36,780 nucleotides of DNA from an uncultured Rickettsiales bacterium. Lineage in GTDB: Bacteria > Myxococcota_A > UBA796 > UBA9615. The notes beneath the pieces were generated by a model. The model saw only the letters and a program-made list of their open reading frames with translations. It made no database searches and was not told the origin of the DNA. The stretch covers positions 1 to 36,780 of the forward strand of contig CAZEIY010000002.1 in the NCBI GenBank assembly GCA_964512375.1, in the 5' to 3' direction. This document shows positions 1 to 36,780 of the stretch, piece after piece (the stretch's first letter is position 1; every line of letters starts with the position of its first letter). The position numbers and the translations under genes were made by a program.

Positions 1-805
1 GAGAGATGTCCTGGAGAGCAGCCTTAGCTCCGCACGTGTTCACCTCGCGGTTCATCTCCTGAACAAGAAAGTTCAACCTTCGACCGACAGCCGGCTCTCC
101 GCAAAGCGCCTCCCGAGCCTGGCTGATGTGCGAACTGAGGCGAGTCAACTCCTCGTCCACAGCTGCCCGATCGGCCAATATCGCTGTCTCCTGAGCGAGG
201 CGAGCAGGATCTACTCGTTGATCCTCAAGGAGGTCATCCAGACGAGCCCGCAGCCGCGCCTGGAGCACCTCAGACTGCCCCTCCGCAAGGCTGGCGATTG
301 TCGAACGAAGCGCGTCAACTCGGTCCAGCCGAGTGAGTAGGTCCGCTTGAAGGTTGGCTCCCTCGGCCTCACGCATCTCGATCAGAGAGTCCAGCGCACG
401 ATCCAGGGCCCCACTGACCAGCGGACCCTCTTCAGCGCTCTCCGCGACCACTTCCCGCACCTCAACTACGCCCGGCATTCGAAGCAACTCACCGATGGTC
501 AGGTCCTGCTCGACGCCGAGCTCCCTGGCCAAGCTCCGACTGCCCTCGAAGAGCCGAGCAGCAAGCTGATGGTCGATGTGCGCCTCAGTGTGCGACGCCT
601 GCGCGAGCTTCTCTCGCTTGACCAGGATCTCAACCCGACCTCGCTCAAGTCGAGCGCGCACAGCGCTCGCCAGTGCGGGCTCGAGCGCCGTCCAGTTGCG
701 GGGCAACTTGATCTGCAGATCAAGAAAACGATGGTTGACGGAACGCAACTCGACGCTGATACGCAGCCCGTCAGCCTCGACCTCTCCTCGACCGTAACCA
801 GTCAT
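1..805 (-). CDS. yicC: YicC-family protein (UPF0701), 3' end cut by window edge
   Basis: Not in the ORF track because no stop lies inside the window. My own minus-strand translation from ATG (cat at 803-805) gives MTGYGRGEVEADGLRISVELRSVNHRFLDLQIKLP...GRRLNFLVQEMNREVNTCGAKA. The MTGYGR...SVNHRFLD N-terminus and the FLxQEMNRExNT C-terminal motif are YicC hallmarks. Confidence 0.85.
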   Translation of the reverse strand, partial: MTGYGRGEVEADGLRISVELRSVNHRFLDLQIKLPRNWTALEPALASAVRARLERGRVEILVKREKLAQASHTEAHIDHQLAARLFEGSRSLARELGVEQDLTIGELLRMPGVVEVREVVAESAEEGPLVSGALDRALDSLIEMREAEGANLQADLLTRLDRVDALRSTIASLAEGQSEVLQARLRARLDDLLEDQRVDPARLAQETAILADRAAVDEELTRLSSHISQAREALCGEPAVGRRLNFLVQEMNREVNTCGAKAALQDIS

Positions 806-848
806 CGACCTGCAGGTACCACTCATCGGCTCATCCTCGCGCCTGTCC

Positions 849-2096
849 TCAGGCGGAGCGCATGTTACTACACAGCGTTCCCAGCATGCCGAGTAGTCGC
901 CCACCCAATTCCTCGGGGGAGTCTCTCTCCTGAGCTCGTCTGCGTGCTTCTTTGGCGAGACTGCTGCGATACTCTGGCAGTCTGTACAGCGCCGAGATGA
1001 CCGCTAACAGCTCTCCATGCAGTGGTTCTCGACGACGACCTTCTTCTCGCAGAGGAACGAGTACGGCGCCCGTCCCCTCGCCCAGCTCAAACTCAAAACC
1101 CGGCAGCGCGGACGTTACGACGGGGATACCGCTCGCCTGTGCCTCCAGTAAAGAAACCGGAACACCATCACGATCGCCATCCTCATCAATACGGCACGAA
1201 AGAATTGCAGCGTGAAATCGCCCCCGCTTGAGGAGCGAGAGCACCCTCTCATTGGGCATCGCTCCCAGAAGCTCGATTCTCAATCTGCCATCCGCAGATT
1301 CCTGCAACTGCTCTGAGAGAGCATCAAGTTCCTCCCGCTCGGGTCCATCCCCCACGACGGTCAGCTCGACGTCAATACCTCGCGATGCAAGAAAAGCGGC
1401 CACCCACAGGGTCAGGTCGTGGCCCTTCTTGGGAACCAATCGGCCCACAGCAATCAAACGGAGCGGGTCGCCGGGTTCGGGTGATTCGGCCGTCTCTTCG
1501 GGCACAAACACCGAGCAGGGAAGCAATGCTACGCACTCGGGTGCGAGACCCTGGCGAAGCAGGCGATCCCGATGAAACGGCGTAATCGTCGTTACGTGCG
1601 AAGCCGCATGCACCAGCCAGGACATATCCGTGATGGGTACGAACAGGTCACGAGCATGCACTGCGACCGAGACGGGGATTCCAGCAAGGAGACCTGCTGA
1701 CACGGCGTATCGCGCGGTCTCAGCGGCGTGATGCACCCGGATCACATCAACACCGGAACGTTGCCACGTACGAGCCAGCCAGGCGACTCGCCGCAAGTCA
1801 CGAAGACGGGCGTGACGACTCCAATTACCAAACACCTGCGAGTATCCAGGCATCTCCTCAATCCCAAGGGACGCAAAGACCGTCCGGACACTCGAAGAAC
1901 GTGGCACAACGCGCGCGCCGGCGCACAAGGGCTCGTGACGAGCGTGCATCAACTCATCCTCACTCCGGTCCAACGTCCAGATCTGAAGATCGACCCCCAG
2001 CGCATCCAACATCATGGCTTCGTCCAGGACGTAGGTCTCCGATGTGCGCGGTAGATAGCGCTGCAGATACGCAACACACAGGGCCCTGCCAGTCAC
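849..2096 (-). CDS. Glycosyltransferase, GT1/GT4 family
   Basis: ORF 849..2204. C-terminal half has GT1-type motifs (VGRLVPKKGHD..., LLEAQASGIPVVTS). The likely true start is GTG at 2094-2096, which overlaps the upstream TGA (2093-2095) as GTGA. That gives an N-terminus VTGRALCVAYLQRYLPRTSETYVLDE, typical of GT4. Confidence 0.8.
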   Translation of the reverse strand: MTGRALCVAYLQRYLPRTSETYVLDEAMMLDALGVDLQIWTLDRSEDELMHARHEPLCAGARVVPRSSSVRTVFASLGIEEMPGYSQVFGNWSRHARLRDLRRVAWLARTWQRSGVDVIRVHHAAETARYAVSAGLLAGIPVSVAVHARDLFVPITDMSWLVHAASHVTTITPFHRDRLLRQGLAPECVALLPCSVFVPEETAESPEPGDPLRLIAVGRLVPKKGHDLTLWVAAFLASRGIDVELTVVGDGPEREELDALSEQLQESADGRLRIELLGAMPNERVLSLLKRGRFHAAILSCRIDEDGDRDGVPVSLLEAQASGIPVVTSALPGFEFELGEGTGAVLVPLREEGRRREPLHGELLAVISALYRLPEYRSSLAKEARRRAQERDSPEELGGRLLGMLGTLCSNMRSA

Positions 2097-3205
2097 GAAA
2101 CGACCCCGAGGCGTTCTTCTACGAGGTCCCTGAGCGCCTGAGCACGATCTGTCCAGCGCGGTCGCGACATCGACCACGTCGCCAGAGGACGAGGATGAGA
2201 ACAAGCCTCTTGAACCGCCGCCACCAGCGAAGCAACGTCGTTCACCCCGCGGTAGGGGAACTCCCCCATCGCCGCACTCACCGAAGGGCTCTCGCTGGCC
2301 ACAACCGGCAGACCCGAGCCTGCCGCATCTACCACTTGCAGGGGACAGAGACGAGTGCGGGTCTCATCATCCTCGGGGTAGAGCGCAAGCCACACCGATG
2401 CAGTATCGAGAAGGTCCTCACGAGCAGCGCCCCAGGATGGGCCCAGGAGCTGAACCCGATCGCACAGACGCTCATCCCTCTCGATGCGACTCATCCAGCC
2501 ATCGTAACGGACCGCACCCTGGTCGCGCCCCACCAGCCAGAGCGGCGGCAGAGCAGGTTCTGCCGCCCAGGCATCGAGGGCCAGGTCCAAACCATCGCGA
2601 CGATGCAATCCGAGAGCAAGGACGGGGGCATCATGCGCTGGCTTCGCCTCAGCCCGTAGCTGAGCCCTCTCCACATCCAGACCGCAGGCATTTGGAAGCA
2701 AGACAACGCGCTGTTCGCTCAAGCCCAGAGCGAGCAGATCTTCTCGCAAGCCGGGGGCTGGAGTGATGTGAACGTCTGCCCGCTCCAGCGCCCGGCGATG
2801 GCTTCTCTTCGTAGGGTCCGGACGCACATGCCATTCCATGAGCACTGCCGCCCAGCGCGCCCGTCCACGCCTGCTCGCCGAAGCAGCGACCCTGGCATCA
2901 CGGCACAAGAGCACGCGATCGTTGCGTGCGAGCGCGCGAAGGTTTCTCCTGAAGATGAGACCAGCTAGAGGCGGACGATGCGGCAACCGACTCTGGTGAA
3001 GGCTCATCCCCTTCGGAAGCGCTCTCCCCAGCCAGGCATCCACTGTGTTGGGCCCGCCATCACCACGGGCAGCATCCGCGACCAGGTGAACATCGCTCTG
3101 AACGATCTCAGCGAGGCCAACAGCTTGCTGTAGCGCCTGCCAGCCTTGCGGCCTCGGAGAAGGTAGCGCCGCACGCACTGCGACCACCCAGCCAGCACGT
3201 CTCAA
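2093..3205 (-). CDS. Glycosyltransferase-like protein (GT1-fold, divergent)
   Basis: 370-aa ORF with a C-terminal VVDAAGSGLPVVASESPSV motif resembling the GT1 EAxAxGxPVVas element. The TTG start overlaps the upstream stop as TTGA (3202-3205). It sits between clear GT genes on the same strand. Confidence 0.6.
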   Translation of the reverse strand: MRRAGWVVAVRAALPSPRPQGWQALQQAVGLAEIVQSDVHLVADAARGDGGPNTVDAWLGRALPKGMSLHQSRLPHRPPLAGLIFRRNLRALARNDRVLLCRDARVAASASRRGRARWAAVLMEWHVRPDPTKRSHRRALERADVHITPAPGLREDLLALGLSEQRVVLLPNACGLDVERAQLRAEAKPAHDAPVLALGLHRRDGLDLALDAWAAEPALPPLWLVGRDQGAVRYDGWMSRIERDERLCDRVQLLGPSWGAAREDLLDTASVWLALYPEDDETRTRLCPLQVVDAAGSGLPVVASESPSVSAAMGEFPYRGVNDVASLVAAVQEACSHPRPLATWSMSRPRWTDRAQALRDLVEERLGVVS

Positions 3206-4353
3206 GGCGCTACCTGAGTGAAAGAGAAGAGCTGACAGACCTTCTCAGCGAGATGCTCGGAGCGCCCTCGCTCCTCGAAGGCCCGGCGTCCTCCGGCCGC
3301 GAGGGCCAACCTTCGGTCCGAATCAGCGAGGAGAACGTCCAGCAACTGCGCGAGTTCGTCAGCCGCACGAGGATCTTCGAGCAGTTCTCCGTTGTCACCC
3401 GGGCGAACCGCTGCGGGCACCCCACCACTACGGCCTCCTACAACAGCGAGCCCACGCGCTCCGGCCTCAAGGTAGACGAGCCCATAGCCCTCCGTGTCTC
3501 CGTCAAGCTCTTCGCGGGCAGGCATCACAAACAGGTCCGCGCGCTCCCACGCGCGCTCCAGTTCATCAGATGGAAGCCAACCACACAGCTCCACTCGGTC
3601 CTCCACACCATGAGCACGGACCAGCTTCTTCAGGCGGCTGCGATCCGGCCCCTCACCCACCACCAGGTAGCGCAACGTCGGACGGCTCGTGACCAGAAGA
3701 GCCAGTGCCGCAATAACTACATCCTGTCCCTTTCTGGGGATCAGCCTGCCTACGGTCATCAAGGTGGTAGGCGGACGCTTCGGACGGCCGCCCCGACGAG
3801 GACAATCGGGAACGGCTGCAGGGACTACGACGATTCGATCCGCAGAGACTCCGCGGTCGCACAGCTCACCTGCCAACCAGGGGCTCAGGACGAGCCATCG
3901 CACATCAGCGCGCCAGGCATGCTCCCGGCGAGAGCTACGCTTTGAGTCCAGCACACCAGTCACGTCCCGGCCGTGAGCCATCACAGCGATCTCCGGTCGT
4001 CGTTCCAATCCACCACACTGAAGAGCCTCCGTCAGAGCCGACAGAGGCTCCCAGGTAGTCAGGATGACCACATCTGGTTGGAACTCTGGCAACAGCTCCC
4101 CGAGCCCTCTCCGCCAGTGCTGGTCACCCCTCTTCCCCCAACTCCGTCCGGGCAGTCCGTGCACCACAAAGGGATGAGCTTCAGATCCAGCGGCTCGCAC
4201 AGCGAGTGCCCGCTGCCGTGGCCCTGACCCTCTGGTCCAGACTTCGACATGAACCCCCGCCTCATGTAGACCGCCAGCAAGGACAGCGGAGAGCGTGGCT
4301 ATCCCCCCATCGCTGAAGTCAATCCAATCAGAGCTGACAAGGGCTATGCGCAT
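3202..4353 (-). CDS. Glycosyltransferase family 4 (GT1 clan)
   Basis: MRIALVSSDWIDFSDGGIATL N-terminus, VGRLIPRKGQD, and EGYGLVYLEAGARGLAVVGGRSGGVPAAV (the EX7E-type GT4 region). ATG at 4351-4353. Confidence 0.85.
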   Translation of the reverse strand: MRIALVSSDWIDFSDGGIATLSAVLAGGLHEAGVHVEVWTRGSGPRQRALAVRAAGSEAHPFVVHGLPGRSWGKRGDQHWRRGLGELLPEFQPDVVILTTWEPLSALTEALQCGGLERRPEIAVMAHGRDVTGVLDSKRSSRREHAWRADVRWLVLSPWLAGELCDRGVSADRIVVVPAAVPDCPRRGGRPKRPPTTLMTVGRLIPRKGQDVVIAALALLVTSRPTLRYLVVGEGPDRSRLKKLVRAHGVEDRVELCGWLPSDELERAWERADLFVMPAREELDGDTEGYGLVYLEAGARGLAVVGGRSGGVPAAVRPGDNGELLEDPRAADELAQLLDVLLADSDRRLALAAGGRRAFEERGRSEHLAEKVCQLFSFTQVAP

Positions 4354-5384
4354 CGTCTCGCCTCTTCGATCAGCAGCAGACAGGCGTCCAGGACATCACC
4401 GACGACAATATCACCCAGGCAATGTTGGCTGCCGCGCTGACAGCGGCCGGCACCATGCATTGAGCAGGGACTGCAGTCCTGGGACGAAGTGATCAGTCTC
4501 CCCCTGTTCTCCCAGACCCAGAAGCCCGACTCGACTGGGGTCGGCCCGAACAACGCGACCAGGCCACAGCCAAGGGCTGCTGCGAGATGCATCGGGCCGG
4601 TGTCGCCGGCAACGACGACGTCGCAACCTTCGAGATCCCTGGCGAGCTGAACGAGCGAAGCTGAGCTGTAGCAGGTGGTGGCTGGTAGGAGACCGAACTG
4701 GGCAAACAGGTCTGTCCGAGAGGGGCCCGCAAAGAGCCGGATGCCTCCACCACCAGCTGCGTGCCAACGAACGGCCAGCTCGCGAAATTTAGCTACACGC
4801 CAACGTTTGAGGTCCCAAGCTGCATCCAAAACAATGCCCAGCACGGGTAATCGGGGCGCCCCCTCCCCTCGCTGAGCAGGACCGGCCCGGTAGGTAGTAG
4901 GGACGGAAGAGGGCTGGGCGCCAGGCACCAGAGCAAGAAGAGAGAATGCCCGCTCCGCGGCAAGCAAGTGACGCTCCGGCCACGAGAGGAGCCTCTGATG
5001 GCCTCCGAGAAGCCTGGCCACTGCATCCGCTGGTCCCTGCAACAAGGGTGACCTTCGCAAGAGGGTCCCTCGCAAGATCGTCTGCTTGTCGACCTTGACG
5101 GTTTGCGCTCCAGATTGACGCGGCAGCCTGCGAGATAGCCGGGCGCTGGCCGGCACGCCATGAAGATCGAGAACCAGATCCGAGGGTTCAAGTTCATCCA
5201 GTTGGCGCGGGACCAGAACCTTCACCCCGCTGGGGAGGAGGTCCGACATGAGGTCGCGATAGTGACCATCACAGATCAGGGTCAACCCGATCTGATCGTG
5301 TGCTGCAAGCCAGTTGAGAGCAGGAAGAGTCATCACCAGATCGCCAAGCTTGCCCAGGCGAAGGGCCGTAACAGAGAAGCTCAC
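4344..5384 (-). CDS. Glycosyltransferase family 9 (heptosyltransferase-like)
   Basis: ORF 4344..5468. GT9 signature VVAGDTGPMHLAAALGCGLVALFGPT. The N-terminus LRLGKLGDLVMTLPALNWL fits the GT9 start. The likely start is GTG 5382-5384, overlapping the upstream TGA as GTGA. Confidence 0.8.
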   Translation of the reverse strand: MSFSVTALRLGKLGDLVMTLPALNWLAAHDQIGLTLICDGHYRDLMSDLLPSGVKVLVPRQLDELEPSDLVLDLHGVPASARLSRRLPRQSGAQTVKVDKQTILRGTLLRRSPLLQGPADAVARLLGGHQRLLSWPERHLLAAERAFSLLALVPGAQPSSVPTTYRAGPAQRGEGAPRLPVLGIVLDAAWDLKRWRVAKFRELAVRWHAAGGGGIRLFAGPSRTDLFAQFGLLPATTCYSSASLVQLARDLEGCDVVVAGDTGPMHLAAALGCGLVALFGPTPVESGFWVWENRGRLITSSQDCSPCSMHGAGRCQRGSQHCLGDIVVGDVLDACLLLIEEARRCA

Positions 5385-6421
5385 GGGTGCACCGCTCGAT
5401 CGATAGACCCTAGCCCTGAACTCTGCTGAACCCATCGCGCGACCACGCCAGCGTCCAGTTCCATACACTCCTGGCCAGCGACGTTCCGGCAGTGATCTGC
5501 GTAGCAGGGAGCGCAGTCCAGCGCAGCCCCCCTCCAGAGCACCTGACCACGGACAGGACGATGGCGCACGGGATCTGTCGGCCCAAACAACACCACCGGG
5601 TCAAGTCCCACTGCTGCACTCAAGTGCGCGAGGCCCGTGTCGCAGAGCACCACTGCACCACACAAACTGGCTAGGGCTGCCCACGCGGCTGGCGAGAGGC
5701 TGGATGTACCCGCATAACAGGGGGAATCAAGAGACCTCGCCAATGAGATGGCATCACTTGCATCGGTCGGGTCCGGTCCACCGCTGACAAGGATGATCGC
5801 CCCCCTTGCCTGCAGCTCGCGGCCGAGGAGTCGCCAGTTTTCCTGCGGCCACCTCTTGCTGGCCAACCCCTTTGCAAAGGGGTGCAACAAGACACTCGGG
5901 CTACCGGCGCGTTGCCACGCAGATCTCGCCTGGTCACACGCCAGCCCCCCTGGCCGATACTCCAGATCCGCCAACTCAGCGGCTGCGGGATTGTGTCCCA
6001 GGAGATCAAGAGCAAAGCTCGCGATGCGACGGTAGGCGAGCGCCTGATGCTCATTCACCAGCAGCGAGGGAAGGCCCCTGCCTGGCAACGGCCTGGGTGG
6101 CTCCGGCACAACATGACTCAACAAGATACGGCGCCCATCTGTTGCCAGACCGAGGCGCACGGGCATCCCGGCGGTCCTTGCCTGAAGCGCTACCCGAATC
6201 GACGGCGCGAGGAGCACAGCGAGGGAGTGCCTATCAGGAATAAAGCGGGAGGACATCTCAAGCCAGGGCCCCTGATCAGCGAGGAGTTCCAGCACTGTCC
6301 TATTCGAACAGACAAGCCCCACCGAGTGTCCAGGGACTGACGCGAGCATACGCAGCGCGGGCAACGCGAGCACGGCGTCACCAATGTGCTTTGGAACAGC
6401 GACCTGGATCTTCCCAGACAT
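5381..6421 (-). CDS. Glycosyltransferase family 9 (heptosyltransferase-like)
   Basis: MSGKIQVAVPKHIGDAVLALPALRMLA N-terminus and VLCDTGLAHLSAAVGLDPVVLFGPTDP motif, typical of ADP-heptose:LPS heptosyltransferase family proteins. Confidence 0.85.
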   Translation of the reverse strand: MSGKIQVAVPKHIGDAVLALPALRMLASVPGHSVGLVCSNRTVLELLADQGPWLEMSSRFIPDRHSLAVLLAPSIRVALQARTAGMPVRLGLATDGRRILLSHVVPEPPRPLPGRGLPSLLVNEHQALAYRRIASFALDLLGHNPAAAELADLEYRPGGLACDQARSAWQRAGSPSVLLHPFAKGLASKRWPQENWRLLGRELQARGAIILVSGGPDPTDASDAISLARSLDSPCYAGTSSLSPAAWAALASLCGAVVLCDTGLAHLSAAVGLDPVVLFGPTDPVRHRPVRGQVLWRGAALDCAPCYADHCRNVAGQECMELDAGVVARWVQQSSGLGSIDRAVHP

Positions 6422-6448
6422 GCCTGCTCAGCCTCCGAAGGCCATCTT

Positions 6449-8014
6449 CTACTTGCGGCGGTTCTTCTTACGAGCCTTGCGAGCCTTCTTGCGTTGAGCC
6501 TTCTTCTTGCTCAGGTCCACAGCACGCTTCCCGGTAGTGCTACCTGCGCCGAGTCCCAGAGCACCCAGCGACTGTCCTCCGGCCATGTCCTTGAGCCCCT
6601 GCAGCATGGCTGGATTGATATTGAGGCCCTGACGACGAAGACGCGCCAATCCTTGAGCCTGTCGCAGACCGGGGACCTTGCCAAGCAGCCCGGTTGCCTT
6701 ACCCATCTCCTTCATCATCGCCCGCGCCATGTTGAAGCGCTCGAGCAACTCTTTGACATCCTTACGACTTCGACCGGCTCCTCTGGCGATACGCTGACTG
6801 CGGCTGTCGTTAATGATGTCTGGCTTGCGTCGCTCGCTGCGAGTCATCGAGTTGCAAATGGCCTCGATTCGCACCAGCTCACGGTCATCGAACTGAGTGC
6901 CCTTTGGCAACATATCGCCGACCATGGGCATCTTCTCGAAGACCTCTTGCAGGGGCCCCATCTTCTGAATGGTTCGCATCTGCTCGAGGAAATCCTCGAA
7001 ATTGAAGTCGCCCTTGAGCATCTTCTCGGCATCGGCTTCTGCCTTCTCGGCATCGACGACATCCTCAAAGTCCTTCATCAAGCCAACTACATCACCCATA
7101 CCGAGGATGCGAGATGCCAGGCCCTCCGGACGGAACTCTTCGAGCCGGTCCAGCTCCTCACCCATGCCGATGTACTTGATAGGTACACCGGTGACCTCCT
7201 TGATGGACAGCGCCGCGCCACCGCGTGCGTCACCATCGACCTTGGTCAATACGAAGCCGCTAAGCGAGAGCCGCTCATGAAATGTCTTTGCAGTCCGCAC
7301 GGCGTCCTGACCGATCATCGCGTCACAGACAAAGAGGACGTTGCGTGAGTTGGTGCGGGAGTGAATGGCGTCGAGTTCAGCCATCATCGTGTCATCAACA
7401 GCGAGGCGTCCCGCGGTATCGAGGATGACCACGTCGCGCCCCACACTGGCCGCCTGAGTCATGGCCATCTCACAGAGATCGGGGGGGCTCAGACCCTTGA
7501 GCGAGAAGACCGGAATATCCAGTTGACGGCCCAGGACCATGAGTTGTTGCACAGCGGCTGGCCGGTACGTGTCGGCAGCCACGAGCATCGGCTTCTTGCC
7601 CTTCACTTCCTTGAGGAAGCGAGCCAGCTTGCCCGCAGTAGTGGTCTTTCCGGAGCCCTGTAGGCCGACCATCATCACAGCCGTCGGGCCCTTGTTGGAG
7701 TACTCAAGTTCGACGTCCACCGGACCCATCAGGCTCACGAGTTCCTCGTTGCAAATACGCACGAAGTGGTCGCCGGGCGTCACCTTCAGGGCATCACGGT
7801 TCTTCGTCTTGGTCTTAACCTGGACGATCTCACCGAGCGCCTTTGCACTGACTCGCTCGAGGAAGCCGTTGGCTACCTGATAGTCAACATCTGCCTCGAG
7901 CAACGAGACACGAATCGAGCGCACTGCTTCCTTGATATCTTCTTCGCTTATGCGTCTCTGCCCCTGGAACTTCAGGCGGACGTCACGAAAGCCGTTGGTC
8001 AGGGTATCAAGCAT
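6449..8014 (-). CDS. ffh: Signal recognition particle protein Ffh
   Basis: MLDTLTNGFRDVRLKFQGQRRISEEDIKEAVRSIRVSLLEADVDYQV N domain. GTPase motifs GLQGSGKTTTAGKLA and DTAGR. Met-rich M domain, plus a long Lys/Arg C-terminal tail. Confidence 0.97.
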   Translation of the reverse strand: MLDTLTNGFRDVRLKFQGQRRISEEDIKEAVRSIRVSLLEADVDYQVANGFLERVSAKALGEIVQVKTKTKNRDALKVTPGDHFVRICNEELVSLMGPVDVELEYSNKGPTAVMMVGLQGSGKTTTAGKLARFLKEVKGKKPMLVAADTYRPAAVQQLMVLGRQLDIPVFSLKGLSPPDLCEMAMTQAASVGRDVVILDTAGRLAVDDTMMAELDAIHSRTNSRNVLFVCDAMIGQDAVRTAKTFHERLSLSGFVLTKVDGDARGGAALSIKEVTGVPIKYIGMGEELDRLEEFRPEGLASRILGMGDVVGLMKDFEDVVDAEKAEADAEKMLKGDFNFEDFLEQMRTIQKMGPLQEVFEKMPMVGDMLPKGTQFDDRELVRIEAICNSMTRSERRKPDIINDSRSQRIARGAGRSRKDVKELLERFNMARAMMKEMGKATGLLGKVPGLRQAQGLARLRRQGLNINPAMLQGLKDMAGGQSLGALGLGAGSTTGKRAVDLSKKKAQRKKARKARKKNRRK

Positions 8015-8062
8015 CAGGAGATTCCATCTTGTGCGGTCACGGAGCGCGATATTAGCAGGCGC

Positions 8063-8521
8063 TCAGTTCCCCGTGGAGCCGAAGCCGCCGCTGCCACGAG
8101 CGGTCTCATCGAGGACGTCGACTTCACTGACTTCTACCGCAGCCACCCTGGCTACAACCAGCTGGGCGATTCGCATTCCGCGCTCGATTTGGAAGTCTTC
8201 AGCGCCGAGATTAGCGAGGAGCACTTTCACTTCACCGCGGTAGTCGGCGTCGATTGTGCCAGGAGCATTGATGACTGTTATTCCGTGGCGCAGGGCGAGG
8301 CCCGAGCGGGGTCGCACCTGGACTTCGAACCCATGGGGTACGGCCATAGCGAGGCCTGTGGGCACTGCCGCTCGCTCGCCCGGTCTCAGGACGAGGGGCT
8401 CATCAACCCCAGCGCAGACATCCATGCCTGCGGCACCTGCGCTCATGATTCGGGGGATTGGAAGGTCACTATCCCGCTCCGGCCTGATACGACAGACACG
8501 GAGCGGGACAGCGGTTTCCAT
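8063..8521 (-). CDS. dut: dUTP diphosphatase
   Basis: 152 aa with [22 protein letters not shown] and the C-terminal [11 protein letters not shown] motif, as in trimeric dUTPases. Confidence 0.95.
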
Positions 8522-8536
8522 TCTCTAAAGGACCTC

Positions 8537-10681
8537 TCAGGCCTGAGCGGTCTCGCCGCCGAGGGCCTCGCCCAGAGCAGCTCGTCGGGACAGTCGGATC
8601 TTGCCCGACTTATCGACGTCAATGCACTTCACCAGCACTTCCTCACCCTCTTGGAGGATGTCAGTCACGTTGTTGACGCGATTGTTTGCCAGCTCACTGA
8701 TGTGCACCAGCCCGTCCGTGTTAGCGAAGATCTCGACGAAAGCGCCAAAATCCACAACCTTCTTGACGATGCCCAGGTACAGCTTGCCGATCTCGGCTTC
8801 CTGCGTGAGCTCGCGAATCATGCGGATGGCCGCAGCACACGCGTCGCCGTCAGGCGAGGAGATGGTCACGACGCCGACGCCAGTGGAGTCATCCACGTTG
8901 ACATTGGCTCCAGTAGCCTCCTGGATGCCCTTAATCGTCTTGCCTCCGGGGCCGATGATGTCCCGAACTCGGCTCTGCTTGATCTCAAGGGTGTGAATCC
9001 GCGGTGCGTACGGGCTGAGCTCGTCACGGCCGGCGGAGATCACCTCATTCATATTGTCGAGAATGAGGGTACGAGCCTCGCGCGCCTGACCCAGGGCCTT
9101 GCGCATAATCTCGGAACTGACGCCCTTGATCTTAGTGTCCATCTGGAAGGCCGTCACACCAGCCTTGGTTCCGGTCACCTTGAAGTCCATGTCGCCGAGG
9201 TGATCCTCGTCGCCGGTGATGTCCGAAAGGACCGCATAGCGATCGCCTTCCTTGATGAGGCCCATGGCAATGCCGGCAACCGCATCCTTGGTGGGAACAC
9301 CAGCGTCCATCATGGCCAGAGAAGCACCGCACACCGAAGCCATCGACGAGGAGCCGTTGCTCTCGGTGATGTCGGAGACGACCCGGACCACATAAGGGTA
9401 GTTATCCGTCGGGACCACAGGGGCCACTGCACGACGCGCGAGGGCGCCGTGACCGATTTCGCGCCGTCCCGGACCCATCATGCGACGCGTCTCACCCACC
9501 GAGTAGGCGGGAAAGTTGTAGTGCAGCATGAAGCGGTTCCAGCCCTGCTCATTGATCTCATCAATGCGCTGCTCGTCCATACGGGTACCGAGCGTGCAGG
9601 TGACCAGCGCCTGGGTCTCACCACGAGTAAACAGAGCCGAACCATGGGTGCGCGGCAGCACGCCCACTTCAACACTGATGTCGCGCACCTCGTCTACAGC
9701 GCGACCGTCGAGACGGACGCCCGTGTCGAGAAGTCGATTTCGCATCAAGCTCTTGAACAGCTTGCCGTGGAGGTCACCAAGGGTGCCTCGGCGGGCAGAC
9801 TTCTCGGAGTCTGTCGCATCATCACCAAGGGCCATCTCGGAGCGAATCTCCTCCTTAACCGCCTTCAGCGCGATCCTACGCTCATGCTTACCCTCAATAC
9901 CAAAGGTAGCGGAGGTTGCATCACTGTAACTCTTGGCGATCTCCTCATAGAGGTCGCTGGTATCAGCAGACTCAGGCGCGATCATCTTCTCCTTGCCGAC
10001 AGCTGCGATGAGCTCTTCCTGCAAGGTGATCAGCGGCTGCGCTGCGTCAAACGCAAACTCGAGACCAGCGACGATATCGTCCTCACTGGCCCCTTCCATG
10101 CCGCCCTCGACCATCGTGATTGCCTCGCGGCTCGCGGCCACGATCATGTCGAAGTCACTCTTTTCGAGCTGGCTGGTTGTGGGATTTGCGACCCAGTCAC
10201 CATTAATACGACCCACCCGGATGCCGGCGATAGGACCATCAAAAGGAATGTCGGAGATGCAGGTAGCAGCCGACGCGCCGGTGAGGGCGAGGACGTCGGT
10301 AGCGTTCTGCTGGTCGTGAGAGACCACGTAGGCGAGCACCTGAATCTCGGCACGCCAGGTCTTGGGGAACAGCGGGCGAATGGGGCGGTCCATCATGCGG
10401 GCCACCAGGATGCTGTTAGGACCGGGACGACCTTCACGCTTGAAGTAGCCGCCCGGAATGCGACCGGCAGCTGCCGACATAGGTCGGTAGTCGCAGGTCA
10501 GGGGGAGGAAGTCAGTGCCGGGACGGCCTTCCTTGGCGCCAGTCGCGGCGACGAGGACGACGGATTCGCCGTAGCGAACCAGCACCGATCCGCCCGCCTG
10601 CTTGGCGATGCGTCCGGTCTCGATGGAGAGGGTCTGGCCGTTGATCTCAACGGACTTAATTGTGGTTGCCATGTGTGGCAC
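8537..10681 (-). CDS. pnp: Polyribonucleotide nucleotidyltransferase (PNPase)
   Basis: 714 aa. Two RNase PH domains (GRIAKQAGGSVLVRYGESVVL, ETQALVTCTLG), KH (IGPGGKTIKGIQEATGA) and S1 (GIVKKVVDFGAFVEI) domains. The ORF-track start is GTG 10681. An ATG at 10670-10672 (MATTIKS) is an equally plausible start. Confidence 0.97.
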   Translation of the reverse strand: MPHMATTIKSVEINGQTLSIETGRIAKQAGGSVLVRYGESVVLVAATGAKEGRPGTDFLPLTCDYRPMSAAAGRIPGGYFKREGRPGPNSILVARMMDRPIRPLFPKTWRAEIQVLAYVVSHDQQNATDVLALTGASAATCISDIPFDGPIAGIRVGRINGDWVANPTTSQLEKSDFDMIVAASREAITMVEGGMEGASEDDIVAGLEFAFDAAQPLITLQEELIAAVGKEKMIAPESADTSDLYEEIAKSYSDATSATFGIEGKHERRIALKAVKEEIRSEMALGDDATDSEKSARRGTLGDLHGKLFKSLMRNRLLDTGVRLDGRAVDEVRDISVEVGVLPRTHGSALFTRGETQALVTCTLGTRMDEQRIDEINEQGWNRFMLHYNFPAYSVGETRRMMGPGRREIGHGALARRAVAPVVPTDNYPYVVRVVSDITESNGSSSMASVCGASLAMMDAGVPTKDAVAGIAMGLIKEGDRYAVLSDITGDEDHLGDMDFKVTGTKAGVTAFQMDTKIKGVSSEIMRKALGQAREARTLILDNMNEVISAGRDELSPYAPRIHTLEIKQSRVRDIIGPGGKTIKGIQEATGANVNVDDSTGVGVVTISSPDGDACAAAIRMIRELTQEAEIGKLYLGIVKKVVDFGAFVEIFANTDGLVHISELANNRVNNVTDILQEGEEVLVKCIDVDKSGKIRLSRRAALGEALGGETAQA

Positions 10682-10870
10682 TACCTTTCAATCGCGATCA
10701 GCAGCCCCAGTACCTGGTCCCTTGACCCGGCGTTCTCCACTACGGAGTGGCGCTGCTTCAAATTGTCTTCACGAGCACTGCCGCCGATCGCGAGGTTGCA
10801 GTGGACTATCTCGGGAAGGTCGGGCCGCCCTCTTACCCAGTCGCGGGAGAGGACGCACACCGTTTGGTGA

Positions 10871-10907
10871 GGAGCCGGTCGGCTCCCGACGCGAAACCTA
10901 TCGCGTC
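10871..10907 (-). terminator. Two adjacent stem-loops just downstream of rpsO, in the rpsO-pnp intergenic leader (putative attenuator / processing structure)
   Basis: Read directly. GACGCGA-aaccta-TCGCGTC (10888-10907; 7-bp stem) and GGAGCC-ggtc-GGCTCC (10871-10886; 6-bp stem) begin 13 nt after the rpsO stop. No U-tract follows, so this is not a canonical intrinsic terminator. The E. coli rpsO-pnp leader carries comparable hairpins (established knowledge). Confidence 0.3.
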
Positions 10908-10920
10908 ATTACGAATCTAT

Positions 10921-11184
10921 TTATTTGCGAAGCCCCAACTCGCCGAGGATCGACTTGTAGCGCTGGAAGCTACCATTCTTCAGGTAGTCCAGCAGACCGC
11001 GTCGACGCGCAACCATCATCAGCAAACCGCGCCGACTGGCGTGATCCTTGTGATGAGTACGGAAGTGCTCGGTAAGGTGATTGATACGCTCGGTAAGAAG
11101 GGCGATTTGAACCTCGGGAGATCCGGTATCGCCTTCGGTTTGAGCAAACTGCTTGATCAGTTCGGTCTTACGCTCAGGGGTCAT
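10921..11184 (-). CDS. rpsO: 30S ribosomal protein S15
   Basis: [68 protein letters not shown] is an S15 signature. The internal ATG at 11182-11184 is preceded by GGAGGAG. The longer ORF-track start (11235) adds a non-S15 extension. Confidence 0.95.
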
Positions 11185-11383
11185 TGCATTCTCCTCCGCC
11201 GGTGCCGGCCCCGAAAATCGAGAATCGCACACCACAGATATGATTTGCGGCGAAGGGTAGGAGCGGATCGTAAGAAAGTCAATGTCTGATCCGCTTACTG
11301 CGATGCAAACGCGGCACTGCTTCCCCTTGCGCGAGGTCTGCGAACCCTCTGCCGTCGAGAAAAACGACTGTTCTTACAGGCAC

Positions 11384-12460
11384 TTACCGGAGAATTCGAT
11401 CTACCTCGAACACAATGGACGAGGAATCCCGTCGTACCAGGGAAGCGCTGGTGCAGGCAGCTCGCACCACGGCGAGCACACTGGCCCCCTTCTGATCTTC
11501 GACCACCATGGAGTCCCCTTCCATGAAGGCTTCAGGAACACTGGCGCCCAGGGTGCCCAGGTCACCCTTCCGTACGTGCTGGCCGCTACGAATGCGTTCA
11601 GCAAGTGGGGCCGAGACCCGAATGGTCGGCACTCCACCAAGGAGATCAGCCACCGGAATGAGCGAGGAAGCAAGAAAGTTCCGCCAGACCGCCGCGTTCG
11701 TCTCGGCCACAAACGGAATAAGATCTCCCTCGGACTGCTTCTCCTGACGTTCCTCACGCCACTGCTCACTCTGCTCGCAGATGGCATCGACGGTAATGGA
11801 ATCTGCAACCAAAAGACGACCGATACGCGTACGGCGTAACGAGCGGAGGTGGCCGCCCACGCCCAGAGCCTGCCCCAGATCGTCCGCCAATGCCCGCACA
11901 TAGGTGCCAGCAGTGCACTCAACTCGAATGGAGACATCCACGAAAGTACCCTCTCGCTTGATCTCAAGTACTTCGATGGCGTTTATCACCACGAGCTTGG
12001 TAGGCAGCTCGACCTCTTCCCCAGCTCGAGCGTACTCGTAGAGGCGCTTGCCATCGACACGGGCCGCTGCATAGCGAGGCACAGTCTGCTCGTACTCACC
12101 GAGAAATTCCTGCACAGCAGCCACCACGATCTCATCTTTCAGCCCAGAGGCATCCTCTTCGGCGGTGAACTCACCAGTAGGATCCATCGTGTCCGTGCGC
12201 TGACCAAGCCGAACCTCAGCCTCATAGCCCTTGTCTTGATTCTGCAACTGCGGCATCAACCGAGTGGTGCCATTGAGCAGCAGGGGCAAGAGACCAGTGG
12301 CGAAGGGATCGAGAGTGCCTCCATGCCCCACCTTGCCGAGTCGTAACCTCGAGCGAATCCGCTGACACACATCATGCGAGGTCAGGCCCGCGGGCTTGTC
12401 GACCAGAAGCACTCCCTGCAGGAGCTTGTCCACCTTGCCCGTTCGCCTACGACGTCCCAT
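11384..12460 (-). CDS. truB: tRNA pseudouridine(55) synthase TruB with C-terminal PUA-like extension
   Basis: GVLLVDKPAGLTSHDVCQRIRSRLRLGKVGHGGTLDPFATGLLPLLLNGTTRL (catalytic Asp motif GTLDP). Start chosen at ATG 12458-12460 (MGRRRRTGK), overlapping the rbfA stop by 14 nt. The ORF-track maximum is 12538. Confidence 0.92.
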   Translation of the reverse strand: MGRRRRTGKVDKLLQGVLLVDKPAGLTSHDVCQRIRSRLRLGKVGHGGTLDPFATGLLPLLLNGTTRLMPQLQNQDKGYEAEVRLGQRTDTMDPTGEFTAEEDASGLKDEIVVAAVQEFLGEYEQTVPRYAAARVDGKRLYEYARAGEEVELPTKLVVINAIEVLEIKREGTFVDVSIRVECTAGTYVRALADDLGQALGVGGHLRSLRRTRIGRLLVADSITVDAICEQSEQWREERQEKQSEGDLIPFVAETNAAVWRNFLASSLIPVADLLGGVPTIRVSAPLAERIRSGQHVRKGDLGTLGASVPEAFMEGDSMVVEDQKGASVLAVVRAACTSASLVRRDSSSIVFEVDRILR

Positions 12461-12875
12461 CAGAATCCTCGCTGCCAGGTTCGTTGGTGGCGGACCCCGC
12501 CTTGGCCGTACCCGCAGGCACCTCCCCAACCAGTCCACTCATCAGATCGTGAATCCCAACCAGATTGTCGACACCGACGTCGTAGCGGAACTGCAGACGA
12601 GGCGTAAATCGGAGGCGAAGATTACGGCCCAGCTTGCGCTGAAGAAAGGAGGATGCACCTCGGAGCCCCTGCTGCAGCTCGCCGATGCGATCGCTCTCGC
12701 CGATTGCACCCAGAGGCACAAAGAACACCTTTGCCTCGCGAAGGTCCGCGCTGAGTTCAACCCGAGTAAAGGTCACCTGCTGTACACGCGGGTCCTTCAG
12801 CTCACGCTGAGCCAGGCGCGACAGTTCCGCCTGGATCTCCCGCGCTACCCGATCCGCTCTTCTTACGGTTGCCAT
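12447..12875 (-). CDS. rbfA: Ribosome-binding factor A
   Basis: RADRVAREIQAELSRLAQRELKDPRVQQVTFTRVELSADLREAKVFF is the RbfA signature. It lies directly upstream of truB, the conserved order. Confidence 0.92.
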   Translation of the reverse strand: MATVRRADRVAREIQAELSRLAQRELKDPRVQQVTFTRVELSADLREAKVFFVPLGAIGESDRIGELQQGLRGASSFLQRKLGRNLRLRFTPRLQFRYDVGVDNLVGIHDLMSGLVGEVPAGTAKAGSATNEPGSEDSDGTS

Positions 12876-13037
12876 GGAGCGCCTTGTACCCGGTGCGGGG
12901 GCCCGCGTCGAGACTGATTGTTACGAGGATCGGCAGGCAACTGTCTCGATGATGAGGTGAATGGTGACCTCAACGACAGAATCAACGTCCGCCAGGATGG
13001 ACCATCCAACAACGGAAGAAGGGCAGCGTGGCTCCCC

Positions 13038-13637
13038 TCAGAACAGTTCCTTGGGCAGGAATGCATACACATCAATTGCCCGATAGAGGCGCTCATCCTC
13101 GTTACTCCGCTCCAGGCGGATACGACGCATGCTCCAACTAAAGTTCCAACGCAGCTCCGAGGTTGACTCGATGGGTGGTCCCAGATCCAAAGGAAAGCCT
13201 GAGGTGCCAAGGGCGGTGGGAATGTCCATGAGATGGGCGAGCTTCTTGCGGATTCGGTAGATGCGACCGTCATAGAGCCAAACCTGCGCCCTCTCGAAGA
13301 GAATCTCCACCTCGTTCTCGGGGAGGTCCTTGCGGCTAACCAACACCCCAAACTGCTCGAGAGTCTGCTCCTCAGTAAGACTGTCGAACCGACGATCGGC
13401 CAGGAAGGGGAGGTCAATGTGCAGACCGGGCCGCTTCACGTAGCCATGCACGGGATCACGAGCCGGGGGCACAGCGACGGTGGGATCAACCCCAGCTGGC
13501 GGGCGGGCGGCCGCCTTCTCCTGTTCTTCTGCCTGCTCGATGAGGCTGGGCGCCCCGTCGCCCGATCCGGGACAGGCAACAAGGAACACGGCGGCAACGA
13601 AGAGAAGTGGGTAGAAAGTTCTCATATCGACGTTCAT
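13038..13637 (-). CDS. Hypothetical lipoprotein
   Basis: Internal ATG at 13635-13637 gives MNVDMRTFYPLLFVAAVFLVAC|PGSGDG, a signal peptide with lipobox LVAC. The remainder has no family I recognise. The ORF-track start (13799) would overlap the moaDE start. Confidence 0.6.
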   Translation of the reverse strand: MNVDMRTFYPLLFVAAVFLVACPGSGDGAPSLIEQAEEQEKAAARPPAGVDPTVAVPPARDPVHGYVKRPGLHIDLPFLADRRFDSLTEEQTLEQFGVLVSRKDLPENEVEILFERAQVWLYDGRIYRIRKKLAHLMDIPTALGTSGFPLDLGPPIESTSELRWNFSWSMRRIRLERSNEDERLYRAIDVYAFLPKELF

Positions 13638-13657
13638 GGTTCCGCCTTCGGGCCGCG

Positions 13658-13686
13658 TTGACAAGCCATCGTAGCAACCCAATACT
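13658..13686 (+). promoter_or_regulatory. Putative sigma-70-type promoter for moaD-moaE/trmB
   Basis: Read directly. TTGACA (13658-13663), an exact 17-nt spacer, then AATACT (13681-13686; 4/6 match to TATAAT). It lies about 64 nt upstream of the moaDE ATG at 13750, in the divergent intergenic region. Confidence 0.4.
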
Positions 13687-13749
13687 CCGAAGCTCGCCGC
13701 GAGGCCTCCCGACATCCCCCGCGCGGCACCAGTGGAAGCGCAAGAACTC

Positions 13750-14406
13750 ATGTCAGTGTCCCTTCGTCTCTTCGCCATACTCCGCGAGATGCGTGGCACC
13801 TCCCAACTCGACGTAGAGCTGCTCGAAGGAGAGAGCGTTGCGCAACTATTCGACCGCCTGTTCGCGAGCGATGAGCCAGGTTACCCACGCGAGTCCGTGA
13901 TGTTCGCGGTCAATCAGGACTACGTGAGTGGAGGACACATCCCCGAAGATGGCGATGAAATAGCCTTCATCCCGCCTCTTGCTGGTGGTGCAGCTGACCC
14001 GCGGGTAGACCTATCCGATAAGCCCATCAGCCTCGACGACCTTGTATCTGAGGTCAGTGGTCCAGACCGCGGTGGACTCGTCACGTTCACGGGCACCGTA
14101 CGCAATCACTTTGAAGGGAGGCCAGTCCTCCATCTGGAGTACGAGGCCTACGAGGAGATGGCCCTGCGGGAGATGAGTCGCCTGTGCGATGAGATCGAGG
14201 TGACCTGGCCAGGAGTTGCCGTCGCCATGGCCCATCGTATTGGCAGACTCCAGATCGGTGAAGCAGCAGTCCACATCGCGATCGCAGGTGGACACCGCGC
14301 TGAGTCTTTCGCCGCATGCAGGCACGCCATCGACCGTCTCAAGGAGCGAGTCCCCATCTTCAAGAAGGAAGTCTATGAAGACGACAGCACCTGGAAGTCC
14401 AACTGA
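13750..14406 (+). CDS. Fused molybdopterin synthase: MoaD (sulfur carrier) - MoaE (catalytic subunit)
   Basis: Residues 1-80 (MSVSLRLFAILREMRG...GDEIAFIPPLAGG) form a ThiS/MoaD fold ending in the Gly-Gly (nt 13984-13989). The frame continues without a stop into MoaE (GLVTFTGTVRNHFEGRPVLHLEYEAYEEMA...HRIGRLQIGEAAVHIAIAGGHRAESFAACRHAIDRLKERVPIFKKE). Confidence 0.88.
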   Translation: MSVSLRLFAILREMRGTSQLDVELLEGESVAQLFDRLFASDEPGYPRESVMFAVNQDYVSGGHIPEDGDEIAFIPPLAGGAADPRVDLSDKPISLDDLVSEVSGPDRGGLVTFTGTVRNHFEGRPVLHLEYEAYEEMALREMSRLCDEIEVTWPGVAVAMAHRIGRLQIGEAAVHIAIAGGHRAESFAACRHAIDRLKERVPIFKKEVYEDDSTWKSN

Positions 14407-15172
14407 AGAGGGCGCCTCTGAGGAGGCGCCGGAGCGTTTCAACTTCCGTTCTTCGAAGGGTCGCGCTGACCTCAATCCGTACGTGGAGCGTATCGCAGAG
14501 CACGGAGAGATGGTGCTCACCGCCGAGCAAGCCGAAGAACAGCGTGGTCGCTGGCGCGCGGTCGTCGGTGGGGACAAAGACGCTCCCCTGCTCCTTGAGA
14601 TCGGGCCAGGCAATGGTTTCTTCTTTGCGGACCTCATCAGCCGCTTCCCCGAGGCCGCCGTATTGGCCGTCGAGATCCGCTTCAAGCGGGTGTGGATGAC
14701 CGCGGACAAGGCACGCCGAAGCCAACAGGACAACTTCCGAGTCATCCATCACCACTCGGGCTACCTCGACCTGCTGTTCGCGCCAGGCGAGCTCAATGCC
14801 GTCTATGTGAATCATCCTGATCCGTGGCCCAAGGAGCGACACCATAAACACCGCCTCCTGCAGCCGTCCTTTGCGGACAGTCTGGAGAGCTACCTGCGAC
14901 CCGGCGGTGAGATCTGGGTCAAGAGTGACTTCAGCCCCTACGGGGCCCTCACACGAGAGGTCTTTTCCGGCGACAACTGGGAGGAACTCGCGTACACCGC
15001 AGACCTCCATGGAGAAGGGCAACAGTTACTCAATGAGGCTCCATCAGGAGCACGGTTCTGGTGCGCAGACAGCGAGACGAACTACGAGCGCAAGTCACGC
15101 CGCAAGGGCGAAACAATCATGCTTGCTGGCTATCGTCTGGCGTCCCACGACGAAGATCATCCATCGCCCTGA
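14375..15172 (+). CDS. trmB: tRNA (guanine46-N7)-methyltransferase
   Basis: LLLEIGPGNGFFFADLISRFPEAAVLAVEIRFKRV (SAM-binding) and VNHPDPWPKERHHKHRLLQPSF (TrmB signature). Start taken at ATG 14375, overlapping the moaDE 3' end by 32 nt. The ORF-track maximum is 14216. Confidence 0.88.
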   Translation: MKTTAPGSPTEEGASEEAPERFNFRSSKGRADLNPYVERIAEHGEMVLTAEQAEEQRGRWRAVVGGDKDAPLLLEIGPGNGFFFADLISRFPEAAVLAVEIRFKRVWMTADKARRSQQDNFRVIHHHSGYLDLLFAPGELNAVYVNHPDPWPKERHHKHRLLQPSFADSLESYLRPGGEIWVKSDFSPYGALTREVFSGDNWEELAYTADLHGEGQQLLNEAPSGARFWCADSETNYERKSRRKGETIMLAGYRLASHDEDHPSP

Positions 15173-16268
15173 ACACGCGCTGGGCGCTGATTCGATCCAC
15201 AAGCAGAAAGAAGAAGCCCAGCGTCGAGAGCATCGCGAATTGGCTTCCGTGCACCAACACCGAAAAAGCCCGAGCCTCATCGTGGAGTTGAGGGCCGCCG
15301 TCATGGACAACCAGGAGAACGCCGACGAATACGGCCAACTCGAAGACTCCCGCAAACAGTGGTGGAGCGGGAACAATCAAGAACACGCAGATCGAAGAAA
15401 GAATGGCACCACCCTCCCAGAAGCCGAGGGCAGCTCCAAAAGGCAGGCTCTTCGCCATGACCAGGATCGAGAGCACGTTCACCGCCCAGGTCACAAGCGT
15501 CCACGCCAGGACTGGAATGGCACGGCCGGGAGTGCCCAGAGCCTGAAGAGAGGCCAGGAAAGCCTCGAGCAGTCTACCGACGAGCCCCTCGACCCGCGAA
15601 CCGAGCCGAGACGCGACCCGCCGGGCGAGGACCACAGCTGGGTCACCCACCAACAACAAGGCCAACAGACCAAGGGAGGCCGGAATGCCCACACCCAGGA
15701 TGGCTCGACGCCCAACGGTAACGATGTCCACGGACTGTCCCGCGACCACCAGCGGCTCTTCGGGAAGGTCAGCAAACGCCACCGCACCCAGAAAGATCAC
15801 GCCGAGCGCCGCGATGTCGAGGACTCGCTCGACGACCACCGTGGCAACTCCAGAGCCGAAGGGCACCTCCTCGCGCTCGAAGAGCAGGTAGGGCCGGACC
15901 AACTCGCCCAGACGAAAGGGCAATACGTTGATCAGAAAGAAGCCGACGGAACAAATCGAGAAGTACGAACGAAAGCCCACCTGCGGGTCCGTCGCCTGAA
16001 CCAGTAGTCCCCAACGAATAGATCGACCGACGTGAACAGCGAAGAAGCAGAGCAGCCCAAGGGCAAAGACCGAGATGTCGACGTGCGACAGCGCCGCGAT
16101 GAAAGCGTCCGCGTCAATTCCCTTGAAGGTCAGGTAGAACGCACCGGCGCCAATAAGCACCATCACGAGCAGCTGGAGAGATCTCACTGGTTGAGCCGAG
16201 ACGCGTTCAGAGCTTGTGAATCCGCGCCTTGGGGTCGCTGACCCCAGCGAGCGCATTACGGGTATCAA
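15117..16268 (-). CDS. UPF0104 / lysylphosphatidylglycerol-synthase-TM-region-like integral membrane protein (flippase-like domain)
   Basis: Multi-TM protein. FYLTFKGIDADAFIAALSHVDISVFALGLLCFFAVHVGRSIRWGLLV matches the family's N-terminal motif. The start is uncertain: GTG 16187 or ATG 16163 would remove the overlap with the upstream gene. Confidence 0.7.
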   Translation of the reverse strand: MIPVMRSLGSATPRRGFTSSERVSAQPVRSLQLLVMVLIGAGAFYLTFKGIDADAFIAALSHVDISVFALGLLCFFAVHVGRSIRWGLLVQATDPQVGFRSYFSICSVGFFLINVLPFRLGELVRPYLLFEREEVPFGSGVATVVVERVLDIAALGVIFLGAVAFADLPEEPLVVAGQSVDIVTVGRRAILGVGIPASLGLLALLLVGDPAVVLARRVASRLGSRVEGLVGRLLEAFLASLQALGTPGRAIPVLAWTLVTWAVNVLSILVMAKSLPFGAALGFWEGGAILSSICVFLIVPAPPLFAGVFELAVFVGVLLVVHDGGPQLHDEARAFSVLVHGSQFAMLSTLGFFFLLVDRISAQRVFRAMDDLRRGTPDDSQQA

Positions 16269-17574
16269 CTACAGCCTTGCTCGTGGCAGCCACCCAACCC
16301 CAGTCAATGCTGCTGTGCTTCGCCGTGATCACCACGCAGTCCGCCTCGCTCAACAGTTCGTCGTCAAGGTCCGTGGACTCCATAGTGCCGCCTCCAGGCA
16401 TGCGAATCGAGGGCACATAGGGATCGTGATACTTCAGGTCTGCGCCCCGCTCAAGGAGCAGGTTGACCACATCCAGAGCCGGGCTCTCTCGCACATCAGC
16501 AACGTTCGCCTTGTAGGCGACGCCAAGCACAAGCACCTTGCTTCCGTTGACGGCCTTGCGCTCCTCATTGAGGCAATCCGATACCAACTCAACCACATAG
16601 GCGGGCATCGACGTGTTCACCTCAGCAGCGAGCTCAATGAAGCGGGCAGTGTAGTTCAGCGTCTTGAGAATCCAGCTCAGGTAGATCGGATCAACCGGGA
16701 TGCAGTGACCACCGAGCCCCGGGCCCGGATAGAACTTCATGAATCCGAAGGGCTTGGTGGCAGCCGCATCGATGACTTCCCAGGCATCAAGCTTCAGCTT
16801 GCGGCACATCAGCGCCACCTCGTTGACCAGGCCGATATTCACAGCACGGAAGGTGTTTTCCAAGAGCTTCGCCATCTCAGCCGCCTGGGTCGAGGACATG
16901 GGCACGACGGTCTCAAGAAATGAGCCGTACATGGCCACCCCTGCCTCGCAGCATGTGGGCGTGATGCCACCGACCAGGCGCGGAGTGTTGCGACTGTCAA
17001 AGTGAGGGTTCCCCGGATCGACTCGCTCAGGGGAGAAACACAGGAAATAGTCACGACCTACCTGCAGCCCACTGGCTTCGAACATTGGCAGGACCAACTC
17101 GCGAGTAGTCCCCGGATACGTAGTGGACTCCAAGACGATGAGCTGGCCCGGACGTAGACGAGAGACCACCTCCTTGGCTGCCGCCACGATATACGAGATG
17201 TCAGGGTCACGCGTCTTGCCGAGAGGGGTAGGCACGCAAATGGAGATGACGTCCATGTCACCCATGCCCTCGAAGCTCTCACTGGCGCGAAAGCGATCTG
17301 CCGCCAGCTGCACCTTGACCTCTTCGTCGCTGATGTCGTCGATGTATGACTCGCCGGCGTTCAAGCGCCGGACCTTCTCGCTGTCGACGTCGAAGCCAGT
17401 CACGTCGAAGCCAGTCTCGGCAACCACCATCGCCAGCGGCAGACCCACATAGCCCTGGCCGATAATGCCGACGCGTGCGCTTCGAGCCTCGATCTTGTCG
17501 AGAAGAGCGCTCAGATGGGTCGATGGCGTCGCTTCCATCGCTTCAACATTGTCTTGAGTATGGGGGCTGGTCAT
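16207..17574 (-). CDS. Nucleotide-sugar dehydrogenase (UDP-GlcNAc/ManNAc 6-dehydrogenase-like; UDP-glucose/GDP-mannose dehydrogenase family)
   Basis: Rossmann VGIIGQGYVGLPLAMVVAETGFDVTGFDVD, catalytic Cys motif GLGGHCIPVDP, and a C-terminal UDP-binding domain. Its ATG overlaps the upstream stop as ATGA (17571-17574). An internal ATG at 17538 is also possible. Confidence 0.88.
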   Translation of the reverse strand: MTSPHTQDNVEAMEATPSTHLSALLDKIEARSARVGIIGQGYVGLPLAMVVAETGFDVTGFDVDSEKVRRLNAGESYIDDISDEEVKVQLAADRFRASESFEGMGDMDVISICVPTPLGKTRDPDISYIVAAAKEVVSRLRPGQLIVLESTTYPGTTRELVLPMFEASGLQVGRDYFLCFSPERVDPGNPHFDSRNTPRLVGGITPTCCEAGVAMYGSFLETVVPMSSTQAAEMAKLLENTFRAVNIGLVNEVALMCRKLKLDAWEVIDAAATKPFGFMKFYPGPGLGGHCIPVDPIYLSWILKTLNYTARFIELAAEVNTSMPAYVVELVSDCLNEERKAVNGSKVLVLGVAYKANVADVRESPALDVVNLLLERGADLKYHDPYVPSIRMPGGGTMESTDLDDELLSEADCVVITAKHSSIDWGWVAATSKAVVDTRNALAGVSDPKARIHKL

Positions 17575-19463
17575 CGCTGCTGGCTCCAGTCATAGCGAGT
17601 GGCGCGGCATGCTAACAGACGATCCTCGCTCCACCGTTCCGAAGCGCTGGGATTTTCCGAACAAGGGGGCCGACCACCCTTCCTGCGCCCCCTGATACGG
17701 CAGATCCCGAGCAGGAGCAAGAGGGGAGCGAGAGACGGGAGCCCTCTTCCCAGACCAGCCTGCTGGCAAGCGATTGCCATCGAAGGCCCGTTCAGAGGGT
17801 CTGATTCCCCGAGATACTCGTCCAGATTGCTCAGTCCATCGCCGTCTGGGTCCTCGCTGGAGTCATCGCGAAGCAGGTCGAGGCCCCAGGCCAATTCCCA
17901 AAGATCATCCATGCCATCAGCATCGCCATCGACAGGTAGGAGGACCTCGCCCAGTTCTCTCGCCTCACCCGCCTGAAGAGTCAGCGCAGATGCTGCCACC
18001 CGACTCCTGGCTTCTGGCCACCAGCGCGTCACCGATGTGGGATCTCCCGCGCAGAAGGTCGGCAGGGAGAAACGCACCACCACCTCTCCTGCTCGGATGC
18101 CCCGCAGGTCCACCCTTCCCTCCCCATCCGTGCGACTGCTCGCAATAGTCTCCTCGGCTGAACCTGGGTCGAAGATCTCTACTCGGGCTCCCCTGAGGGG
18201 CGCCCCTCCCCTTCTCCGCACGGTGCCGAGTAGCTGCGCGCCCAATTCGGCCAGCAGCGAGACCTCATGGTCTTCACCCTGTTGCAGTTCGATTTGGACA
18301 GACTGAGTTGCCACCAGCATGGAATCTGTCGACGGCTCCAGGCTCACCAACACAGCTCGCGATGGGAGGCTCGAGAAGGTCACCTGCGAGGGCTCCTCGA
18401 CCACCTCGATTGTGTGCGAGGACAACTGCGCGCCGCTCAGTACGTCGGTGACTACTACCCGTACGCCCTCCTCGACAGGACCCAAGACATCCACCTGCAG
18501 CCTGGCCTCACTAGCGAGACGAATCTCAACCTCCTCGATGCTCCCAGCAGTAAGGACAAGGGCCTCTGCTTCAGGCTGAACGTCCCCCAGGGGGTACCAA
18601 CGCGTAGCCATTCCCGGTGCTGTCGCCGCGAGCACTGCTTCGCCTGCGAAGACATCAGCGAACTCGAACAAGCCCTCCTCGTTGCTCTGCTGGACCCGGA
18701 GGCCACCGGGAAACTGTAACGAGACGTCCGCCCCGCCCAGAGGTTGCCCCCCAGGTCCGAGAATCCGCCCACGGACCTGGGAAGGCTGGGGAAGATCGAA
18801 AGAACCCTCTGTCTCACTCCCCCGGGAAGCCAGCACAAACTCAGCGCTCTCTGCCTCAAAACCACCGGGATAAAACCAGGGTGACTCCCCCACTCGCTGA
18901 ACACTGAGCCGATAGCTTCCTGGTTGAGGCTCGCCCCCCAACACGATGGAGTCCAATCCCTGGATGCGGAAACGTCCGTCCGCACCGCTGAGTGCCGTGC
19001 GACGCAGCGAAGAATTGAAGAAGTCCAGACCCTGAGCGATAACCGTTGCGTCCGCAACAGGCTCGCCTTGAGAGAGAACCTCCCCCACAATCGAGCCGCC
19101 CTCGGGAAGAGCAAAGTCGATGCCATCGACCTCTTCCAGCGCGCCAAGCACGAGCGAGTCAGCAGAGCAGAAGAAGTACTGGTCCGAATACCAGGCGCCG
19201 ATGCGGTTCAGATCATTTGGCGGGAGCGCCCGCACCCTCTGCAAGCCCGGATCGATCCCTGACACCGTGTAGCTACCATCGCTGGCAGTGTGAGCCACAG
19301 CCGCCTGGCCAAGGCGATCCATCACCATCACCTGCACGCCGCCCAGGGGCGCACCATCAGCGTATCCAGTGACCTGACCCGAGAGTTCTGCTGCGGCCAG
19401 TGGCGCTGCAAACAAAAGCACGCACCACAGAGCACTGCTCCTCACAAGCCGAGTCACTTGCAA
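17571..19463 (-). CDS. Secreted protein with repeated carboxypeptidase-regulatory-like (CarboxypepD_reg) domains, TSP3-like Ca-binding DxDxDG motifs and a MYXO-CTERM-like sorting segment
   Basis: Signal peptide MQVTRLVRSSALWCVLLFAAPLAAA. Repeated G.V.D..G.PL.GA.V modules. DGDADGMDDLWELAWGLD...DPDGDGLSNLDEYLGESDPLN. Then C-containing motif + LPSLAPLLLLLGIC + RIRGRRKGG. Confidence 0.7.
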   Translation of the reverse strand: MQVTRLVRSSALWCVLLFAAPLAAAELSGQVTGYADGAPLGGVQVMVMDRLGQAAVAHTASDGSYTVSGIDPGLQRVRALPPNDLNRIGAWYSDQYFFCSADSLVLGALEEVDGIDFALPEGGSIVGEVLSQGEPVADATVIAQGLDFFNSSLRRTALSGADGRFRIQGLDSIVLGGEPQPGSYRLSVQRVGESPWFYPGGFEAESAEFVLASRGSETEGSFDLPQPSQVRGRILGPGGQPLGGADVSLQFPGGLRVQQSNEEGLFEFADVFAGEAVLAATAPGMATRWYPLGDVQPEAEALVLTAGSIEEVEIRLASEARLQVDVLGPVEEGVRVVVTDVLSGAQLSSHTIEVVEEPSQVTFSSLPSRAVLVSLEPSTDSMLVATQSVQIELQQGEDHEVSLLAELGAQLLGTVRRRGGAPLRGARVEIFDPGSAEETIASSRTDGEGRVDLRGIRAGEVVVRFSLPTFCAGDPTSVTRWWPEARSRVAASALTLQAGEARELGEVLLPVDGDADGMDDLWELAWGLDLLRDDSSEDPDGDGLSNLDEYLGESDPLNGPSMAIACQQAGLGRGLPSLAPLLLLLGICRIRGRRKGGRPPCSENPSASERWSEDRLLACRATRYDWSQQR

Positions 19464-19517
19464 GAGTCGCGCTGAACAGCGCCAGGGATCGTGCTCGCTC
19501 AGGCCGAAAACCTGCAG

Positions 19518-20741
19518 CTAGTTAAAGCCGATCTGCCAGACCGCTTGGGCCGCATACGACCCATTCAGGTCGGTGCCGCTATGGCTGTTCGAGCCCGTCG
19601 CACCGATCATCCAGTAGCCGTACCAGGTGGAGCCACTGCCCGCGTTGGCAGCCACACTATCCAGGGACGAGGCCTCGGACATTGTCCCCACCTCATTGCT
19701 GGAGTAGCCAGCATGAGAAAAGGTGAGCCCCTGATTACCCAGGGCCGTCGAGATCTCCGATGCGCTGTACCCACCAGCAGATGCAAGATCGAGGTTTAAT
19801 CCCCCCATGGTGCCGGCATCAATGAGCGCAATCGAGAGAAAGTCCCCGTAGCCACCATTGGTAATGGTCGACAGAAGGGCCGTCCCCAGGTTGGCACCCG
19901 CCTCATCCAGGGCCACGGCGCTACAGGCATCGGGACTTCCGGTGCCAGCAGATACATCAGACGCCGTACTATCATCGAAGTCGATCTTGCCAATGCAGTT
20001 ACTGCAGCCGGTGACTGGACTTCCGAAGTTCGCCGTTCCTTCGATAGAGATGCTCTGCTCACAGTCGATGGTTTGATTGGCCCCATCACTCCAATAGGTG
20101 AACTTGAACGTCGCAGCGATGCCGGTAGAGCCCCCAGCGCCTGGGTTGGCGGTCATCTCAAATGAGAAGGTCAAGGCATCGAAGCTCAAGGTTCCCGTTG
20201 CGTCGTCGTCGTCGCTGGTCGTGTCGTCGTCGTCGCTGGTCGTGTCGTCATCGTCGTCGTCATCGTCATCGTCATCGTCGCCAAGACCACCACCAACACC
20301 GTTGTTGCAGTGAAGGGTTACCGAGTCATCGCTGCCGTCACAGCTGAGACCGCCAGGCGCGCACATATCGAGCATTGGTTCGCAGTTGCATGCCGGGCCG
20401 TCAGTACATGATGACGGCGCAGCACGACACGTGCCCTCATTCTCGGTGTTGTCGACCAGGCAGAACAAGTCGCCGCTGCACTGACTACCCCACAGACAGG
20501 GACCACCCGCAGGCTCGAGAGCTGCGCACGACCCCTCGGGCGAAGATGCCGGATCATCGGCCTTGCAGTATTCCTCGCCGGCAGTGCAATCAACATCTGT
20601 GAAGCACGAGTCACCATTGCCGTCATCATCATCACCACCGCCGCGCACAACACTTATGCAGCTGGTCAAGAGCAGCGCAGTGGCCACCAGACAGGACAGG
20701 GTGGCCAGAAAGACTTGTAAGCTCGATGTGTTCTTCGACAT
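19518..20741 (-). CDS. Acidic cysteine-rich lipoprotein, unknown function
   Basis: MSKNTSSLQVFLATLSCLVATALLLTSC lipobox. Cys-rich N-terminal modules (DSCFTDVDCTAGEEYC...). D11 tract followed by 2 x TTSDDDD. The Gly/Ser/Ala-rich C-terminal half matches no family I recognise. Confidence 0.6.
   Translation of the reverse strand: MSKNTSSLQVFLATLSCLVATALLLTSCISVVRGGGDDDDGNGDSCFTDVDCTAGEEYCKADDPASSPEGSCAALEPAGGPCLWGSQCSGDLFCLVDNTENEGTCRAAPSSCTDGPACNCEPMLDMCAPGGLSCDGSDDSVTLHCNNGVGGGLGDDDDDDDDDDDDTTSDDDDTTSDDDDATGTLSFDALTFSFEMTANPGAGGSTGIAATFKFTYWSDGANQTIDCEQSISIEGTANFGSPVTGCSNCIGKIDFDDSTASDVSAGTGSPDACSAVALDEAGANLGTALLSTITNGGYGDFLSIALIDAGTMGGLNLDLASAGGYSASEISTALGNQGLTFSHAGYSSNEVGTMSEASSLDSVAANAGSGSTWYGYWMIGATGSNSHSGTDLNGSYAAQAVWQIGFN
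20202..20281 (-). repeat. In-frame tandem repeat: 2 x identical 21-nt unit plus GTC/ATC (Asp codon) run
   Basis: gtcgtcgtcgtcgctggtcgt occurs at 20202-20222 and again identically at 20223-20243. An (gtc/atc)n run follows to about 20280. On the coding strand this encodes D11-(TTSDDDD)2. Confidence 0.9.
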
Positions 20742-20865
20742 GAAGGGGTTCCTTGTGTGGAGTTCTTGCTGCTGACGAACTTCTCATGTTGCTGACAGAA
20801 GGACGCGCGGCTTCCGCATGGACGCAGTGATTACCCCAGAGCAGTCAGAAAGAAAAGGGAACTTG

Positions 20866-22053
20866 CTAGCCCGAGAGGCTGGAGTCGACCTCTCGTAGCA
20901 ACGCCACGGTGAAGTCACGAGCGGTAATCAGCGCGTCCGCATCGACCGAATTAATATCGTCCGACTGGCTCCCAAGAGGACCCGGCGGGCGACCATTAAC
21001 CAGCCCGCTAAGGGTAATGGCCCGATGCCCCGCTCGAGTGGGCGGGCCGGCATCGGTCCGACCGGGCGAAGCAAAGGAGCGCACCAATCGGAACGCTGGC
21101 TGACTCGCAACCCGCTCGGCTGCAGCCGGAATACTGGGCCGGTACGGCAGGGTCCGCCAACGTCCCTCAGACACCGCATACGCGAGCTCACCTCGACCCA
21201 CACCTTCTAGATTGACGAACCAGGTCGAGTCACGCTCAAGCATGTGAGCAAATTGGTAGAGGAAGCCCTTCATCCCACCCGCGTCTGGCTGCCTCGCGCC
21301 GCTGGCAACCACCCACAGCTCCAGGTGCTTGAGGGGTTCGCACTTGAGTTGATGGGCAACTGCCAGGATGACAGCAAGGCTCGAGGCATTATTGACCGCA
21401 CCCTGCTGTGGTGGAGAACGCCACCAGTCCAGAGCCAGAGCCAGGGCTGCGCTATGCACGAAGACTGCACCCAGGAGACCAGCAAGAAGGACTACCACGA
21501 GCACCGAGAGATCATCGCGAGACCACTGCACCGCTGCGGCGAACAACTGGATAACTCCTGCAATCAGCACGATGGAGCCGGGATGCACCGACTTCCCTGG
21601 GAGCTCGCGGTCAAGGAAGAGGCGCCTGGCCCAGGGGAGCAGCAGCGAAGACGTGGCCGCTACATCCGAATGCGCCACCAGGATCAGTCGTCCTCGAGCC
21701 GCTGGATTATCGGACCGAGCCACCATGTTGCAGGTGATCCGTTTGAGGAGGAGCTTGCGCAAGAGCCTTGGGCTACCGCGTAGTTCACCCCAGAACGACA
21801 GCAGGGTGATGGCAGTGAGAAAGAAGGCGAAAGGCCCCGGATCGAACAGCGCCTGTAGGGCAGCCCAGAGAAAGAACAGGCTGTGCATTCCCAGGATCAC
21901 CGGAACCCGCGGGGCACACACGGCACCAGCCAGCACCGCACCCATACCCAGCTCATCAAGACGACCAGCAAGCATGGCCTGAGCCATGCGCTCGCCTTCT
22001 GAGCCGGCCTCTCGAGGGGGCAGATCGAGCACATCGCGGATGAAGTTCATCAT
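20866..22053 (-). CDS. M28-peptidase-like membrane protein, apparently with degenerate metal-binding residues
   Basis: From ATG-ATG at 22048-22053: MMNFIRDVLDLPPREAGSEGERMAQAMLAGRLDELG (typical M28 N-terminus), LILVAHSDV (HxD), GAVNNASSLAVILAVA (in place of DNASG). Hydrophobic TM-like segments are intercalated. The 94-aa N-terminal extension in the ORF track (to 22335) overlaps qhpD and is probably not translated. Confidence 0.55.
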   Translation of the reverse strand: MMNFIRDVLDLPPREAGSEGERMAQAMLAGRLDELGMGAVLAGAVCAPRVPVILGMHSLFFLWAALQALFDPGPFAFFLTAITLLSFWGELRGSPRLLRKLLLKRITCNMVARSDNPAARGRLILVAHSDVAATSSLLLPWARRLFLDRELPGKSVHPGSIVLIAGVIQLFAAAVQWSRDDLSVLVVVLLAGLLGAVFVHSAALALALDWWRSPPQQGAVNNASSLAVILAVAHQLKCEPLKHLELWVVASGARQPDAGGMKGFLYQFAHMLERDSTWFVNLEGVGRGELAYAVSEGRWRTLPYRPSIPAAAERVASQPAFRLVRSFASPGRTDAGPPTRAGHRAITLSGLVNGRPPGPLGSQSDDINSVDADALITARDFTVALLREVDSSLSG

Positions 22054-22115
22054 CGAGATGCTCTCAGTGCGTTGGTGTCCTTCATCCATGAGCCTGCAAA
22101 GTGTAGTCGGATCGC

Positions 22116-22121
22116 TATAAT
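22116..22121 (+). promoter_or_regulatory. Possible -10 box (TATAAT) for the qhp-like operon
   Basis: A perfect TATAAT at 22116-22121 lies about 50 nt upstream of the TTG(22171)/GGAG(22159-22162) candidate start of qhpD. The -35 region is poor (cTGcaA at 22094-22099). Weak evidence. Confidence 0.2.
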
Positions 22122-22170
22122 CGTGAACCCCGCAGCAGCAGCTTCCCAGCGGAACCCCGGAGTCACCCTC

Positions 22171-23589
22171 TTGCAGTTGGTTGCAGACGAGATCGTACGG
22201 CTCCCCGACAATGGGCTGCAGCACGTCTTTCACGTGCCCACATCCTCCTTCTACGAGGTGGGCAAGGAAGGCTTGGCGATGCTCGATGAGATCATGAGTC
22301 GGGACGTAATTGATAGCCTCGATGACATCGCTCACCCGTCAACGCTGAGCGAGCAGGACCGCCATGATCTCGTCGAGGACATGCGGCGTCTGCGCCTGCT
22401 GGTCCCCGAAGGCGAACGGGGGAATCCGGGAGCACTACGTGATCGACCGCCGGCAAGCGAGAGCATTCGCAACCTTGTCCTACACGTTGCTCACAACTGC
22501 AACCTCGCGTGCACCTATTGCTACGCCGACCACGGCAAGTACCAGGGCAAGGCAATGCTCATGGAGCAAGGCCAGGCACAGCGCTACATTGACTGGCTCT
22601 TTGCTCAGAGCGGTGAGCACAACAACCTGGGCATCACCTTCTTCGGCGGCGAGCCTCTGCTGAACATGCCAGTGGTGCGCGAAGCAGCTGCGTACGCCCG
22701 CGAAGTGGCTGCCAGCCATGGCAAGTCGGTCAGATTCTCTATGACCACAAACGGCACACTAATTGGTGATGCTGCCGTTAGTTTCTTCGAGGAGATCGAC
22801 TGTCAGGTCACGGTCAGCCTCGATGCGATCGGCAAACAGAACGACCGTCTCCGCCCCTTTCACAGTGGTCGCGGCTCCTACGAGTTGATCCTGAAGCGCA
22901 TCCGGCCCCTGCTGGATCGTCGCAAGGTAGCGGCACGAGTAACGATCACTCGAAAGAACCTCGACGTTGTCCGCACCGTTGAGACCCTACTGGCTCAGGG
23001 ATTTACCGAGGTAGGCTGCTCGCCGGTCGACGCCAAGGACGCCGCCTTCGATCTCAGGGGGGAGGACTACGAGCAGCTCCTGCTCGGCTTCTCCGAATTG
23101 AGCGAGCGCTTCATCTCTGCAGGTCTGAGAGGCCAACTCTACGGCTTCTCGAACATCAAGAACCTGCTGAAGGCTATCCACGATGGGCAGAACAAGGAAT
23201 ACCCCTGCGGTGCAGGGCTGCAAATGGTAGCGGGCGCACCCAATGGCGACATGAGTCTCTGCCATCGCTTTGTCGGTGAAGACGAATTTGTGCTGGGCAA
23301 CGTTGAGAAGGGCGGCATCGACCGAGACAAGCGGCTGCAAGTGCTGAGCGACATCCGCCTTGATCAGCGCAGCGATTGTGGCAACTGCTGGGCCCGGTAC
23401 ATCTGCTCGGGCGGCTGCCATCACGTCAACTTCCTGTTCGAAGGAAGCCCCCAGCGCACCTATACAAGCCACTGCGATTACCTGCGTGACTGGTACAAGC
23501 TTGGCCTGACCACCTATGCGAGACTGGTAACAGCCAAGCCAGACTTCTTCGACTCGCCGCTCCAGGCAAGCGGCACCTGTAAGCAATGA
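22171..23589 (+). CDS. qhpD: Radical SAM/SPASM peptide-modifying maturase, QhpD-like (thioether cross-link forming)
   Basis: CNLACTYC (CX3CX2C radical-SAM cluster), GITFFGGEPLL, and a C-terminal SPASM region (CGAGLQMVAGAPNGDMSLCHRF...CGNCWARYICSGGCHH). The N-terminal hVFHVPTSSFYEV peptide-binding-type segment resembles SCIFF/QhpD-class maturases. The precursor-like subunit gene follows immediately. Start uncertain: the ORF track gives TTG 22072. I prefer TTG 22171 (GGAG 8 nt upstream, third-position GC rises from here, 472 aa). Confidence 0.85.
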   Translation: MQLVADEIVRLPDNGLQHVFHVPTSSFYEVGKEGLAMLDEIMSRDVIDSLDDIAHPSTLSEQDRHDLVEDMRRLRLLVPEGERGNPGALRDRPPASESIRNLVLHVAHNCNLACTYCYADHGKYQGKAMLMEQGQAQRYIDWLFAQSGEHNNLGITFFGGEPLLNMPVVREAAAYAREVAASHGKSVRFSMTTNGTLIGDAAVSFFEEIDCQVTVSLDAIGKQNDRLRPFHSGRGSYELILKRIRPLLDRRKVAARVTITRKNLDVVRTVETLLAQGFTEVGCSPVDAKDAAFDLRGEDYEQLLLGFSELSERFISAGLRGQLYGFSNIKNLLKAIHDGQNKEYPCGAGLQMVAGAPNGDMSLCHRFVGEDEFVLGNVEKGGIDRDKRLQVLSDIRLDQRSDCGNCWARYICSGGCHHVNFLFEGSPQRTYTSHCDYLRDWYKLGLTTYARLVTAKPDFFDSPLQASGTCKQ

Positions 23590-23608
23590 GCAACTGCTGG
23601 GAACAACC

Positions 23609-23905
23609 ATGAAGAGAATCAAGCCCCTCAATATGAAGGCCCGACGCGTCGACGATGAGAGCACGAACGATGTGCGGGGCTATGCGTTCAACGACTGCTG
23701 CGCGTCCTTCGCACCAGGCTGGGAGGTTGGTCACAACGACCGAGCCGACCCTTGTCCCTGGAAGAGCGACCTCAGCTTGTGCTGGAACACGTGCTACTGG
23801 ATGGGCCAGGTACCAGACGCGCAGTCACACTCCGACTGGCTCGATGCTTGCGGCAACATCCAGCAGGACTGGCGAAGCCTCTGCACCATCCCGGATACAA
23901 AATGA
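23609..23905 (+). CDS. qhpC: Quinohemoprotein amine dehydrogenase gamma-subunit-like cross-linked peptide (CTQ-bearing subunit)
   Basis: 98 aa: ...NDCCASFAPGWEVGHNDRADPCPWKSDLSLCWNTCYWMGQVPDAQSHSDWLDACGNIQQDWRSLCTIPDTK. It matches, from my memory of the Paracoccus/Pseudomonas gamma subunits, C..DPGWEV, C.....DL..C...CWW..QV.D, DWR and the terminal FP.[DT]K. It starts 19 nt after qhpD and is linked to the next gene by an ATGA overlap. Confidence 0.85.
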   Translation: MKRIKPLNMKARRVDDESTNDVRGYAFNDCCASFAPGWEVGHNDRADPCPWKSDLSLCWNTCYWMGQVPDAQSHSDWLDACGNIQQDWRSLCTIPDTK

Positions 23906-24951
23906 ACTCCAAACTCCTCTCCTTCGTACTCGCTGGCGCGCTGGTCCTGTGCGCATCTCCTGCTCTGGCCAGTGGCACCACCGGGGCTACCGCCTGGGTC
24001 TCCTCCAACCATATTCAGGTCATCGACATTGACAACGGCTCGGTCGTCGGCCGACTCCCCTTGCGTGAATTCATCCACGAGATGCAGTTCAGCGGCACCG
24101 GTGACCGGCTCTACGTCGGCACCAGCCAGGCCCTGCGCGTGGTGGACCCCGAGCAGATGGCCTTCACTGCGGTGCTATCTGCCCGTCGCACCAAGGCCGT
24201 TGCCGTGAGCAACGACGGTGATCAGGTGTTTGCAATCCATCCGGGCGATCCTGATCTAAGTCAGCAGGCGCGCAAGGCCGGAACCCCGCTGCCCCTGGCA
24301 ACCCTCACGCACTACTCAACCGAAACCATGAGCGAAAATCGCTCATGGCAAGTACCGGCCATGAGCTTTGACGTTGCCATCTCGCCCGCAGGAGATCGTG
24401 TCTTCGTGCTCGACCCCACGGCGGGACAGGTGCAGATCTACAGCCCTACCGGCGACCTGCTCGACAAAGTCACCGTCGCTCCGCCAGATGCGAACGGACG
24501 ACCTCAGCAGGCCATGCTCGGTTGGATGGCAGTCTCACCCGACGGCCAATCCATGGTGGTGCCGGTGACCGTGGCTACCGGCGCTGTGCTCGCCCGGGTT
24601 GATCTGAGCTCATCTCCCAGCGCGCAACGCGTGTCTCGAGACCCCCTCAAGGCGAACGGCCGCGTTCAAGGTCTGGCATGGAACGCAGCCGGTGACGGCG
24701 TACTCATCACCTCCGTGGGTGGACTCTGCAACTACACAGGCGCTGGCAGTGAGCAGACCTGGACACCCCAAAAGGTCAACTATGTGGACATCGAGCCGGT
24801 CCCGGCGAGCTCACACAGCGTGGCCGTTGCACCCGTCTTCTCCGAAAAGAATAAGAGTGGGGGTGTCTCCATACTGTCCGAGCGAGGCGAAATTGTTCGC
24901 TCCATCGAGTTGAGCGACATGAGCCCCTTCTTCGTGGCGGTTCGCCCCTGA
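23902..24951 (+). CDS. qhpB: Periplasmic beta-propeller protein, QhpB (beta subunit)-like
   Basis: The ATG at 23902 overlaps the qhpC stop (ATGA). Sec signal MNSKLLSFVLAGALVLCASPALASG. Repeated YVTN/YncE-like blades (IQVIDIDNGSVVGRL, VAVSNDGDQVFAI, VAISPAGDRVFVLD, MAVSPDGQSMVVP). The assignment to QhpB rests mainly on context. Confidence 0.7.
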   Translation: MNSKLLSFVLAGALVLCASPALASGTTGATAWVSSNHIQVIDIDNGSVVGRLPLREFIHEMQFSGTGDRLYVGTSQALRVVDPEQMAFTAVLSARRTKAVAVSNDGDQVFAIHPGDPDLSQQARKAGTPLPLATLTHYSTETMSENRSWQVPAMSFDVAISPAGDRVFVLDPTAGQVQIYSPTGDLLDKVTVAPPDANGRPQQAMLGWMAVSPDGQSMVVPVTVATGAVLARVDLSSSPSAQRVSRDPLKANGRVQGLAWNAAGDGVLITSVGGLCNYTGAGSEQTWTPQKVNYVDIEPVPASSHSVAVAPVFSEKNKSGGVSILSERGEIVRSIELSDMSPFFVAVRP

Positions 24952-25055
24952 GCAAGACCCTCTACTGCCTACACGTACCAGATAGGGCTCGGCTGACAGC
25001 ACTAGCTGCTCGCTTGCAAGATCTGGGTTCTGCTCTCCCGGTCTGGGCTGACTCA

Positions 25056-25943
25056 ATGACTCCCGAGCGAATGTACTTCGGGGTGGAGTTCTGCCAGCAC
25101 CTGCTCCCAGACTCGAACGACATCATTGCAGCGGTACAGCAGTGTCATGTGCACGGGCTCAGCTTTACCCTCCTCACCCCCTATGTCACCGATCCCTACC
25201 TCGAGGAAGTGGACAGCCTGGTGGAGACAATGCTCGAACAGAATCCTGCCGACCCCGAGGTGGTAGTCAATGACTGGGGAGTACTGCGTCGACTGAAGAG
25301 GCGGTATGCCGATCGCATCAAGATTATCCTCGGACGAGGGCTCAATAGAATGATGCGTGATCCCAGGCTCCCCGACCTCGGCCCCGAACATCTTGGCGGA
25401 GATGAACAGCCCGAAGTCTGGCAGGAGGGCAGCTTCAGTAGCAGTGAATTCAGGGGCATGTTGTCCGAACAAGGCGTAGAGCGAGTAGACATCGACTATC
25501 CCCTGCAGGGGCTGCGAGCGCTCCGTGATGGACCGTTGCGATTCACTCTCCACCTCCCCTTTGGAATGATCGCGACGGGCCGGAACTGCATGGTCAACTC
25601 CTACGGCAAACCACCCTCCGTGCGTTTCATGGTTCCCCTCGCCTGTGACGCCCCATGCCGGCGGTTCACCCTGCGACTGCGTGCACCGTGGTCGAGACGC
25701 GAGTTGGGAAACACGGCGCTACCGCTGCTCAACCAGCAGAGCAGCTTCCGAAGCGGCCATCCCCCCTCACGCAGGGTCGACGTGTTGCCCGCGGGCTCTA
25801 CCGATCCAGCGCCGCGCTTTCTCCAGAAGGGCAACTCCCACTTCTATGAGCTTAATGAAGAGCAGGTTGAAGCTGCCCTGCAGTGGGCCGAGTGTCAGCC
25901 GGCACTCGATCGCATCGTGGTCGAGCCCGACCTGCCCATGTAG
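25056..25943 (+). CDS. Peptidase-U32-family protein, UbiV-like architecture (putative 4Fe-4S subunit of an O2-independent hydroxylase)
   Basis: 295 aa from ATG 25056 (the ORF track starts at TTG 25014). MYFGVEFCQHLLP (early Cys), VVVNDWGVLRRLKRRY..IKIILGRGLN (U32 core), LHLPFGMIATGRNCMV-x-ACDAPC. This reproduces the one-early-plus-three-late Cys pattern (C..CX3C) I recall for E. coli UbiV (LPLAYSARC...CETCC). Confidence 0.65.
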   Translation: MTPERMYFGVEFCQHLLPDSNDIIAAVQQCHVHGLSFTLLTPYVTDPYLEEVDSLVETMLEQNPADPEVVVNDWGVLRRLKRRYADRIKIILGRGLNRMMRDPRLPDLGPEHLGGDEQPEVWQEGSFSSSEFRGMLSEQGVERVDIDYPLQGLRALRDGPLRFTLHLPFGMIATGRNCMVNSYGKPPSVRFMVPLACDAPCRRFTLRLRAPWSRRELGNTALPLLNQQSSFRSGHPPSRRVDVLPAGSTDPAPRFLQKGNSHFYELNEEQVEAALQWAECQPALDRIVVEPDLPM

Positions 25944-25952
25944 GCTCCCGCG

Positions 25953-27044
25953 ATGAAGATCCTGGCACCTTTGAGCGACGTAAGCGAAGTCGCAGCTTTG
26001 GCCCACGCCGGAGCAGATGAATTCTTCTGTGGACTGTTTCCCGACGGCTGGTTCGAGCGCTGGGGCAGAGCCGCCTGGCCCAATCGCCGCGGTCCCGGAC
26101 CGGCCAACATCGAACACCTGGACGACCTAGCTCGCCTCGCCGACGAGGTCCACGCACAAAAGCGAGACGGTGATCCGCTCCCCCTCTTCGTCGCAATGAA
26201 CCAGCAATTCTATAGCGACGAGCAAGCCGAGTTTCTTCTAGACCAGGCACGCACCATCGCCGCACGCGGAGCCGCAGATGCCGTCATTGTAACGGACCCG
26301 GGCTTCATCAGACTGCTGCGTCGTGAGTTGCCACAGCTGCCTATCTTCGCGTCGACGGTCACGGTGACGCTTAACGCCGAGTCTGCGCTCTTCCTCCAGG
26401 AGCTCGGCTGCGAGCGGGTCATCGTGTCCAGACACCTGCACCTCGAGGAACTGGCACAGCTGCAAGCAGCCCTGCCCGATGTACAGCTGGAGGTCTTCCT
26501 ACTCAACGACAACTGCTACTTCGAAGAGGGCTTCTGCAGCACAGCGCATGCCCTGCCGGGCTTCGGTGTCTACTGCATGACCCCCTGGGAATTTGAGGTC
26601 AGCATCGACGACCAGGGCCTATTGGATGACCCTGAAGAGAAGGAGCGATGGGACTTTCTCATCGAGGAACATCTCGAGCTCCAGCGTTCTCTCTCACACC
26701 GCGGCTATGGCCAGGGCGAGACCTCTCTACCTCTCGGCCCGTGCGGACTGTGCGCTATTCCTGAGTTAATCGACCTGGGTATCCACAGCGGCAAGATCGT
26801 CGGCCGAGAGGCTGGTCTCTATCGGAAGCTACGCTCGGTGCAAGCAGTACGCTACGTTCGCGACGCCTATCTCGACAATGGCGATGCAAGCGAGACCAAG
26901 AAGAAGGCACTTGATCTGCGCGGGGACCCGAAGGGCTGCGCCGATGGCTTCTTCTGTTACTACCGATCGGCCCGTGAGCGGGGTCTAGTGGACATGCCTT
27001 CCCGCGCGCGAGGACCTCGCCCCGCGCGACGAAAGGAGCACTAG
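25953..27044 (+). CDS. Peptidase-U32-family protein, UbiU-like architecture (putative 4Fe-4S subunit of an O2-independent hydroxylase)
   Basis: MKILAPLSDVSEVAALAHAGADEFFCG, DAVIVTDPGFIRLLRRELPQLPIFASTVTVTLNAESALFLQELGCERVIVSRHLHLEEL, EVFLLNDNCYFEEGFCSTAHALPGFGVYC (CX6CX12C) and IPELIDLGIHSGKIVGREAGLYRKLRSVQAVRYVRDA. These parallel the U32 core, the CX6C...C cluster motif and the KIEGR C-terminal motif of UbiU-type proteins. The gene starts 9 nt after the preceding U32 gene. Confidence 0.8.
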   Translation: MKILAPLSDVSEVAALAHAGADEFFCGLFPDGWFERWGRAAWPNRRGPGPANIEHLDDLARLADEVHAQKRDGDPLPLFVAMNQQFYSDEQAEFLLDQARTIAARGAADAVIVTDPGFIRLLRRELPQLPIFASTVTVTLNAESALFLQELGCERVIVSRHLHLEELAQLQAALPDVQLEVFLLNDNCYFEEGFCSTAHALPGFGVYCMTPWEFEVSIDDQGLLDDPEEKERWDFLIEEHLELQRSLSHRGYGQGETSLPLGPCGLCAIPELIDLGIHSGKIVGREAGLYRKLRSVQAVRYVRDAYLDNGDASETKKKALDLRGDPKGCADGFFCYYRSARERGLVDMPSRARGPRPARRKEH

Positions 27045-28928
27045 GTGAGCGCCGTCGACGAGCCTTCGGGGCCACCACCTCCGCCTGCATTCCTCGCATC
27101 CAACATCCGCGCCGAGGGAACGCCCCCCGAAGACACTCAGGTCACCGAACATACGCCCATCCCGTGGCCAAGGGTCTTCCGTTACCTCCTCCCCTACTGG
27201 CGAGCTGAGCTTGTGCTGCTCATCGCAATGGCCATCGGCATAGGCCTGTCCCTCGTCTATCCGCTGTTGATGCGCGAGATCGTCGATGAGGTAATCGGCC
27301 CGGGTCTGAGCACCGGCGGGGACACCTCGCGGCTGATGCCCCTGGTCGGGCTAATCTTCGCGGCCACAGCGGGCGGTGTAGCGCTCTCGGCTGCAGCTGG
27401 GTGGCTGCAGACCTGGGTGACGGCAAGGGTGTTGGTGGACATTCGACTGGAGACCTTCCGGCATCTACAGAGGCTCGGGCCACTGTTCCTGGCACGCCGG
27501 CGGCTAGGTGACATTCTCTCTCGAATGGGCGGTGACCTCGCCGAGCTGCAGCAGGTCGCCACAGGAACCCTCATCGGAGTCATAGGCTCAGTCATCACTC
27601 TGATCGCCGTGGTGACAGCACTCAGCGTCCTTCAGCCGCTCCTTCTGTTGGTAGGCGCCGCCTTCATTCCCTTCGCGCTGCTACTCCTCGCCGGCCTCCG
27701 ACCTGTGATCCGCCGGCTATCGCTGCGAGTCCGTGAGCGAAACGCGGACATCTCCCACCACATGCTTGAGAACCTCTCGGGGCTGCGCTCCATACTTGCT
27801 CACGGACTGGCCGACCGTGAGTCCGACCGCTTCCGCAGCCACAACATGGCGCTGGTTCGGGTAGTGCTGCGCTATCAACTCTGGAACTCAGGCTCCGCTG
27901 GTGCCTTCCAGGTATTGGTCACCACCAACCTGCTGGCCGTGCTGGTGATCGGCGTCGGTCTCCTGCAGGACGGACAGATGACTGCTGGTGACCTCCTGGC
28001 CTTCCTGCTCTTTCAGCAGCGAATTTATGGGCCGCTTCAAGGTCTCGCCGGCACCTACATCAACCTGCAACGTGCGGCTGCTTCCATCACCCGGGTCTTC
28101 GAGATCCTCGACTCTCTGCCGCTCACCGAGGCCGACAAACCAGTTCCCGCTACCGAGCCTGTCCGAGGCAGTGTCGAGTTCCAGGACGTGTGCTTTGCTT
28201 ATGGGCCTGGTCGCGAGGTTCTCTCTCAGCTCTCTTTTCGGCACCAACCAGGAACAACAACAGCTGTAGTTGGTCCCTCTGGCGTTGGGAAGAGCACAAT
28301 CATTGACCTTCTGTTCCGCTTCGCAGACCCCGGTACGGGACAGGTCCTCATCGACGATGTCGACCTGCGACAACTCGAAGCCGCAAGCATCCTTCCCCAG
28401 TTCGCGCTGGTCAGTCAGGAACCGGTGCTCTTCGACGGCAGCTTGCGAGACAACCTTCGCTGGCTTGTTCCGGATGCCAGAGATGAACGCCTGCGAGAAC
28501 TACTCACACAGGTAGGGCTCTCGGACTTCGAGCAGGGGCTTCCTCAGGGCCTGGACACCCCCCTGGGAGATCGGGGCGTTCGCGTCTCGGCCGGCCAGAA
28601 GCAGCGCATAGGCCTCGCAAGAGCGCTACTGCGAGACCCGGTTCTGCTGGTACTCGATGAGGTCACATCATCGCTGGACTGGGAGAGCGACCGCCTGGTC
28701 ACAGACGCGATCGAGGAGCGCCGGTCACGACAACGAGGGACCCTCGTCATCAGCCATCGCCTGCAATTGGCAGCTGGCGCAGATCAAGTACTCGTGCTCA
28801 CGGAAGGACGCATCGAGGAGCGCGGTAGACACCAGGACCTGCTCAAGGCGGAAGGCCTGTACGCGAGACTCTGGCGGCTCCAACGCGGGGAGCCCGCGCT
28901 GGCACCTGCCGCCACGGAGCCCGCGTAA
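27045..28928 (+). CDS. qhpF: ABC exporter, fused permease/ATPase (QhpF-like)
   Basis: Six-TM exporter domain, then Walker A GPSGVGKST, signature LSAGQKQRIGLARAL and Walker B LVLDEVTSSLD. The GTG start at 27045 directly abuts the U32 stop and is preceded by AAAGGAG at a 6-nt spacing. No C39 peptidase domain. Confidence 0.85.
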   Translation: MSAVDEPSGPPPPPAFLASNIRAEGTPPEDTQVTEHTPIPWPRVFRYLLPYWRAELVLLIAMAIGIGLSLVYPLLMREIVDEVIGPGLSTGGDTSRLMPLVGLIFAATAGGVALSAAAGWLQTWVTARVLVDIRLETFRHLQRLGPLFLARRRLGDILSRMGGDLAELQQVATGTLIGVIGSVITLIAVVTALSVLQPLLLLVGAAFIPFALLLLAGLRPVIRRLSLRVRERNADISHHMLENLSGLRSILAHGLADRESDRFRSHNMALVRVVLRYQLWNSGSAGAFQVLVTTNLLAVLVIGVGLLQDGQMTAGDLLAFLLFQQRIYGPLQGLAGTYINLQRAAASITRVFEILDSLPLTEADKPVPATEPVRGSVEFQDVCFAYGPGREVLSQLSFRHQPGTTTAVVGPSGVGKSTIIDLLFRFADPGTGQVLIDDVDLRQLEAASILPQFALVSQEPVLFDGSLRDNLRWLVPDARDERLRELLTQVGLSDFEQGLPQGLDTPLGDRGVRVSAGQKQRIGLARALLRDPVLLVLDEVTSSLDWESDRLVTDAIEERRSRQRGTLVISHRLQLAAGADQVLVLTEGRIEERGRHQDLLKAEGLYARLWRLQRGEPALAPAATEPA

Positions 28929-29638
28929 TGGACCAGCAGCGGTGCCTGGTCGCAATCCTCGATAGTGGCGTGAGTCCGAGACATCCCCATCTGCAGGGAC
29001 TCACGGTACGGGGATTCAGCCTGGACGGAGATGGGGAGCCCTTCACACGGTCCAGCTCGTTTGCTGACCGCACGGGCCACGGCACAGCCTGCGCGGCAGC
29101 GATGTTCCGCCTCTACCCGGACATCGAGCTACTCGCTGTCCGGGTGCTGGATGCCGACCTCACCACTACCCACCTGAACCTCGCCGAGGGCATTCGACTG
29201 GCCGCGCGGGAAGGCGCCGAAGTCATCAACCTCAGCCTGGGATCACAAGAAGAGAGCAGCCAATCGGTCCTTGCTGAGGCGGTCGATGAAGCCCTGCAGC
29301 TTGGCTCCATCTGCGTCGCCGCCGCCCATCCGCAAGGTCAGACACTCTGGCCGGCAGACCTACCCACTGTGATCTCGGCTCAAAGTCACCGAAGTTGCCC
29401 CCTCCGTGACCTCTACCGCATTCCGGGCTCGCTACCGCGATTCTTGTGCCACGGCTATCCGCGTCCGGTCGAAGGCCGCCCACCCACCGACAACCTCTAT
29501 GGCCCATCCCTGGCTGCTGCCCACCTCAGCGCACGCGTGGCTCGAATCAAGGCCGAGAACAGCCCTTCTTTCGAGGCTCTGATACGACTTCTCGAGGCCG
29601 AGTGCAGCGGCGAACTTCCCAACTCAGCGACAGCCTAA
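28928..29638 (+). CDS. qhpE: Small subtilisin-like (S8) serine peptidase, QhpE-like leader peptidase
   Basis: VAILDSGVSPRHPHL (Asp), DRTGHGTACAAAM (His), YGPSLAAAHLSARVA (Ser). 236 aa with no signal peptide, as expected for the cytoplasmic QhpE type. TAATG overlap with qhpF. Confidence 0.8.
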   Translation: MDQQRCLVAILDSGVSPRHPHLQGLTVRGFSLDGDGEPFTRSSSFADRTGHGTACAAAMFRLYPDIELLAVRVLDADLTTTHLNLAEGIRLAAREGAEVINLSLGSQEESSQSVLAEAVDEALQLGSICVAAAHPQGQTLWPADLPTVISAQSHRSCPLRDLYRIPGSLPRFLCHGYPRPVEGRPPTDNLYGPSLAAAHLSARVARIKAENSPSFEALIRLLEAECSGELPNSATA

Positions 29639-29675
29639 CCTTGACCGCAGCGGGGAGCGCCTCTAAAGGATTCCT

Positions 29676-30545
29676 ATGACTTCTGACACACCCGACTTTC
29701 GCGATGCTGAAGAGGCCTTTGTTTCCGGCGATTTCGAGACATCCCTCGTCATCTGCGAAGGCCTGTTCCACGAAGATGAAGCCACCACCCCAACCGAGAT
29801 CCTGCACCTGGCCGCAGAGTCCTTGTTGTCACTGCAAGAGCCCGGTGAAGCCGGGCATCTGGCACGGCTGGCGCTGTCCCAGGCGACGGATGAGCCTGCT
29901 CTACATCACTGCCTCGGTGTCAGTTGCTTCGAGTTGGGGGACTTCGCTGGCGCCCAGCGCCACTTTGAGCGCGCCGTCAGCCTCGACGAGGACTTGGGCG
30001 AGCCCCTCTTCTACCTCGCGATGATCGCCGAACGTACGGGCCCAGAAGAACGATCAAGAGAGCTGTACACGGAGGCCGTTCGCCGAGACCCCGAGAACCT
30101 CATGATGCCCACCCCATGGTCAGAGAAGACCATCAAGCAGGTGTTCGACGAGGTGGTGGAGGAGATGCCCGACCCCTTCGGCATCTGGCTGGCTGGACTG
30201 GCCATTCGCATCGAAGCCCTACCGGCTGAGGCCGCGCTGCGCAGGTCGGACAGTCCTATCTCACCACTGGTCCACTGCCTCTTCGACGGAGGCGGCGAAC
30301 ACCAACCCGAAGGTGACGACCCCGAAGCCTGGCTGAGACATCATCCCGACAGCGTCACCCTGTTCGCCGCGAACCTGGGCAAGAGCGCCCACGATCAATA
30401 CGAGCTACACCGAGACCTGCTCGAGGCCATCCTCTGGGAAGCCATGGATTTCCTGGGCCTCGACGAGACACACCTGCTCACCCTCGGGATGCTCCAGGAA
30501 GACGACGATGAGCCTCTTCATCCCGTCGGTGCGAACAACCGATAG
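29676..30545 (+). CDS. TPR-containing protein with C-terminal Zincin_1 (DUF1025)-like domain lacking HExxH
   Basis: N-terminal TPR-like helices (HHCLGVSCFELGDFAGAQRHFERAVSLDEDLGEPLFYLAMI). The C-terminus KQVFDEVVEEMPDPFGIWLAGLAIRIEALP...VTLFAANLGKSAHDQYELHRDLLEAILWEAMDFLGLDETHL parallels the minimal zincin family, but WEAMD replaces HExxH. AAGGA sits 5 nt before the ATG, and the gene starts 37 nt after qhpE. Confidence 0.55.
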   Translation: MTSDTPDFRDAEEAFVSGDFETSLVICEGLFHEDEATTPTEILHLAAESLLSLQEPGEAGHLARLALSQATDEPALHHCLGVSCFELGDFAGAQRHFERAVSLDEDLGEPLFYLAMIAERTGPEERSRELYTEAVRRDPENLMMPTPWSEKTIKQVFDEVVEEMPDPFGIWLAGLAIRIEALPAEAALRRSDSPISPLVHCLFDGGGEHQPEGDDPEAWLRHHPDSVTLFAANLGKSAHDQYELHRDLLEAILWEAMDFLGLDETHLLTLGMLQEDDDEPLHPVGANNR

Positions 30546-30558
30546 CCCGCCCGCCAGA

Positions 30559-31320
30559 TCAAGCGGCCGCCGCTTCGCGCTCAAGGAGCTGGGCGCAGAC
30601 CATCAGCACGAGCTTTTCATCCGAGAGGCTGGCAGGCCCGCGGATCTCGACCCGAAGACCGAGCTTCACAGCCACCGCACTGAACAATTGCATCCGGACA
30701 CCATTCAAGAGGCTGTCGCGCCGTCGGCACAAATCCTTGATGAACTCGGCCTCAGCCTGGGAGAGCGTCCGATCCAGTTGCCCCGGCAGCGAGACCTGAC
30801 CACCCACCGCAAGCAGTTGTCTGCGCACCTCCCTGCTGAGGATGGCGTCCGGCCTCCGCAGACGACGTTCTCGGATCACCAGGGTCCCGGCTACAAGGTC
30901 ACCGAGGCGACGGTGATGGGGTTGAAGCGAACAGTACAGAGCAGCAAGGCCTGCGGCACCAGGGAGGAAGTCAGCGGGACGAAGGATATTGCGAAGAACA
31001 ACCTGGGTGAAGTCCAAGGGAAGTCCCCTCTCGCCGACAACACGTAGCCCCAGGAGCCTCTTGCCGGGGCTACGTCCCTGCCAGCGAAGCTCGAAGAAGA
31101 TCCAATATCCGAGGAAGAGAGCGAACGAGACGACGCCGTATACTGCCAGGACGTAACCGCCCAGCCACGGACTCACCAGCACAGCCACGACACCCAGAAC
31201 CGCAGTGATGAAGGTAACCACCACCATGTCGACCAGCCAGGCAACCAGCCGCGAAGCGGGTCCAGCTACGGTGAATCGGAACGCGATGTTCTCGGGAGTA
31301 ACGACGGGATAATCGAGCAT
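30559..31320 (-). CDS. RDD family membrane protein
   Basis: MLDYPVVTPENIAFRFTVAGPASRLVAWLVDMVVV..., TM segments, RWQGRSPGKRLLGLRVV (RDD-domain core) and a C-terminal soluble extension. Confidence 0.8.
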   Translation of the reverse strand: MLDYPVVTPENIAFRFTVAGPASRLVAWLVDMVVVTFITAVLGVVAVLVSPWLGGYVLAVYGVVSFALFLGYWIFFELRWQGRSPGKRLLGLRVVGERGLPLDFTQVVLRNILRPADFLPGAAGLAALYCSLQPHHRRLGDLVAGTLVIRERRLRRPDAILSREVRRQLLAVGGQVSLPGQLDRTLSQAEAEFIKDLCRRRDSLLNGVRMQLFSAVAVKLGLRVEIRGPASLSDEKLVLMVCAQLLEREAAAA

Positions 31321-32329
31321 GATGGATGAACTTCCAACGGAGCAGCAGCGCAGTTGGCAAGAGCTTGAGGCCTTGCTTGAGGGCCTCGAACGTCAGGGCC
31401 TCACCGAACTCCACGCTGACGACGTTCGCGAGTTGCAGCGATTGTACCGCAGAGCGAGCGCTGAACTTCTGCTCGCTCGGGGAGTTGGCGACAAAACCGA
31501 GCTCACCGACTACCTCGAGGCGCTGGTCGCGAGAGCCTACACCACGCTCCACGCACCGAGACCGCTGGACTGGCGAGCTGGAAAGCGTTTCTTCACGACC
31601 TACTGGCCGAGGATTGTGCGGAGAGAGCACCCCTACCTGCTGGCTGCCGCGGCCACCATTGCTCTCGGCTTCCTCCTGTCCTGGCTGCTCTGTCGCGCCA
31701 ACTCGGACGCCTTCGACCACTTGATGCCGGCAGAGGTTATTGCCAGCTATGGGGAGCAGCCCGACGACTACCGCGCCGAACGATTCGGGGATCTCGCTGA
31801 CGAGGATGCGGCGCTCTTCTCGGCCTACCTGGTTACGAACAACATCAGGGTCTCTCTGAAGGCATTCGCCTACGGACTCACTGCCGGCATCGGCACATGC
31901 ATCGTACTCTTCTTCAACGGAGCGATGCTTGGAGCCATCGCCGCCAACTTCGGAGGCTGGAAGATGAGCATGCCCTTCTGGGCTCTCATTCTCCCCCACG
32001 GGATCATCGAGATCTTCTCGATCGCTCTCTGTGGTGGTGGCGGCTACATCCTCGCCGATGCACTGCTTCGACCCGGCCGACGGAGTCGACTCGACTCCCT
32101 GCGATCCCGCGCGAGAGATGCCGTCGCGCTCGCAGCGATGGCGATCCCAATGCTCGCAGTGGCTGCCTTGATCGAGGGCTTCATTACTCCCCTGGCCGAG
32201 ATGAGCGACCCGCAGAAGCTGGCCTTCGCAGCCGCCACTGCGCTGGCATTAGCCCTCTACATAAAGGCTCCATGGCTGCACCGAGAACCTGACAGCGAGC
32301 CGCAGTCCTTCAGGGACGCTCCTGGCTGA
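31319..32329 (+). CDS. SpoIIM-like (stage II sporulation protein M / DUF95) membrane protein
   Basis: NNIRVSLKAFAYGLTAGIGTCIVLFFNGAMLGAIAANF and LILPHGIIEIFSIALCGGGGYIL are typical SpoIIM/DUF95 motifs. The N-terminal helical region (VRELQRLYRRASAELLLAR...YLEALVARAYTTLH) is as seen in the RDD-associated subfamily. Confidence 0.82.
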   Translation: MMDELPTEQQRSWQELEALLEGLERQGLTELHADDVRELQRLYRRASAELLLARGVGDKTELTDYLEALVARAYTTLHAPRPLDWRAGKRFFTTYWPRIVRREHPYLLAAAATIALGFLLSWLLCRANSDAFDHLMPAEVIASYGEQPDDYRAERFGDLADEDAALFSAYLVTNNIRVSLKAFAYGLTAGIGTCIVLFFNGAMLGAIAANFGGWKMSMPFWALILPHGIIEIFSIALCGGGGYILADALLRPGRRSRLDSLRSRARDAVALAAMAIPMLAVAALIEGFITPLAEMSDPQKLAFAAATALALALYIKAPWLHREPDSEPQSFRDAPG

Positions 32330-33851
32330 CGGTCATCTCGTAGTACCGCCCGCCACCTCCAGCGGTCGCATCTGCATCGGAGACGACGAGATTCCAGGTG
32401 CCTGCTGAGAGCTCCTGCGCAGGAAAGACCGCCTCTTCACCGCCGTCCCAGAGCAGCGCCCCCGGCACAGGACTGCCACAACTTCCGTCCGTGCAACAAG
32501 CCGGCAGAGTCGATGCTGCCGAATCGTCATCATCTCCAGCCGAATCGTCATCATCGCCAGCTGAATCGTCATCATCGCCCGCGACGGCTGGGCACTCTGC
32601 AGCTACAGCGGCGGGATTCACCAACCGCACCTGGACCTGAGTGGTCTCCCCATGATCTGTCCGCGCGAAGGTAACACTCAGGCGGTCTCCGTTCTGTGCG
32701 TTTACCGAGAAGAAGTCCTCGTCTCCCGCCGCACCGATTCGCCCCCAGAGGGTCGTAGAGTCAGTGCTTCCAGCTGCCGGGATCAGATCCAGGGCACCCG
32801 CGCTAGCGCTGCCATCATTTGGCTCCACTTCAGCTGGATAGCCATCAGCCGGGTCGTTCTTGGCTGCATGCAAGAAATACCAGTGATCGAAGCCACCCCC
32901 ACCCGCGGCGTCCTGCACCTCAAGATAGTAGGTGCCCGTCTCTAGCACCGGGATCCAGGCTCGATGTTCGAGCTCCCAGGTGAGGCCGTCGTAGCTACGA
33001 ATCGCCGTGCTCGCATCGGGCAGGTAGGCGGTCACCTGGGTAGTACCCTCAGAACCGCTACCGGGGAAGCCGTAGAGACGCAAGACCTCGCCCTGGACCA
33101 CATCCACTGCCAACCAGTCGACGTCACCAGATGGCTCCAAGCCGCCGCCAAGGTTGTAATTGGTCGCGTACTTACTCACCTCCCAGGGAGTGGCGTCGGT
33201 GGAGGTGTCGTTCGGCTCAGCCGCCAGCGTGGCAGCGGCGCTGCCGCCCAATCTGGCAAAGAAGACCTGATATTGGTGACCGCTGCCACCGGTAGGGGGA
33301 TCGGTGGGATCGTTGGCCCAACCTCGCTTGTCCTGTACCGAGAACCACGCTGTGCCGTTCAGGGGGACTCCCGAGTAGAAACGGGCATCCGGCGCGACAG
33401 AGTTAACCCGCTCGAAATCATCCCCAAAACCAATCTCTTCACCGGCGCTGTCGTAGTAGGTGATGAGGCAGTCGAGATTCTCCGTGTCCTCGGCACTGGC
33501 TGCGATATAGATCAAGTCCCCCTGGCTACCGTTGAAGCGAAACCAGTCCACGTCACCTGCAGGAGCAATGTAGAGCTCGGTTATGTCACCGTCTTCAACC
33601 AGCTGGGCCTCCTCCCGGGCGTTGTTCCGATCGCCCTCGACGCACAGGCCCTCCTCGCCACAGATCTCGAGACCGCTCTGAAACGAGCAATCTGTATCCA
33701 CCTCACAGGAATCACTCCCTGGCGGAGCAATTATGTCGTCGTCATCATCAACCAGATCGTCTGCAGGGGGGCAGCCCAAAGGAGCAAGAACCACCAACGC
33801 ACCAAGCAAGCAAACGAAAAATGACGAAGAGAAACGAGCGAGATGGGCCAT
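32310..33851 (-). CDS. Secreted acidic lipoprotein with three pre-peptidase-C-terminal (PPC)-like domains
   Basis: Signal/lipobox LVVLAPLGC. Cys-rich N-terminal module DSCEVDTDCSFQSGLEICGEEGLC. Three PPC-type signatures (GDVDWFRF; EPNDTSTDATPW...GDVDWLAV; EPNDGSASAGAL...GDEDFFSV). 3 x AGDDDDS repeat near the C-terminus. Confidence 0.7.
   Translation of the reverse strand: MAHLARFSSSFFVCLLGALVVLAPLGCPPADDLVDDDDDIIAPPGSDSCEVDTDCSFQSGLEICGEEGLCVEGDRNNAREEAQLVEDGDITELYIAPAGDVDWFRFNGSQGDLIYIAASAEDTENLDCLITYYDSAGEEIGFGDDFERVNSVAPDARFYSGVPLNGTAWFSVQDKRGWANDPTDPPTGGSGHQYQVFFARLGGSAAATLAAEPNDTSTDATPWEVSKYATNYNLGGGLEPSGDVDWLAVDVVQGEVLRLYGFPGSGSEGTTQVTAYLPDASTAIRSYDGLTWELEHRAWIPVLETGTYYLEVQDAAGGGGFDHWYFLHAAKNDPADGYPAEVEPNDGSASAGALDLIPAAGSTDSTTLWGRIGAAGDEDFFSVNAQNGDRLSVTFARTDHGETTQVQVRLVNPAAVAAECPAVAGDDDDSAGDDDDSAGDDDDSAASTLPACCTDGSCGSPVPGALLWDGGEEAVFPAQELSAGTWNLVVSDADATAGGGGRYYEMTVSQERP
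32521..32583 (-). repeat. In-frame 3 x 21-nt tandem repeat encoding (AGDDDDS)3
   Basis: gaatcgtcatcatctccagcc / gaatcgtcatcatcgccagct / gaatcgtcatcatcgcccgcg at 32521-32541, 32542-32562 and 32563-32583 (read directly). Confidence 0.9.
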
Positions 33852-33923
33852 CAGACAACTCCCTGAGCTTTGGTGCCCAGCATCTTAACCGGTTCGAAAC
33901 AAATGCCGTTCGAGTGGTGACAA

Positions 33924-35240
33924 TCAGAGCCGCCCCCGCTGCTTGAGATCGAGGTACTGCTCGACAAGCGCTTCTCCAATCCTCTGAGGCACCTTCGAGA
34001 CGATCTCAGCGCCCTCGGCACGCAAGCGTCCCACCAGGGCGTCTCGCTCCATGAGCATCTCGGTCGCAGCGGTGGCGGCAAACAGACCTCTCCCATCCAC
34101 AGGAACACTCTGTGCCAGCTCGCCAAGGGCAGGATCACTGAGCGCAACGACCAGACTCAGATGGCGCCGCCGCAAGCTGCGTAGCGCCATGACGAGCTCC
34201 TGACCCTGTTCGGCATCCACCAGATCCGTGATCCATACGAGCAGAGACCTTCGTCGATTATCCCGCACCAGCTGCCTGGCTGCCTCCCGATAGCGCGGGA
34301 AGGTGCGAGTGGCCTGTTGATCGAAGAGAAGGTCCAGAACCCGCCCAAACTGGGCATGTCCGGAGCGAGGCGGCAGGTAACTCCTCAGTCCCCGGTCAAA
34401 GACAGCAACTCCCACACGGTCGCCTCGTGACAGACCTACATGAGCAAGCATCAACGCGGCATTTACCGCGTAATCCATCTTTGTGAGCTCCCCAGCCCGC
34501 CCAGCCATGAGACGCGTCCCATCCACCAGAATCAGCAGAGTCTGAGAACGCTCGGTCTGAAAGAGCCTCGTGATTGGACGACGCAGACGTGCTGTTGCCT
34601 TCCAGTCGAGGTGGCGCACATCATCACCAGTGACGAAATCACGCAGTCGCTCGAAGTCGCCCTGATGGCCCAGGAGACGGGTCTGACGGGCGCCGCCGAG
34701 GCGGAGAAGGTCCCGACGCGCTCTCAGGTCGTAGCGACGGAGGTTGCGTAGATTGGGGTGGACCCTGGCTTCTCCACCTAGATCGAGACGACAGGACCGC
34801 TCTGCCAGACCGGCAGGTGACCTTAGCCAGAGGTGTAGCTCACGGAAGCGGTGAACTCCCCTCTCGGCCGGACTGACCTGATACGAGAGACGCTTCTGCT
34901 CGTGTGCGCCAACGACGGCACTCAAGACCTCATCGAGGGGACCCAACTGTACCGGGCAGCCGTCGGCTACTCGGATATGCAACGGAGTTCCACTGCGGTT
35001 CCGAACCTGCAGCACAATCTCTCCCCGCTCACCAACCGAGAGGGCGAGAGGCAACTCCCTACGGACCTCAACATCTTCAACCCGGACGCCGCGAAGACCC
35101 TGCCAGAGGAATATCCCCAGCATCGTCGCGGCCACGATGGTGACAACCAACGAACCTCCTGACCACGACGATGCCACCATCGCCACAGGCACCGATCCTG
35201 CAAGACAAAGCAGCAACAGGCGAGAGGGAAGGAAGGGCAC
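33924..35240 (-). CDS. DUF58 domain protein (vWA-like, MoxR-associated)
   Basis: N-terminal TM hairpin, then GDDVRHLDWKATARLRRPITRLFQTERSQTLLILVDGTRLM, the DUF58 signature. It lies immediately downstream of MoxR (15-nt gap). Confidence 0.88.
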   Translation of the reverse strand: MPFLPSRLLLLCLAGSVPVAMVASSWSGGSLVVTIVAATMLGIFLWQGLRGVRVEDVEVRRELPLALSVGERGEIVLQVRNRSGTPLHIRVADGCPVQLGPLDEVLSAVVGAHEQKRLSYQVSPAERGVHRFRELHLWLRSPAGLAERSCRLDLGGEARVHPNLRNLRRYDLRARRDLLRLGGARQTRLLGHQGDFERLRDFVTGDDVRHLDWKATARLRRPITRLFQTERSQTLLILVDGTRLMAGRAGELTKMDYAVNAALMLAHVGLSRGDRVGVAVFDRGLRSYLPPRSGHAQFGRVLDLLFDQQATRTFPRYREAARQLVRDNRRRSLLVWITDLVDAEQGQELVMALRSLRRRHLSLVVALSDPALGELAQSVPVDGRGLFAATAATEMLMERDALVGRLRAEGAEIVSKVPQRIGEALVEQYLDLKQRGRL

Positions 35241-35255
35241 GAATCCTCCGAATAC

Positions 35256-36245
35256 TCAGCGAGGCACTTCGATGCTACCTACCAACTCGGACAACACCTG
35301 TTCTGAGCTGAGCCCATCGACTTGGGCGTCGGCCTGCAAGATGAGGCGATGGGCGAGCACGTGGGAGGCGAGGCTCTTGATGTCATCGGGACTGACGAAA
35401 TCACGTCCCTCAATCGCGGCCCAGGCTCGTGCAGCCTGCAAGAGGTGCAGCCCAGCGCGGGTACTGGCACCCACGATGAGAGCGCGGGACGACCGGGTCG
35501 AGGCAAGAACCTGCTGTACGTAGCGTACGACCTGCTCATCGCAGTGGACCTTGGTGATGATGCGGGAGAGTCGATCCAGTAGTTCGGCGTCGAAGATCGG
35601 GCTCACCTGTTCATCAACTGCGTCGTGAGAGGAGTCGCTGTACGGATACCGCCGCAGGACCTCCACCTCGGCTTCAGCGTCCACGTGTCCGACATGAATC
35701 TTCATCATGAAGCGATCCAACTGGGCTTCAGGCAACGGATAGGTACCCTCAAATTCCAACGGATTCTGGGTAGCGAAGACGGTGAAGACCGGAGAAATCT
35801 CCCGAGAGGCGCCATCGAGAGTGACGCGCCGCTCCTCCATTGCCTCGAGCAGGGCAGCTTGTGTCTTTGGGGGAGTGCGATTGATCTCATCGGCCAGGAG
35901 CACATCCGTGAAGACCGGCCCTTCACGGACCACAAAATCCTGACTTCGGGGATCAAAGATGTGGGTGCCGATAATGTCCGAAGGCATCAGGTCTGGAGTG
36001 AACTGGATGCGCTTAAAGCGAGCGCTGACTGTGCGGGCGACACATCGTGCCAGAAGTGTCTTCGCTGTTCCCGGCGCCCCTTCGAGCAGTGCGTGTCCTC
36101 TAGCGAGCAGGGTCGCCAACATCAAGCGCACCACACGGTCCTGGCCGAAGACTACCGAGGAGATCCCATCTATGGCCCGGCCCGCCAGCTGTCCGCATTC
36201 TTGGATCTCGGCAGCTGCGGGGCCCCCTAGTATCTCGTCTGTCAT
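35256..36245 (-). CDS. MoxR-family AAA+ ATPase
   Basis: Walker A LLEGAPGTAKTLLARCVA, Walker B/sensor LLADEINRTPPKTQAALLEAMEERRVT, FATQNPLEFEGTYPLPEAQLDRF. 329 aa, typical MoxR size. Confidence 0.93.
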   Translation of the reverse strand: MTDEILGGPAAAEIQECGQLAGRAIDGISSVVFGQDRVVRLMLATLLARGHALLEGAPGTAKTLLARCVARTVSARFKRIQFTPDLMPSDIIGTHIFDPRSQDFVVREGPVFTDVLLADEINRTPPKTQAALLEAMEERRVTLDGASREISPVFTVFATQNPLEFEGTYPLPEAQLDRFMMKIHVGHVDAEAEVEVLRRYPYSDSSHDAVDEQVSPIFDAELLDRLSRIITKVHCDEQVVRYVQQVLASTRSSRALIVGASTRAGLHLLQAARAWAAIEGRDFVSPDDIKSLASHVLAHRLILQADAQVDGLSSEQVLSELVGSIEVPR

Positions 36246-36298
36246 GACCTGCTCCCTGGGCTAATGCCCCCTGTTACGCGCATCGCGCTGTGATGTTC

Positions 36299-36780
36299 TT
36301 ACCAGGTATCTGTCGCCATCCAGCGTCCCTGAAACTGCTGACTGTGACGTGCCCATCGCAGCACCTCATCGAGACCAGGGTTCTCCTGGGCGCTGAGTCG
36401 CACCAGCCCGTCCTGAAGACGGTTCAGTTCATCGATGGCCTCATCGCCAAGTTCCCGGGCCCACTCACTAGCTGCTGCGTCCGAAAGCTGAGCGCCTGAC
36501 CTCGACTCGACCCGCTCTACAAGCCTGGCGGAGAGCACCTCAAAAGCATGCCCAGCAAGACCAGCGCGCTCGTATAGGCTGCCGACCGCATGCACCATCT
36601 CGGCGCTGGCCAGCGCACTGCGACGGTCTCGAGCGGGCAGTACGCTCCCGAGACGGCTTCCTGCCCTCCACAAGTAGAAGACGACAAGCATCAGGGCCAG
36701 CAACAATGCGGGTAGAAAGTCAGAGCGACGGGCGTAGGCAACGATGCCTCGATCAGCGCGTGCCCCCGCATGGAGATCAT
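36299..36780 (-). CDS. DUF4350-like protein, C-terminal part (5' end beyond window)
   Basis: The ORF-track entry 36299..36706 starts at a TTG, but my translation shows the frame stays open to the window end (...DLHAGARADRGIVAYARRSDFLPALLLALMLVVFYLWRAGSRLGSVLPARDRRSALASAEMVHAVGSLYERAG...). A TM segment followed by R-x-G..lP....s.aE.v...g.LYeRa is the C-terminal pattern I associate with DUF4350 proteins found upstream of MoxR/DUF58. Confidence 0.55.
   Translation of the reverse strand, partial: DLHAGARADRGIVAYARRSDFLPALLLALMLVVFYLWRAGSRLGSVLPARDRRSALASAEMVHAVGSLYERAGLAGHAFEVLSARLVERVESRSGAQLSDAAASEWARELGDEAIDELNRLQDGLVRLSAQENPGLDEVLRWARHSQQFQGRWMATDTW

What the first reader, a model, noticed from the sequence alone, without database searches (positions are those of the whole stretch)
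22072..29638. qhp-type (cysteine tryptophylquinone amine dehydrogenase) maturation operon with non-canonical content: D-C-B-U32-U32-F-E
Seen in sequence: seven same-strand genes are packed with 19 nt, an ATGA overlap, about 104 nt, 9 nt, 0 nt (TAG then GTG, with AAAGGAG upstream) and a TAATG overlap between them. They are very likely one transcript. They encode a radical-SAM/SPASM enzyme, a 98-aa Cys/Trp/Asp-rich peptide, a signal-peptide beta-propeller, two U32-family proteins, an ABC exporter and a small cytoplasmic subtilisin.

Established knowledge: in Paracoccus denitrificans and Pseudomonas putida the qhpADCBEFG(R) genes build quinohemoprotein amine dehydrogenase. QhpD installs three Cys-to-Asp/Glu thioethers in QhpC. 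QhpE removes the leader. QhpF exports the peptide. QhpG (a flavoprotein monooxygenase) hydroxylates the Trp that becomes CTQ. QhpA is the dihaem subunit.

Inference: this locus keeps D, C, B, F and E, drops A and G, and gains a U32 pair. That gene set is, to my knowledge, not a characterised variant.
Basis: partly seen in the sequence, partly recalled or inferred. Interest (0 to 1): 0.85.

Follow-up and report, generated by a model that had tools for sequence, protein, structure and literature searches.

The report
Amine dehydrogenase operon with U32 hydroxylases
This seven-gene operon builds a quinone-cofactor amine dehydrogenase that lacks its usual haem subunit, and in place of the oxygen-requiring flavoenzyme that normally starts cofactor synthesis it carries a pair of iron-sulfur "U32" proteins of the kind known to hydroxylate aromatic rings without oxygen.

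Summary
Seven tightly packed + strand genes (22072-29638) encode:
- a QhpD-like radical-SAM enzyme;
- a true QhpC gamma-subunit precursor with every crosslink and cofactor residue conserved;
- a secreted 7-bladed propeller related to QhpB;
- two U32-type proteins, one UbiU-like and one very divergent with a UbiV-like four-Cys pattern;
- a QhpF-like ABC exporter;
- a QhpE-like subtilisin.

No QhpA (no CXXCH haem motif anywhere in the window) and no QhpG is present.

The arrangement is not a one-off or a decayed copy. In a scan of species-representative genomes seeded with the divergent U32 protein, 35 of the 80 loci kept carry qhpC next to the U32 pair. They span Acidobacteriota, Gemmatimonadota, Nitrospinota, Bacillales, Heliobacteria, sulfate reducers and Thauera. 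About half of these keep QhpA. QhpG is missing from all but Thauera, which has both. In QhpC loci without the U32 pair, QhpG is usually nearby (Fisher p = 1e-5).

Best reading: the U32 pair is an O2-independent substitute for QhpG in making cysteine tryptophylquinone. The window's enzyme is then a haem-less beta-gamma quinoprotein. I found no paper linking U32 proteins to tryptophylquinone. This is a new variant of a known kind, and it is directly testable.

The parts
22072..23589 (+). qhpD-like radical-SAM/SPASM thioether-forming maturase. The true start is probably about 100-140 nt downstream of the TTG at 22072.
   Evidence: PF04055 and PF13353. TIGR03906 is the best hit: 364 bits, model positions 9-460 of 467, below the 453 cutoff. 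33% identity over 476 aa to Paracoccus pantotrophus QhpD.
23609..23905 (+). qhpC: precursor of the small gamma subunit. It carries the future cysteine tryptophylquinone (Cys58-Trp64) and three Cys-to-Asp/Glu thioethers (Cys30-Glu39, Cys49-Asp54, Cys62-Asp70). Extra Cys31, Cys81 and Cys92 are specific to the QhpA-less class.
   Evidence: NF037958 62.7 bits (cutoff 50) and PF08992 41.9 (cutoff 25). Residue-by-residue alignment to 1jju_C and 1jmx_G. 40-sequence alignment.
23902..24951 (+). Secreted 7-bladed beta-propeller, the counterpart of the QhpB beta subunit. Its signal peptide is MNSKLLSFVLAGALVLCASPALA, and its start overlaps the qhpC stop (ATGA).
   Evidence: No sequence-level family or PDB hit. 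AlphaFold2 model with pLDDT 91. Foldseek ranks 2 and 3 are QhpB 1jju_B and 1jmx_B. hhalign against a QhpB alignment: 99.8%, E 1.3e-29, 296 columns.
25056..25943 (+). U32a: a divergent U32-like protein with a UbiV-type Cys pattern (C13...C178-x18-C197-x3-C201). Proposed Fe-S subunit of the hydroxylase pair.
   Evidence: No Pfam or NCBIfam hit. The four Cys are invariant in 21 homologues. hhalign against the U32b family: 95.5%, E 1.5e-8. The best PDB fold match is U32 protein Mk0906, 5d88, but weakly (E 8e-3). The family has 2,112 representatives at 50% identity.
25953..27044 (+). U32b: UbiU-like U32 protein with seven invariant Cys (188, 195, 208, 264, 267, 329, 335). Proposed catalytic partner of U32a.
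   Evidence: PF01136 120.6 bits. Weak TrhP and UbiU NCBIfam hits, far below their cutoffs. hhalign against E. coli UbiU: 99.7%, E 5e-27; Cys188 and Cys195 align with UbiU Cys169 and Cys176, and Cys208 lies 4 alignment columns from UbiU Cys193. Cys conservation in 74 sequences.
27045..28928 (+). qhpF-like ABC exporter (fused transmembrane domain and ATPase, no peptidase domain). Presumed to export the crosslinked gamma peptide.
   Evidence: PF00664 and PF00005. 28% identity over 480 aa to Paracoccus QhpF. It occupies a conserved position after the U32 pair in related loci.
28928..29638 (+). qhpE-like small cytoplasmic subtilisin, the presumed leader peptidase.
   Evidence: PF00082. NF049966 QhpE is the best hit at 132.6 bits (cutoff 165). 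32% identity over 206 aa to Paracoccus QhpE.

Best explanation
The operon makes a periplasmic cysteine-tryptophylquinone (CTQ) amine dehydrogenase from only two subunits: the propeller beta and the crosslinked gamma peptide. There is no dihaem alpha subunit. Maturation follows the qhp logic except for one step.

Proposed sequence:
1. QhpD installs the three Cys-to-Asp/Glu thioethers in QhpC.
2. The U32a/U32b pair, an Fe-S heterodimer built like UbiU-UbiV, hydroxylates the indole ring of Trp64 without O2. It takes the place of the FAD monooxygenase QhpG. By analogy with UbiU-UbiV it probably uses prephenate as oxygen donor.
3. QhpE removes the leader.
4. QhpF exports the peptide.
5. The peptide docks on the secreted propeller, where the Cys58-Trp64 link and the quinone are completed.
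6. Electrons from amine oxidation go to a separately encoded acceptor.

What is shown: gene content, homologies, conserved residues, and the conserved and widespread linkage of the U32 pair to qhp genes with QhpG missing. What is inferred: the U32 pair's substrate and chemistry, the heterodimer, the oxygen donor, the two-subunit composition and the electron acceptor.
For: 1. Every QhpC crosslink and cofactor residue is conserved. D, E and F have their best matches to the Qhp families. B is QhpB-like by fold and by profile.

2. U32b is homologous to UbiU, with two of UbiU's cluster-binding Cys aligned and a third within 4 alignment columns. U32a has four invariant Cys in a C-xn-C-x18-C-x3-C pattern, like UbiV's C-xn-C-x12-C-x3-C (motif from PMC6747719). 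UbiU-UbiV is a heterodimer with one [4Fe-4S] cluster per subunit. It carries out O2-independent aromatic hydroxylation with prephenate as oxygen donor (PMC6747719, PMC10990095). QhpG's reaction is dihydroxylation of the Trp ring of crosslinked QhpC (PMC7876137).

3. In the genome scan seeded with U32a, 35 of the 80 loci kept carry qhpC beside the pair. They come from at least 7 phyla and show at least three gene orders: B-Ua-Ub-F-E, B-F-E-Ua-Ub (L112), and Thauera's B-porin-aldehyde dehydrogenase-Ua-Ub. No other neighbour recurs near the pair.

4. QhpG is absent within 10 kb in all of these except Thauera (L066 and L142), which has a true QhpG (NF049967, 331 bits) as well as the pair. This mirrors the coexistence of aerobic Ubi hydroxylases and UbiUV in facultative anaerobes.

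5. Among loci with ample flanks, U32-positive loci have QhpG in 0 of 19. U32-negative loci have it in 13 of 20 (Fisher p = 1.3e-5).

6. QhpA is present in about half of the U32-positive loci. The pair therefore tracks loss of G, not loss of A.

7. Hosts include strict anaerobes: Desulforhabdus, Syntrophobacteraceae, Desulfobacterales and Heliobacteria.
Against: - There is no biochemical evidence. The link rests on gene neighbourhood and homology.
- The loci were found through U32a, so ascertainment is biased. The Fisher test ignores shared ancestry.
- QhpG is also missing within 10 kb in 7 of 20 U32-negative loci. A distant qhpG therefore cannot be excluded for this genome, of which only 36.8 kb is visible.
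- U32a's membership of the U32 family is weak. It has no Pfam hit, the Foldseek E-value is only 8e-3, and hhalign against the single UbiV sequence is not significant.
- The window's relatives come from oxic surface-ocean samples (Tara deep-chlorophyll-maximum and Red Sea). Several hosts are aerobes (Aneurinibacillus, Brevibacillus, Blastocatellia). The pair is therefore not simply an 'anaerobe' marker.
- No U32 protein is known to act on a protein substrate.
- The same U32 pair also occurs without qhp genes in 45 loci.
Confidence: 0.6

Rival explanations
1. The U32 pair helps qhp maturation but is not the Trp hydroxylase. It might make an extra crosslink (many U32-type QhpCs have an additional Cys-x5-Asp-Trp motif), complete the Cys-Trp bond or the quinone oxidation, or shuttle electrons to QhpD. 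Hydroxylation would then come from a distant QhpG or from the assembled enzyme itself.
For: Extra conserved Cys occur in QhpCs of U32-type loci: C81-x5-D87, plus Cys31 and Cys92 in the QhpA-less class. U32b has four invariant Cys beyond a UbiU-like set, enough for a second cluster. QhpG is not always near qhp genes, even where there is no U32 pair (7 of 20 loci).
Against: The Thauera QhpC lacks the extra Cys yet keeps the pair. The strong negative association with QhpG points to the same step. All characterised U32 members are linked to ring hydroxylation.
Confidence: 0.2
2. The two U32 proteins are peptidases, as the family name says. They would process QhpC or the propeller.
For: The Pfam name Peptidase_U32. 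One database source names a homologue 'collagenase and related proteases'.
Against: The leader peptidase QhpE is retained. Invariant Fe-S-type Cys motifs occur in both proteins. Characterised relatives (UbiU/UbiV, TrhP, RlhA) are hydroxylation factors, not proteases.
Confidence: 0.04
3. The cluster makes an exported thioether peptide natural product (a ranthipeptide-like RiPP) rather than an enzyme subunit. The propeller would be unrelated to it.
For: The rSAM enzyme scores nearly as well with the PapB and SCIFF maturase models as with QhpD. An ABC exporter and a protease are typical of RiPP clusters. The alpha subunit that normally wraps the gamma peptide is missing.
Against: The CTQ Cys and Trp and the catalytic Asp are invariant across all classes. 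The propeller gene is translationally coupled to qhpC and is QhpB-like. Sister loci keep full QhpA and QhpB, or a haem-less alpha remnant. The Thauera version sits next to a phenylacetaldehyde-dehydrogenase-like gene.
Confidence: 0.06
4. It is a decaying or accessory paralogue of a complete qhpADCBEFG cluster located elsewhere in the same genome.
For: Only 36.8 kb of a metagenome-assembled genome is visible. The D and E scores fall below the NCBIfam cutoffs.
Against: All seven ORFs are intact, and the same order is found in at least 10 species-level relatives at 40-89% identity. QhpC of this class forms its own conserved sequence type.
Confidence: 0.03

Closest known systems
Quinohemoprotein amine dehydrogenase system qhpADCBEFG(R) of Paracoccus denitrificans / Pseudomonas putida (canonical example fetched here: Paracoccus pantotrophus pPAN2, L085)
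   Same: QhpC has identical crosslink and CTQ residues. The cluster has a QhpD-type rSAM enzyme, a QhpB-like propeller, a QhpE-type subtilisin and a QhpF-type ABC exporter. The genes are clustered on one strand.
   Different: There is no dihaem alpha subunit QhpA, so the enzyme is not a 'hemoprotein'. There is no flavin monooxygenase QhpG. Two U32-type Fe-S proteins are inserted between qhpB and qhpF. QhpC has a CC doublet and two extra C-terminal Cys. The beta subunit is too divergent for the QH_beta model.
UbiU-UbiV (with UbiT): O2-independent, prephenate-dependent hydroxylases of anaerobic ubiquinone synthesis
   Same: Two adjacent U32-type genes, one UbiU-like and one with the UbiV-style 'first Cys far upstream' motif. 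The conserved Cys are suited to [4Fe-4S] clusters. The pair stands where an O2-dependent flavin monooxygenase otherwise acts. In a facultative anaerobe (Thauera) it coexists with the aerobic enzyme.
   Different: The pair is not orthologous to UbiU-UbiV: the UbiU model gives 49.8 bits against a cutoff of 440. There is no UbiT. The presumed substrate is a Trp in a crosslinked peptide, not a prenylated phenol. U32b has four additional invariant Cys.
TrhP and RlhA (U32 proteins needed for ho5U34 in tRNA and ho5C2501 in 23S rRNA)
   Same: They belong to the same family, and the TrhP model is the best NCBIfam hit for U32b. They carry out O2-independent hydroxylation of an aromatic ring in a macromolecule.
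   Different: Their substrates are RNA and they are single proteins. Here there is a pair, embedded in a protein-cofactor operon.
Methylamine / aromatic amine dehydrogenases (TTQ enzymes, mau clusters)
   Same: These are haem-less periplasmic tryptophylquinone dehydrogenases built from a 7-bladed propeller subunit and a small crosslinked quinone-bearing subunit. They pass electrons to a separate carrier. This is what the window's beta-gamma enzyme would work like.
   Different: Their cofactor is TTQ (Trp-Trp), matured in the periplasm by the dihaem MauG. They have no rSAM thioethers and are not homologous to QhpC.
LodA/GoxA CTQ oxidases with the flavoprotein maturases LodB/GoxB
   Same: They are CTQ enzymes without a haem subunit.
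   Different: They are single large polypeptides, oxidases that use O2, and are matured by a QhpG-like flavoprotein. They have no gamma peptide, rSAM enzyme or U32 proteins.

Membership tests
QHNDH gamma subunit (QhpC; NF037958 / PF08992) | Scores above the curated family cutoffs | tested here: met
   NF037958 62.7 bits against 50. PF08992 41.9 bits against 25.
QHNDH gamma subunit (QhpC) | Four Cys, one Glu, two Asp and the CTQ Trp at the positions crosslinked in 1JJU/1JMX | tested here: met
   C30, E39, C49, D54, C58, C62, W64 and D70 align with C7, E16, C27, D33, C37, C41, W43 and D49. These positions are invariant in 40 sequences. The crosslinks themselves were not observed.
QhpD (TIGR03906) | Equivalog-level score to the QhpD model | tested here: inconclusive
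   It is the best of 71 rSAM models and covers almost the full model length, but 364 bits is below the cutoff of 453. The gene lies directly upstream of qhpC.
QhpB beta subunit (TIGR03907) | Match to the QH_beta sequence model | tested here: not met
   No NCBIfam or Pfam hit, and no PDB sequence hit.
QhpB beta subunit | Secreted 7-bladed propeller encoded next to qhpC and homologous to QhpB | tested here: met
   The model has pLDDT 91. 1jju_B and 1jmx_B rank 2-3 by Foldseek. hhalign gives 99.8%, E 1e-29. The ATGA overlap with qhpC is present. Generic YVTN and WD40 propellers score similarly, so orthology is not proven.
QhpE (NF049966) | Equivalog-level score; small subtilisin without a signal peptide | tested here: inconclusive
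   It is the best hit at 132.6 bits, below the cutoff of 165, and covers model positions 2-211 of 219.
Quinohemoprotein amine dehydrogenase (holoenzyme) | Dihaem c-type cytochrome alpha subunit QhpA in the cluster | tested here: not met
   No CXXCH motif in any ORF of 100 aa or more in the window. No tblastn match to Paracoccus QhpA. The rest of the genome was not seen.
Canonical qhp maturation pathway | Flavin monooxygenase QhpG (NF049967) | tested here: not met
   No tblastn match to QhpG in the window or in 10-kb flanks of the syntenic relatives. The model does recognise QhpG in Thauera L066 and in Paracoccus.
Peptidase_U32 family (PF01136) | Pfam domain match | tested here: met
   U32b (25953-27044): 120.6 bits against 22.4.
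Peptidase_U32 family (PF01136) | Pfam domain match, for the first gene (25056-25943) | tested here: not met
   No hit for the window protein. Only 3 of 21 homologues hit, at E of 0.015 or worse. There is remote support only: hhalign 95.5% against the U32b family, and the top fold match is 5d88 at E 8e-3.
UbiU-UbiV O2-independent hydroxylase | Equivalog score to UbiU/UbiV and presence of UbiT | tested here: not met
   The UbiU model gives 49.8 bits against 440. There is no UbiV hit and no UbiT-like gene in the window. The pair works like UbiU-UbiV but is not a member.
UbiU-UbiV O2-independent hydroxylase | Four-Cys [4Fe-4S] motifs in each subunit | tested here: met
   U32a has the motif C13...C178-x18-C197-x3-C201, invariant in 21 homologues. 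In U32b, C188 and C195 align to UbiU C169 and C176 and C208 lies 4 columns from C193; further invariant Cys are present. Cluster binding itself was not tested.
UbiU-UbiV O2-independent hydroxylase | Heterodimer formation, O2-independent hydroxylation, prephenate as oxygen donor | not testable with these tools
   This needs protein biochemistry.

The most novel reading that the evidence does not exclude
A dedicated pair of Fe-S U32 proteins hydroxylates a tryptophan inside a crosslinked peptide without O2. This would give bacteria, strict anaerobes included, an oxygen-independent route to the cysteine tryptophylquinone cofactor. It would be the first protein substrate for the U32 hydroxylase family. 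In this lineage the product would be a haem-less two-subunit CTQ 'quinoprotein' amine dehydrogenase, a composition not described for QhpC enzymes.
Probability: 0.55. Interest if true: 0.85.

Novelty: new variant of a known kind. Interest (0 to 1): 0.75.

Why it matters
All described routes to tryptophylquinone cofactors start with an O2-dependent oxygenation: QhpG, LodB/GoxB, or the first step before MauG. Yet a quinohemoprotein amine dehydrogenase is reported to work in anaerobically grown Aromatoleum. I know this only from the title of Schmitt et al. 2019, cited in PMC11231019; the paper itself could not be read. qhpC clusters also occur here in sulfate reducers and Heliobacteria. The U32 pair is a concrete candidate for the missing anaerobic step, and it can be tested.

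The finding would widen the chemistry of the poorly understood U32 family from quinones and RNA to proteins. It would also give a function to a family of more than 2,000 sequence clusters that currently match no curated model. Finally, it defines a haem-less class of QhpC enzymes whose electron acceptor is unknown. Automatic annotation still calls these 'quinohemoprotein amine dehydrogenase'.

Tried and rejected
- Sequence searches of the propeller and of U32a against PDB chains, alone and as a profile, gave nothing useful. Pairwise BLASTP of the two U32 proteins was not significant.
- hhalign of the U32a profile against single E. coli UbiV or UbiU sequences was not significant. The 'UbiV-like' label therefore rests on the Cys pattern and gene pairing only.
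- I looked for a c-type cytochrome (CXXCH) in the window and in the QhpA-less relatives. None lies in the operons.
- I looked for cryptic QhpC-like peptides near U32 pairs that lack qhp genes and found none. I also looked for any other recurrent neighbour of the pair and found none.
- The 519-aa gene after qhpE in L003 was checked as a possible QhpA. It has no haem motif and looks like an outer-membrane protein.
- A QhpC alignment spanning all classes was too diverse for the metagenome scan. The scan was rerun with canonical-like sequences only, so that survey is biased towards Proteobacteria-type QhpC.
- Schmitt et al. 2019 (PMC6657600) is not held.
- Literature searches for QhpG+U32, tryptophylquinone+U32, QHNDH/UbiU/prephenate and U32+SPASM+amine dehydrogenase found no paper connecting the two systems. 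The QhpG paper and its supplements do not mention such variants.
- No + strand terminator or convincing internal promoter was found.

Full report
**What is in the sequence.** Seven + strand ORFs fill 22072-29638. No terminator-like site lies on the + strand inside the cluster. Upstream is a divergent M28-type peptidase gene. Downstream is a TPR/zincin gene, followed by RDD, SpoIIM-like, DUF58/VWA and MoxR genes. The rest of the window is housekeeping genes (ffh, pnp, truB, glycosyltransferases).

**The gene products.**
- Gene 1 is a radical-SAM/SPASM enzyme. Its best curated family is QhpD (TIGR03906), at 364 bits over nearly the whole model, below the 453-bit cutoff.
- Gene 2 passes both QH-gamma models. 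It aligns to the gamma subunits of the two solved enzymes with all chemically relevant residues in place: Cys30/Glu39, Cys49/Asp54, Cys62/Asp70 and the CTQ pair Cys58/Trp64.
- Gene 3 has a Sec signal peptide and no sequence-level family. Its AlphaFold2 model (pLDDT 91) is a 7-bladed propeller. The QhpB chains 1jju_B and 1jmx_B rank second and third among 350,542 PDB chains. A profile of this family matches a profile of bona fide QhpB proteins at 99.8% probability, E 1e-29. Other propellers score similarly by fold. The call 'QhpB counterpart' therefore rests on fold, profile and the translationally coupled position together.
- Gene 5 is a clear Peptidase_U32 protein. It is homologous to E. coli UbiU over 257 columns (99.7%, E 5e-27), with Cys188 and Cys195 aligned to UbiU's cluster ligands Cys169 and Cys176 and Cys208 within 4 columns of Cys193. 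It has seven invariant Cys in 74 homologues.
- Gene 4 hits no curated model. Its family has four invariant Cys, one near the N-terminus followed by C-x18-C-x3-C. This arrangement was described as peculiar to UbiV (PMC6747719). A profile comparison links its N-terminal half to the gene-5 family (95.5%). The best fold match of its model (pLDDT 84) is the U32 protein Mk0906, though weakly. I therefore call it a divergent U32-like partner.
- Genes 6 and 7 are an ABC exporter and a small subtilisin. The subtilisin's best family is QhpE, and the exporter's closest tested Qhp counterpart is QhpF.

**What is missing.** No ORF of 100 aa or more anywhere in the window contains a CXXCH haem motif. tblastn with Paracoccus pantotrophus QhpA and QhpG, taken from an annotated canonical locus (L085), finds nothing in the window.

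**Is it real and conserved?** The gene-4 protein has 129 relatives in the large protein collection. It has 2,112 representatives at 50% identity in the exhaustive search. A relative on a 930-kb contig shows the same seven genes in the same order and the same flanking genes. A scan of one genome per species with the gene-4 family returned 80 loci. Ten are close, syntenic relatives labelled 'Deltaproteobacteria bacterium' or 'uncultured Rickettsiales', at least some from marine samples (Tara Red Sea; a Tara deep-chlorophyll-maximum relative). All have intact D-C-B-Ua-Ub-F-E at 40-89% identity. This excludes a decayed copy.

**The wider pattern.** Of the 80 loci, 35 carry qhpC beside the U32 pair. 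They come from Acidobacteriota/Blastocatellia, Gemmatimonadota, Nitrospinota, Bacillales (Aneurinibacillus thermoaerophilus, Brevibacillus, Bacillus aerolatus), Heliobacteria, Desulforhabdus, Syntrophobacteraceae, Desulfobacterales and Thauera.
- Seventeen keep a full QhpA. For example, Aneurinibacillus scores 427 bits to TIGR03908. The usual order is A-D-C-B-Ua-Ub-F-E, or C-A-D-B-Ua-Ub-F-E in Bacillales.
- The rest lack QhpA in the DNA held. One Acidobacteriota-like group keeps a haem-less remnant containing alpha-subunit domain IV (PF09100) and has a second propeller.
- QhpC of the QhpA-less loci forms its own sequence class, with a CC doublet and two extra C-terminal Cys.

QhpG is absent within 10 kb in every U32-type locus except Thauera mechernichensis. 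That locus has a true QhpG (NF049967, 331 bits), an AraC regulator, A-D-C-B, a porin-like gene, a phenylacetaldehyde-dehydrogenase-like gene and then the U32 pair.

**The converse survey.** A metagenome scan seeded with canonical-type QhpC gave 80 loci.
- Twenty-four of the 80 show QhpG, and only two show a U32 pair. One of those two has the new order B-F-E-Ua-Ub, and the other is the Thauera type with QhpG.
- Counting only loci with ample flanks, QhpG is present in 0 of 19 U32-positive loci and in 13 of 20 U32-negative loci (Fisher p = 1.3e-5).
- The test is not corrected for shared ancestry, and the two samples were ascertained differently.

Where the pair lacks qhp genes (45 loci, for example Desulfosporosinus), no other neighbour recurs and no hidden QhpC-like peptide is present.

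**Mechanism proposed.** QhpG dihydroxylates the CTQ-precursor Trp of crosslinked QhpC within a QhpC-D-G complex and needs O2 (PMC7876137). UbiU-UbiV is a heterodimer with one [4Fe-4S] cluster per subunit. It hydroxylates the aromatic ring of ubiquinone precursors without O2 (PMC6747719), using prephenate as oxygen donor (PMC10990095). TrhP and RlhA link the family to ring hydroxylation in RNA. Four points favour the pair being an O2-independent substitute for QhpG:
- the pair has a UbiU/UbiV-like architecture;
- it is embedded among qhp maturation genes;
- QhpG is missing where the pair is present;
- both coexist in a facultative denitrifier.

Loss of QhpA is a separate event. It predicts that the window's enzyme is a beta-gamma quinoprotein that hands electrons to a separately encoded carrier, as TTQ dehydrogenases do. 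I put about 0.6 on the substitution model. Identification as a qhp-type CTQ system is about 0.9. The prephenate donor is analogy only.

**Caveats.**
- The window's clade lives in oxic seawater and several hosts are aerobes. 'O2-independent' should therefore not be read as 'anaerobic only'.
- A qhpG elsewhere in the genome cannot be excluded.
- U32a's family membership is weak.
- No U32 protein has yet been shown to act on a protein.

**Novelty.** Full-text searches found no paper holding both 'tryptophylquinone' and 'U32' and none linking QhpG, QHNDH or amine dehydrogenase with U32, UbiU or prephenate. A 2025 review lists only QhpG and QhpA for CTQ biogenesis in QHNDH (PMC11951088). NCBIfam (June 2026) has models for QhpG and QhpE but none for either U32 protein. 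This is a new variant of a known system, with a specific and testable biochemical prediction.

Noticed in passing
window 23609-23905, and the QhpC genes of L016, L022, L029, L038, L042, L045, L053 and others: Most QhpCs from U32-type loci have an extra Cys five residues before the invariant Asp-Trp (C-x5-DW). The spacing matches the known Cys27-x5-Asp33 thioether. Canonical Paracoccus, Pseudomonas and Thauera QhpC lack it. It could be a fourth QhpD-made crosslink. The QhpA-less class adds Cys31 and Cys92, a possible disulfide.
   Followed up: partly
L066 (Thauera mechernichensis TL1) 44-11742; also L142 and L054: One cluster carries both a true QhpG and the U32 pair. It also holds QhpA-D-C-B, an AraC regulator, a porin-like gene (Alginate_exp) and a phenylacetaldehyde-dehydrogenase-like gene. 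It is a natural system for testing aerobic against anaerobic CTQ maturation.
   Followed up: partly
L019, L020, L030 (Acidobacteriota-like MAGs), about 4700-5650 and 8700-9830; L021: QhpA-less clusters here keep a secreted protein of about 300 aa. It contains only alpha-subunit domain IV (PF09100) and no haem motif. A second propeller gene lies between qhpB and the U32 pair. This looks like an intermediate stage in alpha-subunit loss.
   Followed up: partly
L045, L016, L068, L071 (Aneurinibacillus, Brevibacillus, Bacillus aerolatus): Gram-positive Bacillales carry a complete C-A-D-B-Ua-Ub-F-E cluster with a dihaem QhpA, although they have no periplasm. I do not know of a characterised Gram-positive QHNDH.
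   Followed up: no
L001/L037 (Acididesulfobacillus), L036, L043, L047, L072, L076, L081 (Desulfosporosinus), and archaeal loci L040, L050, L061, L080: The same U32a-U32b pair occurs without any qhp gene in 45 of the loci, including Firmicutes anaerobes and archaea (in the archaea the gene order is reversed). There is no recurrent neighbour, so the substrate there is unknown.
   Followed up: partly
L003 14638-16197; the same insertion in L010, L011, L014: Some close relatives have an extra gene after qhpE for a 519-aa secreted protein with no Pfam hit. From its sequence I judged it a likely outer-membrane barrel, but this was not tested. The window lacks this gene. It could be an uptake channel for the substrate, by analogy with the porin in the Thauera cluster.
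   Followed up: no
L029, L032 (Acidobacteria/Blastocatellia): Here the cluster is D-C-Ua-Ub-F-E, with neither qhpA nor qhpB within 8 kb upstream. The maturation module is separated from the structural subunits.
   Followed up: no
window 19518-20741 (-) and 32310-33851 (-): Two predicted secreted or lipoprotein-type proteins have long poly-Asp tracts (DDDDTTSDDDD, DDDDSAGDDDD repeats). One has a Dickkopf-like Cys-rich region and the other a PPC domain.
   Followed up: no
window 25953-27044: U32b has four invariant Cys (264, 267, 329, 335) beyond the three UbiU-like Cys (188, 195, 208). This is enough for a second Fe-S cluster, which UbiU does not have.
   Followed up: partly
window 22072-22335: The longest ORFs of the rSAM gene (+) and of the divergent M28 peptidase gene (-) overlap by 264 nt. 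Both starts are probably over-extended, so the real intergenic promoter region is likely near 22000-22170.
   Followed up: no

What the first reader, a model, noticed from the sequence alone, without database searches (positions are those of the whole stretch)
25056..27044. UbiU/UbiV-like U32 pair in the position where QhpG is expected: candidate O2-independent tryptophan hydroxylase for CTQ biogenesis
Seen in sequence: two adjacent U32-family genes sit between qhpB and qhpF.
- The first (295 aa) has one early Cys (FGVEFCQH) plus C-x18-C-x3-C after an LPFGMIATGRNC segment.
- The second (363 aa) has CYFEEGFC-x12-C (CX6C...C), further Cys residues (GPCGLC) and a KIVGRE motif.
- No FAD-monooxygenase gene (GxGxxG N-terminus, about 430 aa) is present in the operon.

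Established knowledge: U32 proteins UbiU-UbiV form a 4Fe-4S heterodimer that performs the three ubiquinone ring hydroxylations without O2. RlhA and TrhP are U32 proteins needed for O2-independent hydroxylation of rRNA C2501 and tRNA U34. QhpG needs O2 to dihydroxylate the QhpC Trp.

Inference: the U32 pair replaces QhpG and hydroxylates a protein-bound Trp indole anaerobically. This would be a new substrate class (a peptide side chain) for U32 hydroxylases and an anaerobic route to a tryptophylquinone cofactor.
Basis: partly seen in the sequence, partly recalled or inferred. Interest (0 to 1): 0.92.

Follow-up and report, generated by a model that had tools for sequence, protein, structure and literature searches.

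The report
U32 Fe-S pair replacing QhpG
Two adjacent iron-sulfur "U32" genes sit in an amine-dehydrogenase maturation operon where the oxygen-requiring tryptophan hydroxylase QhpG normally is, and this swap recurs in many phyla, so they are a strong, untested candidate for an oxygen-independent way to build a tryptophan-quinone cofactor.

Summary
Window 22072-29638 (+) is one tight operon: qhpD-like radical SAM, qhpC (gamma subunit, all CTQ and cross-link residues kept), qhpB-like propeller, gene A (25056-25943), gene B (25953-27044), qhpF-like ABC exporter and qhpE-like protease. B is a clear U32 protein. A is only a remote U32 relative with no Pfam or NCBIfam hit. Its four Cys are invariant and spaced like those of UbiV.

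There is no QhpG, QhpA, ubiT or ubi gene in the 36.8 kb window.

- The A+B pair is a conserved two-gene module found in 408 species genomes.
- In 34 of the 80 loci fetched it is embedded in qhp clusters, across Bacillota, Acidobacteriota, Gemmatimonadota, Planctomycetota, Nitrospinota, Proteobacteria and a sulfate reducer.
- 32 of those 34 have no QhpG within 10 kb.
- In an independent QhpC-ascertained sample, 32 clusters had QhpG only, 3 had the pair only, and none had both.

The pair is not UbiU/UbiV or TrhP, because scores fall far below the curated cut-offs and some hosts are Bacillota.

Caveats:
- Two clusters carry both QhpG and the pair.
- Related pairs exist without qhp genes.
- Genome-wide absence of QhpG was not testable.
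- There is no biochemistry.
- No paper linking U32 to QHNDH was found.

The parts
22072..23589 (+). qhpD-like radical SAM/SPASM maturase. It is expected to install the three Cys-Asp/Glu thioether cross-links in QhpC. The start codon is uncertain.
   Evidence: Best NCBIfam hit is TIGR03906 quino_hemo_SAM, 364 bits, below the equivalog cut-off of 453. It also hits Pfam Radical_SAM and Fer4_12. The gene is syntenic in all related clusters.
23609..23905 (+). qhpC, the gamma-subunit precursor (98 aa). W64 is the CTQ Trp. C58 is the CTQ Cys. C30/31-E39, C49-D54 and C62-D70 are the cross-link pairs.
   Evidence: NF037958 QH_gamma scores 62.7, above the cut-off of 50. PF08992 is also hit. The alignment to PDB chains 1jmx_G and 1jju_C keeps C37, C41, W43, E16, D33 and D49. 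The residues are conserved in 40 QhpC sequences.
23902..24951 (+). qhpB-like beta-propeller subunit with an N-terminal signal peptide. Its ATG overlaps the qhpC stop codon.
   Evidence: There is no direct family hit. The lineage profile matches the canonical QhpB profile with hhalign probability 98.5%, E 3.4e-15, over 282 columns.
25056..25943 (+). U32-A. A remote U32-like barrel protein with four invariant Cys in the pattern C13-Xn-C178-X18-C197-X3-C201, which resembles UbiV. It is the proposed Fe-S partner subunit.
   Evidence: No Pfam or NCBIfam hit. hhalign to the U32-B family gives probability 92%, E 6.7e-7. AF2 pLDDT is 88.4. Fold hits are weak TIM-barrel matches that include U32 structure 5d88. 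Cys are invariant in 84 of 84 members. The family has 2191 representatives.
25953..27044 (+). U32-B. A U32-family protein with a UbiU-like C188-X6-C195-X12-C208 motif plus invariant C264xxC267 and near-invariant C329/C335. It is the proposed catalytic hydroxylase subunit.
   Evidence: PF01136 scores 120.6 bits. Only partial N-terminal hits to TrhP (80 bits, cut-off 534) and UbiU (50 bits, cut-off 440). AF2 pLDDT is 84.3. The best PDB fold match is U32 peptidase 5d88, E 1.8e-7. Cys conservation was checked.
27045..28928 (+). qhpF-like ABC exporter (fused permease and ATPase). It is expected to export the modified QhpC.
   Evidence: Hits ABC_membrane and ABC_tran. It is syntenic with the QhpF of canonical clusters. 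Its start codon abuts the U32-B stop codon.
28928..29638 (+). qhpE-like subtilisin, the leader peptidase of QhpC.
   Evidence: NF049966 QhpE is the best hit at 132.6 bits, below the cut-off of 165. It also hits Peptidase_S8.

Best explanation
Genes A and B encode a cytoplasmic two-subunit Fe-S enzyme built like UbiU-UbiV. In this operon it does the job that the FAD/O2 monooxygenase QhpG does in canonical clusters.

Proposed sequence of events:
1. QhpD installs the three thioether cross-links in the QhpC precursor.
2. The U32-A/U32-B complex hydroxylates the indole ring of Trp64 (Trp43 of mature QhpC) without O2. By analogy with UbiUV and TrhP, the oxygen would come from an organic donor such as prephenate, and the [4Fe-4S] clusters would carry away the electrons.
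3. QhpE removes the leader peptide.
4. QhpF exports the peptide.
5. The hydroxylated Trp is oxidised and linked to Cys58, giving cysteine tryptophylquinone in a QhpC-QhpB enzyme. In this lineage the enzyme has no haem subunit.

What is shown: operon structure, family assignments, conserved Cys and CTQ residues, cross-phylum linkage to qhp genes, and a distribution complementary to QhpG.

What is inferred: heterodimer formation, Fe-S binding, the substrate residue, the number of hydroxylations and the oxygen donor.
For: Operon.
- The gene order is qhpD-C-B-A-B'-F-E, with gaps of 0-10 nt around the pair.
- Every known maturation function is encoded except QhpG's.

Linkage to qhp genes.
- 408 of 185,579 species genomes encode an A relative, and 80 loci were fetched.
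- A and B are adjacent in 73 of the 84 loci analysed (the 80 fetched plus the window and earlier context loci).
- 34 of the 80 fetched loci are qhp clusters. Together with the window and three context loci they make 41 of 57 loci with adequate flanks.
- They include Aneurinibacillus, Calidifontibacillus, Brevibacillus, Acidobacteriota, Gemmatimonadota, Nitrospinota, Planctomycetota, Thauera and the strict anaerobe Desulforhabdus sp. TSK.

Complementarity with QhpG.
- 32 of the 34 pair-containing clusters have no QhpG within 10 kb.
- A QhpC-ascertained sample gave 32 QhpG-only, 3 pair-only and 0 both.
- The two canonical plasmid clusters inspected have QhpG. None of the 27 QhpA plasmids has a U32-A homologue.

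Substrate. The CTQ Trp and Cys and all cross-link residues are kept in QhpC.

Chemistry.
- U32 proteins UbiU-UbiV are an Fe-S heterodimer for O2-independent aromatic hydroxylation, with CX6CX16CX38C and CXnCX12CX3C motifs (PMC6747719).
- Prephenate is their oxygen donor (PMC10990095).
- A and B carry analogous invariant Cys sets.

Interaction between A and B.
- The A and B trees show the same groupings.
- P0500 is a natural A-B fusion.

Oxygen donor hint. P0053 is one B-chorismate mutase fusion that groups with the qhp-linked sequences.

Location. Neither A nor B has a signal peptide.
Against: - L081 and L090 contain both an NCBIfam-valid QhpG (312 and 309 bits, cut-off 240) and the pair. The two are therefore not strictly alternatives. 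This fits a dual aerobic/anaerobic system like UbiH/F/I plus UbiUV, but it equally fits a different role for the pair.
- Related A/B pairs occur with no qhp genes within 10 kb. These include a robust clade in anaerobic Bacillota, a B-A-order group in archaea and Chloroflexota, and a few Myxococcota and Acidobacteria.
- Monophyly of the qhp-linked set has no bootstrap support: 4 of 80 replicates for the B tree and 13 of 80 for the A tree.
- Many qhpADCB cores have no E, F or G nearby. Absence from a cluster is therefore not absence from the genome, and genome-wide absence of QhpG was not testable.
- Some hosts are aerobes.
- A's membership of U32 is only remote, and its specific likeness to UbiV is not significant by profile comparison (E 0.07-0.23).
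- There is no experimental evidence of any kind.
Confidence: 0.6

Rival explanations
1. The pair belongs to QHNDH/CTQ maturation but performs a step other than Trp hydroxylation. Possibilities include electron supply to or removal from QhpD, oxidation of dihydroxy-Trp to the quinone, help with the Cys-Trp link, an extra modification of the extra Cys residues, or proteolysis. Trp hydroxylation would then be done by an unlinked enzyme.
For: - The pair co-occurs with a bona fide QhpG in L081 and L090.
- E, F and G can be unlinked from qhpADCB cores, so an unlinked hydroxylase is conceivable.
- U32 proteins were first named as peptidases.
- QhpC of the QhpA-less lineages carries extra conserved Cys.
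Against: - The distribution is almost complementary to QhpG.
- The pair also occurs in QhpA-containing clusters whose QhpC has no extra Cys.
- Leader cleavage is already covered by QhpE.
- The only demonstrated chemistry linked to Fe-S U32 proteins is O2-independent hydroxylation of aromatic rings (PMC6747719, PMC10990095).
Confidence: 0.2
2. QhpG, or another O2-dependent hydroxylase, is encoded elsewhere in these genomes. The pair would then be an accessory or conditional (low-O2) back-up rather than the replacement.
For: - Dual O2-dependent and O2-independent systems are the rule for ubiquinone and for tRNA ho5U (PMC6747719; PMC6599085, as listed).
- L081 and L090 show both enzymes together.
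- Genome-wide absence of QhpG was not tested.
Against: - 32 of 34 pair-containing clusters lack QhpG within 10 kb, whereas QhpG is in-cluster in 32 of the 35 QhpE/F-holding loci that carry QhpG or the pair.
- A strict anaerobe (Desulforhabdus sp. TSK, L060) has the full cluster with the pair and no QhpG nearby.
Confidence: 0.12
3. The pair is the organism's housekeeping U32 hydroxylase, that is UbiU/UbiV for ubiquinone or a TrhP/RlhA-type RNA hydroxylase. Its position inside the qhp operon would be coincidental.
For: - B's best NCBIfam hits are TrhP and UbiU.
- The Cys patterns resemble those of UbiU and UbiV.
Against: - The scores are 5-9 times below the curated cut-offs and cover only the N-terminal half.
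- There is no ubiT or ubi gene in the window.
- The same insertion is conserved in qhp clusters of at least seven phyla, including Bacillota.
- The pair is tightly spaced inside the operon.
Confidence: 0.03

Closest known systems
UbiU-UbiV (E. coli YhbU/YhbV), the O2-independent ubiquinone ring hydroxylase
   Same: - Two adjacent genes: one canonical U32 protein and one divergent partner.
- The CX6CXnC motif in the large subunit aligns with UbiU C169, C176 and C193.
- The partner has a first Cys far upstream followed by CXnCX3C, as in UbiV C39/C180/C193/C197.
- Both are cytoplasmic.
- The expected substrate is an aromatic ring that needs more than one hydroxyl group.

   Different: - Not orthologous: 49.8 bits against a cut-off of 440.
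- There is no UbiT partner.
- The fourth UbiU ligand (C232) is not conserved. Instead B has invariant CxxC and C-x5-C pairs, giving seven conserved Cys.
- Cys spacing in A is X18, not X12.
- Similarity of A to UbiV is not significant by profile comparison.
- The presumed substrate is a peptide-bound Trp, not a prenylated phenol.
- The genomic partners are qhp genes.

TrhP and RlhA (U32 proteins needed for prephenate-dependent ho5U34 in tRNA and ho5C2501 in rRNA)
   Same: - They belong to the U32 family.
- They act in O2-independent hydroxylation of an aromatic heterocycle within a macromolecule.
- TrhP is the best NCBIfam hit of B.
   Different: - They are single-gene enzymes with extra C-terminal domains.
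- B scores 80 bits against a cut-off of 534.
- Their substrates are RNA.
- They have no link to qhp genes.
QhpG (FAD-dependent monooxygenase of CTQ biogenesis; PMC7876137)
   Same: - It holds the same place in the pathway logic. It acts in the cytoplasm on cross-linked QhpC held by QhpD, before QhpE and QhpF.
- It occupies the same operon neighbourhood.
- Its distribution across qhp clusters is complementary to that of the pair.

   Different: - The fold and cofactor are unrelated: a flavoprotein against Fe-S TIM-barrel proteins.
- QhpG takes both O atoms from O2.
- QhpG is absent from the window.
LodB and GoxB (flavoprotein maturases of the CTQ oxidases LodA and GoxA)
   Same: They are Trp-hydroxylating maturases for a tryptophylquinone cofactor. 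QhpG models cross-hit them.
   Different: They are flavin- and O2-dependent. No LodA- or GoxA-like gene was seen next to any pair.

Membership tests
Peptidase U32 (Pfam PF01136) | Sequence match above the Pfam gathering score, tested for gene B | tested here: met
   B scores 120.6 bits against a cut-off of 22.4, over residues 107-338. The fold match to U32 structure 5d88 has E 1.8e-7 and TMt 0.62.
Peptidase U32 (Pfam PF01136) | Sequence match above the Pfam gathering score, tested for gene A | tested here: not met
   A has no hit. Only 4 of 61 family members give faint hits, best E 0.015. Remote homology is supported only by hhalign against the B family (probability 92%, E 6.7e-7, 76 columns) and by a weak fold hit to 5d88 (rank 4, E 1.2e-2).
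UbiU (NCBIfam NF047963, equivalog) | Score at or above the curated cut-off of 440 bits | tested here: not met
   B scores 49.8 bits, over the N-terminal part only. Homologues in other loci score 85-91 bits.
UbiU-UbiV-UbiT system | Co-occurrence with ubiT (SCP2 protein) and ubiquinone genes | tested here: not met
   No such gene is in the 36.8 kb window. The conserved neighbours are qhp genes. The whole genome was not available.
UbiU-UbiV-type Fe-S U32 hydroxylase (how it works, not orthology) | Four conserved Cys per subunit in the patterns CX6CXnC...C and CXnCXnCX3C | tested here: met
   A has C13, C178, C197 and C201 invariant in 84 of 84 members. B has C188, C195 and C208 aligned with UbiU C169, C176 and C193, plus C264 and C267 invariant in 73 of 73. 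The reference motifs come from PMC6747719. The fourth ligand of B is not identified.
UbiU-UbiV-type Fe-S U32 hydroxylase (how it works, not orthology) | [4Fe-4S] binding and heterodimer formation | not testable with these tools
   Only indirect evidence is available. A and B are adjacent in 73 of 84 loci. Their trees show the same groupings. One natural A-B fusion exists, P0500.
UbiU-UbiV-type Fe-S U32 hydroxylase (how it works, not orthology) | Prephenate as the oxygen donor | not testable with these tools
   The only hint is one U32-B-chorismate mutase fusion (P0053) that groups with the qhp-linked sequences. No chorismate mutase gene is present in any other locus.
TrhP (NCBIfam NF011996, equivalog) | Score at or above the curated cut-off of 534 bits | tested here: not met
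   B scores 80.4 bits, over residues 77-195 only.
Quinohemoprotein amine dehydrogenase (qhp) system | Gamma subunit QhpC with the CTQ Cys and Trp and three Cys-Asp/Glu cross-link pairs | tested here: met
   NF037958 scores 62.7, above the cut-off of 50. All residues align with PDB chains 1jju_C and 1jmx_G.
Quinohemoprotein amine dehydrogenase (qhp) system | QhpD, QhpE, QhpF and QhpB present | tested here: met
   QhpD and QhpE are the best hits but fall below the equivalog cut-offs: 364 against 453, and 132.6 against 165. QhpB is supported by profile-profile comparison at probability 98.5%. QhpF is assigned by family and synteny.
Quinohemoprotein amine dehydrogenase (qhp) system | Dihaem alpha subunit QhpA | tested here: not met
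   There is no QhpA HMM hit and no CXXCH-containing ORF of at least 100 aa in the window. The subunit is also absent from all loci of this lineage (L011-L020, L028). The whole genome was not available.
Quinohemoprotein amine dehydrogenase (qhp) system | FAD monooxygenase QhpG (NF049967) | tested here: not met
   The QhpG HMM gives no hit in the window. The same HMM and NF049967 do detect QhpG in the controls L091 and L092 and in L081 and L090.

The most novel reading that the evidence does not exclude
The A/B pair is the first U32-type Fe-S hydroxylase that acts on a protein side chain. It would dihydroxylate the QhpC tryptophan without O2, probably with prephenate as the oxygen donor. That gives an oxygen-independent route to a tryptophylquinone cofactor. 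This route would be the standard one in Bacillota, Acidobacteriota, Gemmatimonadota and several anaerobes. In some Proteobacteria it would coexist with QhpG as a dual aerobic/anaerobic system. The related stand-alone pairs in anaerobic Bacillota and archaea would then be hydroxylases for substrates that are still unknown.
Probability: 0.55. Interest if true: 0.9.

Novelty: new variant of a known kind. Interest (0 to 1): 0.8.

Why it matters
All known routes to protein-derived quinone cofactors (TPQ, LTQ, TTQ, CTQ) are described as needing O2 or H2O2. For CTQ, both oxygen atoms were shown to come from O2 through QhpG (PMC7876137). It is therefore unexplained how strict anaerobes that carry qhp clusters make the cofactor.

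U32 Fe-S proteins are the only enzymes known so far that hydroxylate aromatic rings with an organic oxygen donor. Their known substrates are a lipid quinone and RNA bases.

If the pair is the QhpG substitute, three things follow.
- The substrate range of this chemistry extends to proteins and RiPP-like peptides.
- Roughly 2,000 uncharacterised protein clusters (the U32-A family, now annotated 'hypothetical') gain a function.
- A soluble, genetically defined substrate, QhpC held by QhpD, becomes available for the in vitro U32 hydroxylase assay that the field still lacks for UbiUV.

The hypothesis can be tested directly with existing QhpC/QhpD co-expression and mass-spectrometry protocols.

Tried and rejected
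- **Sequence search of A and B against the PDB.** No hits.
- **A family against E. coli UbiV.** hhalign against the single sequence and against a low-diversity UbiV profile was not significant (E 0.23 and 0.07). The third homologue search, on UbiV, returned only enterobacterial sequences at least 73% identical (nearly all 85% or more), so it added little. 'UbiV-like' therefore rests on the Cys pattern only.
- **Fold search of the A model.** Only generic weak TIM-barrel hits.
- **Conserved neighbours of the stand-alone pairs.** None were found. Spot annotation of L031 and L021 gave toxin-antitoxin-like ORFs (my reading of the translations), FG-GAP/MopE-motif proteins and CoA-metabolism genes, which are not informative.
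- **Chorismate mutase genes in all 92 loci.** Only the single fusion was found.
- **Monophyly of the qhp-linked pairs.** The set forms a clade only in the first B tree; in the first A tree it is a grade. Bootstrapping does not support a clade either (4 of 80 and 13 of 80 replicates). Only the stand-alone Bacillota clade is robust (74-76 of 80). A first bootstrap run had invalid outgroup distances and was repeated.
- **Reading as bona fide UbiU/UbiV or TrhP.** Rejected on curated cut-offs, gene context and host range.
- **Reading as the leader peptidase.** Judged unlikely, because QhpE is present and the Fe-S Cys are invariant.
- **Literature.** Seven full-text searches found no paper that connects U32 proteins with QHNDH, CTQ or qhp genes.


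Full report
**1. What is in the window**

Coordinates 22072-29638 (+ strand) hold seven co-directional genes with almost no spacing.
- A radical SAM/SPASM protein. Its best NCBIfam hit is the QHNDH maturase QhpD (TIGR03906, 364 bits, cut-off 453).
- A 98-aa QhpC gamma-subunit precursor (NF037958, 62.7 bits, cut-off 50; PF08992).
- A signal-peptide-bearing beta-propeller.
- Gene A (25056-25943, 295 aa).
- Gene B (25953-27044, 363 aa).
- A fused ABC exporter.
- A subtilisin whose best hit is QhpE (NF049966, 132.6 bits, cut-off 165).

The propeller has no direct family hit. Its lineage profile matches a canonical QhpB profile with hhalign probability 98.5%, E 3.4e-15.

The QhpC precursor aligns with the crystallised gamma subunits 1jmx_G and 1jju_C. 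It keeps the CTQ Cys and Trp (C58 and W64 here) and the three Cys-Asp/Glu cross-link pairs. The same residues are kept in 40 QhpC sequences from related loci.

**2. The observation checks out**

Gene B is an unambiguous U32 protein.
- PF01136 scores 120.6 bits.
- The AF2 model has pLDDT 84.3.
- The best PDB fold match is the U32 peptidase Mk0906, 5d88, E 1.8e-7.

Gene A is not recognised by Pfam or NCBIfam, and only 4 of 61 family members give faint PF01136 hits. Its relation to U32 rests on the following.
- A profile-profile match to the B family (probability 92%, E 6.7e-7, 76 columns of the N-terminal barrel half).
- A confident AF2 model (pLDDT 88.4) that gives only weak TIM-barrel hits, with 5d88 at rank 4.
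- A four-Cys pattern, C13-Xn-C178-X18-C197-X3-C201, that mirrors the CXnCX12CX3C pattern of UbiV.

These four Cys are conserved in 84 of 84 family members. In B, C188-X6-C195-X12-C208 aligns with UbiU C169, C176 and C193. Together with C264xxC267 it is conserved in 73 of 73 members.

A QhpG HMM that scores 575-690 bits on four true QhpG sequences finds nothing in the 36.8 kb window. The window also has no QhpA, no CXXCH ORF of at least 100 aa, and no ubiT, ubi or chorismate mutase gene. The flanks encode glycosyltransferases, Ffh, PNPase, TruB, a UDP-glucose dehydrogenase and MoxR/DUF58 genes.

**3. The A/B pair is a conserved module, often embedded in qhp clusters**

Close relatives of B (58-95% identity) come from marine MAGs with the same cluster.

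At 37% identity the same arrangement appears in Aneurinibacillus thermoaerophilus. Its order is qhpC-qhpA-qhpD-qhpB-A-B-qhpF-qhpE, with no QhpG in the cluster.

A scan of one genome per GTDB species with an A-family profile found 408 genomes with a relative, and 80 loci were fetched. I called six-frame ORFs and searched them with HMMs built from window, Aneurinibacillus and canonical plasmid proteins.
- A and B are adjacent in 73 of the 84 loci analysed (the 80 fetched plus the window and earlier context loci).
- 34 of the 80 fetched loci, or 41 of 57 adequately flanked loci when the window and three context loci are counted, carry qhpC/D with or without A, B, E and F next to the pair.
- These include Bacillota (Aneurinibacillus, Calidifontibacillus, Brevibacillus), Acidobacteriota, Gemmatimonadota, Nitrospinota, Planctomycetota, Candidatus Glassbacteria, Thauera, Motiliproteus and the sulfate reducer Desulforhabdus sp. 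TSK.

**4. Complementarity with QhpG**

- Canonical clusters on plasmids of Pseudomonas nitroreducens and Paracoccus yeei carry QhpG and no U32 gene. None of the 27 QhpA-bearing plasmids has an A homologue.
- Of the 34 pair-containing qhp clusters in the genome sample, 32 have no QhpG within 10 kb.
- A QhpC-profile scan of metagenome contigs gave an independent sample of 80 loci. Among the 41 that also hold QhpE/F, 32 have QhpG only, 3 have the pair only (L093, L097, L103), none have both, and 6 have neither. The 6 are mostly truncated contigs.
- The chance that all three pair-bearing loci fall among the nine QhpG-less loci is C(9,3)/C(41,3) = 0.008 (my calculation).

By elimination, every known maturation function is encoded next to the pair except QhpG's. 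The known functions are cross-linking by QhpD, leader removal by QhpE and export by QhpF.

**5. It is not UbiU/UbiV or TrhP**

- B scores 49.8 bits against the UbiU cut-off of 440, and 80.4 against the TrhP cut-off of 534. Both matches cover only the N-terminal part. Homologues elsewhere behave the same way.
- No UbiT-like partner is present.
- The same pair occurs in Bacillota, which from general knowledge use menaquinone.
- Its conserved neighbours are qhp genes, not ubi genes.

**6. Evidence about how it works**

UbiU and UbiV form a heterodimer with one [4Fe-4S] cluster each and are needed for three O2-independent ring hydroxylations (PMC6747719). Prephenate is the oxygen donor, and the same is proposed for TrhP and RlhA (PMC10990095). 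QhpG adds two oxygen atoms from O2 to the Trp of cross-linked QhpC held by QhpD (PMC7876137).

The A/B pair matches the UbiUV blueprint.
- It has one canonical and one divergent subunit.
- The Cys sets are analogous.
- Neither subunit has a signal peptide.

Indirect support for an A-B complex comes from adjacency, from the same groupings appearing in both trees, and from a 705-aa natural fusion of A and B, P0500. One B homologue, P0053, is fused to a chorismate mutase domain (PF01817), the enzyme that makes prephenate. In the single NJ tree of B it falls among the qhp-linked sequences. This is a single case and only a hint.

**7. What weakens the case**

- Two Proteobacteria MAG clusters (L081, L090) contain both the pair, with all Cys intact, and a QhpG that passes NF049967 (312 and 309 bits, cut-off 240). 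This fits a dual oxic/anoxic system like UbiH/F/I plus UbiUV, but also a distinct role for the pair.
- The family is wider than qhp. A clade of stand-alone A-B pairs occurs in anaerobic Bacillota (Desulfosporosinus, Desulforamulus, Acididesulfobacillus). A B-A-order group occurs in Bathyarchaeia, Undinarchaeota, Dehalococcoidia and Thermodesulfobacteriota. A few Myxococcota and Acidobacteria pairs also have no qhp genes within 10 kb and no other conserved neighbour.
- In single NJ trees the qhp-linked pairs group together, but bootstrapping does not support them as a clade (4 of 80 and 13 of 80). The stand-alone Bacillota clade is robust (74 of 80 and 76 of 80) and probably nests within them. 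What holds is that none of the 13 Bacillota stand-alone members and none of the 23 B-A-group members is qhp-linked, whereas 41 of 48 of the rest are.
- Many qhpADCB cores have no E, F or G nearby. An unlinked QhpG therefore cannot be excluded, and whole genomes could not be searched.
- Hosts are not all anaerobes.

**8. Comparison with what is known, and novelty**

The pair resembles UbiU-UbiV in how it is built, but it fails the membership tests for UbiU and TrhP. In the pathway it stands where QhpG stands, with an unrelated fold and cofactor.

Seven full-text searches found no paper connecting U32 proteins with QHNDH, CTQ or qhp genes. Public annotations of the two proteins are 'hypothetical protein' and 'U32 family peptidase'.

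I rate it a new variant of a known kind: a U32 Fe-S hydroxylase module recruited to a protein substrate. This would give an O2-independent route to a tryptophylquinone cofactor.

**9. Verdict**

- Confidence that the pair takes part in QhpC/CTQ maturation: about 0.8-0.85.
- Confidence that it specifically performs the Trp hydroxylation in place of QhpG: about 0.6.
- Interest: 0.8.

Noticed in passing
window 22072-29638 and the whole window; L011-L020, L025-L029, L035, L038-L042, L071: The cluster has no dihaem QhpA subunit, and the 36.8 kb window has no CXXCH ORF of at least 100 aa. Several other lineages also have QhpA-less clusters. Their QhpC carry extra conserved Cys: a CC doublet at the first cross-link site, and a C-x14-C pair near the C-terminus. 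This points to a haem-less QhpB/QhpC enzyme variant whose electron acceptor is unknown.
   Followed up: partly
L009, L010, L024, L032, L033, L036, L037, L040, L044, L048, L062, L073; L056, L065, L078, L079, L082 and others: Stand-alone U32-A/U32-B pairs occur without any qhp gene or other conserved neighbour. One is a robust clade in anaerobic Bacillota. Another is a group with B-A gene order in Bathyarchaeia, Undinarchaeota, Dehalococcoidia and Thermodesulfobacteriota. Their substrates are unknown.
   Followed up: partly
L006:223-1566 (protein P0053): A U32-B homologue (44% identical to the window's) is fused at its C-terminus to a chorismate mutase domain (PF01817), the enzyme that makes prephenate. 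A U32-A fragment lies just upstream at the contig end.
   Followed up: partly
protein P0500 (from the representative library; no locus): A 705-aa protein is a natural fusion of a U32-A domain (residues 37-294) and a U32-B domain (residues 332-665, 37% identical to the window's B). This is consistent with the two proteins working as a complex. A gene-calling artefact was not excluded.
   Followed up: partly
L081:1454-11732 and L090:1005-11756: Two Proteobacteria MAG clusters carry a bona fide QhpG (it passes NF049967) and the U32 pair together, in the order qhpG-A-D-C-B-F-E-U32A-U32B. They are candidates for a dual oxic/anoxic maturation system.
   Followed up: partly
L029:915-1583; L042:2623-5542: QhpC genes are tandemly duplicated in a Gemmatimonadota cluster and a Candidatus Glassbacteria cluster. 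QhpB-like genes are also duplicated in L042.
   Followed up: no
L004:6726-9887 and 12982-14634: In a relative with 58% identity, a 1053-aa Ser/Thr kinase/AAA/TPR gene on the opposite strand is inserted between U32-A and U32-B. FG-GAP/ASPIC genes are inserted between qhpF and qhpE.
   Followed up: no
window 20866-22335 (-) and 29676-30545 (+): An M28-peptidase-like membrane protein is transcribed divergently from qhpD, and a TPR + Zincin_1 protein follows qhpE. The M28 protein also flanks the cluster in L001, L004 and L005, and the TPR + Zincin_1 protein in L001 and L004 (L005 has only a TPR protein further downstream). This may be lineage synteny, or these may be extra maturation or regulatory factors.
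   Followed up: no
window 19518-20741 (-) and 32310-33851 (-): Two predicted secreted or lipoprotein-like ORFs carry long poly-Asp and DDDDSAG repeats and have no Pfam hits.
   Followed up: no
L021:4854-9451: A stand-alone pair in a Myxococcota MAG lies next to two FG-GAP proteins that carry the 'Cu-binding_MopE' motif. From memory, MopE has a Trp-derived kynurenine ligand. This is probably coincidental.
   Followed up: no
L127, L129, L143, L144, L163, L168 (metagenome loci): Many canonical qhpADCB cores have no qhpE, qhpF or qhpG within 10 kb. Maturation genes can therefore be unlinked, which limits any inference from 'absent in the cluster'.
   Followed up: no
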